Source: Convolutriloba macropyga (taxonomy: Eukaryota). From it: a stretch of DNA of 64,000 nucleotides. Below, in pieces: positions 1 to 64,000 of this stretch. A program made the translations under genes and the position numbers. Numbering within the stretch: the stretch's first letter is position 1; each line of letters starts with the position of its first letter. Under the pieces are notes generated by a model. That model was given only the letters and a program-made list of their open reading frames with translations. It searched no databases and was not told where the DNA came from. The stretch is taken from assembly GCF_964194025.1 (NCBI RefSeq), contig NC_134482.1:2046001-2110000 (forward strand). The letters are read 5' to 3'.

Positions 1-560
1 GCAAAATGTTGAAAAGGCGGCAAAATGAGGTAAAGCGAAACATTTTTTTATTCGACGAAGTAAAAAACATAGCAGGACAAGTCCTGACGTACAATTCAAA
101 GCATTTTCATTGACTAAACAGAAAACTAGACCTAGAACGGACTATGAATGGATTGGAAAAACCATTCAGAAAAAAATCCGATCCAAAAAAAACGAAAAAA
201 CAGTAAAAATCGAAGTCAAATTGCCGCATGTGAACAAAAAACCACTAGCGAGAAAGCAAATTTTTGTTCAAACACCATTTTCTCACTCTACTTTAAATTT
301 GGAACGAAAAAAATTCACGCCGCAAAACCACTCGCTTTTTCGCTCCACTTCCTGTTTCGGCGTGACCAAAATCACTACTCCAATTTGACTTCAAAAATCA
401 TGAAAATGTGTGAACAGATCTTAAAAAAAAGACAGCACCCCAATACAATTCAAATTCTTTGAATTTTAAAAATAGGAGCGCTATAATAGCCGGCTGAGAT
501 GATGAGGGCGGCTATTAAAAAACTCAATTAATTGGCATCTTCCCGATTTTCTTGCCAGAA
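1..560. repeat. Dispersed non-coding repeat family copy
   Basis: 60-460 is closely repeated at 2372-2925; 1-110 recurs diverged at ~48400-48510 and ~53875-53950; 400-530 recurs at ~49850-49990 and ~52610-52810. Confidence 0.8.
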
Positions 561-599
561 GTTAATTAGGAGGCATAACTGAAAAACATTGATATACCA

Positions 600-1060
600 A
601 TCAATTCGTCCATTTCCATCTGTTGTACGAGCTCTTTGTATCTTTATCAGTTAGTAGTAGGAGTGTCAGAGAAAAACAAAATGAGCAGAAATGCTAAAGA
701 TCTTTTTACAGGTCAAAAAGTCATCAACAAAATCCTGCAAAAGAGCAACAGGATTAAAAAAATGAATTTGCCAAGTCAAAAGGTTCAGTTTAAATCGAGC
801 CTTCAAGAACTTCTCAATTGCAGACGTAAACTCGATTGCAGTCGCATCAGGTGGTTCGGGGCACGTATGGAGCAATTTAAAAAGTGTTCCTCTGTCTTTC
901 ATTTAATGTTTTTAAAATATTCGAATGGTGCAAACTATTGAGTTCGTGATATGGAGCGAACAAACGTTAAATCAGAGATTGAAATAAAAAAACCCATGAC
1001 TAATTTCCACAGGAGTAGCACATCCCTTTCGTCAAAAAATAATCGGAAAAAGGTCAAGAA
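600..1060 (+). pseudogene. Highly decayed BEL/Pao-like integrase fragment
   Basis: Broken frames give VRALCIFIS...GVSEKNKMSRNAK, SRIRWF, GHVWSNLKSV and EIEIKKPMT, in the order of the BEL integrase motifs ALRRFIARRG..SDN / IxW.F / GGxWERLI.SVK / EIEAxLNSRPLT. Confidence 0.45.
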
Positions 1061-1322
1061 ATTTCAAAACTTCAACATAATTCTTTTGATTTCAGAGTAA
1101 ACCATAATCCATTCGAGAGAGTTGAAACTTTTCGCCTCTTCTCACGCAGCAATTTTGTGATACCATGCTGATGAGTCCTCCTCTAAATTAAAACACACGC
1201 GTGCACATTTTAAAATGCCGAAAGTCTGCAGTGCCAGAAGTTCAAATGCCAGAAGTTCCTACTTACCCAGAAGTTGACTTCCGTTGACTTTCGCCGTGTG
1301 CGCGTTCCGTGTTTTAAGCATG

Positions 1323-1423
1323 GTTACGTGACTCACTTCGAAAATCTGACTTAACATATCGAACCGCTTCGCGGTTCTCGCTAAACGCCAGAAGTTCTGT
1401 GACTTCAAGAAGAGTCACGTAAC
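1323..1423. mobile_element. Small MITE-like inverted-repeat element
   Basis: gttacgtgactc at 1323 and its exact reverse complement gagtcacgtaac ending 1423, extending imperfectly to ~20 bp; gccagaagtt motifs inside and nearby. Confidence 0.45.
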
Positions 1424-1984
1424 TATTACTTAAGGATAACATATGACAGCTTTTTTCTGGATAGAGTAACTGCTGATGCCAACAATCTGATCCCAACACA
1501 AAGAATGGATTACAGCGAGGCCCAGATCTACAAATGAATCCCCAGGTTTCAGGCACGATCCATTTAATTGAGTTCAGCAATATTCTTGCTTTCACTAAAT
1601 GACAAAGTTTTGCAATTGTTCGTATGACAATCCGATTCGTTTAAAATTGACCAAGATAAGAAAGGAAGAACTTGCTTTCACATCAATTATTCTTTGTTCA
1701 CATTTATTCTTTTTTGAAAACAATTTTGAAAAAAAATATTTTGAGAAAGAAAGAAAGATAAGCGGGCAAATTAAGTGTGATTAATGTCGATCGATTAATC
1801 AGAAAACAAATCGACGTTACAACAAGGAAACTAGTCTAGATGTTTTGCACCGTTTGTGACATCAAAACAGGAAAGAGAAAGACGTTGACCCAGAAATCTG
1901 CTTTTAGGAACTCCTGTCATAGCTAATTCACGTGCGAAAATTCCGACAGCATATTTTCAACCGATAACGTGGGACTGAAATAAT

Positions 1985-3120
1985 TTTAAAACATAGCTGG
2001 CAGATTGCCAGAAAATAGCCGTAATAGCTTTGTAGATCTGTAGTCTCAAAAGATAGTAAAAGAAACAGACCAAAAAAATTATTTTTATTAAATGCTGAGA
2101 TGATAATTTTAAGAATGACACACACTCACTTGACCTCTCTTTGAATTAACGTGAGGAAAAGTCAATTTTATTAGAGTCAGGAAGTCATTTTTGAGAAAGA
2201 GGTACACGTGTGACCAAAATCTTCTGCACGCGAATGAACAAAAAACTCACTCTAATGTGAAAGATGACGTCACGCATGCACTTCATTTGAAATTGCATGA
2301 ACGAATGAACAAAAAGCAGATTTGAAGTGAATGTGACGTCATGTGGTTGTAACAAAAATCTTGACGACAAATAAAAAACATAGCAGGACTAGTCCTGACG
2401 TAAAATTTAAAGAATTTTCATTGACTACACAAAAAAAACTAGACCTAGAACGGACTATGAGTGAATTGGAAAAACAACTTCGAAAAATTCAGATTTAAAA
2501 AATTTTAAAAAAACCTAAGAAAATCTATGTCAAAATGCCACACGTGAACAAAAACCACTAGCGAGAAATGAAAATTTGGTTCATACAAAAAGCTAGGCGT
2601 ATAATAAACTAAGAATGGATAGGGAAAACCATTCAGAAAAACAATCCGATCCAAAAAATTGAAAAAACCGTAAAATCGAAGTGAAATTGCCGCATGTGAA
2701 CAAAAAACCACTAGCGAGAAAGCGAATTTTTGTTCAAACACCGTTTTCTCCTTCTACTTTAAAATTAGAGCGAATAAATTGCACGTCGCAAAACCACTCG
2801 CTTTTTCGCTCCATTTCCTGTTTCGGCGTGACCAAAATCACTACTCCAATTTGACTTCAAAAATCATGAAAATGTGTCAACAGATCTTAGAAAAAAAAGA
2901 CAGCGCCCCAATACAATTCAAATTTGGGTCTTTCCCATTATAGCCCCCCAATATGGTATAATTACCATAATTGGGGGGTATAGGTTATCTGACCACTAAG
3001 CTGGGGGGCTATAATGGGAAAGACCCTCAAATTCTATGAATTGTACAAACCAAGAGAAGGCCAATAATAGCCTCAGCTATCGCTTCGCAGCTATTAAAAA
3101 CTGTAATCAAAGACAAAGCA
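1985..3120. repeat. Dispersed repeat family copy (composite), interrupted by a MITE
   Basis: 1985-2110 resembles ~47990-48110 and ~53455-53580; 2160-2290 resembles ~30600-30735; 2372-2925 resembles 60-460 with an internal subunit duplication. Confidence 0.75.
2926..3026. mobile_element. 101-bp MITE with GGGTCTTTCCCATTATAGCCCCCC TIRs and 8-bp TSD
   Basis: Perfect ~24-bp terminal inverted repeat; flanks tcaaattt / tcaaattc; empty site visible in the paralogous repeat at ~443-460 (caattcaaattc); second copy at 44562. Confidence 0.9.
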
Positions 3121-3274
3121 GGACTGTTCTTGCAATAGTAATCCATGCAAGACTGAGTAAAAAGCCCCTCATCAAAATAAATTAGGAAACTTTCCTCAAG
3201 TGGAAAGTCACAAAATTTGTCCAGATCCAATTAACAAGTCAAGTGATGGTGCTATGTCACTAAGTGACGGTGCT

Positions 3275-3319
3275 AGTTAAGTATGAAGAACCAAAGAATT
3301 TGGTTCTTCATACTTAACT
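3275..3319. repeat. Perfect 21-bp palindrome with 3-nt loop
   Basis: agttaagtatgaagaaccaaa-gaa-tttggttcttcatacttaact. Confidence 0.95.
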
Positions 3320-3324
3320 TTTTA

Positions 3325-3440
3325 TGAGAGCCGCGAGTAAATCTTGTCAAACAATACACGCTCAAACTCAAGGAAGCTTTTGGCCGGATGCTACCCGGTG
3401 TAAAGTTTGTCACATCGGAGTTCGAGGCGCCGAGTTTTGT
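3325..3440 (-). pseudogene. Short LINE RT fragment in the EXOSC2 intron
   Basis: Minus translation DVTNFTPGSIRPKASL..FERVLFDKIYS resembles the RT NYRPISxLxxxSKxFER motif. Confidence 0.5.
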
Positions 3441-3461
3441 GCAGTGGAATAACTGACTAAC

Positions 3462-3549
3462 CTGTCGCGCGTAAATGTCAACTTTCCACCTCTTCTGCGA
3501 TACGTCGCTTATTCTCCCAACAACAACATCTCCAACCTCTCCATTATAC
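3462..3549 (-). CDS. EXOSC2: Exosome complex component RRP4, internal exon (start of S1 domain)
   Basis: (R)YNGEVGDVVVGRISDVSQKRWKVDIYARQ matches the RRP4 RYxGEVGDxVVGRIxEVxQKRWKV motif; acceptor tttgtag| and donor |gttagt; in frame with the upstream exon across a 74-nt GT-AG intron (3550-3623). Later exons not found in this window. Confidence 0.92.
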
Positions 3550-3623
3550 CTACAAAAAGTAACTATAGCTCATGTTGTGTAAAATGTGAAATAAAGGGTG
3601 GGTATTAAGCGATTCTGACTCAC

Positions 3624-3814
3624 CTAGAGCACTTAAAAGGCCGTACGGTAACTAATTTGTTGATCCGCTCAACGTATCCGGTAACTGTGGCTTGAAGCAA
3701 GTCATCGATCTGATACGTTCCATGCCCCTTGATGAATCCGGCATTCTGTGTTATCACCGCACCAGGTGAAACAAATGAGGTTTCACTAACTTCATCATTA
3801 CGTTCAATCTGCAT
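3624..3814 (-). CDS. EXOSC2: Exosome complex component RRP4, N-terminal coding exon
   Basis: MQIERNDEVSETSFVSPGAVITQNAGFIKGHGTYQIDDLLQATVTGYVERINKLVTVRPFKCS matches the RRP4 N-terminal VxPG..GFMRGHGTY..VERVNKL motif; ends at AG|gtgagt; ATG directly follows tttttcag. Confidence 0.92.
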
Positions 3815-3855
3815 CTGAAAAATGGGAAGTTTGCTATACTGTAAGCAGTCCGTGG

Positions 3856-6800
3856 GAAGTGAGAAAGCTTCTCGCAAAAGGACGGAAGCTGGTCGATTAT
3901 GATTTTCCTGTCTTCCTGTCAAGAGCTCTGAACCAAGAAATCCAAGTCGAGAAATCAATGCTACTCAAAAGGCGTGCCATAATAGCCTGTGGAGCTTCGA
4001 AACTAGACATCCGTATTAAAAACCAACAGCTATACTTTAAGGGTCAAAAAGTAAAGGACCTGATTTTAACGAGCAAAGAAAATGCTTTGAAACTGCCGCG
4101 TAATCAAAATTGACTACAAAATTCTCTTAGTTGCTTAGTTTTCAATACAAGAAGCCTCCTAAATTTTAGATCGTCGAAGAAAGTTTGCTGTCGCCGCTGA
4201 AACCTCTGCATATGACGTCATCGCTTTAACTGAAACTTGGTTGACAGCTGACATCAGCGATAGTGAACTTTTCCTGCAAAATTAACAGCTTTACAGAAGC
4301 GAAAGAAATGCAAATCTGAAGAGCAAACATGGAGGTGTAATGATTGGCGTGCGGAACAACATTACTTCTTTCCCAATTGATGTTTAGAATCTGAATGACA
4401 AACTAACGTCTGCGTTTGAAGGTTCGCTCATAACTGTTAATGACGAAAAGGTACTAATTTTGTGTTTGTATAACCCTCCTAGTAACAGCAAATACCGAGT
4501 CACAATTGACGAATTCAACTCTTTCTTCTGCTTTCTAGACAACGATGAGTGGAGAGAGATAAAGGTCATAGTAGTAGGAGATTTTAATCTTCCTTCTGTC
4601 AATTGGAAAACACTAGAGTCAGCCGACTTATATGAGAAACAGTTGGTCGATCTATTTGATTGCCAAAATTTTATTCCCTTGGTTTTCTTTCCCACTTGTG
4701 GTAAAAACATACTCGATCAAATTTTCGTTGATGATGACAGCATAGTTATCGACGTCAATTGCGACGACAAAACTTATAGTTTATCTGATCACATACCTAT
4801 ATTAGATCTTGACCTGAGTCCTGCTAAGAACGAGAAAACCGAATTGCACAAAATTTTGAGCTTCTGTAATTGCGATTACGTTGGTCTGAAGAAAAATCTA
4901 AGTCTTAACCACTTTAATCCTATTTGTTATAGCAACTGCGATCGGATGCTCAGCGAGTGGTATCATTGGTTATTCGAGGTGATCACAAAATTCACACCAA
5001 GACGGAGTAAGCATAGATCAAATTTGCCACCCTGGATCACGCCTGCGACATCACATCTAAAGAAAAAGCTTAACACGCTACAGAGAAAACAGAATTCACT
5101 AGCCAACAAGGATTCGTTGAGACTCAAGATAGAAACGTCGGGAAACAGTCTAGCAGAAGCCGTAGACCTAGACCAGAAAATTACGAATCAAAGCTTTTCA
5201 ACTCACGAAATTCTCAAGCCATGTATAAGTATTTTAAAAGCTTACGAAAACGACCGTCCGTTCCGCCACAGGTTAAATGGAACAAAGACGTAGCAAACTG
5301 TGATGCTGAAAGAGCCTCTCTGTTAAATAAATACTTCTGTTCAGTTTTCACCGTGTCATCGGTCTTCAAAAACAGTTTGAATGAAAATAGAATTTTGAAC
5401 AATTTTACTGTGACGGAAGAAGCAATAGTTGAATTTCTTGGGTCATTAGACGTATCAAAGTCATGTGGGCCTGATAACCTGCCTGCAGTTGTCCTCAGGA
5501 ACTGCACAAAAGAACTTACGAAATCCATCTTTAAGTTGTTCAGAAGTTTTAGGCGCCTTGAAACCTATCCTAGTGCATGAAAAATAGGAGGAGCAGTTAG
5601 CCCAATTTTCATGAAAAAAAGATCTAAAGCAGATGTGGTAAATTATCGTCCTGCGACACTATTATGCATTGTCTCGAAAGTTCTAGAAAGATTGTTGTAT
5701 GGCTCAATTGTCAATTTTTTCAAAGGACTCATAACTGACCCACAGTACGGTTTTCGTGAAAGAAGATCAGTTATTCGTCAAATGATAACCTGCTTAGATA
5801 AGATATACAAATTCTGTTCTGCGAAAATTGAGAAAATAGCTCACTTCTCTTTGACTTTTCCAAAGCTTTCGACCAAATTGATCATGGAATACTCTTACGC
5901 AAGATCAATTGCATTGGAATAGGTGGCAAGCTGTCCGAGATTTTAAAGAGTTACCTGAGCGACAGACTGCAATACGTGAAAAATGGAAATCTAAAATCCA
6001 AGAATTCGCCGGTCACCTCGGTTGTACCTCAGGGCTCAATACTTGGGCCCCTACTTTTTCTTATTTTCATTAATGACTTACCTGAAACTGTTTCCAACTC
6101 CAAAGTCTTTCTTTTTGCTGACGATCTCAAATTATTGTATAATGAAAATCTCGGAGACGCACACGGAATCAAACAGGATCTAGATTCAATATTGCGTTGG
6201 AGTTACGAAAATAACATCAGCTTCAATTTATCGAAATGTCAGTACATAAACTTCAATATCAAGTCAAGATTAAGTCCGGTTTTGGGTCAATGGTCGCTGG
6301 AACAATCGAGAACTGTGGAGGACCTTGGTATCACTATGAACAGCCTCACTTGGAAGGAACATGTAGAATTGCGGACTCGGAAAGCCAACAAATTCTTCCA
6401 CCGAATTAAAAGAAAGACATCATATCTCCTGACGGTTACGGCAAAACTAAATCTTTATAAGAGTACGCTTATTCCAATCCTAATATATGGATCTAACTGT
6501 TACATGCCTTCAAAATCTGACATTCGACTCTTTGAAAAAACTCAAGAAAAAGTTTCGGAATGGATCCTACCGAACCTTAATTATTGCGAACGACTGAGAT
6601 CCCTGAACTTATTACCTCTCAACTATTACATCGTGCTAACAGATCTTCTCTTGCTATCGAAATTGGTGAACAATTATTATGCGTTCAACATCAGCGAGCA
6701 TAATAATATTGTGCAAAGACGGTCAAGTTTTTGGTTTGTGTGACCTGAAATCAAAAAAGGATTTCAGCGGTCAAATTTCTTCTATCGAACCACATATAGA

Positions 6801-7060
6801 GCAAATATCATTGATTCAAATGTTAAATTCTTTCAACCAGTCGGAAATAAAAAATCGAATCTTAAACTTGATGTGTAAGTACTTCAATATTTATTTCAGC
6901 ATCGAAAATTCGTGTTCCATGACATTTATCTGTCTCTGCGAAAAATGTCGGTCCTCAAACAAAATAAACTTAACAAATTTAAACTAGTATGACTCATCTA
7001 TTTATATAAATTTTGCGGGAGCAGTCCCTCACGTTTGTGGAAGCCATAATAATAATAATA
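3856..7060 (+). mobile_element. CR1/L2-group LINE, 5'-truncated in ORF1, disrupted ORF2 (copy 1)
   Basis: ORF1 tail 3859-4113; APE endonuclease motifs (IALTETWL, YNPP, VGDFN, SDH); RT motifs (NYRP, QYGFR, PQGSILGP, LFADD); C-terminal CxCxxC; 3' GGGA-GCAG-TCCC hairpin and (AAT)n tail; frameshifts and stops. Confidence 0.93.
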
Positions 7061-7357
7061 CTTAACACTTATATCCTTACAAATTCAATATTAATTCTAG
7101 GTGCTCTTACTTTATCTTTTGCACATGTTCAAGCTGTAAAGATTTAGTGAGTTTATGCTAACTTTTACCATTATTGGTACTCCGGTATTGGAGAATTAAG
7201 TCTTTTCTCTTTCTCTCTCTACAGAAGGGTTCTAATTGATTCTATTCCTCAAATTTTTTTCAAAACCTTATTCAGAAAAGAATAAATGCAAACAAAGAAA
7301 AATTGATGTGCAGAAAGCAACATTTTGTCCGATTATCTTTGCTTGCACCACTGCAGC

Positions 7358-9599
7358 GTGTGTGTGTTAATCGGGGTCCGCTCTCCCGATCCAGGTGTTC
7401 CAAAGATTAAGCGCTATATTTGGGTTTTTCGAGGTATCACTCCAGTCAGGTTGTTTTTGTCTGACGTCGTCTGGGACAGGGCAGTTTAGCATGATGTGTT
7501 CAAACGTTTCTGGCCCTTCTTCACATCCTCTGCACTGCTCTGTCTCGCATTTTCCCGTCTTTTGTCTCCAGTATCGTAGCTCCGGATGACGGCTAAAACG
7601 CAGCCTACTGATTTTCAATTGTTGCTTTCGGCTCAGGTTGTCATCCATGCCCCTTCTTATAGGTGCCTCTTCCCTCAGATGCCTGTAGATGGTTATCTTA
7701 GCAGTGTCATGGGGGTTTCCGGCAGTCTGTTCCAAATTACTCCCCAGTTCTGCTAGTTTATCAGCTTTTTCGTTTCCGTCTATCCTCACATGACTTGGGT
7801 ATAAGATCAGGAGCGGGGTTATCCTTCTACCGTTGTATTCATTGATGAGTGATATTACGTGTTCTTCCAGGTGGCTCTTGGGGAATTTTTTTGTGGAAGA
7901 GTTGTTCCATTCGATTAACCACAGTGAGCGAAACAGTTCTGACTCTGAGCTATTTCAGTGGGTATTTCTCTAAGCAGGTCTTTAGAGCTATGTTCAGGTC
8001 TACTAACTCGGCCTGAAACGCTGTACGCTGTTACTCCAAGTGGCTTTGAGTAAAAGATCTTGACGAGGGTTTGGCGCCTCCGGACATCTGTAGCTTTACT
8101 CCGCCAGTTTTTCTTAGCGGTCCGCTGTTGTACTTGCTTTTCGGCTATGTCCCTTCTGGGGTTTGTACTTTTTAGCCGAAGCGATTTGTCGAATGCAATT
8201 GCGCTTGTTGAGTGGCGGTACGTTGAATGGTACTGAGCTCTGCTTCGTTCAGTACTTCCTGGACAAAGGTTGTCTTCAGCTGCCCCGTGTTGGCTCGAGC
8301 TGCAAATCTATGGCTCTTTTCAGGCTCTTCAATGCTTGTTTTTGATATCCACGGTTGCCAGGCCAGTCCAGAGTACTGAATTACCGTTCTCCTTTTTGCG
8401 ATGTAGGTGCCGTGCAGCGTGGACTTGTCGTAGCCCCAGTCAGGACCGCGATGATGGTGAGAACTCTGCTTCGATTGATCACTTTCTTCCTAACAACCCT
8501 GATATGAGTTGAATTTTAGTTGACCGTCACATGTAACGCCCAGGAATTTCGGATTCTCTGTTTGTTTCACTCTCGTTCCGCCAATGCACAAGTTCAGTTC
8601 CTGTTTGCTTTCTTTAGTGTTGGTAAAAAAAGAAGCTGCTTTTACATTTCTCTTTCTTGATGCAGAGTTTTCCTTTGAGGCTACGTTGATTAACATGGTC
8701 AAGTGTTTGCTGCACTTTCTGGCTGGCAACTCCGATGTCTCCGTTTCGGGCATAGACAGCAATATCATCGGCGAAGAGGCTCTTGGGTGCGTCTTCTAAT
8801 CCTTTTTTGATGTCGTCTCTGTAGATCAAGAAAAAGATGGGGCTGATAACTGATCCTCGGGGAACTCCCTGTTTGAAAGTCTTTGTCTTACTTCGGCTGT
8901 TCCCGAACTGGACATAAACGAGGCGGTTGCCGACCAGTTTTTGATCCACCGCAACATCTGCCAACTGAAGCTTTTTTGGTCAATTCCCACAGCAGCGCAC
9001 CTCTCCATACGGTGTTGTATGCTATGCTGTCGTCAATCAACGGAAGAACCGTCCACTTTATGAGTTTTTACTGGAAGCCATCACTAATCTGCTGTGAGAG
9101 TCATATCAGCTGGTCGTCTGCCAATCTCCAATCCCGAAAGCTTGCTTGATCTTCGCACTGTAGATTAGTGGTCTCTAGGTGATGCTTCATTCTTTCACAG
9201 ATCATTCGCTCCATGACTTGGCCAATAATCGACGTTAAATTAATGAGCCTACACGACTCTAGATTCCCTAAAGTCATGTTTTCTTTGGGATGGGTCGTAT
9301 ATCCGCTGTTCGCCACACTTGGGGGGCTATACTTTGGTTTCACACTGTGTTGAAGAGGCCCAGCAGTGTTTTTTCTGCTACTGGTCCCAGTTCTTTAATC
9401 ATTTTCGGATGCATGTGGTTGGGCCCGGAAGCTTTGTTTGGCTTCAACTCTGACAATGCTGCTTCCATTTCTTTCATTTGACGCTTTTTAATTTGCCGTT
9501 TTTGTCTTCAGAAAATCATTTGTTGTTCATTTGGGCCATCTGTCCTCCTTCCGTAGCGTCAGGATGCTGACTAACTTGTATTAGCTGGTAAAGGCGTTT

Positions 9600-9640
<41 letters not shown>

Positions 9641-9808
9641 CTGTCTCACAGATACTTTCATTGTGTAGAGGGGTTTTTCCTTTGCTGAAAATCCGAGTGC
9701 CATTTTGGATGTTGCGCACCATGTTCCATATCTCTGTTGCGTTTTTTGTCTCCTCGACTTTCCTCCTTCAAATGTTCCGCCTATACACTGTCATGTCATC
9801 AGAGTTTT
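7358..9808 (-). mobile_element. I/Ingi-group LINE with RNase H, decayed (copy 1, 5' part cut at the duplication junction)
   Basis: RT (GVPRGSVISP, LFADD, KFLGV), RNase H tail (HVRIDGNEKADKLA), zinc knuckle CRGC..ETFEHIMLNCP; stop codon followed by (CA)n. Confidence 0.88.
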
Positions 9809-9811
9809 AAC

Positions 9812-12662
9812 TGACGTCATCGCTTTAACTGAAACTTGGTTGACAGCTGACATCAGCGATAGTGAACTTTTCCTGCAAAATTAACAGCTTTACAGAAGCC
9901 AAAGAAATGGAAATCTGAAGAGCAAACATGGAGGTGTAATTATTAGCGTGCGGAACAACATTACTTCTTTCCCAATTGATGTTTAGAATCTGAATGACAA
10001 ACTAACGTCTGCGTTTGAAGGTTCGCTCATAACTGTTAATGACGAAAAGGTACTAATTTTGTGTTTGTATAACCCTCCTAGTAACAGCAAATACCGAGTC
10101 ACAATTGACGAATTCAACTCTTTCTTCTGCTTTCTAGACAACGATGAGTGGAGAGAGATAAAGGTCATAGTAGTAGGAGATTTTAATCTTCCTTCTGTCA
10201 ATTGGAAAACACTAGAGTCAGCCGACTTATATGAGAAACAGTTGGTCGATCTATTTGATTGCCAAAATTTTATTCCCTTGGTTTTCTTTCCCACTTGTGG
10301 TAAAAACATACTCGATCAAATTTTCGTTGATGATGACAGCATAGTTATCGACGTCAATTGCGACGACAAAACTTATAGTTTATCTGATCACATACCTATA
10401 TTAGATCTTGACCTGAGTCCTGCTAAGAACGAGAAAACCGAATTGCACAAAATTTTGAGCTTCTGTAATTGCGATTACGTTGGTCTGAAGAAAAATCTAA
10501 GTCTTAACCACTTTAATCCTATTTGTTATAGCAACTGCGATCGGATGCTCAGCGAGTGGTATCATTGGTTATTCGAGGTGATCACAAAATTCACACCAAG
10601 ACGGAGTAAGCATAGATCAAATTTGCCACCCTGGATCACGCCTGCGACATCACATCTAAAGAAAAAGCTTAACACGCTACAGAGAAAACAGAATTCACTA
10701 GCCAACAAGGATTCGTTGAGACTCAAGATAGAAACGTCGGGAAACAGTCTAGCAGAAGCCGTAGACCTAGACCAGAAAATTACGAATCAAAGCTTTTCAA
10801 CTCACGAAATTCTCAAGCCATGTATAAGTATTTTAAAAGCTTACGAAAACGACCGTCCGTTCCGCCACAGGTTAAATGGAACAAAGACGTAGCAAACTGT
10901 GATGCTGAAAGAGCCTCTCTGTTAAATAAATACTTCTGTTCAGTTTTCACCGTGTCATCGGTCTTCAAAAACAGTTTGAATGAAAATAGAATTTTGAACA
11001 ATTTTACTGTGACGGAAGAAGCAATAGTTGAATTTCTTGGGTCATTAGACGTATCAAAGTCATGTGGGCCTGATAACCTGCCTGCAGTTGTCCTCAGGAA
11101 CTGCACAAAAGAACTTACGAAATCCATCTTTAAGTTGTTCAGAAGTTTTAGGCGCCTTGAAACCTATCCTAGTGCATGAAAAATAGGAGGAGCAGTTAGC
11201 CCAAATTTCATGAAAAAAAGATCTAAAGCAGATGTGGTAAATTATCGTCCTGCGACACTATTATGCATTGTCTCGAAAGTTCTAGAAAGATTGTTGTATG
11301 GCTCAATTGTCAATTTTTTCAAAGGACTCATAACTGACCCACAGTACGGTTTTCGTGAAAGAAGATCAGCTATTCGTCAAATGATAACCTGCTTAGATAA
11401 GATATACAAATTCTGTTCTGCGAAAATTGAGAAAATAGCTCACTTCTCTTTGACTTTTCCAAAGCTTTCGACCAAATTGATCATGGAATACTCTTACGCA
11501 AGATCAATTGCATTGGAATAGGTGGCAAGCTGTCCGAGATTTTAAAGAGTTACCTGAGCGACAGACTGCAATACGTGAAAAATGGAAATCTAAAATCCAA
11601 GAATTCGCCGGTCACCTCGGTTGTACATCAGGGCTCAATACTTGGGCCCCTACTTTTTCTTATTTTCATTAATGACTTACCTGAAACTGTTTCCAACTCC
11701 AAAGTCTTTCTTTTTGCTGACGATCTCAAATTATTGTATAATGAAAATCTCGGAGACGCACACGGAATCAAACAGGATCTAGATTCAATATTGCGTTGGA
11801 GTTACGAAAATAACATCAGCTTCAATTTATCGAAATGTCAGTACATAAACTTCAATATCAAGTCAAGATTAAGTCCGGTTTTGGGTCAATGGTCGCTGGA
11901 ACAATCGAGAACTGTGGAGGACCTTGGTATCACTATGAACGACAGCCTCACTTGGAAGGAACATGTAGAATTGCGGACTCGGAAAGCCAACAAATTCTTC
12001 CACCGAATTAAAAGAAACACATCATATCTCCTGACGGATACGGCAAAACTAAATCTTTATAAGAGTACGCTTATTCCAATCCTAATATATGGATCTAACT
12101 GTTACATGCCTTCAAAATCTGACATTCGACTCTTTGAAAAAACTCAAGAAAAAGTTTCGGAATGGATCCTACCGAACCTTAATTATTGCGAACGACTGAG
12201 ATCCCTGAACTTATTACCTCTCAACTATTACATCGTGCTAACAGATCTTCTCTTGCTATCGAAATTGGTGAACAATTATTATGCGTTCAACATCAGCGAG
12301 CATAATAATATTGTGCAAAGACGGTCAAGTTTTTGGTTTGTGTGACCTGAAATCAAAAAAGGATTTCAGCGGTCAAATTTCTTCTATCGAACCACATATA
12401 GAGCAAATATCATTGATTCAAATGTTAAATTCTTTCAACCAGTCGGAAATAAAAAATCGAATCTTAAACTTGATGTGTAAGTACTTCAATATTTATTTCA
12501 GCATCGAAAATTCGTGTTCCATGACATTTATCTGTCTCTGCGAAAAATGTCGGTCCTCAAACAAAATAAACTTAACAAATTTAAACTAGTATGACTCATC
12601 TATTTATATAAATTTTGCGGGAGCAGTCCCTCACGTTTGTGGAAGCCATAATAATAATAATA
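9812..12662 (+). mobile_element. CR1/L2-group LINE ORF2 (copy 2, starts inside the endonuclease)
   Basis: Near-identical to 4213-7060, same frameshifts, same (AAT)n tail. Confidence 0.93.
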
Positions 12663-12959
12663 CTTAACACTTATATCCTTACAAATTCAATATTAATTCT
12701 AGGTGCTCTTACTTTATCTTTTGCACATGTTCAAGCTGTAAAGATTTAGTGAGTTTATGCTAACTTTTACCATTATTGGTACTCCGGTATTGGAGAATTA
12801 AGTCTTTTCTCTTTCTCTCTCTACAGAAGGGTTCTAATTGATTCTATTCCTCAAATTTTTTTCAAAACCTTATTCAGAAAAGAATAAATGCGAACAAAGA
12901 AAAATTGATGTGCAGAAAGCAACATTTTGTCCGATTATCTTTGCTTGCACCACTGCAGC

Positions 12960-15205
12960 GTGTGTGTGTTAATCGGGGTCCGCTCTCCCGATCCAGGTGT
13001 TCCAAAGATTAAGCGCTATATTTGGGTTTTTCGAGGTATCACTCCAGTCAGGTTGTTTTTGTCTGACGTCGTCTGGGACAGGGCAGTTTAGCATGATGTG
13101 TTCAAACGTTTCTGGCCCTTCTTCACATCCTCTGCACTGCTCTGTCTCGCATTTTCCCGTCTTTTGTCTCCAGTATCGTAGCTCCGGATGACGGCTAAAA
13201 CGCAGCCTACTGATTTTCAATTGTTGCGTTCGGCTCAGGTTGTCATCCATGCCCCTTCTTATAGGTGCCTCTTCCCTCAGATGCCTGTAGATGGTTATCT
13301 TAGCAGTGTCATGGGGGTTTCCGGCAGTCTGTTCCAACTTACTCCCCAGTTCTGCTAGTTTATCAGCTTTTTCGTTTCCGTCTATCCTCACATGACTTGG
13401 GTATAAGATCAGGAGCGGGGTTATCCTTCTACCGTTGTATTCATTGATGAGTGATATTACGTGTTCTTCCAGGTGGCTCTTGGGGAATTTTTTTGTGGAA
13501 GAGTTGTTCCATTCAATTAACCACAGTGAGCGAAACAGTTCTGACTCTGAGCTATTTCAGTGGGTATTTCTCTAAGCAGGTCTTTAGAGCTATGTTCAGG
13601 TCTACTAACTCGGCCTGAAACGCTGTACGCTGTTACTCCAAGTGGCTTTGAGTAAAAGATCTTGACGAGGGTTTGGCGCCTCCGGACATCTGTAGCTTTA
13701 CTCCGCCAGTTTTTCTTAGCGGTCCGCTGTTGTACTTGCTTTTCGGCTATGTCCCTTCTGGGGTTTGTACTTTTTAGCCGAAGCGATTTGTCGAATGCGA
13801 TTGCGCTTGTTGAGTGGCGGTACGTTGAATGGTACTGAGCTCTGCTTCGTTCAGTACTTCCTGGACAAAGGTTGTCTTCAGCTGCCCCGTGTTGGCTCGA
13901 GCTGCAAATCTATGGCTCTTTTCAGGCTCTTCAATGCTTGTTTTTGATATCCACGGTTGCCAGGCCAGTCCAGAGTACTGAATTACTGTTCTCCTTTTTG
14001 CGATGTAGGTGCCGTGCAGCGTGGACTTGTCGTAGCCCCAGTCAGGACCGCGAGGATGGTGAGAACTCTGCTTCGATTGATCACTTTCTTCCTAACAACC
14101 CTGATATGAGTTGAAGTTTATTTGACCGTCACATGTAACGCCCAGGAATTTCGGATTCTCTGTTTGTTTCACTCTCGTTCCCCCAATGCACAAGTTCAGT
14201 TCCTGTTTGCTTTCTTTAGTGTTGGTAAAAAAAGAAGCTGCTTTTACATTTCTCTTTCTTGATGCAGAGTTTTCCTTTGAGGCTACGTTGATTAACATGG
14301 TCAAGTGTTTGCTGCACTTTCTGGCTGGCAACTCCGATGTCTCCGTTTCGGGCATAGACAGCAATATCATCGGCGAAGAGGCTCTTGGGTGCGTCTTCTA
14401 ATCCTTTTTTGATGTCGTCTCTGTAGATCAAGAAAAAGATGGGGCTGATAACTGATCCTCGGGGAACTCCCTGTTTGAAAGTCTTTGTCTTACTTCGGCT
14501 GTTCCCGAACTGGACATAAACGAGGCGGTTGCCGACCAGTTTTTGATCCACCGCAACATCTGCCAACTGAAGCTTTTTTGGTCAATTCCCACAGCAGCGC
14601 ACCTCTCCATACGGTGTTGTATGCTATGCTGTCGTCAATCAACGGAAGAACCGTCCACTTTATGAGTTATTACTGGAAGCCATCACTAATCTGCTGTGAG
14701 AGTCATATCAGCTGGTCGTCTGCCAATCTCCAATCCCGAAAGCTTGCTTGATCTTCGCACTGTAGATTAGTGGTCTCTAGGTGATGCTTCATTCTTTCAC
14801 AGATCATTCGCTCCATGACTTGGCCAATAATCGACGTTAAATTAATGAGCCTACACGACTCTAGATTCCCTAAAGTCATGTTTTCTTTGGGATGGGTCGT
14901 ATATCCGCTGTTCGCCACACTTGGGGGGCTATACTTTCGTTTCACACTGTGTTGAAGAGGCCCAGCAGTGTTGTTTCTGCTACTGGTCCCAGTTCTTTAA
15001 TCATTTTCGGATGCATGTGGTTGGGCCCGGAAGCTTTGTTTGGCTTCAACTCTGACAATGCTGCTTCCATTTCTTTCATTTGACGCTTTTTAATTTGCCG
15101 TTTTTGTCTTCAGAAAATCATTTGTTGTTCATTTGGGCCATCTGTCCTCCTTCCGTAGCGTCAGGATGCTGACTAACTTGTATTAGCTGGTAAAGGCGTT
15201 TGCTT

Positions 15206-15236
<31 letters not shown>

Positions 15237-16152
15237 CTGTCTCACAGATACTTTCATTGTGTAGAGGGGTTTTTCCTTTGCTGCAAATCCGAGTGCCATT
15301 TTGGATGTTGCGCACCATGTTCCATATCTCTGTTGCGTTTTTTGTCTCCTCGACTTTCCTCCTTCAAATGTTCCGCCTATACACTGTCATGTCATCAGAG
15401 TTTTGATCCTTGTGTTTGCTTCTGTGACTCATTTGGCTTTTGGTCTCGGTCCGGCTTGAGACTGTCTCTATTCGCAATGGCTTCCTTGACTTCCTTTGTG
15501 AGCCAGATTCACTTAGTAGGGCCTACTTTCTTCAGTCCGATGTTTCTGTAGCCAGCATCGAGTATGGCGTCTATGAACAGTTTTTTCGCTTCTGTTAGGA
15601 TTGATGCCTATATCTGTTTAATCGCATATTCCATATCTTCTCCATATCCTCCGGGAATGACTTCCAGTCGGCATCCTTCCAATCACAAATGAAGCGGTCG
15701 TTAGTTTCCTGAGCTGCTGATCTGATGTGTACTGTGGTTACTCACTGCTTGTGATCAGAGTTATGGGAAATCAGTACCTAAAATTTGCTTCGCTCCCAGT
15801 TCCAGGGACGGCATATTGCGATGTCGGGCGCTGTGTTGGAGTCTGTTCGCGGATCTTCACTTGTAGGTTCTCCTGTATTCTTCACATACAGTCCGTGGGT
15901 AAACAGCTGATCGGCCAGGTTTTTTCCTCTTGCGTCTGCTTGTCGGTCCTCTTAGATCCCATAGCTCGTGGTGGGTGTATTAATGTCTTCTATCAGTATT
16001 CTGTTCAGGCGGGGTCCTAGTTGTATCTCGTCGCCAGTACCTGTCTGCTGTAGCAGGCTCAAGTTTGTTGGGTATTAGATACTACTGATGATGAGAGGGC
16101 CTTCCTGCGTTGCAATTTCCACTGAATTGTCTTCCAGTCGTGTTGTGATTGT
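12960..16152 (-). mobile_element. I/Ingi-group LINE (EN-RT-RNase H-Zn), decayed (copy 2, longer)
   Basis: Same RT, RNase H and zinc motifs as copy 1; extends 5' to a WKTIQW-NCN-like endonuclease start near 16110-16140. Confidence 0.85.
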
Positions 16153-16345
16153 GTGAGAGCTTTTGCTTTGCTGGAGCTGGCAAATCAGCTTCAAAAATGG
16201 CCAGACAACTGGCATCAAAGCTCAATGCAGGCAAACAGGAGCAAGGAGGACATATATGCTGAAATCATGTCACATCTAAAAACAGAAATCAGCTCTGTTC
16301 TCCTAAGCAGGTTCATCATCTGTATTAGTAGTAATAGTAGACTAG
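16153..16345 (+). pseudogene. Possible C-terminal remnant of a CRE/RLE-type non-LTR element
   Basis: SKEDIYAEIMSHLKTEISSVLLSRFIICISSNSR resembles the Y..xM.WxRxxxSFxLLRSxxxCIRGSR tail seen in such elements. Confidence 0.35.
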
Positions 16346-16559
16346 GATTTATAGTTTAATCAGTGTTTATTACCCATTCAGCTGTCAAAGTATGTTTGTC
16401 TCTGATGGATAATGTGGTTTCTAAATTTGCACAATGAGCCAGGTACATTTTTTTCCTCTGTTATATACTTAAGTTAAGAGAAATGAACCGTACATTATTG
16501 TAAAAAGAGGTAACTGAGGCTTACTATAAAACAAGTGTAAGCAATGTGTGAAAGCACAA

Positions 16560-17220
16560 ATTGTTTTCAATTAAGCTTAACTCAGAACAGGTTCCTATCA
16601 GCTTAGATCACGCCTTTCGCAAGCTAGTTAATATTTTCTTCTGTAGTCTCTCAAAAGTCCATCAAATAGAAAGCGCCGAATTCTATCCTTATTGTATGCT
16701 CAACAAAATAATGTTAACAGAACCTCAAATCAATAACCTGTTAAATCACCTAGAATTAAGTTAAGCCATTCGCCCAGACGGTCTAGGAAACTTGCCTCAA
16801 AGACATTTATCACTGTCTCTAACGAATTTTTTATCTTTAATCTTTCAAACGTTTACTAATAAAAGTATATATCCATCTCAGTGGAAGATGAGCAAGGTTG
16901 TCTTATTTTAAAAGATGGATAAGAAAATCAATTAAACAGATATCGTCCGATAAGTATATTAACATGCCTGTACAAAGTATATAAAAATATTCTCCTTAAT
17001 TATAACTTAGTAATAGTGGAAGAGCACCATCACCAATCGCAATTCGATCTTCGCAAAAAGAAGTCTTCTATTTTGAAGGTTATAGCTCATCTCCACAAAA
17101 TATACAAGCTCCTTAACCAACAAGCTATATTTGACCTATCGGTACTTTTTGTAGATTCGAAAAGGCTTTCGACTGTGTGCCCCCTAAACTGCTAAATAGA
17201 AAATTACACAGCAAAAGTTG
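16560..17220 (+). pseudogene. Decayed CR1/L2-type RT fragment
   Basis: RPDGLGN, YPSQWKMSKVV, YRPISILTCLYKV and VD-KAFDCVP motifs with stops. Confidence 0.8.
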
Positions 17221-17899
17221 GGACGTAAGATAGTCAGCTAAAATGAGACAATATGCTAGGAAAAAAATTTTGTGATAAACTTATTAAATAGTATAGTTTC
17301 ATATCAAATGCGCATTGGGCTGAAATCGACCCCGTTTAACCTGGCCCTCCCTGCCCGGAGTCTCGCCCTCCCGGCCCGAGGTGAAAGCTGATCTTCCATC
17401 TCGTTGGAGCCCGTTCGCTTAACCAAATCAAAGAATTAGAGAAGCAGAAGAAATTTTTCAAGAATGTCATTGCTATTTGCTATTTGCGGGCTGAGCGTGA
17501 ACCAAAACACTAAGAATTCAGAGAAGATTGTGCAAAATTTGGACCTGTCAGAGTCAAACGGTGTCGTACAGTGGCACGATCTAAAAAATAACTATATCTT
17601 CATACACTTCAGCAACAGTTTCATTGTCTATCCTACACAGCGGATCCAAAACTTGCTCACTTTCCAACCCCCAATCATTGCTGTATTCAAAATTCAACGA
17701 ACAGGAACTCATAACATCCTAAAAGGGCTAAAATAGTCAGAGCTCGATATCATCAACGTCGAGGAACAACTATCTATCAAAGAGGAGAATCGAGTGCCTA
17801 AAGTCTAGCTTCCAGTTGGCGCAAGCTTTGCTTAGTGCTAATGAAACGGACTTTGCTGGCGCGAGAGTTCTTAGTGCCTCGATATAACTTAATCTACTT

Positions 17900-20700
17900 G
17901 AGCAGCCTGTCTTCTCCCTTTGTCTACTCACCAATGCCCTAACACAAACATAGCACTAGATTGAACTCGTTACAGTCTCTCTGTGGATCATGCCAACTAG
18001 AATGCAAGGATGGAAAGCTCCGGTGGTTTCTTTCCGTTAATTGGATTCTGCACTGGCATCCCTGGTACTGCACTCACAATTATCTTCGATTCGAGTGGTC
18101 TCTTTTGGCTGTGCAAAAGTTGTGAACAAATTGGAAAGGAACGCCTAACCCAGGAGCAGCCATCATTTCTAAAAAAAAATGACATGTCCAAAGTAATCGA
18201 GCGAAAATTGGAGGATCGCAGGGACCAGAAGTCAAACTTATAGGGAACAGAATGCTGCTAATCGAGAAAAAAATAGCAAAAAAAAGTTGATAAATTTCTT
18301 TCGAAAATTTTCAAAGGATCTGACTAGTCACAGGTGGTGCAATGGAACATCTTAACTGTAAAGATTTACAATAAATCTTGACAGAGACAATGGAAGGAGA
18401 CAAAACAGAAAATGACTACAAAACGAAAAAAGGAAACTATTGTCATCATTCATCGCGCCGAGAATGAAAAGGAAACTGCGAAATAGAGAGCCGAACAAGA
18501 TCTTAGCTTCTTCAACATTTTGACTTCAGTAGTGCTAAAGCTCGGAGACCTTGGAGCATTGAAAGCGGAGGACAAAGTAACAATGACAACGGATGATGGA
18601 GTGATAATAAAAAAGGAGAACGAAGAAACAGTGGCAACGGAAGAGGCTCCACAAAGAGCAGAACTCTGAAAATCGTTCTTCTTATTAAAGAGAAAAGAAA
18701 CGTGCTTTTTCAAAATGTAAAAATAACTGAAGAACGCAACAGATCAATTTAAGTCGACTTCTCTAGCATATGACTTTTCACAACACGAGCGCAAAGAAAT
18801 GCGGCAGGCAATCAAAAACACCAGAGACAGATAGAGAAGATTCAAAAAACTTCATTTATCGGCTGAGAGGACCTCCAGGAAAAAAGGAGGTACTGAGAAT
18901 TAAGATACACCCGACGGTACCGAGAAAGTAGAACAAAGAAGCACCCGACGAGCAAGAGTCGAAAATCCAGCAAAGCTAAAAATTAAGTTCAGCAATACGG
19001 ATTTCATGACGAACAAGAAGGGGGAAATCAAAGCAAGACTAGATGCTTCAAAACCCTCAATTTTTAGTATTCAAGAAGCTGAACCGAAGAAAACTGCTAT
19101 CAGACTGGAAGCAGTAGACTTCTTTCAATGAGTACGAGTCTTACTGTTCACCGCTGCTGAACCAACAGAATGAATGAGAAACAATCATTTAAGTCATGAA
19201 AGGAGCCCGGGTTCAGGAGTAGACTTCTCAATACCAGGTCCTAATTCTGAGATGCCGTTTTTCTCGAAATAAACGCAGAAAAAACAAGGAAGTCGCCCTG
19301 GGGTCGGTTTACAGTCATTGGAAAGCATCAGAAGAGGAACACAAGGGTTTTGAAAAGGTCCTACAAGAAATCCACTTGGCTAACAATCACGTAGTGGCAA
19401 TCAGAGACTTTAAATTGCCAAAAATTGATTCGTCAACTCTCTCAAGACTGGACTAGATGACTGGACTAGATACTTGACAGAGGAGGAGCCATTGCTCGTA
19501 ATTATTGCAAATTTCAAAAAAATTTTTGACAAACTGCCTCACAAAAGACTCCTAGATAAGAGTGGTCATACGAAATTGGAGGAAAAGTCTTTAGATGGAT
19601 CAAATCCTTCCTAAGTGACCGGAAACAGCATGTCAGGGTAAACAAGCCATCAAAAGTTGAAACGCGATTTCAAAAATTACGCGCCGCAAGGTAGCGTCCT
19701 AGTACCAATCCTCTTCGCTATCTTCAAAAATTATCTACCAGATTGTGTTCGGTGCCCAGTCTAAATGTTTGAAGACGAAACAAAGATTTTCAATGAAGTC
19801 AGCTCCTTTGTGGACGGTGAGTTGCTCCATCAAGACCTGGTTGCCCTGAAGGATTGGAGCAAGAAGTGGTTTCCTCTTTTCCACCCGGAGAAAGCCAAAG
19901 TCCTACATCTAGGTAAAAGCAGAGTAGTTGGTAGGAAAAACTGTGCAGAGAACAAACGTCTAGAGACGATCGAAAAATACATTACAGTTGTGGAACTTGA
20001 AATTACGTTTGACAAAAAATTGGAATGTACATTGTCAAAAAGGTGAACATTGCAAACAAGTTCTTCAGCCTCATCAGGAGAACTTTCACCAGCTTAACTG
20101 TGAACAAATTGAGATACCTCTTTAGATCCTTGGTTATTCCTCCCCTCGAATACGCAACGCCGGTGTGGAATCCTCGAGGGGAAAAACTATTAAAATCATT
20201 GAAAATTTTCAAAGTAGAGCAACAAAAAAATTCCTGAACCGAAGGGACAGAGTTATTCAGAGAGAAAGAGAGACTCAGAGCACTCGACATGCCAACTCTT
20301 TTCTACCAACGAAAGAGAGGCGACGTGAGGATACGACCACAATATCTCAGCAGCACTTTTTCAAAGGGACACGAGCACTCGAACCAGATGACATTCGAAA
20401 AAAGTTTTTAATTCAAAAGAGCAACGGAAAACCGAGGAACAATTTTTTTACGGAAAGAATACTCATCACGTGGGATGAACTTCCTGAAGAAGTGATTGAA
20501 AGTGAAAATGTAAATTCTATCATAGTAATATTGGACAAATTCTGGAAAAACAAAACGTTTAAATTTGACCTAGAAAAATCTAATGTCCGGTAGGTGCATG
20601 TAGCAGAACAATTTGCTTGGAAAAGATGAGCTGTGAAAAGAAGACTTTCTGCTCACAGAAAAGAATTGACAAACTGGTGATGAACAGCAATAAGTCACAA
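17900..20700 (+). mobile_element. CR1-like LINE with PHD-type ORF1, internally deleted and decayed ORF2
   Basis: ORF1 CGSC...GLFWLCKSC (PHD-like); EN remnants 18970-19440; RT QGSVLVPILF..MFEDETK, LEYATPVWNP, NFFTERILITWDELP. Confidence 0.8.
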
Positions 20701-22156
20701 TCAATGACAAAAAAATGAAAATTAAGTTTTCCCTAATGGCCTTACCGAGAGCGCTATACTGGGTCCACTATTTCCTATCATTTACATAGAAGATCTCCCT
20801 GAAATTGTAAATGAACAACTGTAATACGGCTGAGCGGACGACAATAAAGTGATTTCTACAGATCAGACAGCAATGAGCAACCCTTGCTGAAATATTGCAT
20901 TGTGACGCTCTGTAAATTGCATTAGACTAAACAAAGGAAAAAGCACTCTAGAATAGCTCATTGATCAATGTGTTGAAAGCTTTTTTAGATCAATAAAACT
21001 GAATTTAGCTAAATGTTTTGATCTGAATAAATTTTTTCTTTAATTTGCTCAGTCAGTGAAGCTATGGCGTCAACAGCACTTAGTTTCCACCGAAAACAAT
21101 TTAGTCTCTCCAAATTATATTGTTTTGCTCAAAAACGTATAACTTTTTTAATACATATTTTTTTTTCAAAAGGTTTGCCAATGACTGGAGGAAGTGAGAT
21201 TGATCTATAATTTTTGGTTTCAGTACAATTGCCGCCTTTGAATAAAAGCTCAATTTTCAAGGGGACACGAGCACTCGAACCAGAGGACATTCGAAAAAGT
21301 TGTTAACTCAAAAGAGCAACGGAAAACCGAGGATCAATTTCTTTAGGGAAAGAATACTCATCACGAAGGATGAATTTCCTGAAGAAGTGATTGAAAGTGA
21401 AAATGTAAATTCTTTCATAGCAAAATTGGACAAATTCTGGAAAAACAAAACGTTTAAATTTGACCTAAAAAAATCAAAATCTAATGTCCGGTAGGTGCAT
21501 GTAGCAGAACAATTTGCTTGGAAAAGATGAGCTGTGAAAAGAAGACTTTCTGCTCACAGAAAAGAATTGACAAACTGGTGATGAACAGCAATAAGTCACA
21601 ATCAATGAAAAAAAATGAAAATTAAGTTTTCCCTAATGGCCTTACCGAGAGCGCTATACTGGGTCCACTATTTCTTATCATTTACATAGAAGATCTCCCT
21701 GAAATTGTAAATGAACAACTGTAATACGGCTGAGCGGACGACAATAAAGTGATTTCTACAGATCAGACAGCAATGAGCAACCCTTGCTCAAATATTGCAT
21801 TGTGACGCTCTGTAAATTGCATTAGACTAAACAAAGGAAAAAGCACTCTAGAATAGCTCATTGATCAATGTGTTGAAAGCTTTTTTAGATCAATAAAACT
21901 TAATTTAGCTAAATCTTTTGATCTGAATAAATTTTTTCTTTAATTTGCTCAGTCAGTGAAGCTATGGAGTCAACAGCACTTAGTTTCCACCGAAAACAAA
22001 TTAGTCTCTCCAAATTATATTGTTTTGCTCAAAAACGTATAATTTTTTTAATTCATATTTTTTTTCAAAAGGTTTGCCAATGACTGGAGGAAGTGAGATT
22101 GATATATAATTTTTGGGTTCAGTGCAATTGCCGCCATTGAATAAAAGCTCAATTTT
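20361..22156. repeat. Tandem duplication, ~896-bp unit (20361-21256 / 21257-22156)
   Basis: tcaa(a/g)gggacacgagcactcgaaccag at 20361 and 21257; unit combines the CR1 3' end, a plus-strand RT fragment (ILGPLF..ADDNK) and a minus-strand RT fragment. Confidence 0.93.
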
Positions 22157-23790
22157 GGATACTTTAAGGCACTTTGGAAGCATGCAAAAATTCAGACACT
22201 CATTTAATAATGCTTCAAAGAGTGGAGTAATTGCTCAAGATACTTTTTTGAGGATAAAATATTGTATGTGGCGGCAGTCTCAACTAAACTCCGACGGGAG
22301 CAATCGCAGTGCGTCAAAAATGTTCATACTGATTGTTGGAAAAAGAAACATGGTTTTCGTTTTAGTTTTCATTTTTTATATTTCTGCTTTGTATCGAATA
22401 TTTTTTTAATAAATATACTCCATTTTTTGCGGAAAAACTCTTACATATTTTAATGTTGCACCCGACGCTTTATTGAAGAACTCGAATAAAATTTTTTGTC
22501 ATTGACTATGACTTTCATGGTCTCATTTGGTACAACTGCTTTTGTTTTTGCCTAATTACTTTTGGAAAGGTTTGCATTTTAATTGTTTTGAAAAACACTA
22601 TTGTCCGGATTTTCGCGATAAAATCTTTGGAAAATTTTTATTTGCCACAATCTTTTTCAGGCGGCTCTCTCTCTCTCTCTAAGTGGTTTTGTGCTCTGAA
22701 TCTATTTGAATCAAATTTTGGTAAATTCTCATCTAGTGTATCAGTCAAATCTTTTTTAGGTTTTTCGAACGTCTGATAAGAGGACCATTAGTTACCGTCA
22801 TCGATAAATTCTTTTAAATTATTCCATCAAGATATTGTTAAGAAGATCGACAAGATTACAGTTCCTTTGTTCCGACCCGCTTTCATGTAAACACTTAGTG
22901 TCCAATGAATACGTTTTCAAGAGATCTTTTAAACGTTAGCGTTATTCTTTGTCAGTCTGAAAAAATGGAAATAGTGTGATCAGGAGATAAAGAGTTTGAA
23001 AAAGCTTGCAGCCCGTATTAATTTCGTACTCGAGGTTTTGCTTGTTGGTTTTATGTTTTCAACTAGCGAGAAGTATTTTCCAGAGTTGAATAATTCCGGC
23101 AGTTGGCAGTATTAAGCAAAAAAAATTTATTTTGAAGTCTCCACATGGTATATTCCTATCTTCAGGGTCAATTGGTAAGCTATTTAAAAAAGTTTCAAGA
23201 ATTTGAAAATTAACCATTCTNNNNNNNNNNNNNNNNNNNNNNNNNNNNNNNNNNNNNNNNNNNNNNNNNNNNNNNNNNNNNNNNNNNNNNNNNNNNNNNN
23301 NNNNNNNNNNNNNNNNNNNNNNNNNNNNNNNNNNNNNNNNNNNNNNNNNNNNNNNNNNNNNNNNNNNNNNNNNNNNNNNNNNNNNNNNNNNNNNNNNNNN
23401 NNNNNNNNNNNNNNNNNNNNCCATTTGTCTGTCTGGGTTTGTTGAGAATCAAGAAGTGAATCTAGTAACTTACTTAATTTTTTTACTGCAAGTGGGTTCA
23501 TTTCTTTTTGCTGTTGTTTTGCATATGAAGATGCCTCCAGTTTCCGGATAGGCACCACCCTACGTTTTTCCTTTTTCTTGTTTTTTTTCCACTACCCGTT
23601 CTTTTTCTCTTTTTCGTATATGGGTTTTGTGGTGGAAAGAAAAGGAGAATGTTTAATCGCGGAAATTGCAAAAAAACACTGCAATAACTGACTGATTTCT
23701 CTGATTTTTTGGTTTTTTTAGTTGCATTTTAAGGATGAGCAAAGAACGGACGGTGGGGATCGCAAGCAGTGAATAACTCAGCTTTAAAAT
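21860..23790 (-). mobile_element. Decayed L2/CR1-type LINE spanning the assembly gap
   Basis: PKCLKVSKIELLFNGG..PKNYISISLPPVIGKPFEK (RT N-terminal part) and CGDFKIN (EN); linking 23421-23790 as ORF1/5' region is tentative. Confidence 0.6.
23221..23420. other. Assembly gap (200 N)
   Basis: Run of N. Confidence 1.
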
Positions 23791-24004
23791 TTAGATAAAA
23801 AAGCAACAAGTTTTATTTTTTTTGTAATGCTTCGATCAGAAAGAACATTCTGTTCTTTCCCTTGAAAATGACCCCATTGAAAATCTCGTCTATTTTGATG
23901 AAAAATACAAGTTATAGCATAGGCAGTCAAGGCAAACGCAAAGAACTGAATCTGTTTTCCGTTTTATTTCTCAATATTTTTTTGGTTGCTGTTAAAAAGA
24001 AATT

Positions 24005-25420
24005 GTTTTTTCTTGGGTGGGGACGTAAAGTTTTCCGATGACCACATATTCGGTTTTTCGTTATTTTAGCATTCTTATATTGCTCTTACTTTGTCAAGAT
24101 CCACCAAGTTGTTATTTCCAATAAGTTTTAATTGATTTATACCGTTCTCAACTGACACTGACAATTGTGATTTGACACAGTCATGTCGTGTTTTTTTAAA
24201 TTTGTTGGCTATACTGGCTTTCACTTCTGGAAAGGGGTTTGTTGATATAGATGTTTTTTCTATTGACCGGATTATTTTTCTGCTTGATATGCAGAAACAT
24301 ATGTTGCCATCTTTTTGAACATATGTTGCTTTTCTCATCAATTTAGAAGAATTTGCATAAAATCGATGGCAATTGCATCGCATTCCTGGTACTGGGCACT
24401 TTTTGGCATTCTTTATGTTCTCAAATGGAAATTAAATTTTCAAAAAAAGTTCAGTGCTTCCGTTGTCACAACGTAACGATTTCTGTCATCGAATTAAGGG
24501 TCTACTATAACAAAGGAATCCTTTCTTGTTTAACGCTTTTTGAGCGCGCGTTCGGTCAATCAACTTTTTTTGTTACCTTTTCAAGACTATCAGTTTCCTC
24601 CGACTGTCTTTGAGAGAAAGTTACAATTTGTTTCCGACCTGGAAACAACTGTATTTGTTCTTCGTAAGGTTTTCATCAAAAAGAACATCCTCAATGAGTT
24701 CCCTGAAAATCTCTTACGTTGTAACGATAAAACAAACAATTTATAGCATAAGCAGTCTAGCAATTTTTCATTTAATATCGACAAGTTACTCTTTTTCTTG
24801 GGTGGGACAGGATGCTTTCACCTGATCGCTTAACCGGTTTTTCGATGTTACAGCTTCTTTAAATTGCTTTTAATTTGTCAAGATCCGCCAGCTCGCTATT
24901 TCTGACAGACTTCGGTTTTTTGTACTGTTCTCAATCAGCACTGACACCACAAAGTTGTGAGTTGAGACAATCGAGTCGCGTTCTTTAGTTTCGTTGGCTA
25001 TGCCTGCTTTAACCTCTGGAAATGTTGCGTTGAAGTAGATAATTTTTCGATTGATTGAAATGTTTTTCTTTTTGAGATGTCATCTTTTTGTATATAAGTT
25101 GTTGTTCTCGTTAAATTTATAGGAAGTTACATAATACCGATAGAAATTTCATCGCTTTCCCGTATTGATCAGTATGTGGCATGCCTTTATATTCGAAAAC
25201 GGAACTTTGAAAAATTTTCAATGCTTTCTTGGTCACATCGTTAAGTTCTCTCGCATCGAATATTTGGTGTTTTATATCAATGGAATCTTTTCTTATTTAA
25301 CGCTCTGAAGTGTGCAATCTGTTTTTGTTACCTTTTAAGGCTATCAACTTCTTCCAACTGTTTGAGTAAAAAGTTTCCAACTTTTTCCAACTCGGTAACT
25401 GTTGTATTTACTTTATCTTC
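24005..25420. repeat. Old diverged tandem duplication, ~0.78-kb period
   Basis: Colinear anchors tcttgggtggg (24011/24797), ttgtcaagatcc (24091/~24875), ttgttacctttt (~24570/~25325). Confidence 0.8.
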
Positions 25421-28400
25421 TGAGCACTTTTTACTCACAAGAGCTGAAGAGCCCGGAATTTTTTCTCGTATCAATCATTGGATCTATCAAATAACAATAA
25501 ATTGTTATCAAAAGGCTCTAAAAAACAACAAGAAAAAAGAAAAAAGAAACGAATACAACGTTCTGATGTCTTAAACAAGAAGGTTCGATAATCCGTTTGC
25601 ACATAAGGTTCCAACCCCCTCATCAACATTTTTGGCATCATTGTATACCAAAAGAGGAACAGATAGAAAATATCCAAAAATGCTAGTTTTTTTTAAAAAA
25701 ATTGGTTTATGAACAAACATACGGCCTGCAAGCAAATAATACAATGAACTAAAAATTGCCGCAATAGATTGATAACATCTGGTATTATTAGGGAGGTCAG
25801 TCAAGACAAACAACAGAACCAAACAAAAACAAACATCATTTACATCCAAAGCATAATATTGATTTTAAGATAGCGTCATATAAAACTAGAACTGAACAAA
25901 ATATCTTAAAATTAACTGCAAAAGTATAAAACCAGTACATAATACGGCTCGGTTACAAATAGACAAAAAACAGCCCGAAAAAGTTAATAAATTAGCTTAT
26001 ATTTTTAAAAACAGTTAATTTCAAAGTAATGAAAACCATTAGATATCGACTGAAAACATCCGAAAGATTTATTATCAGTTTTTCATCATGTTTTTCATAT
26101 TGATTTATATAGAAGGGCATTCAGATCTGTCTTTATTCAATTTTTTATGCGGTTACAAAAAGAAAAACAAATAGAGACAACAAACAAACACTCAAATGAA
26201 ACATGCGAGAAAACGCTGCCAAACCCGTAAATCCATATTTTGCCCCTCGATTGCACCTTCCTTGGATGCCAATAATGTGGTATGTGACCAGTAATTAATG
26301 AGAATAGCTAAAAAGTTGACAAAAAAGTGAAAAAGGGGTAAAATTAAGGAACAATTTGATATTTTTCGAAAACATTTGTTTTCAAAGTCATGAAAGCCAT
26401 TAGCCACAATATGAAATCCTTAAATAAGTTCGTTTAATCGCCCGAAGGCACACGCTGAGAACTGTAGTTTTTCACAATATGTACGTTTACAAAAAAAGGT
26501 CAAATATAGACAAAAGTCCCAACGTTTCGAAGCCATTATAGTCATAACGAATACTTTGAAAATTTGAGAGTAATTTGAAAATAAATTTTGAATAATTTTA
26601 AAATATTTTGGCGCCTTCTCCTGACGCCAAAAATATCATGTGTGAGCTGTAATAAACGAGACTACGTAAAAAAACACACACAAAAAAGAACAAAAAAGCG
26701 AAGTTAAAAATCTATCAGCTTTCTATTCAAATCAGAGTATATGCCCATCTAATCCTTCACAAATAAAAATTGAGGTCTGTCATTTTCCAGGACGTTTTAT
26801 GCGACTAGCAGACAAAGTGGAAACGACAGTTGAATATAAAATAAAGAAAGCTCAATTGGTCCGAGAATATGATGTCGAAGCAGTTAAAACCATAATCTGT
26901 ATCTTTAAGGATTTTGATATGTTCAATTGTGCCGTATTTTCGACGCCAGTAATGCGTTATTTGAAACTTGAATAATATGATCTAGTTGAAAAACGAGAAA
27001 ATGCGTGAAAAATTGACAACCGCATAAAAACAAAAAAGTTGAGAATTACGGTAATATCAAAGCCAGAAAACCATAACTTAACGCGTAAAACCGCAATAGA
27101 GGTTAAATTGTAACTCCGTTTAAAGAACAAGCATTCTCTCTCTGCTGACAATAAGCTACAAATTGACCAAGTCAAGCGAAAAATAGTGGCAAAATTCGAA
27201 AAATCATTGTTTATTATACATCAAATAATTTTAAAAGCCAAAACGACCAAAAGGTTTTGAGTTAAAAACTAGAAACTTTAATTTGAAACCACTTAAAAAG
27301 ACGATTGTACCTAGCACGAGTTAACATTGATTTCAATTGTTCTGTTCACTAATTATCGTAAAAAGGTCAATTTTTTTAAGAAAAGACCGACTAATTACAA
27401 TAAGAATTATTTTTGGATTGTAACAGTCCAAGATTGGAATCAAACCAGCCTTGCTTTTGCCGTTTGTCCATTAAGAACTCTTAATTGTTTCAGATATTAT
27501 AGATAAAGATTATTGGTCAGTTAAAAAGTCGTAAACGAAAGCTGCGTTTTCGATAATCATAGAGAAAATTTATCAAAAAATGATAGAACTTTAATTACAG
27601 AGCACTATTAATGGGAGAGGAGTTGACAAAGAATGTGTTATTTTTGGGCATGATCTTCCGGAAAAACTATTCAAAGTGGATCAAAGAGGATTATTTTGTG
27701 CAATTTTTGATGAAAAATGATGAATTTTCAAATATTTAGCCAAAGTTTTAGGTCTTTGAAAATCAAATAAAGAAAATTATTGTTAATTATAACATATTTT
27801 AGAGAAATTTACTAAATTTTAGGCAAAGCTTCCAGAAAATGCAAATAAAAATAAACCAAATCAGTCTCAATATTCAAAAAAACTTAAACCTCGATAACTC
27901 ACTCGCTCTAGAAAACGAAAATCTTTTTAATTCCATATTCTACGCTGGATGAGCTTTTTAATGATACCACTCACAGCTCTCTACGATGAATATATCGACC
28001 GATTAGTCAATAGGCACAGTTGCAGCGCAAAGACTTTAGAACTTTTTTGTTAACGACTGTTTTCAATGCTCTCATTGCTTCAATTGCTCGTTTCAGATTC
28101 AAGCTTTTATTTAATCATCTTTTTAACAATTTTAATTACTCCTCAAAACGTTTCCATCGCGATTGAAATATATTTTAGAAATTTGGATTTTTTAACCTTT
28201 TTGTCTACTCGTAGTTTGAAATATGTAGCTACAAACCATTTGATGAAAATAGTACATTCTAGGGGCACAGCTGTTGTTTTGACCAAGAATCAGAACAGCT
28301 CACGCAGACTGAAGAAGTTAAGTAAAACTTTCCTATACTCTTCTCTTATACAGTTTCATTCGATGAGGTCTTGATTTTTTTTCAGAGGGAAAATGAATTC

Positions 28401-29670
28401 TTGCAATCTGCGTGGTCTCCATTATCAAATAATCTTGGTTTATATTGATCTAAAATTTAAATGTTTGCTGATTATTTCTTATTGCCATTCTTAATGTTTT
28501 CTCCGATCTCTGACGTTTCTTCCTCTCCCCCTCAGCCTTTTAACTCTCGTTTTTAATGCGATCGGTATTCTTGTTTATTTGAAACCAGTTTCCGAGATGA
28601 TATTTTGGTTAGGGGGAAAATACACTATCGTACGAAAAAGCTAAGTACACCTAAAGAATTTTAGAAAAGCGTCACTAACGTTAAAAGATAGCCGCTATGT
28701 TCATACCGCTAAGTTTATCAGAAGAAATTATTACCAACAACCTTCAAACAAAGCAATACATAATTTTACGTCATATTTCACAAGTTAGCGCGAATATAAC
28801 GTTTTGAGCAAAAATAACGCTTAAAGATCACAAATTGTGCTGTTCCTAGCTTTTTGGTACCGTAGTGTGTGTGAGCAAATTGATGATTAATTTCTAACAC
28901 TCAGCTATGAATCTTTCAGGATCCTGGGGAGAAAGAGATTACGCTGATTCATTAATGAATTGAACTTCGTGTCAGGAGGTGCAAGGTTCTTTCAAGTCTC
29001 TTGCAGACACCTCGCTGATCGTTTACAATATATATTGCTCAATAGTTCCATTTTTACTGTGGTATCTTCAATTGATGGATTTTGAATGATAAAAAATATA
29101 TTACAAAAACCTTCCTACTATGCAGTTACAGCTCTTTAACATTTTTTCTCCGTCAAAAAAATTTATTGGGCTCATTTTTTAACTTCCAGCGTTTGTCAAA
29201 CAAGATCCCCTTCTATAATAAGACGGTTCTCAGTACAACCTGGCAGAAAAGAAAACGGTTTTCTTGCAATAATAAGACAGTTACTTTGAAGGATATTATG
29301 CCAATTGCCAGAGTTTTGCAGGACTTGAATACCCTTGCGAGATAATTATCGTTTTTTGATTAAAGCTAACTGTGGTGGGCTATTCGATACCAATTGTACC
29401 CTTACAAACGTGTGAAAAGATCAATCATAATTATTGGTATTCCTCCAGGTGAAGGAGGGTGGATGCCGTTTCACCTTTTCCAAATGTTTTAGAACAAATA
29501 AATAAATTTGGCAACCGAATTAAGTTTCGGGTCTTCTTTCATAGTCTCGAAATATTAATTGAAGCTCGAAAACAAAATGTAAGACTGACTTGAATTCATT
29601 GAAATTACTTGATATTTAGGTTTGGTATTACCAAAAATGTACGCGATTATACTGTTGATCATAACTTTGC

Positions 29671-29880
29671 TGCGGAATCTTCTGGAGATTTTCATCTTCC
29701 CCAGGATGAGGTGCACAACCCAAGCCAGCTCTGATCAGACTAAGGGTAGGGTCGTGTACAAGGGTGAACCGCGACGCTTCCGCAGACTGTGGCAGGACTA
29801 CCTACCCCGTGCGCGTTCAAGTTGGTCAGATCAGAGCTGGCTTGGGTCGCACACCTCATCCATCGCGACCAAATTCCGCA
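29671..29880. other. GC-rich long hairpin / inverted-repeat element (structured RNA or MITE)
   Basis: 37-bp arms 29704-29740 and 29825-29861 (33/37 complementary), inner gggtagg/cctaccc stem, outer tgcggaat/attccgca pair. Confidence 0.85.
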
Positions 29881-30949
29881 AGGGGGAATTAAATTCATGG
29901 AAATATCATACGCGTAATTATCATCAACTGACAAAATCAAGCGTTTTTTTTTGCTTTATGTACCCAGAATTGGGAATAAAATATTATGATTCATTTTGAT
30001 CGCTAATAGTTTGACACATGGATCCGTACTTTAATATAAGTATCTTCTAACACCGATTGGTACTACTGGAGCTGCCATTTGAATTGTAGACAATTCAAGT
30101 AATGTCGATGCACCAAAAAATATGTGTCCTCCATCATCTTTATCACTTTGATCAGCTTGTGGAGTCTCTTCAGGAGGATGCCTTATATATGGTTCTGGTC
30201 CCACTTTTGCTCAGTTTGTCAGTCATCTTTACATTACCACGGAAAATCCTGAACACTTAACATGGAAAAACCACCTAATAAAACATGCTGAATTGAACTT
30301 CCGGCTTCGGACTTTTCAGCAGAATGAAAATTTGTCGCAAACGCTGTCGTGATTTTTTATCGTAAAAAACCAGCAGTTTTTTTTGCAGCACGGGCAGAGT
30401 AAACATCGTATTTTTTGCTCACTTTTTTTAAATACGGCAATGCGTTGAAAAAAATGAAAAAGATGCGATCAATGCGTCGATGTTTGAAAAATTTCAGCTC
30501 GAAAACAATATAATAATAGCGCTGAGTAATAATACAGTTTGTATTATACAAAATTCGTACGTGACACACACTAAGTCGATCCAATCTCGTTGAATTAAAA
30601 TGAAGAAAATAATTTTAAGAGTGAGGAAGTCATTTTTGAGAAAGAGGGAAGTCACGTGTGACCAAAACTTAATCAGACAAATGGACAAAAAAACTCGATC
30701 CACTAAGAGTAAAAAATGACGTCACACACGCATTTCACTATCACAGTGCGGGTATTAATGATACAAACTTTTTGGCTTACTTTTCTAAAAATCAAGATAC
30801 AGCAGAATGAATAAAGTTGAATCACGAGGCGATTCCTAGCTGTCTGCACATGCAAAGGGTAGCAAATATTAAAATTTAAAAGTGTAGCAAATATCAAAAT
30901 ATCAAAGTGTAGCAGTGTAGCAATTACCAAAACATCAAAGAAATGGTAG

Positions 30950-31900
30950 GAATTTTGTTAAAGTGGGATACTGTTAAGAAAATGTTGTTTAGAGGCAGAC
31001 AGAGCTAAAGGTGAAAACCTCCTAATAGACGAGCACTGGAACAATATGGGTTACAGGTTTGAAGAAAAGATCAAATCAAGGATAGCTGGTTTGATCGAGG
31101 ATGCTCCATCAGATTTTATAAATAGCAAGATCTTGAAAACCGCTTTTTATACGTCAGTGAGGAAAGCCAGCGTGTTGCGAAGACGGAGTATAATCTGCAA
31201 AAATAATTATTGCGAGAGAGACCGATCAGGAGAACTTATTTGATCTGCTTGCACCCGGAACAGTGATCGAATCGACACAATGACATCAAAGACTCTTGGA
31301 CCAAGAGGGCCGGAGGAAAAGTGACCAAATGCGGCCATTTCAGGGTCAGAAACAGTAACCTAGCCATCTATGCTCATAGATAACAGGACTATAACGTCAA
31401 GAAATCGAGGGAAAATAATCTTGACACATTCGATGGATCTGTGAAAGATACTGTCACGGGAACTTCTTCTAAAACGCCACAAACAAAGTAGTATTTCATC
31501 TAAGGCTACACAATTCATGGCAAAAAGATCGCTGTACAGATGGTATTGCAGATTAGAAAACTCCAAGTTGAAGAGGGTGAAGTGCTACTATGACGACAGT
31601 CAGATCATAACTATCAGGAAATATCGAGTATCGGATCATCCCGTAACAGTCACTCATTCCATGTAATCAGTGAGAGTAATTATCCATTAAAGGATCACCC
31701 AATATTCAACTATCCTCAAATTAATCAGTACAATGAGGAAACGCTTACATTCTCCAAACATCAGGCAAGTCCATGGACCAAATTTCTTTGGATTTGGCCA
31801 AAAATCGACAAGTCCAAACAATCAAACAGGTCACAAAGACGCAATCTGGTAAGAAAAAGATTGATAAAATTCTCAGTACAAGCTACTTAGATGATGCGTA
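30950..31900 (+). pseudogene. Possible very old LTR-retrotransposon pol/integrase remnant
   Basis: Purine-rich coding-like tract with broken frames and only weak integrase-like words (e.g. LGPRGPEEK near 31300). Confidence 0.25.
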
Positions 31901-33189
31901 AACCCCACTGCCACCGGCCAAGTTGTCAATAATCGAGTGGGTCAAATTGGCAATAAGCGGTCTCAACGCGACCATGTAGCCACCTCCAGTGTACGAACAG
32001 GACAGAAGACAGCACGTGCAGCACGTCATCGATTTCAGCGGACCTGTAAATGTCAGAGAGAACACTGCAGGTGACGAAGAACCTAATTTTCTGGAGGTGT
32101 CGAAATTTCTTCAGCTCTCGAGGTTGAACGAGACGTTAGCCTCGAGGCAGTGTTTTACTGAAGAAGATACAGCGATACTCAAAATCAAACATTGAGAAAG
32201 AAACTTTGAAAATTTTTAAAAAGCTTAATTATTATATGACTCCACCAGCGGTGCCTTCTCTTACTTATGCGTATAGTACTTCTCTTCTTAAAATTGCTTG
32301 AAATTTGGAATCATGACGTCACTAATGCATCAGCAGAGCTGTTGGAACTAAAATCCTACCCCAAAGCCCAGCCAAGTCCAGACGAAAGGGATTTAAATCA
32401 TTCAGTGGCAAAAAGAAGACGATCCACTAGACTATTGCACGCAAGTCTTCTCTAGAAGACAAACTAGTCCAAGACCTCTTCGACGCTAAGACGGAAAAAA
32501 TGTTTTAAACGTAAACCTTACATTGAAATAAATACCCCCTCAATGAATACCCTCTTCTGTAGAGAGTCGCTTTCATCGAAAACAGCAGGTTGAATTATGC
32601 TACCACTCGAAAGAGGTTGAAACCAACGCAAAACAAGGTCGAACGAAGCGAACCAGTGAAGTCAGTTCAGTATTCAAGACAAACCAAAAGAAATGCAAAA
32701 GAAACCAAGCTGAAAACAACAGTGAACATTCACAATAAAGGACCAACTCTTTGCAGAATGCTGATTCCTGTACTGCCCGGATCAAGTTATTTGTAGCAAA
32801 ATTTTGTGCAGAGAAGAAAGAAAGAAAACAATATCAACAAGTAACAAATCCCTTTCTTAATTTGTGCGGCCAAGAGAATTTTCTGAAATTTTGGGACTTC
32901 ATGAGACCTAAGAAGCCATTAGATACCGTTTTTGAGGAGATTAGAATAGTAAATCAAAACAATATATCTCCTAGGGAGAGTGATAACGGCAAAAAGGGAT
33001 AAAAATTCCCATCCTTAGCGCAAAAGAGTTTGATGACCATCCTTTTGCACCTTACAGAAGGGGCGTCCTATTACGACTTCGAAACGTTTAAAACAGTAAC
33101 CTACCCCGAAAATGAAACAGTAAAACTAAAAGTTATCTTATGTCTGAGAGACCACCCGGGTCGAATGTCCTCCATAAAATCCTCCCCAT

Positions 33190-36100
33190 TTTGATGTAAG
33201 AGTGGGGGGGGGGGGTAATTTGTCTATGGGGGTAAATTGATGTAAGAGTGTGGGGGTAATTTGTTCAGAGAGGGTAAAATAATGTAAGAGTTGGGCTGCA
33301 ATGGGAGGACTTTTCAGGAATTACCCCCCTGACTAAAATTGCTATGTAAGAGTGGGCTGCAATGGGCTGCAATGGGAGGACTTTTCAGGATTTACCCCCC
33401 TCACTGAAATTGCCATGTAAGAGTGAGCTGCAATGGGCTGCAATGGGAGGACTTTCCAGGAATTTCCCCCTGACTGAAATTGCCATGTAAGAGTGGGCTG
33501 CAATGGGCTGCAATGGGAGGACTTTTCAGGAATTACCCCATCCATGACTGAAATTGCAATGTAAGAGTGGGCCGCAATGGACTGCAATGGGAGGACTTTT
33601 CAGGAATTACCCCTCTCCACCCTGATTGAAATTCAGAGGGGGTAAAATGATGAAAGAGTTGGGCTGCCAAGGGGGGTAAAATGGTGTAAGAGTGAGGGGG
33701 TTTTTGTCGAGAGAGAGTAAAATAATGTAAGAGTTGGGCTGCCAAGGGGGGTAAAATGTTGTAAGAGTGAGGGGGTAACTTGTTTAGAGGGGGTAAAATA
33801 ATGTAATAGTTGGGCTGCAAAGGGGGATAAGATGTTGTAAGAGTGAGGGGTTAATTTGCACAGAGGGGGTTTAATGATGTAAGAGTTGGGCTGCCAGGAG
33901 GGTAAAATGGTGTAAGAGTGAGGGGGTAATTTGTCCAGAGAGGGTAAAATGATGTAAGAATTGGGCTGCCATGGGGGTAAAATGGTGTAGGAGTGAGGAG
34001 GTAATTTGTCCAGAGAGGGTAAAATGATGTAAGAGTTGGGCTGCCAAGGGGGGGGGGTAAAATTTTGTAAGAGTGAGGCGGTAATTTGTTCAGAGGGGGT
34101 AAAATGATTTAATAGTTGGGCTGCCAAGGGGGATATAATGGTGTAAGAGCGAGCGGGTAATTTGTTCAGAGGGGGTAAAATAATGTAAGAGTTGGGCTGC
34201 CAAGGGGGATAAAATGGTGTAAGAGTGAGGGGGTTTTTGTCGAGAGGGAGTAAAATAATGTAAAAGTTGGGCTGACAAGGGGGGGTAAAATGTTGTAAGG
34301 GTGAGGGGTTAACTTGTTTAGAGGGGGTAAAATGATGTAATAGTTGGGCTGCAAAGGGGGATAAGTTGTTGTAAGAGTGAGGGGTTAATTTGCACAGAGG
34401 GGGTTTAATGATGTAAGAGTTGGGCTGCCAGGGGGTTAAAATGGTGTAAGAGTGAGGGGGTAATTTGTCCAGAGAGGTTAAAATGATGTAAGAGTTGAGC
34501 TGCCAAGGGGGGGGGGGTAAAATTTTGTAAGAGTGAGGCGGTAATTTGTTCAGAGGGGGTAAAATGATTTAATAGTTGGGCTGCCATGGGGGTAAAATGG
34601 TGTAAGAGTGAGGAGGTAATTTGTCCAGAGAGGGTAAAATGATGTAAGAGTTGGGCTGCCAAGGGGGGGGGGGGGGGGTAAAATTTTGTAAGAGTGAGGC
34701 GGTAATTTGTTCAGAGGGGGTAAAATGATTTAATAGTTGGGCTGCCAAGGGGGATATAATGGTGTAAGAGCGAGCGGGTAATTTGTTCAGAGGGGGTAAA
34801 ATAATGTAAGAGTTGGGCTGCCAAGGGGGATAAAATGGTGTAAGAGTGAGGGGGTTTTTGTCGAGAGAGAGTAAAATAATGTAAGAGTTGGGCTGCCAAG
34901 GGGGGTAAAATGTTGTAAGAGTGAGGGGGTAACTTGTTTAGAGGGTGTAAAATAATGTAATAGTTGGGCTGCAAAGGGGGGTAAGATGTTGTAAGAGTGA
35001 GGGGTTAATTTGCACAGAGGGGGTTTAATGATGTAAGAATTGGGCTGCCAGGAGGGTAAAATGGTGTAAGAGTGAGGGGGTAACTTGTCCAGAGAGGGTA
35101 AAATGATGTAAGAATTGGGCTGCCATGGGGGTAAAATGGTGTAAGAGTGAGGAGGTAATTTGTCCAGAGAGGGTAAAATGATGTAAGAGTTGGGCTGCCA
35201 AGGGGGGGGGGGGGTAAAATTTTGTAAGAGTGAGGCGGTAATTTGTTCAGAGGGGGTAAAATGATTTAACAGTTGGGCTGCCAAGGGGGATATAATGGTG
35301 TAAGAGCGAGCGGGTAATTTGTTCAGAGGGGGTAAAATAATGTAAGAGTCGGGCTGCCAAGGGGGGTAAAATGGTGTAAGAGTAAGGGGGTAATTTGTTC
35401 AGAGGGGGTAAAATGATGTAAGGGCTGGGCTGCCAAGGGGGGTAAAATGGTGTAAGAGTGAGGGGGTAACTTGTTTAGAGGGGGTAAAATAATTTAATAG
35501 TTGGGCTGCAAAGGGGGATAAGATGTTGTAAGAGTGAGGGGTTAATTTGCACAGAGGGGGTTTAATGATGTAAGAGTTGGGCTGCCAGGAGGGTAAAATG
35601 GTGTAAGAGTGAGGGGGTAATTTGTCCAGAGAGGGTAAAATGATGTCAGAATTGGGCTGCCATGGGGGTAAAATGGTGTAAGAGTGAGGAGGTAATTTGT
35701 CCAGAGAGGGTAAAATGATGTAAGAGTTGGGCTGCCAAGGGGGGGGGGGGTAAAATTTTGTAAGAGTGAGGCGGTAATTTGTTCAGAGGGGGTAAAATGA
35801 TTTAATAGTTGGGCTGCCAAGGGGGATACAATGGTGTAAGAGCGAGCGGGTAATTTGTTCAGAGGGGGTAAAATAATGTAAGAGTTGGGCTGCCAAGGGG
35901 GATAAAATGGTGTAAGAGTGAGGGGGTTTTTGTCGAGAGGGAGTAAAATAATGTAAGAGTTGGGCTGCCAAGGGGGGTAAAATGTTGTAAGGGTGAGGGG
36001 TTAACTTGTTTAGAGGGGGTAAAATGATGTAATAGTTGGGCTGCAAAGGGGGATAAGTTGTTGTAAGAGTGAGGGGTTAATTTGCACAGAGGGGGTTTAA

Positions 36101-39100
36101 TGATGTAAGAGTTGGGCTGCCAGGGGGTTAAAATGGTGTAAGAGTGAGGGGGTAATTTGTCCAGAGGGGGTAAAATGATGTAAGGGCTGGGCTGCCAAGG
36201 GGGGTAAAATGGTGTAAGAGTGAGGGGGTAACTTGTTTAGAGGGGGTAAAATAATTTAATAGTTGGGCTGCAAAGGGGGATAAGATGTTGTAAGAGTGAG
36301 GGGTTAATTTGCACAGAGGGGGTTTAATGATGTAAGAGTTGGGCTGCCAGGAGGGTAAAATGGTGTAAGAGTGAGGGGGTAATTTGTCCAGAGAGGGTAA
36401 AATGATGTCAGAATTGGGCTGCCATGGGGGTAAAATGGTGTAAGAGTGAGGAGGTAATTTGTCCAGAGAGGGTAAAATGATGTAAGAGTTGGGCTGCCAA
36501 GGGGGGGGGGGTAAAATTTTGTAAGAGTGAGGCGGTAATTTGTTCAGAGGGGGTAAAATGATTTAATAGTTGGGCTGCCAAGGGGGATACAATGGTGTAA
36601 GAGCGAGCGGGTAATTTGTTCAGAGGGGGTAAAATAATGTAAGAGTTGGGCTGCCAAGGGGGATAAAATGGTGTAAGAGTGAGGGGGTTTTTGTCGAGAG
36701 GGAGTAAAATAATGTAAGAGTTGGGCTGCCAAGGGGGGTAAAATGTTGTAAGGGTGAGGGGTTAACTTGTTTAGAGGGGGTAAAATGATGTAATAGTTGG
36801 GCTGCAAAGGGGGATAAGTTGTTGTAAGAGTGAGGGGTTAATTTGCACAGAGGGGGTTTAATGATGTAAGAGTTGGGCTGCCAGGGGGTTAAAATGTTGT
36901 AAGAGTGAGGGGTTAATTTGTCCAGAGAGGGTAAAATGATGTAAGAGTTGAGCTGCCAAGGGGGTAAAATGGTGTAAGAGTGAGGGGGTTATTTGTTCAG
37001 AGGGGGTTTGAATATGTAAGAGTTGGGCTGCCAAGGGGGGTAAAATGGTGTAAGAGTGAGGGGGTATATTTGTCCAGAGAGGGTAAAATGATGTAAGAGT
37101 TGGGCTGCAAAGGGGGGTAAAATTTTGTAAGAGTGAGGCGATAATTTGTTCAGAGGGGGTAAAATTATGTAATAGTTGGGCTGCCAAGGGGGATAAAATG
37201 GTGTGAGAGCGAGCGGGTAATTTGTCCAGAGGGGGGGAAAATGAGCTAAGAGTTGAGCTGCCAAGGGGGATAAAATGGTGTAAGAGTGAGGGGTAATGTG
37301 TTCAGAGGGGGTAAAATGATGTAAGATTTGGGCTGCCAAGAGGGGTAAAATGGTGTAAGAGTGGGGGGGTAATTTGTCGAGAGGTGGTAAAACAATGTAA
37401 TAGTTGGGCTGCCAAGGGTGAAGGAATGGTGTAAGAGCGAGGGGGTAATTTGTCCAGAGGGCGTTACATGAGCTAAGATTTGAGCTGCCAAGGGGGGTAC
37501 AATGGTGTAAGAGTGAGTGGGTAATTTGTTCAGAGGGGGTAAAATGATGTAAGAGTCGGGCTGCCAAGGGGGTTAAATTGGTGTAAGAGTAAGGGGGTAA
37601 TTTGTCCAGAGGGGGTAAAATGATGTAAGGGTTGGGCTGCCAAGGGGGGTAAAATGGTGTAAGAGTGAGGGGGTAATTTGTTCAGAGGGGGTTTAATGAT
37701 GTAAGAGTTGAGCTGACAAGGGGGGTAAAATGGTGTAAGAGTGAGGGGGTAATTTTTCCAGAGAGGCTAAAATGATGTAAGAGTTGGGCTGCCAAGGGGG
37801 TAAAATGTTATAAGAGTGAGGGGGTAATTTGTTCAGAGTGGGTAAAATGATATAATAGTTGGGCTGCCAAGGGGGATAATATGATGTAAGAGTTAGGGGG
37901 TAAATTGTTCAGAGGGGGTAAAATGATGTAAGAGTTGGGCTGCCAAAAGGTGTAAAATGGTGTAAGAGTGAGGGGGTAATTTGTCCAGAGGCGGTAAAAT
38001 GATGTAATAGTTGGGCTGCCAAGGGTGATAAAATGGTGTAAGAGCGAGGGGGTAATTTGTCCAGACGGTGTAACAAGAGCTAAGATTTGAGCTGCCAAGG
38101 GGGGTAAAATGATGTAAGAGTGAGTGGGTAATTTGTTCAGAGGGGGGAAAAATGATGTAAGAGTCGGGCTGCCAAGGGGGGTAAAATGGTGTAAGAGTAA
38201 GGGCGTAATTTCTACAGAGGGGGTAAAATGATGTAAGGGTTGGGCTGCCAAGGGGGTAAAATGGTGTAAGAGTGAGGGGGTAATTTGTTCAGAGGGGGTA
38301 AAATGATGTAAGAGTTGGGCTGCCAGGGGGGTAAAATGGTGTAAGAGTGAGGGGGTATATTTGTCCAGAGAGGGTAAAATGATGTAAGAGTTGGGCTGCC
38401 AAGAGGGATAAAATGGTGTAAGAGTGGGGGGGGGGGTAATTTGTTGAGAGGTGGTAAAATGATGTAATAGTTGGGCTGCCAAGGGTGATAAAATGGTGTA
38501 AGAGCGAGGGGGTAATTTGTCCAGAGGGTGTAACATGAGCTAAGATTTGAGCTGCCAAGGGGGGTACAATGGTGTGAGAGTGAGTGGGTAATTTGTTCAG
38601 AGGGGGTAAAATGATGTAAGAGTCGGGCTGCCAAGGGGGGTAATTTGGTGTAAGAGTAAGGGGGTATTTTGTCCAGAGGGGGTAAAATGATGTAAGGGTT
38701 GGGCTGCCAAGGGGGGTAAAATGGTGTAAGAGTGAGGGGGTAATTTCTTCAGAGGGGGTTTAATGATGTAAGAGTTGGGCTGCCAAGGGGGGTAAAATGG
38801 TGTAAGAGTGAGGGGTAATTTGTTCAGACGGTGTAACAAGAGCTAAGATTTGAGCTGCCAAGGGGGGTAAAATGATGTAAGAGTGAGTGGGTAATTTGTA
38901 ATTTGTTCAGAGGGGGGAAAAATGATGTAAGAGTCGGGCTGCCAAGGGGGGTAAATTGGTGTAAGAGTAAGGGCGTAATTTCTCCAGAGGGGGTAAAATG
39001 ATGTAAGGGTTGGGCTGCCAAGGGGGTAAAATGGTGTAAGAGTGAGGGGGTAATTTGTTCAGAGGGGGTAAAATGATGTAAGAGTTGGGCTGCCAGGGGG

Positions 39101-42100
39101 TAAAATGGTGTAAGAGTGAGGGGGTATATTTGTCCAGAGAGGGTAAAATGATGTAGGAGTTGGGCTGCCAAGGGGGGTAAAATTTTGTAAGAGTGAGGGG
39201 TAATGTGTTCAGAGGGGGTAAAATGATGTAAGAGTTGGGCTGCCAAGAGGGGTAAAATGGTGTAAGAGTGGGGGGGGGGGTAATTTGTTGAGAGGTGGTA
39301 AAATGATGTAATGGTTGGGCTGCCAAGGGTGATAAAATGGTGTAAGAGCAAGGGGGTAATTTGTCCAGAGGGTGTAACATGAGCTAAGATTTGAGCTGCC
39401 AAGGGGGGTACATTGGTGTGAGAGTGAGTGGGTAATTTGTTCAGAGGGGGTAAAAAGATGTAAGAGTCGGGCTGCCAAGGGGGGTAAAATGGTGTAAGAG
39501 TGAGGCGTAATTTTTCCAGAGAGGGTAAAATGATGTAAGAGTTGGGCTGCCAAGGGGGTAAAATGTTATAAGAGTGAGGGGGTAATTTGTTCAGAGTGGG
39601 TAAAATGATATAATAGTTGGGCTGCCAAGGGGGATAATATGATTTAAGAGTTAGGGGGTAAATTGTTCAGAGGGGGTAAAATGATGTAAGAGTTGGGCTG
39701 CCAAGAGGTGTAAAATGGTGTAAGAGTGAGGGGGTAATTTGTCCAGACGCGGTAAAATGATGTAATAGTTGGGCTGCCAAGGGTGATAAAATGGTGTAAG
39801 AGTGAGGGGTAATGTGTTCAGAGGGGGTAAAATGATGTGAAAGTTGGGCTGCCAAGAAGGGTAAAATGGTGTAAGAGTGGGGGGGGTAATTTGTTGAGAG
39901 CTGGTAAAATGATGTAATAGTTGGGCTGCCAAGGGTGATAAAATGGTGTAAGAGCGAGGGGTAATGTATTCAGAGGGGGTAAAATGATGTAAGAGTTGGG
40001 CTGCCAAGAGGGGTAAAATGGTGTAAGAGTGGGGGGGGTAATTTGTTGAGAGGTGGTAAAATGATGTAATAGTTGGGCTTCCAAGGGTGATAAAATGGTG
40101 TAAGAGCGAGGGGGTAATTTGTCCACAGGGTGTAACATGAGCTAAGATTTGAGCTGCCAAGGGGGGTACAATGGTGTGAGAGTGAGTGGGTAATTTGTTC
40201 AGAGAGGGTGAAATGATGTAAGAGTCGGGCTTCCAAGGGGGGTAAATTGGTGTAAGAGTAAGGGGGTAATTTGTCCAGAGGGGGTAAAATAATGTAAGGG
40301 TTGGGCTGCCAAGGGGGGTAAAATGGTGTAAGAGTGAGGGGGTAATTTTTCAGAGGGGGTTTAATGATGTAAGAGTTGGGCTGCCAAGGGGTGTTAAATG
40401 GTGTAAGAGTGAGGGGGTAATTTTTCCAGAGAGGGTAAAATGATGTAAGAGTTGGGCTGCCAAAGGGGGGTAAAATGTTATAAGAGTGAGGGGGTAATTT
40501 GTTCAGAGTGGGTAAAATGATATAATAGTTGGGCTGCCAAGGGGGATAATATGATGTAAGAGTTAGGGGGTAAATTTTTCAGAGGGGGTAAAATGATGTA
40601 AGAGTTGGGCTGCCAAGAGGTGTAAAATGGTGTAAGAGTGAGGGGTAATTTGTCCAGAGGCGGTAAAATGATGTAATAGTTGGGCTGCCAAGGGTGATAA
40701 AATGGTGTAAGAGCGAGGGGGTAATTTGTCCAGACGTTGTAACAAGAGCTAAGATTTGAGCTGCCAAGGGGGTAAAATGATGTAAGAGTGAGTGGGTAAT
40801 TTGTTCAGAGGGGGGAAAATGATGTAAGTGTCGGGCTGCCAAGGGGGGGGGGGGAAATGGTGTAAGAGTAAGGGCGTAATTTCTCCAGAGGGGGTAAAAT
40901 GATGTAAGGGTTGGGCTGCCAAGGGGGGTAAAATGGTGTCAGAGTGATGGGGTAATTTGTTCAGAGGGGGTTTAATGATGTAAGAGTTGGGCTGCCAAGG
41001 GGGGTAAAATGGTTTATGAGTGAGGGGGTAATCTGATCAGAGGGGGTTTAATGATGTAAGAGTTGGGCTGCCAAGGGGGGTAAAATGGTGTAAGAGTGAG
41101 GGGATAATTTTTTCAGAGAGGGTAAAATGATGTAAGAGTTGGGCTGCCAAGGTGGGTAAAAAGTTATAAGAGTGAGGGGGTAATTTGTTCAGAGGGGGTA
41201 AAATAATATAATAGTTGGGCTGCCAAGGGGATAAAATGATGTAAGAGTGAGGGGGTAATTTGTTCAGAGGGGGTAAAATGATGTAAGAGTTGGGCTGCCA
41301 AGAGGGGTAAAATAGTGCAAGAGTGAGGGGGTAATTTGTCCAGAGGTGGTAAAATGATGTAATAGTTGGGCTGCCAAGGGTGATTAAATGGTATAAGAGC
41401 GAGGGGGTAATTTGTCCAGAGGGTGTAACATGAGCTAAGATTTGAGCTGCCAAGGGGGGTAAAATGGTGTAAGAGTGAGTGGGTAATTTGTTCAGAGGGG
41501 GTAAAATGATGTAAGAGTCGGGCTGCCAAGGGGGGTAAAATGGTGTAAGAGTGAGGGGGTAATTTTTCAGAGGGGGTTTAATGATGTAAGAGTTGGGCTG
41601 CCAAGGGGTGTTAAATGGTGTAAGAGTGAGGGGGTAATTTTTCCAGAGAGGGTAAAATGATGTAAGAGTTGGGCTGCCAAAGGGGGGTAAAATGTTATAA
41701 GAGTGAGGGGGTAATTTGTTCAGAGTGGGTAAAATGATATAATAGTTGGGCTGCCAAGGGGGATAATATGATGTAAGAGTTAGGGGGTAAATTTTTCAGA
41801 GGGGGTAAAATGATGTAAGAGTTGGGCTGCCAAGAGGTGTAAAATGGTGTAAGAGTGAGGGGTAATTTGTCCAGAGGCGGTAAAATGATGTAATAGTTGG
41901 GCTGCCAAGGGTGATAAAATGGTGTAAGAGCGAGGGGGTAATTTGTCCAGACGTTGTAACAAGAGCTAAGATTTGAGCTGCCAAGGGGGTAAAATGATGT
42001 AAGAGTGAGTGGGTAATTTGTTCAGAGGGGGGAAAATGATGTAAGTGTCGGGCTGCCAAGGGGGGGGGGGGGGAAATGGTGTAAGAGTAAGGGCGTAATT

Positions 42101-43520
42101 TCTCCAGAGGGGGTAAAATGATGTAAGGGTTGGGCTGCCAAGGGGGGTAAAATGGTGTCAGAGTGATGGGGTAATTTGTTCAGAGGGGGTTTAATGATGT
42201 AAGAGTTGGGCTGCCAAGGGGGGTAAAATGGTTTATGAGTGAGGGGGTAATCTGATCAGAGGGGGTTTAATGATGTAAGAGTTGGGCTGCCAAGGGGGGT
42301 AAAATGGTGTAAGAGTGAGGGGATAATTTTTTCAGAGAGGGTAAAATGATGTAAGAGTTGGGCTGCCAAGGTGGGTAAAAAGTTATAAGAGTGAGGGGGT
42401 AATTTGTTCAGAGGGGGTAAAATAATATAATAGTTGGGCTGCCAAGGGGATAAAATGATGTAAGAGTGAGGGGGTAATTTGTTCAGAGGGGGTAAAATGA
42501 TGTAAGAGTTGGGCTGCCAAGAGGGGTAAAATAGTGCAAGAGTGAGGGGGTAATTTGTCCAGAGGTGGTAAAATGATGTAATAGTTGGGCTGCCAAGGGT
42601 GATTAAATGGTATAAGAGCGAGGGGGTAATTTGTCCAGAGGGTGTAACATGAGCTAAGATTTGAGCTGCCAAGGGGGGTAAAATGGTGTAAGAGTGAGTG
42701 GGTAATTTGTTCAGAGGGGGTAAAATGATGTAAGAGTCGGGCTGCCAAGGGGGGTAAAATGGTGTAAGAGTAAGGGGTAATTTCTCGAGAGGGGGTAAAA
42801 TGATGTAAGTGTTGGGCTGCCCAGGGGGGTAAAATGGTGTAAGAGTGAGGGGGTAATTTGTTCAGAGGGTGTTTAATAATGTAAGAGTTGGGCTGCCAAG
42901 GGGAGTAAAATGGTGTAAGAGTGAGGGGGTAATTTGTCCAGAGGTGGTAAAATGATGTGATAGTTGGGCTGCCAAGGGTGATAAAATGGTATAAGAGCGA
43001 GGGGATAATTTGTCCAGAGGGTGTAACATGAGCTAAGATTTGAGCTGCCAAGGGGGGTAAAATGGTGTAAGAGTGAGTGGGTAATTTGTTCAGAGGGGGT
43101 TTAATGATGTAAGGGTTGGGCTGCCAAGGGGGGTAAAATGGTGTAAGAGTGAGGGGGTAAATTGTTCAGAGGGGGTAAAATGATGTAAGAGTCGGGCTGC
43201 CAAGGGGGGTAAAATGGTGTAAGAGTAAGGGGGTAATTTGTCCAGAGGGGGTAAAATGATGTAAGGGCTGGGCTGCCAAGGGGGGTAAAGTGGTGTAAGA
43301 GTGAGGGGGTAATTTCTTCAGAGGGGGTTTAATGATGTAAGCGTTGGGCTGCCAAGGGGGGTAAATTGGTGTAAGAGTGAGGGGGTAATTTTTCCAGAGA
43401 GGGTAAAATGATGTAAGCGTTGGGCTGCCAAGGGGGGTAAAATGGTGTAAGATTGGGGGGTTGTTTGTTCCGAGGGGGTAAAACGATGTAAGAGTGGGGG
43501 GGGGGTAATTTGTTGAGATG
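33190..43520 (+). repeat. G-rich satellite array, 76-bp monomer with higher-order repeats
   Basis: Consensus agagggggtaaaatgatgtaagagttgggctgccaaggggggtaaaatggtgtaagagtgagggggtaatttgttc; HOR offsets 761, ~1154 and 1217-1219 bp from repeated ORF translations; ~70-bp variant units at 33290-33630. Confidence 0.98.
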
Positions 43521-43573
43521 GGGCAATTCTAACAAGTATTATTCATATATATAGACCGTCAAGAGTTGGACAA

Positions 43574-43650
43574 GCCTTGATGTTCTGGAGGATAAGGCGA
43601 CGCAGCTGAGGGTACAGAGGTTGTGGGTTCAAGACTGGCAGTCTTCAGGA
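43574..43650 (+). mobile_element. Degenerate tRNA-derived SINE head / pseudo-tRNA
   Basis: A-box-like tgttctggaggataaggcg and B-box-like ggttcaagact with tRNA-like spacing (aggttgtgggttcaa); cloverleaf stems are broken. Confidence 0.45.
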
Positions 43651-43789
43651 ATGGGTGCTAAAACAATGTAAGATGAGGGGGTAAAATGATGTAAGAGTTG
43701 GTCTGCCAAGGGGGGTAAAATGATGCAAGAGTTGGGCTGCCAGGGGGGGGGGGGGTAAAATGATGTAAGAGTTGGGCTGCCAAGGGGGT

Positions 43790-44134
43790 AAAATGATGTA
43801 AGAGTGGGGCTGCAATGGGGGGATTTTTTGGGAAAAAAGCAGCTCAAAACTCCCATCTTTTTGGGCTGCATTGGGCTTCCAAGGGGGGGGGGGGTAAAAT
43901 GGTGTAAGAGTGAGGGGGTAAAAGACAAATTAACCCCCCACTCTTACCGCTTTTTTGATCTGCCAAGGGAGGTAAAATGGTGTAAGAGTGAGGGGGTAAA
44001 AGACAAAATACCCCCTCACTCTTACACCATTTTACCCCCCTTGGAATCCCAATGCAGCCCAAAAAGACGTAAGAGTTTTGAGCTGCATTTTCCTAAAAAA
44101 TCCTCCTATTGCAGCCCCACTCTTACATCATTTT
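43790..44134. repeat. Foldback structure, ~125-bp inverted arms made of satellite-related sequence
   Basis: 43790-43920 is the imperfect reverse complement of 44009-44134. Confidence 0.9.
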
Positions 44135-44561
44135 GGGCGGAAAAATTCAATCCGGGCACGGGACAACATTCAGATTAAAAGAGGGCAAAAAACTAACATG
44201 TCTCTTTACAAAATGGCAGAACGCCGCATACAGTTCGGAAGCAAAAGTTCTTGCAGGTTCTTGAACTGGTTATAAAACTGCAAATAATAAAAGGAGAAGT
44301 GGGGTATAACTTCCAAGAGACCTTCAGAAAATTAAGTGAAAATTCAGTGGTAATAAAGTCAAGGGTAACTTAAATAAAAGGTTAGAAAGTAAAACACAAA
44401 GAAACGAGCCGTGTCCTATTTTGAACAAGATAAATAGCACTTGTGAAGAATTTGGTCACTTTCAAAAAATATTCCGACGTAAAACTCAACCAAATTGAGG
44501 TAAGTTTGAACAACACAAAATCTTCTTCGCGGAAGAGGATTAAATGTAGCGTCCAACATTT

Positions 44562-44684
44562 GGGTCTTTCCCATTATAGCCCCCCCCAGCTTTGTGGTCA
44601 GATAACCTATAGCCCCCCAATCATGGTAATTATACCATAATGGGGGGCTATAATTTCATGGCGGGGCTATGATGGGAAATACAC
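44562..44684. mobile_element. MITE of the same family as 2926-3026, opposite orientation
   Basis: gggtctttcccattatagccccc ... gggaaatacac flanked by an exact 8-bp TSD caacattt. Confidence 0.88.
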
Positions 44685-45477
44685 CAACATTTTGCCTAAC
44701 GCAGATGAGAGTGTACTATACGCGGCAAAACATATTTAACAGGTCATGACATGGAGAATGGAGAAAAATTAAAAATTTGGATTGAGCTTGGTATTTGTCA
44801 GTTGTATGGTAGCATCAGAAATCTTGAAGTATATGGCGTAATGTTGATGCCTATCGTGTAATGTTCAGCGAAACAGAAGTAGGTAGAGAAAACAACAACT
44901 AGGTGTAAGAGTGAGGGGGTAATTTGTTCAGAGGGGGTAAAATGATGTAAGGGCTGGGCTGCCAAGGGGGGTAAAATGGTGTAAGAGTGAGGGGGTGATT
45001 TTTCCAGAGAGGGTAAAATGATGTAAGCGTTGGGCTGCCAAGGGGGGTAAATGGTGTAAGAGTGGGGGTTTGTTTGTTCCGAGGGGGTAAAACGATGTAA
45101 GAGTGAGGGGGTAATTTGTTGAGATGGGGCAATTCTAACAAGTATTATTCATATATATAGACCGTCAAGAGGGGCTATGATGGGAAATACACCAACATTT
45201 TGCCTAACGCAGATGAGAGTGTACTATACGCGGCAAAACATATTTAACAGGTCATGACATGGAGAATGGAGAAAAATTACAGTAAGAGGCTACAAAACAA
45301 AAACGCAAGTTCATAAAGGCTCTGGTAGCACCGTGAAAGCATCGTACATTTGGATTTAGCTTGGTATTTGTCAGTTGTATGGTAGCATCAGAAATCTTGA
45401 AGTATATGGCGTAATGTTGATGCCTATAGTGTAATGTTCAGCGAAACAGAAGTAGGTTGAGAAAACAACAACTAGGT
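44663..45477. repeat. Local duplication with a captured satellite-end fragment
   Basis: 44663-44904 repeated at 45171-45477; the intervening 44902-45171 copies the array end plus unique flank (gggcaattctaacaag...gaccgtcaagag, 43521-43565). Confidence 0.9.
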
Positions 45478-45499
45478 AGAGAAAACATTTGCGCAGGCC

Positions 45500-47800
45500 G
45501 ATAAAATATATTGCATACTATCCCATGAATGCATCAAATCTGTGCGCCATAAACAACTAACCGCTGCCAAAGGATACGAAGCACTTGCAAAACTCAAACC
45601 GAGATCACAGCCAATGTTCTGCAGCTCCGGAAATATAATTCATTCTCTACTTCTACAAGACCATGTCAAAAGTAAATTTGAGCCAAAGGATCGACAAGGC
45701 ATCCGGGGGCCAGTGCAGCCTGGATGAGTCACTTGTACCGCGGCGGTGGATAAAAATGGAATCCCAAGACTATATAAAGAAGCAACGTTATGAAAAAATA
45801 TTACGCAATCCCAGAAATGAAGACAATCTTCAAAAATTTTCATGGGGCCTCATATGTTGGCAAAAAGGATTCTTTTGACTCACTGGAGTTAGAAAAATGC
45901 AAACAAAATATGCCCAAACAACACGTCTCAACATTTTCCTTAGATTCCGGTTGTTCGTCGGTTTTCTTAAAATGTATTGAATGATATCTGAAATCAATCA
46001 AGGGTGCTATCATTTTCCAGGACGATATGCTGTTGGTTTTAATCACAAACGAAGCTTACTGTCAAAAATCGACTGCGTGCAGGAAATAAAATTTTTTGGT
46101 TAACATATGACTAAACAATGAGTAACACGATGCTAAACCTGTTGAGAAGAAATACAGAACCACCATCACATAAGGAACATTTTGATTCTTGCTGAAGAAT
46201 TATCACATATTTCGCTACAAATATGATACTTTTAAAAAAGTTCAAAAACGCAGTTTTGGAAGAAAAAAAAGGAAAAAAAAACAATATGCAAATATCAGGA
46301 ATTGAGTTAAGTGCTAACCCACTTGTTCAGCCGTACAGCTTGACGGAAAAGGCAGCCGTGTCAATGGCTACAATAGAAAAAACAGATCAGAGTTTCTCTC
46401 ACAGGAATTACTTTCTATAATCTATGTCCCAAAAAGAATATCCCAAGTTGACTTTAAAAAATCCGAAACAGAAAGAGAGACACTTGCGATAGTCTGCGTG
46501 GTCTCAAGTTTAAAACAATTCCTGGTCGGAAAAAGTCCTCTTTACAGATTAGCCACAATTTTCTAAAAAAAAGTAGCTGTTTACACCACAAGAAGCATTG
46601 TACTAAACGCATCAACAAGAATAACAAGATGGGCAACAGCAAAGATCGTATTCATTTTCGAAATGAAATTAACGGCCGGGTATCAAAATCCTCACGCTGA
46701 TGCTTTATGCAGACTAAACTTTGAAGTTAACAATTAGAGTGATCGAGTGTGCTTCACTTCGGACAATATTTATTTGCTGCTTTCCTACTGGGTAAAAAGT
46801 CCAATGTCATAACTGAGTTAGACTCCTGTCGACTAATCAATAATTTAATCAAAATGATAAAGAATTGCCGAAAGAAATGAAACGCTGAGGCAAAAAACAA
46901 CAGGAAGATGCTCTGAATATCCAAAAAGTGTTCATTTCTTGCGTTTTTGTGCCACTTATTTAGCCAAAACTAAGTTTGGCTATCACGGCAAAAGTCCATG
47001 AGACCCATCAGGAAAAAACAGCAGCTCAAACGGTACCTTGGTCACCCGTTGTCAGACAAAAGAGTCTTTGATGTGTTAATATTTGTCCAAACTGCCAAGA
47101 AAACAACGTATCCTGGAGGAAGCAGTATCATTTTGGCCAGAAGAAAAAATTTTGGTTAAGACTCTATCCAGACTGGGGTTATTTAAAGATCTACTGAAGA
47201 TCTAATTATACGCGTGGCTTTAATTTCGATTGAAGTTTTCCTTGTGGTAGAAAGAACTACACGAACAGTAAGGTTTTACATAAGTCAAAGTTTGAAAAAT
47301 AAAGGTTACCAAAAACCGTAGAATCCGACAATGGTCGCGAGTTTGTAAGAGGCGAAATAAAACAGTGGGGTGAAATACTGGGAACAAAAAGCAGTAATCA
47401 CTGATCTATCATCCTAGAGCAGAGGGACTTGCTGAGCGCGCAATTCAAACAGTGAAGCAGTCTGCGGTTGTCCAAATTATAGTGTCTGATTTGAATTGAT
47501 TCTATAGCGGTCATTAATGGCACACCAAAATATCTAAAACCTTGCCAAAGTGACATCAAAAGATGCTGTGATAAGACTCCTGTGGATCTGCTCATTGACA
47601 GGAAAATGAGACTTAAAGTGGCCACAGGCCTTAACTTGTGTGAAACAGTCCTTTTCATAGCAACAAGCAGTTCATCAACAATTCCGTTTAATCTCAGTAT
47701 CCGCAAACAAATGAACACCTCACTTGACAATTCCAACGAGGCTGTGCTTCACATTAACATACAAAATGATCGGCTGGAACCTGAAAATCTGCTGATCACA
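45500..47800 (+). mobile_element. Heavily decayed Gypsy/Ty3 pol remnant (RT-RNase H-integrase)
   Basis: GAIIFQDDML (RT active-site-like, ~46001-46030), ELSANPLVQPYS, QNPHADAL.RL, VHETH, PKTVESDNGREF. Confidence 0.75.
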
Positions 47801-47984
47801 AGTTAGCAGACCAACAAGCTGAAAGCAGTAAGGCAAGGCAAAAGAACTTGTTCAGCTTTAAGTTGCAAAATGACACATATGAGTATATCTACATCTAATT
47901 GACTCTGTAATTTTTAAGACTGATACGGATTAGAAATAACAATTATTAAGACGTATTTCTAAATTTAGGCCGTTTTAAAATCAA

Positions 47985-48515
47985 TAACTTAAAACATACC
48001 TGGCAGATTGCCGGAAAATAGCCGCCATTGATTCCCCTAACTGAAATTGGGATTGAAAGAATAGAAAATTATAAAAGTATTTGTACAAAAAAATTAAGTG
48101 CAAATTAATTTGATGTCATTTCGTAGTTGAACAAAGCTCCTGTTTTCAAGAGAGAACATACAGCGGCTAGTGTTAACACAAATCAGCTTTAGAAATGGTG
48201 ACTAAGACATTATGAACAAAGTTCAAGTAATGGGCATCTAAACTTAGCTTTTTAGGTTCATCCGGTTTGTAATTTCGATTTCTTGTTTTCATTGACTCTC
48301 TTTATCTCGAGTTGCTTTGCTGAGCAAGTGCTGTTTAAAAGCATTTTGACCAGAATGAGAAAAAAGTGAGGCTACTTTTGAGAAGTCAACAAAATTTCAC
48401 GCAAACAGACCAAAAAAGCTGCAAATTGACGTACAACGAAACAAATTTTTGTTCGACGATGTAAAAGAAACATAACAAAACCAGTCATGAAACACAATCC
48501 AACGAATTGACTATA
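47985..48515. repeat. Dispersed repeat family copy
   Basis: Colinear similarity with 53455-53950; ends match 1985-2110 and 1-110. Confidence 0.7.
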
Positions 48516-50544
48516 AAACCAAAAAGTATTGATTCTTACGAGCAAACTGATTCAATAGTGTCAACCAAACAGAAAGTCCCACAAATTTGGAGATGGTAAA
48601 ACATTGGTAAAATTTAGAACATTGGTAAAACGCTTGAACCTTATATCCTGAAAACACTTTTTTCATTTTAATGTACCTAACAAACCATGCAAAAAATTTC
48701 ACCAGGGTTCATTCGCTCTTAAAGATAAAAAAATTCAAATATTTTTCTTCAAAAATTAGAAATACTATTATAAATCGGCGGAACCCTTGATAAAAATAAC
48801 TTTAAAACTGTTTCATTGTCTCTAGAATCTGTCCATAATACCATCCTTAAGCTCTAAAACTGTTTGAGGCCCTTAAGGGTCAATAGTTAAATTAAAATTT
48901 TTTGGTAAAATTGAAACATAATTTTTTTGAAAAAATTTCTAAATGCAGTTTTATTATATTCAAATTCACTTAGTTGTCTTGAGAAATTGTCCAGTAACCA
49001 TCTTCAAGCACTACACAACTCACACAAACCCTAAAAGATGGCTAAGTTCTTAAAAAAATGAAAAAATTTTATAAGTATAAAACTGCGCTTTTGAAAAATC
49101 ACTGAATTTGATATGTTAAAATCTTTAAAAGCCTTTTAACATGACGAGATTGTATCTATAAACGCATATTCAAGCTCTAAAAAGTTTCAAGGGTCACTTA
49201 AAGGAAAAAAACTTCTGAATGGTAAAATTTTCTGAAAAGCCACTTAACCTCGAAATACAAATATCAGTAATACAGTTTTTTTCTCTACAAACTATGTCAT
49301 AACTCCTTTTCTTGCACTAAAGAAACTTTTATTGGCCCATAAAGGACAGAATATGAAAAAATGACATAGATTTGGCAGGTTGTAGGGAAAAGTTGCCAAA
49401 TTTCAATTTACTAATGGCCTCAAAACTATTTATTTGCCTGTAGAAACTATCCCAACACCACCGTCATCAAGTCCTGAAAAAGTTTAATGCGACAAAAATT
49501 TGGAAACCAAAAAACAGAAACCACAAAAACTTTAAAAAAGCAAAAATCAGTATTGTTTTTGGTATTTAATCTCCTAACAGAGCAGAAAAACAGAAATAAA
49601 AAATTAAGGCATACAGATGACCATCCTCAGCTCTGAAAGTCGTTAATTTGAGACCAATCTAACAAAAACCTCAATAATTGACAATAAAAATGAAAAACTG
49701 GGCCATTTTCAGCTCAAATATTTATCTTTCCACCTTGAATTTAGGCCTTCCCAGCAAAATCAGCACTTTAAGCAGGTACACTACTACTAAAGCCAGCGTA
49801 TGCCTTCTAATGAAAACTTAACTACTGTGCGTAAACAATTTATACCGATTCGAAATCTCAAAGTCATTTAAAAATCTGATTAAATCTTTAAAAGAGACAG
49901 AGCACCAATACAATTCAAATTTTTCGATTACAAAAAAACAATGAGCGCTGTAATTTTCTACTGAAAAGATGAGGTTAGCTACTAAGCAGATAAAGTTGAA
50001 AAGGGGTTGAAAAAACTAAAGCCGTCACCTGAAAATTTTCAAAGGGGTCTGGTTTATCATTGAAAAAGTTTTTGGTTTCTGTTTTGTCCCCCCTACCTTA
50101 GTGAGCTTATTTTTGTTAAGCCCCCAGGAGCACGTGCTTTTTTCTTACATAGTAACGTGCTATATAACAACATAAACTTTGTAACGGGGGCGTAAAAAAA
50201 CACTGGCGGGGCGAAAACAGAAGAGATCCAATTTTGGGTGAAAAAGTTGAGCACAAATTAGAAGCTCTGATCTCTTGCGTAAGAAGAAGAGGCATGATCC
50301 GCTCGGATATTACGCCCCTGAGCTAGCTTTTTTACAATACCCTTGTTTTAGCAACAGGCACAAAATTCTGATTAAAAGAATCTTATGTCACCCAGAAAGA
50401 AAGAAATCAAAAGAGAAAGAGCGTCAGACGACAAAACCAAAAAACATACCCGGCAGAAAATCGGAAACAACTAGAACAATCGTGCGGTATAATATCTAAC
50501 GTAACCTTACCAAAAACAAATTACCAAAAAAGAAAAGAAGCATC

Positions 50545-50630
50545 AAGGAGGGGTAGTTGGGGGTGTGAGGGGGAATCTTGCTGAGGGTTGGTGAGTGGGG
50601 GAAGGGTAGGTGGGTAGGGGGGTTGGATGC
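50545..50630 (+). other. G-run tract, potential G-quadruplex
   Basis: About eight G3-G6 runs with short loops in an AT-rich background. Confidence 0.55.
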
Positions 50631-53454
50631 GTTGATCGGAGTCTGTTTAGATAAGACGAGGGGACTTATACAGGATCAAAAATTCTAAAAATGACCATTT
50701 GACGTTTAACATTACCAGTAATTCTTATTTAGTATATAACTCAAACAAAGCTACTTTTAAAGTCCAAGGTTGGAAAACAGAAGTCACGGTTCAAAAACAT
50801 ACGTAATTGATCTCAAACAAGGATGTCAAAATTCAAGTCATGAACAACCATGCTTTAGATAAAAAAACACACAGCAGGACAAATTTGAATTGAAATCCAA
50901 AGAATAAACTGAACAGCAAATGAACTGCTGCACCCGACCAGTAGACCAAAAGAACAATTGCATTCAATCAGAGCCACACCAATTTAGACTGAAACCAGAA
51001 AATGGACACTGTTAAAATTCTGTAAGCTGAAATCAAAAAACCAATTTTTATACTTCTGAAAATACCCATTGACATACGCTTTAAAAAGTGTTTTTGGACT
51101 CAAAGTCATTTAGTAGTATGGGTTCAAGACCAATAAAGTTTGATTGGCCTCTAAACATTACAAAATCGAAAATCAAAAAAGGCAAAAATAATTAAAAAGT
51201 TGCTAAAATACGTTACGTTTATGTATTCAAAACATAATATTTGCCACTGAAAACTGTCATCAGGCAAGCCGTACAATGGTTGCATTCTATCCTAGGTGAA
51301 AAACTAGAAAACTTTTTTAGAAGTTGAAAGAAAGCTTAAAAAAATTGAAAGTTGCTCAAATGCTTAATCTTGTTAGCTTGAAATCCATTAGTACATCGTC
51401 AGAGTCTGTCCATTAGCACATCGTCCAGCCACAAAAAGTATTACTTTCCTTTAAAAATCAACAGACCCGAAAACATCAAACATGGTGAAAAATTTTTTTC
51501 GAAAGTATCATTTTTCGAAGTGGGGCAAAATTGGTAACAAATATATGAGTATCAGAAAGTTTGACGACTTTTCATCTTCATAACCAATTTGAAATCTCTG
51601 AAAACTATATAAGAACCAATATAAAAGCACTAATAAATTTCGTTATAATAATGTTCTCAACACCATTACTTTGTCTCTAGAATAAAATATCCTCAAACCA
51701 TAAAAAAATTATTGATCCCTATAGATTGAAAAACTCAAAAAATGAGAACAAGTTTTACAAAAAATTGAAAGAGAATACAACAACACTTGAAAACAGCCAA
51801 AACAGATTGACGGAAAATTGCCTCTGTTGACCTCATTGATCGCTTTTGCATCAAAAATTATTATAACAAAGATAGAAAAATTGACAACAGCTAATTTCTC
51901 GAATTGATAAAAGTTTTCTAAATTCTTCTGCAGTCATCAACTATTTTCTATTAGTTTTAAAAAGTGTTCTCATTTCTTCTGCCATTAGATTTGTTAAATA
52001 CGATGATGATTATTTCTCTTTTTGAATCCGAGTACAACAAGCCTAATACTAATGCCAATTATCACTAAACTCTGACGAAAATTTGCACATGAAAAATTGA
52101 CGACGCAAAGTTTTCTTAAAGTTGACAAGAACTGTCTAATTTGGTCCGCAGTTTCATAAAGTTTAATAAATTTTGCAAGCATAACATCTATATTGGAGGA
52201 TAACGTTATTAATACTAATAATGATTACCAGTATTCTCTAAGACTATTTGTTTAATTTGATGCATAAAGTCTTTAAACAATAATTCTTAGTGACCGGGCT
52301 TAATTAATTTATACCGTTTCTTCTGATTTACAAAAACTACAATGCGTTTGAAATTTCAATTTTGTTTTACAAAAAAAGCATCCAAAAAAGAAAACAAAAA
52401 ACTAAGGTTTGCAGAAACTTTACATTTTAGGAACAGAAAACCGTTAAAAAACTTTTTGGCGCAAAAAATGAAATTTTCTTTCTATTTAGACCTTCACATC
52501 AAGTTTAGCACCCTAAGCACTAGTAACTTCTAGAGACTACTAGTAACTTCTATTGAAATTCAATGCCAACTAATTGTTACCTGTTTGTTCCCTTTTGAAA
52601 GCTCAAAGTAATGCAAAAATTTGTGAACACATGCGTGAAAACAAAAAAAAGACAGAGCATCAATACAATCCAAATTCATTGTACTGTAAAAAGACAGCAA
52701 CCCATTCCAAACAAAATATATTTGAATTGTAAAAAGAAGAGCGCCGACACAATAGCCACTTACATGCTGACACCGGCTATTAAAACGACCTGGTTAATAA
52801 AATCCAGTTATTAGGAAAAAATAAAATTACGGCAAAGACAACATTTGTGAACAATATGGGAAGATTTTGTCATCAATGCGTCTTCGATTAACAAAAAAAA
52901 CGACAAAATCTTTTTACCAATTGATTCTTTTTTTCAGGAGTTTGTCTATGATACTGCTTTTGTATCTCCCCGCAAAAATTATTTGACAGCTAACATTGGC
53001 TTTATATAAAAAAGCCATTTAATTGGGAGTTGGAATGAAAAATTCCCAGTTAAGTTTAAATATCTAGATTGTTGGCAGTGTATACCAATTTGACAATACA
53101 ATTTCAATATCTTTTCCGTACAAAATAAAGAAATATCCCTCGTTACTAATTCTATTTGAATGAGCTATATGAATTTTTAACGGACAAAAGTATCAGATTT
53201 CTTTGAAGTAAAGAAAAATACTAGCCCCAATGAGAAAATGGAAAATTACATTATATCACTCTCGAAAACTTCTACACATTGAAAGATTTAATTAAATCCT
53301 TTTACATACTTAGCATTAAACGTCAAGAAAGAAAACGCTGTCTGCGCTCAAATTAGGAAAAATTAAGTTCTACTAAACCGCAGAATTTTCTGTTTAAAAG
53401 TTATGCTATGAAACTTTCAACTCCTTTTTACAAAACTTCCAATTTTTTTCAATA

Positions 53455-53950
53455 TAAAACATACCCGGCAGATTTTCGAAAAAGCTGCCGTTGATTCCCA
53501 TAAACACGATTAAGATTGAAAGAATCGAAAATAATGAGAAAAAATAATTGTACAAAAAATTTTTTAAAGCGCAAATTATTTTGATATTATTTCGTAATTG
53601 AACATACTCATATATTAAGAAACAGGGTACAAGGGATGGTATCAATACCAATAAGCATTAGCAATTGTAACTAAGACTGATATGAATAAAGTTCAATTAA
53701 CACGCACCTAAAATTGGGCTTTATGTGTTTATCCAAATTCTATTTCTGATCTTGTATTTTGTATACGGACTTCGTTCATTTGTGATCGCTTATCAGAGCA
53801 ACTGCTGTTTAAAAGCACGTTGAGCAGAATGGAAGAATAGTGAAACTAGCCTAGAGAAGTAAAAAAATATTTCACGCAAAATGTAGAAAAAGCGGCAAAC
53901 TGAGGCACAGCAAAACAAATTATCGTTCGACGAAGAAACACAGCAGGGTG
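53455..53950. repeat. Dispersed repeat family copy
   Basis: taaaacatacccggcagatt...gctgtttaaaagca...gttcgacgaag shared with 47985-48515 and the window start. Confidence 0.7.
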
Positions 53951-55474
53951 ATTCTAGAATGATAATACAAATAAATGAATTATTTTACGACCTGAAAACT
54001 AATTACGCTAAATTGGAAGACCAATGAGAACTGTTAGTAATGGGACAAAGCAACGAGTCCACAAGAACAAGAAAAAGAATCAAAACTAAAAATCAATGAC
54101 AGGGGCCAAAATAAAAAACGGCTTCTATGGAACCAATTAGTCATCTAATTTCTCCCTTTTTTAATTGGAAACCAGTCATTAACTGTCGGTAAAACCTGTC
54201 GTTAAATATATATTAAATGATGGTAAAACAAAGAAAAACACAATTTTTGCAAAAAAAAGCTGCTAATTTTTTTGAAAGCAGATAGTCTAAAAGTCAGAGA
54301 TAGCAAGAGCTACGGGAAAAAAATTACTTCGGTCGACGGAAGTTTTATTGGCATCCAATGATACTTGTATAAACGAGATTAAGTCATAACACAGCAACAA
54401 GTGCAAGAAATACATGCAAAACTCAAAAATTCACCAAAATTTATATTGAACGAACTGCGTATAAATTACAGAAAGCAATAGCTATGAACTGAATTGATTT
54501 TTTGTACTAACTAAACCATTCGAAACCAATGAGACCTGTCGATAAGGAGACACAGAGATAACACGACAATGCCAACATAACTTTACAAAAATTGATAAAA
54601 TTTCTTGAAAACAGATTGTGTCAAGGTAAAAGAAAACGTAATCTTTGAACAGAGTTGATTGAACCAATTAAATTAAACCCTTTTAGCAATATATAAACCT
54701 GTTCTTGATGCGATTATTTGATACAACCACAAAAAAACTACAAACGCTCGGAAAACTCAAAAATATCCTAAAATTTTTGCAGAAAAATCAGTGTCAAAGT
54801 CACAACAACCAATAGTTATTAGCTGGAAACATTAGCTAGTTTCTTATATGACGCATTAGTCAACAGTTAGACCTTTCATTAATGGTACTAAGTGAAAAGA
54901 CAAGTGAATTAACTGAAAAAACGGGGGCAGAACAGAATCAAAAACTCACTCATTTTTTGCACAACAAATAGTGTCAAAGTCAAAAAAACGTTTTAGCTAC
55001 CCATTGATGATTTCAAGCAATAACAAATTTCCGCAATTAGAAGACATTTGTATGATATCAAAAGAACTCAAAGAGAAGAAATACCGAAAACAGGCGTCAA
55101 ATTAACGCACGTGAAAAAATGCCACTCAAAATTTCACACAACAACTTCTCAAGTTCAAGATAGTTTGGCAAGAAATCAATTCTCAAACACACCCAATAGT
55201 TCTCTTCCTTTAGTACTTCAGCTTGATTAAGATCATCACTCTAATTTGATACCTCACTGACGTAAAAAACCCGAAGAAACTGTGAACAGATCTTAACTAA
55301 ACTTGTTTTAAAAGGGACACAAACAATATTACCATACTTGCTTCGAACTGTGTTCACAAGAAGTTCATAATTTTTTAAGCTTCATAAAGTCCAATCTGAA
55401 ACCGCTAGGACAACAAAACTGTTCAGATTGCGTGTTATAGTGTGGGTTGGTTTGTTCACAATGATGAGGAAATT

Positions 55475-55480
55475 TTTATT
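55475..55480 (-). terminator. Putative polyadenylation signal AATAAA
   Basis: ~265 nt downstream of the stop codon of the 55744-56142 ORF; weak evidence in AT-rich DNA. Confidence 0.4.
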
Positions 55481-55743
55481 TAAATAACAATTGCTCATCA
55501 GTATAGTTGGTAATAGTTGAGAATACGTCTTGCATTTCACCAGCCATAATTAAGGCAAAAAAGAATGATTATTGCCAATAAAAACACCAAATTAAACATA
55601 CTTTTGTTCTTCTTGAAAGCGCTGTTTGGTTTTGTTTGTTTTTGGTCCAATCAGTACTGGAAAACTGATTTTTACGCAAATAAGCTCAAAAATGGCAGCC
55701 AGATTTGCTTACTTGCCTTTCTTTGATTCACGCACAGAAAACT

Positions 55744-56142
55744 TTAGATATTTCTCTTATGAATAAACTGTAAAGAAGATTGATCACTATAATCTCTGTA
55801 ATAGTTGTCTCGATTTAGTCCAACAATTTGATCGACTTTTGTCGGAGTGGAGTGAATGAAGTTTTTTTCCAATGGTGCCAGTAATCTCCCAGTGTGTATA
55901 GACCTTTTGTTCTTTGCAGTTTCCATACATATCTGATAAATGCACTTTGTTGCCGAATTCAGATTTACTTCCCGAGTGAGACATTTATGATGGCCAAACA
56001 GTTTTCTGTTTCCTATTGTATTGCAGTTTCTGTGCATTAGTTGTCGACATTTGTCGTTCCTCGTGTTGTCAATGCAGTAATAAAAGCATGCAATCTGAGC
56101 GATCATCAGAACAGCGCATATTAGAACAGCTTCAAACCCCAT
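55744..56142 (-). CDS. Orphan secreted cysteine-rich peptide precursor (132 aa)
   Basis: ATG at 56142; hydrophobic signal MGFEAVLICAVLMIAQIAC; C-X8-C-X7-C-X13-C-X12-C-X4-C domain; KR site; Cys-free C-terminal segment ending KR-NI; upstream TATA box. Confidence 0.72.
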   Translation of the reverse strand: MGFEAVLICAVLMIAQIACFYYCIDNTRNDKCRQLMHRNCNTIGNRKLFGHHKCLTREVNLNSATKCIYQICMETAKNKRSIHTGRLLAPLEKNFIHSTPTKVDQIVGLNRDNYYRDYSDQSSLQFIHKRNI

Positions 56143-56253
56143 CCCTAAATAACTGCTCTTTTTCACTTTATTTGTTATAGATACAAAATAACGATTGCAA
56201 AACTGTTTTCAAATCTAAGGAACATAGGGAATAAACAATAGCGAATCACTTAA

Positions 56254-56261
56254 TTTATATA
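56254..56261 (-). promoter_or_regulatory. TATA box (TATATAAA)
   Basis: gctgTATATAAAttaag on the minus strand, ~112 nt upstream of the ATG. Confidence 0.55.
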
Positions 56262-56400
56262 CAGCTCATTAATGTCCTCAAAAAAGTGGCCAAGTTTTCC
56301 CTTGAAGCAGCGATGATGTTTCTTTTGTTTACTCAATACGTTTTGTACCAGTTAGAAATAATTTCCAAAAACATTGTGAACAAAAAAATAATAAAGAGTA

Positions 56401-56640
56401 CACCCGGGCCGAGGATTTTCCCGAACAATAACGGGGAAAAGAGTGTAAAGAGTGTAAAAATAATATGTTTACACCGTTAGTGCCCCCCTTATTAAGGGTG
56501 GATTTACCTGTTAAAGTGTAATTTTAGTGGTGTAATTTTAAGATATAACGGTGGAAGAAGAATGGAATAACCTATTTTTACACTCTTTGGATTACACTGT
56601 TAAACTTATTTTTACATTCTTTATTACACCGTTAAATAAC
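56401..56640. mobile_element. MITE-like element with inverted gtgtaa/ttacac subrepeats
   Basis: Starts cacccgggccga; several gtgtaa motifs followed by ttacac motifs; right end not defined. Confidence 0.45.
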
Positions 56641-58700
56641 AAAATAATCAGTTATCATGAGATAAAAACAGGAAATAAAAAAATCGAACCTCCTCTCAAA
56701 AAACGTGCCCAATTCTTAACTATTTCTATCTTACAGAGAAACAAAGTTAAAGCCATTTCTCTAATATGAGGAGTGTTACTTTATTAAGAACAACGAATTG
56801 TGACAGAATGAATTGAAAGTATCTTGCTTCGTATAAATTGTCAGAAACATTACGAATGATTCAAAAATCTAGTTGTTAAAAGTTCTATCCAAAAATATCC
56901 TCAAATTAAATAATTGCTTGATAGGAAGTACAAAAAATCTAGATTTTAAATAGCTAAATGCAATTGATGGCGAGAAACAAAAAAAAACATTTTAAGAAAA
57001 GCTCAAAGGATATAAGCACTGTTTCTTATGAATCTATAAAATTAAAAGCAGTTAAATGAATGTTAACAGGAACAGAAACCCGGAACAGAAATCCGAAAGG
57101 AGCAAGTTTTGCCAGTAGTATCATTCAATGCTAGACTTGCTAAATTTGTTTCCGTAAAAAAATGCTGCTGGATTTTCTTCTTGATCATCAACAAGTTCTA
57201 GAAAAGTGCTGATCAAAGGTTTCAACGTACCAATCTCTCAGCTTGTTTTTCCTTGAAAGTGATTCTTCGCAGACGTAGACTATCGTGAGGAAAAAACAAT
57301 AGCGTGACAATTAATAGCTGAAAACTTCAAATTTTCCCCTGAATTTTGTTCTCTGATTCTCAGTCCTTTTAGATTATATATGTGCAAGGTAGATTAGTAG
57401 GCCAGCAAAACAGTATATAGCTCTAATGGTACTCTAATGACTTTGCCGTTTTCTAGGAGCGGTGCTCTAAGAGGAGCAATCAAAACAGAAAGAAAAATTA
57501 GCACCAAAAATTGTTTCTTTAGTTGAGTTTATTTCTTTTACTATGGGGACCTCATCAATTTATTAATGCACTATTCAACTTGCACGGTTTTTTTTGCACC
57601 TATCTGGAAAAAGCGCTAGCGGGAAAAACAGACAGGGAAGCTGATTATTGGTATTATTCGTGACAACTTAACAGTTCCAGAAATTCTTCCTAAGTCTAAG
57701 TTTTCTTTAAAACAATGGAGTTTTTAAAGGTGAAGAACAACTTATTTTGGATCTTCACGTCATATATTTCTAATTGCAACCAAAAATACGGGGGGCGGTT
57801 GCATTCTAATTCATTATAAAACAAAACTCGAGTTGCGTGCAACAGATGATAAATAGGGAAAAACAAACAAACAATTCGTATTTTGTCTCTGTATGTACAT
57901 CCAAAGTGATTTCAGCGCAACCCAATATACTCTAATTGATTGCCCTCAAATTCATTCTTAATAAAAACCATTCTAAAAAGTTAGGCTTGATCACCAATTT
58001 TGAAAGTTGATCAAGCAAGTTATTATCTCATACTTTTTCATGCGTCCCTGCGTTCAAGATTTCACTTTTGATATCACGCTATATTTCAAATTTAATCGAT
58101 TCTGTGGCTCTTTTTCACTTTTTCTCTCAGAAATCAAGCAACAAAATTGGGGTTTAATTAATCTACAACTTTGTTCGGCAATTCAAGAGAAGTCTAGAAA
58201 AGTCTTCGGCAACTCGAGTTAACCTCTTTGAGCTCTAATTGCTTTAGGCTGTCAGAAAAATAGTTTGACATATCCTTAGCAGCCAAAATGAGGAAAACAA
58301 ACTATATAGCTAATTTTCATATTTTGGGTAGTTTCATATTTATCAATATTGATTAAGTTGTGGTTAATTTATGTTTGAGATATAATTTGCGTTTGACGTT
58401 AAGTATGATAGTTGAGTACTAACAGTAGTATGCAATAAAAAAAAATTTAAACCAATCGTTACCAAAATGATGGTTTTCATTAGAATGAGAGCCTTAAGTT
58501 TTGCTTTATTGCAGTCATTGTTTGCCCTTTAGCACGCTTGCCTAATGTGCTTAATAAATTCAGCTCAATTCTAAAAGTTCTTAAATTTTTTCGCCTGCTT
58601 CGAAAAACCGTTGATGACCCTAAATAAATTATGGCAACCATATACAAGAACATGCACCTCCATTAATTTTACAGTAAACATGAAACTTTATGGTCCTGGA

Positions 58701-58919
58701 TAGGGTTGCCAAGAATTTTTGAATTCTTGATTTTTTTGAAGTAAGCCACTTACAGATTGTTATATAAGTCGAAGAGTAACATATAAGAAGCCATACAAGA
58801 GCCATAGAGACCAAAAAGGTTCTCTTTGTGATGCACCCTGTGTACTCTGTACGTGTATACAAACCTCTCCACGGAATCCCTGAAACTCAAAAAAATGTAT
58901 TGAAAACTTGGCAACCATG
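58701..58919. mobile_element. Possible hAT-type MITE
   Basis: tagggttgccaag ... cttggcaaccatg (11/13 inverted match); no TSD seen. Confidence 0.4.
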
Positions 58920-58949
58920 GTGAGATCAGGCAACGAAAATTTTTATGAT

Positions 58950-59106
58950 NNNNNNNNNNNNNNNNNNNNNNNNNNNNNNNNNNNNNNNNNNNNNNNNNNN
59001 NNNNNNNNNNNNNNNNNNNNNNNNNNNNNNNNNNNNNNNNNNNNNNNNNNNNNNNNNNNNNNNNNNNNNNNNNNNNNNNNNNNNNNNNNNNNNNNNNNNN
59101 NNNNNN
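58950..59106. other. Assembly gap
   Basis: Run of N. Confidence 1.
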
Positions 59107-62100
59107 ATGTGTACTAATTTATAAGTTACCCTCTATTTTATTATTCATATCATGCATATTACAACTAAGGTTATAATGACTTTTTATTATTCACGTATGA
59201 ATATGTTCCCGCTAGTCTACTAAATTATTTCATATTTTGTTCACCGTATTTTATTATAAGAAATCATAATCTCGATTAACATTCTGAATTCAATTTACCG
59301 TTGTAAACGCTCTTCATTTACAGAGACAAATTCTAGTTTGGATTCGCACTGCGATTCCACTAAGTAAAATTCACAAATTCCATGTAATTACGGATTCGCT
59401 CCGCAATTCCCTTATAATTCTAAGATATCGTATTCGCAACACTATTACAATTCTAATTGCAAAACTCAGCTATAACAGGGCGCAGTCCGCAATAAGGACA
59501 GCGGCAAATCTCCACTCGGAGTTCAACCTTTTTGGGAAAAGGCAACTCTAGAGCCCCCACTTCGATGGGAATACTGGAGGACGCAACTCAAACTCGCAAT
59601 TCTTGCACGCGAAGGAATTGTAGTGGATTTTCTCTTGGCCGACCCCCCAGAGCATGTCATTCTGCCCCCTGAACAGGCATATTAAGTTGCAGTCAAAAAT
59701 CTTACAGCACAATCCGAACGAGATCGACGCACTGAACAAGCAAAGACGGCGTGGAAAAATCATTGTCAACGTATTGCGGCGGTAGGCATTCTATGCGGAG
59801 ATAAACCGTGGCAACTTTGTGATCGAAAAGCATCTTCATTGATGTACTTAAGTTTGGGAACGGAAGGGCGACGAGTATTCAATTCTAAAAACTCGACTGT
59901 TAACCAAGACGAAATCTCTGGGATGTTCTGAATAAAACTTTTAATCGAATCCATAATATAACTTTCGACCGATATCTCTTTCTTACACAAAAACAGCAAA
60001 AAGGGGAACCAATTGAGAAATTCTACGGTCACCTCAAAGAACTCTCCAAGAATTGTGATCTGGGAGATAAGGGGGATACAATTATCAGAGACGTTTTTCA
60101 TCGCAAAACATGCAAAATGAAGACATCCAAAAAGAACTTCTCAAAGAAACGGTGGAACCTGATAAGGCCTTAGCAAAAACAATCAACATTGAAATGTGTA
60201 CCCTCAATCAACTTAAAAATGAACGCAAGCAAAACTGAACTCCATTCAACTGTTAATCAAGTACAGCGGATGCGCATCGCGAATGCTACTCCTTTTTCCA
60301 CTATGAATACCACTGCACGGAAAAAAATCCCACAACTTGTCACTTCTGTGGAATGAGTTGGACCCCAGAACACCGCAATAGATGCCCTGCACGTGGAAAG
60401 AAATGCAATAACTGTGGTATTGAAAACTACTTCGCAAAGGTTTGTCGAAAACCTAAAGATTCCAACTCCTACCCAAAGCCTAAGCCACGGGTTAATAATG
60501 TTGAAAAAGATGATCACACTGAGGATGTTAACCAAAATTTGGCTGATTTTGATCCCGATTTGGAACCAAACTACTCATCGGATGAAGATAATTGTGTAGC
60601 TTCGGTATCTTCGGCAGATTTTACAACTTCTTTAGAAGCAGTCAATCTCCCTTTAGTGTTCGGGAACACAGCAACAAATGTTCTGGTGGATTCGGGTAGC
60701 GTATGTACAATGATAAACGAGTCACTGGCAGATTCAATCATTTCCCAAGACCCAAATTTGGATTGGATACGCGAAGCGAATCCCAAACAATTAAAACCTT
60801 TCTCTAACGAGCCCATTCAAACGCTAGACATCCTCCAAACGTCAATTCAAAGCCACAATTGGTACGCGAATCCAATAGAAATTCAAGTAGTGACAGATGA
60901 TTACCGTTCTCTATTGGGTAGAGATTTATTTCCTGCTCTCGGACTTTCCATTCAACAATCTAATAATCAAAAGACAGTTAATCAGATAGATTAAGAATAC
61001 TGTCCAATCAAAAAACAAATTGCAACCAATTTTCCTGACCTAATCTTCAGAATCGGTAAGTCTGAAGTACATACAGTTCGTTCGAAATTTCATAGAAATT
61101 ATACTCATCACACCAAAAAGGTTGTCGTGTCCCTATAAATTTATTAGACAAAGTATCTGATGAATTGAAAAAACTTTCAGAACAAGGACACATCGAAAAA
61201 TTACAGGAATGCTCTGATAAGAATTTATTTCTCCAATTGTAATCAAGGTTATGATGGACAAATCAGTAAAGCTAGCCCTCGATTCCAATGTTCTGAACAA
61301 AGCAATTCATAAAAATAGGTATCAATTGCTAAACATAGGTAGCCTTATCGATTCTATTTCACAACATATTAACGATTCTAATCATGGTGATAATGTTTAT
61401 TTTTCGACGATTGACTTAAAATATGCATATAGCCAACTCATTTGGGCATATTCATTCCCAACCTTGCTAAAAATATGTCACCCTCTCCGGCCCTTACTAA
61501 AGAAAAGTGAAAAATTTATTTGGACTGATAATCACCAAAAACACTTCGAGTATATTGAAACCGTAATCGCAAATGCTACAGAAAACACTCATTTTAACCC
61601 AACACTGGAAACGCGAATCAAATGCAACGCATCTCGCCAAGGCTGAGGCGCTGCGCTTGAGCAATTGGATTTGAAGGGTGGAAAACGGTGGCTTTTGCTT
61701 CTCGCTTTCTTAATAATAATGAAGAACGTTACAGTATAAATGAACTCGAATTGCTTGGTGTGGTTTGGGCCATCGCATTTTTTAAATATTATCTTTTTGG
61801 AAAAAATTTTACAGTCCTGACAGATCATAGAGCACTCCTTTCAGTTTCAAAGTCTCTTCGTTCAAATAAATTTTACAATAGCCGATTAACACGATAGATT
61901 GATCGTTTGTTACCTTTCGATTTTAATATAGAACACATTCCCGGCACTAGAATGGGTTTAGTTGCTTACATTTCGCGCCAAACGAATCAAAAAGCAAAAA
62001 CGCATCACTCAAAATGTTGAGGAATTCATGGTAGCAACAATTTCCCGCATTCGCGGCGCGATTACATCTTTCTTCCGTCACTCAAATCAAATTCCTTCCC

Positions 62101-64000
62101 ATAAGCGGCACACTGCCAGCAAATACAAATTAAAAGTAAACAAGACGCGCGTCCATTCTTCCAAACTTGCTAAAAGTAGCACGCATAATTCAAATGCCTC
62201 AAATAATTCATTCAATACTAGAGCAAAAGTAAACAATTACAATTCAAAATTCATTTCTGACTTTAATTGCCACGCAAATCACTTGATTATAACTAATACT
62301 GCACTCGCATCGCAAATCCACTCGCCAAATTTCAATTGTAATTTCACCGCGAATCCAGAACAAAAAGTGCATCATATAACAATGCCTACAAACGAGTCAT
62401 CACAAAACAGTCCCACAGCTTCTCCGCAAACTCCCCGAGTGACGTTCCGTACCCCGTCAACCCCTATAGTGACTACAAGTACCAGCAACAACAACACTCA
62501 GGCCTCATCGTCACCCGAAAATTGTGACATTGAACTTTCTCTGGAGGAGATTTTTGAGAACAATCTCAATCACCTGTTCACAAAGTCCTTCCTCGCAGTT
62601 CTCACCAGCGAGGATGCGGTGTTGAAGGAAATTAGAGATTGCGCCATTCAAGACGACGAGGCTCGATGCAAGGAGGTTAGCTCATATTTCCACTCATTCT
62701 GGAAAGATCTCCACGTAAAGTCTGGCTGCTTGTGTGTCGACCAACGCGTCGCCATACCTTATTCAATCAAGGAGGCTGTATTGGAATCAATACAAATGAC
62801 ACACCCCGGTAGTTGGGGAATGATTTCTTTTTCCCAATATGCATGGTGGCCATACATGCACAGGGAAACCATGGCCAAAACCTCTGATTGTGTCCCGTGT
62901 ACAGATATTAGTAAGAATCTCAAACCTATTGTACCAAAATCTAAATGGCAACCACATAAGGCTTGCCAAGAACCTAATGAAGAAATTCAAATTGACTTTC
63001 GGAGTCTGATAATAAACGACCAAGATAAAGATATCTATTTCCTAACATGTATCGACCGTTATTCAAAGTGTCCGACAGTTAAAATTTTTGAAAAGGCTAA
63101 TGGGGCAGATGTAGTAAAATTTCTTCGAGACTATACATATACTAACAGAATTCCACAAACAATACGTGTAGGTCAAGCAACTTGTCTAGTAGGTGAACAA
63201 GTTACAAATTACTGTAATGAAAATAATATTAACATTATCGATGCCCCGGTCGGCGGTCATAGAGCTATTGGATTAGTGGAGCGAATGATTCAAACAATAA
63301 AACACCGTTTATCTTGTATGAAAGCTGAAAATAAAGATGCATTCTCAACGTCCCAAGTAATTAAACTATTAGTCTCAGCTTTACGTTCAACAAAACAGAA
63401 AACTACAAAGATAACACCGTTTGAAGCTCACTTCGGTAGTTCTGCAAATACTCCTTTACGGAATATTAGCACTACTCCATCAAGTTTAAATTTAACTTGT
63501 GAAAAAATCATTAATCACTATTTAGATGCCAATACAGTTCCTGCAGATGATTTCTTGGAGAAAGCCGGATGGTCAGCCCCAAAAGAAGTGATCTGGACAT
63601 CGAAAAAACCATGTGTAGGGCACAGCAGGACGCAGGCCGGCGCTATCGCGATTCAGACAACAAGGAATCGCGGTTCATCATTCATCTGAAACTCAAGGAC
63701 CCCATTCCCCGAACAAAAAAATCACCCAAAATCAAACTGGCTCGAAAACTCCCTAACAAAAAGAGAGCGAAACGCCAACTCGCTGGCTTACATGAAGTTT
63801 TACAACATGGATCTTTTGTGAAAAAATCCTCCCCCTACAACAACAATTATTAATGAACCAGGGCGATCGCCGGTGAAAGTTCGTGATAGTGACATAGCAA
63901 AGTTCGCTACCACAGCCGAAAGATCAACAAATTTGTGGACGTATGCCCAACGGCGTCCTGCACCATACGAACAAACTACGGAAACGAAGATCGGAAAACA
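59107..64000 (+). mobile_element. Gypsy/Ty3 LTR retrotransposon (gag-PR-deleted RT-RNase H-INT), defective, runs off the window
   Basis: Gag double knuckle CHFCG..H..CPARGKKCNNCGIENYFAKVC, protease VLVDSGS, RT IDLKYAYSQL, RNase H AFASRFL..YSINELELLGVVWA..TDH, integrase HPG..WWP..CVPC, QIDF, LVERM; many stops and frameshifts; LTR limits not visible. Confidence 0.95.

Follow-up and report, generated by a model that had tools for sequence, protein, structure and literature searches.

A previously undescribed candidate family of secretion-type six-cysteine proteins in repeat-rich DNA

Introduction

Small lineage-restricted secreted cysteine-rich proteins have been the source of many new antimicrobial peptides, pheromones, and venom components, and they are routinely missed by automatic annotation. 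Four described groups come nearest in layout to the protein analyzed here, namely the CHH/MIH/ion-transport-peptide superfamily, invertebrate cysteine-rich antimicrobial precursors with C-terminal propieces, Euplotes pheromones, and Aplysia attractins. Members of the CHH/MIH/ion-transport-peptide superfamily are secreted helical peptides of ~70 to 80 amino acids with six cysteines (three disulfides) that are made from precursors with a dibasic site; in type I CHH-superfamily precursors, a Cys-free piece stands before the hormone. The antimicrobial precursors, for example bivalve myticins and mytilins, are built from a signal, a Cys-rich core, a basic site, and a C-terminal extension, with eight cysteines and an alpha-beta fold in the core and propieces that are usually acidic. 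Euplotes pheromones are small three-helix bundles of ~40 amino acids that are held by three disulfides, diverge quickly, and carry their pro-segment N-terminal to the mature part. CS-alpha-beta defensins and macins are marked by C-X3-C and C-X-C pairs and a beta-sheet, ShK-type domains hold six cysteines in about 35 to 40 amino acids, and insulin/relaxin-like peptides combine an A-chain that has an adjacent CC pair with a B-chain Cys pair. Attractin, a water-borne protein pheromone, is helical in character. In Aplysia, the attractin precursor consists of a signal peptide and then a ~58-residue peptide with three intrachain disulfides, and the Aplysia precursors run from the signal to a single product with no C-terminal piece (PMC3484142).

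Here we analyze an open reading frame (ORF) on the minus strand of a 64-kb stretch of DNA (referred to as the window). A sequence-only reading of this DNA had described the ORF as an orphan precursor of a secreted, cationic six-Cys peptide with prohormone-like processing sites. Our searches place the ORF in what is, as judged from its sequence, a previously undescribed small family of secretion-type six-Cys proteins, which are of a very common general kind.

Anatomy of the ORF

The ORF occupies window positions 56142..55744 on the minus strand, with its ATG at 56142-56140 and its stop codon at 55746-55744, and encodes 132 amino acids. A 140-amino-acid version of the same frame starts at an upstream GTG and is irrelevant for a eukaryote. 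The features of the coding region and its immediate surroundings are as follows (P0001 is a relative described below).

55744..56142, minus strand: putative single-exon coding sequence, 132 codons plus stop, with collinear in-frame similarity to P0001 over residues 1-126
56086..56142, minus strand: hydrophobic leader, residues 1-19, a putative signal peptide (GRAVY 2.15; best 12-aa Kyte-Doolittle mean 2.83)
55909..56085, minus strand: six-Cys domain, residues 20-78 (59 aa), with cysteines invariant in four proteins
55903..55908, minus strand: K79-R80, candidate convertase cleavage site ending the Cys domain, with the R invariant in aligned family members
55747..55902, minus strand: Cys-free basic tail, residues 81-132 (pI 9.7)
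56261-56254, minus strand: TATATAAA, candidate TATA box 119 nt upstream of the ATG, possibly chance at 33% G+C
55480-55475, minus strand: AATAAA, candidate polyadenylation signal 264 nt past the stop, called from the sequence only, for which chance is likewise plausible at 33% G+C

The domain cysteines stand at residues 23, 32, 40, 54, 67, and 72, which gives the framework C-X8-C-X7-C-X13-C-X12-C-X4-C and spreads them over 50 residues. Counted from the translation, the domain holds 10 K/R against 4 D/E, plus 3 His. The motif S-I-H-T-G-R follows at residues 81-86, and K129-R130 lies close to the C terminus. The sequence-only reading had listed all of these elements (the leader, the 59-aa domain with its spacing and charge count, the KR, the SIHT-G-R segment, the final KR, and the TATA box), and each is present in the sequence; the TATA box and the AATAAA account for the limits 55475-56261 that it gave. 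It had also called this the only intact nontransposon ORF. This description holds, given that the remaining ATG-ORFs of at least 120 aa in the window lie within retroelements or a 76-bp satellite or span an N run. The ORF is absent from the gene calls made on its own contig by the gene caller of the protein collection, and an exact-protein look-up returned no record of it.

Relatives and their genomic source

A word-index protein search with the single window ORF as the query gave no match. An exhaustive phmmer scan of 1.84 billion representatives retrieved two relatives. P0001 has 131 aa and was found at E 2.5e-14, with 37% identity across residues 2-126; P0003 has 118 aa and was found at E 1.8e-8. 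A look-up of clusters then yielded P0125, which is nearly a copy of P0003 and differs from it at five amino acids. Pairwise BLASTP between the window ORF and P0001 gave an E of 9e-25. The three relatives all lie on contigs of ENA assembly ERZ25071359, where each forms an ORF of similar length without interruption; P0001 is carried by locus L001, P0003 by L002, and P0125 by L004. Two further phmmer hits, P0002 and P0004, were rejected as long tandem-repeat proteins whose score was summed over repeats (a single unit gave an E of 0.37). The "140-aa" ORFs at window 7367-7789 and 12969-13391 are retrotransposon tails and were for that reason not accepted as relatives. A family-profile search of a 5.8-billion-cluster collection returned P0001 and P0003 only, family alignment scans of JGI metagenomes, IMG/VR, and GTDB genomes found no relatives, and no further family copies beyond the four loci were seen within the window or 175 kb of the same genome.

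Since the similarity to P0001 is collinear and in one frame over residues 1-126, the coding region is, on this alignment, one exon with no intron. The stops of the window ORF and P0001 lie within a few residues of one another, and a GT that resembles a splice donor inside the window ORF is not common to L002.

We then asked where the relatives come from. Window positions 59763-64000 match positions 1-4235 of contig ctg36635 (L003) of ERZ25071359 over 4.2 kb at 99.93% identity, with 0 mismatches and three indels, and the integrase ORF of the window (P0005) is 100% identical on that contig. L003 is the start of this 217-kb contig and begins a few hundred bases past the 157-N run at 58950-59106. 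Repeats beside the relatives match window repeats at 78-89%, and two randomly sampled long ERZ25071359 contigs consist of the same type of retroelement-rich DNA. The window thus seems to represent a second assembly of the specimen or species behind ERZ25071359. The idea that P0001 and P0003 are proteins of a related species was dropped because the integrase ORF and 4.2 kb of window DNA are in the same assembly. Since ERZ25071359 holds a contig that is 99.93% identical to window 59763-64000, the P0001, P0003, and P0125 loci are most likely paralogs belonging to the genome of the window, or at a minimum to its specimen, rather than orthologs from another species.

The relation between the two most similar loci may be of either of two kinds. 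L002 4699-15287 and L004 4802-15229 are collinear over ~12 kb at ~95% identity, with contig coverages of 31x and 50x, and would represent either diverged haplotypes, which would imply high heterozygosity, or a recent segmental duplication. The sequence-only reading had proposed a search for paralogs with conserved cysteines; the searches here found P0001, P0003, and P0125, all with the six cysteines invariant. The ORF remains an orphan in that it matches no known family but not in the sense of a singleton, given that the family has at least three diverged loci plus one near-copy, most likely in the same genome.

Comparison with known families

When all members were searched against Pfam at E values of up to 10, no meaningful family match was obtained, and PDB searches by sequence and by profile, also at E up to 10, gave no match. 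The sequence-only reading had suggested a check with AlphaFold and Foldseek. AlphaFold2 modeled the full precursor at a pLDDT of 37.7, which is unusable, and the domain alone as three helices at a pLDDT of 59.4. A Foldseek search with this domain model found no match better than E 6 in PDB or E 4 in BFVD, a miss that is uninformative with a model of such confidence. As far as these comparisons of sequence and model reach, the family matches no known family. This result agrees with the earlier statement that the Cys spacing falls outside the defensin, macin, ShK, and insulin frameworks.

The individual frameworks can be separated from the window domain as follows. The domain contains neither the C-X3-C nor the C-X-C pair of the CS-alpha-beta defensins (arthropod or mollusc type) and macins, its prediction is all-helical, and Pfam gave no match to these families. 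It has no adjacent Cys pair of the insulin/relaxin-like kind and no Pfam or PDB match to that group. Its six cysteines extend across 50 residues rather than the shorter span of ShK-type domains, and no ShK match was found in Pfam, PDB, or Foldseek. For the CHH/MIH/ITP superfamily, neither Pfam, searched at E up to 10, nor PDB, searched by sequence and by profile, gave a match; the order of parts also differs, with the Cys domain coming first in the window protein.

The window domain resembles attractin in size, Cys count, and predicted helicity. In contrast to attractin, however, the window protein has a 52-aa tail after the basic site, and membership by sequence finds no Pfam match and no PDB sequence or profile match; Foldseek also gave none, with a domain model whose pLDDT is only 59. 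The three predicted helices and six cysteines likewise recall the Euplotes pheromones, although these show no sequence or fold match to the window domain; the retroelement content here also speaks, weakly, for an animal host over a ciliate. Invertebrate antimicrobial precursors with C-terminal propieces have the same layout as the window protein, and the cores of the window copy and P0001 are cationic (pI 9.4 and 9.0). The present family differs from them: it has six cysteines, is predicted to be all-helical, ends in a basic tail, includes one paralog whose core is acidic (pI 5.4), and has no Pfam match.

Conservation of the precursor and its proposed processing

The six domain cysteines are invariant in the four proteins, although only 28 of 113 ungapped alignment columns are. 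The paralogs have the spacing 8-10-13-12-4, compared with 8-7-13-12-4 in the window copy, and the two differ by one 3-residue indel. Neither Cys9 nor Cys19 of the window copy is conserved in the relatives, so the mature protein would have six cysteines. The sequence-only reading had left open whether there were six or seven, and the comparison settles this question for six.

Taken together, these results make it probable that the window ORF is a gene without introns and belongs to a small family of secreted, cysteine-rich proteins that is diverging fast, with a proposed removal of the leader, a disulfide domain, possible cleavage, and an extracellular role. We infer the secretion, cleavage, fold, and role of the product as follows. 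The 19-aa leader would bring the nascent chain into the endoplasmic reticulum and would be cut after Cys19, two or three residues before the first conserved cysteine. The next ~59 residues would then form a compact, probably three-helix domain, in line with the low-confidence fold prediction, with three disulfides among the six invariant cysteines. A protease of the furin/prohormone-convertase type may cleave at the conserved [K/E]-R that closes the domain, which would yield a ~58-aa peptide and a loosely constrained basic tail. The product would act outside the cell; a defense, reproductive-signal, or similar role would fit because of the fast divergence, the charge drift between paralogs, and the repeat-rich location, and the data do not choose among these roles.

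A broader reading, which we put forward tentatively, is that the proteins form a taxonomically restricted family of disulfide-locked helical mini-proteins with an undescribed Cys framework and fold, possibly diversifying as extracellular effectors or signals in defense, mate or gamete recognition, or similar processes. The four copies are intact, their cysteines are invariant, and no further relative was detected in roughly 15 billion proteins. If expressed, the family would extend the known repertoire by one cysteine framework and possibly by one small fold. Candidates of this sort are very numerous; this one offers a small system in which to follow how young families of secreted peptides originate and diversify within repeat-rich DNA.

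The charge and processing features vary among members. Domain pI values are 9.4 (window copy), 9.0 (P0001), and 5.4 (P0003), so the term "cationic" used in the sequence-only reading fits the first two copies but does not describe a family trait. The tail is basic in all members (pI 9.7, 8.6, and 10.0). This weakens the antimicrobial part of the earlier comparison, since a basic rather than acidic tail is unlike the neutralizing propiece found in cationic antimicrobial precursors. At the first basic site, the window copy, P0001, and P0125 have KR and P0003 has ER, with the R invariant, whereas the GR and the terminal KR occur in the window copy only. Conservation among the three proposed sites is limited to this candidate at the domain end. 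A few columns of the tail are conserved (L88, L91, H97, K102, and G108), the rest of it varies freely, and one frameshift has shortened the tail, relative to P0001, in the P0003/P0125 lineage.

These same features bear on whether any prohormone-type processing occurs. It is conceivable, if doubtful in our judgment, that the protein is secreted without such processing and that the whole 113-aa chain left after removal of the leader is the product, with the tail as an integral second part. The similarity to P0001 runs through the tail to residue 126 and includes the five conserved tail columns, P0003 has ER instead of a dibasic pair, the tail is not an acidic counter-ion propiece, and the GR and terminal KR are not conserved, all of which would suit an uncut chain. 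However, the R at the domain end is invariant and is preceded by K in 3/4 copies, the dN/dS ratio of the tail is ~1.2 between P0001 and P0003, and the frameshift in the P0003/P0125 lineage shortens the tail while the rest is kept. We retain possible cleavage at the domain end as part of the preferred reading of a secreted, disulfide-containing product.

Selection on the frame and the cysteines

The four intact ORFs persist at nucleotide distances of 0.23-0.46, with 0.41 between the window ORF and P0001. When neutral drift was simulated to a distance of 0.41 using substitutions only, an open frame survived in 0.09% of runs and the complete set of six Cys codons in 0.03%. Estimates of dN/dS by the Nei-Gojobori method for P0001 versus P0003 were as follows.

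Cys domain: 0.38 (synonymous excess P = 0.03, marginally significant)
Leader: 1.6
Tail: 1.16
Whole ORF: 0.73 (not significantly below 1)

The frame and the cysteines have clearly been maintained by selection over the long term. Constraint is concentrated in the Cys domain, and outside it the selection signal is weak. The sequence-only reading had described a hydrophobic leader and a six-Cys core, and the results support a genuine coding gene with a secretion-type leader and a core whose cysteines are conserved in relatives. Overall, the features that it described hold, and its interpretation holds in part.

The persistence of four intact ORFs at these distances, and the rarity with which simulated drift preserved either the frame or the cysteines, argue against a decaying or never-functional ORF family, i.e., relics of a once-functional gene or a repeat-carried ORF that is now nonfunctional. 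The same is true of the paralog homology, which extends from ~330 nt upstream to the end of the ORF and in which no terminal repeats were seen, and of the finding that 175 kb of the same genome holds no other copy. Such decay would nevertheless be consistent with the repeat-rich location between a 10-kb satellite and an LTR element, the whole-ORF dN/dS of 0.73, an upstream ORF in the presumed leader of the transcript, and the recovery of relatives from ERZ25071359 only in the protein-cluster, JGI, IMG/VR, and GTDB searches. In addition, the L002 and L004 coding sequences are no better conserved than their flanks, differing by 2.0% and 2.5%, respectively, which is about equal. On balance, we regard decay as improbable and favor a maintained gene for a secreted Cys-rich protein.

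The leader

Every member has a hydrophobic leader, and the small residues at -3 and -1 fall at almost the same position of the alignment. In the window copy, residues -3 to -1 are I-A-C, which fits the small-residue rule; in the paralogs, V-L-S or V-F-S stands one position further along. Three properties of the window copy speak for an uncleaved signal anchor, in which case the product would be a small type II membrane protein whose Cys-rich domain is extracellular: its long, very hydrophobic stretch (Kyte-Doolittle 2.83 over residues 5-19), an n-region that carries no positive charge, and a Gln at -3 of the most obvious Ala site. The paralog leaders, however, are shorter and less hydrophobic (2.0 and 1.9), are broken by G, S, and H, and have good V-x-S cleavage motifs, so we consider a signal anchor very unlikely and keep the preferred reading of a leader that would be removed.

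A chance open frame in AT-rich DNA, although one 132-codon frame in 64 kb would not be impossible, is refuted by the phmmer homologs (E 2.5e-14 among 1.84 billion proteins), their invariant cysteines, and the drift simulation, and 300 shuffles of the local 15.8 kb (44.5-60.3 kb) gave an expectation of 0.03 ATG-ORFs of at least 132 codons against the 1 observed.

Flanking signals and start context

A common start context was present at the start codon of 4/4 family loci.

Window 56140-56149, minus strand: start context TTTAGGGATG
L001 4598-4607: start context TTTAGGGATG
L002 9994-10003: start context TTTAGGGATG
L004 10102-10111: start context TTTAGGGATG

In a scan of 350 kb on both strands, this 10-mer was found at no site other than these start codons. 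It may mark a 3' splice or trans-splice acceptor just before the ATG, or else provide a context for translation, with a purine at -3. Upstream of the ORF, L001 and L002 have ~330 nt in common, which is broken in L001 by ~175 nt; downstream of the ORF, they have nothing in common. The start context and this upstream stretch speak for the preferred reading of a gene family.

Other upstream similarities are slight. The 11-mer TATAAATTAAG is also found upstream of P0001 in L001, and TATAAAAAA occurs ~48 nt upstream in L002 and L004; both are weak evidence in such AT-rich DNA. When the sister loci were aligned with the window, their TATA-like element fell opposite a weaker AT-rich stretch ~45 nt before the window ATG. 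In the window copy, an upstream ORF of 16 codons (window 56175-56225, minus strand, with its ATG at 56225) separates the TATA-like element from the main ATG, and the transcription start may for this reason lie elsewhere.

Repeats and other features of the window

The 76-bp satellite is G-rich and forms a 10-kb array at window 33632-43499, with ~129 copies, 84% matches, and a GC skew of ~+0.7. It recurs at 33292-33613, 43677-43822, and 44902-45101, and a satellite-like fragment is located at ~56400-56480, roughly 300 nt upstream of the ORF on the ORF strand. A scan with four generic telomere-unit patterns found no telomere-unit arrays, and Rfam and tRNA scans returned nothing. N runs occupy 23221-23420 (200 bases) and 58950-59106 (157 bases).

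Two tandem non-LTR retrotransposon copies, 5.6 kb apart, lie at window 4460-7789 and 10059-13391; each has endonuclease and reverse-transcriptase ORFs on the plus strand. Beside each copy is a minus-strand 140-aa ORF with a weak zf-RVT match, and the two members of this pair are nearly identical. In L001, a tandem-repeat ORF at 10386-11213 matched Pfam Neprosin marginally, scoring 23.7 bits over only ~30 residues where the cut-off is 22; this match is probably spurious. A DUF5641 domain scored above its Pfam threshold; it suggests BEL/Pao-type elements, is not known from outside animals, and so hints at an animal host, a direction other than that of the Neprosin match.

At the far end of the window, an LTR-type retroelement at 60353-63689 (plus strand) runs past the window end, with its pol spread over at least three ORFs (protease-like, RT/RNase H, and integrase). 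The LTR-type element has many copies of 70-84% identity in ERZ25071359.
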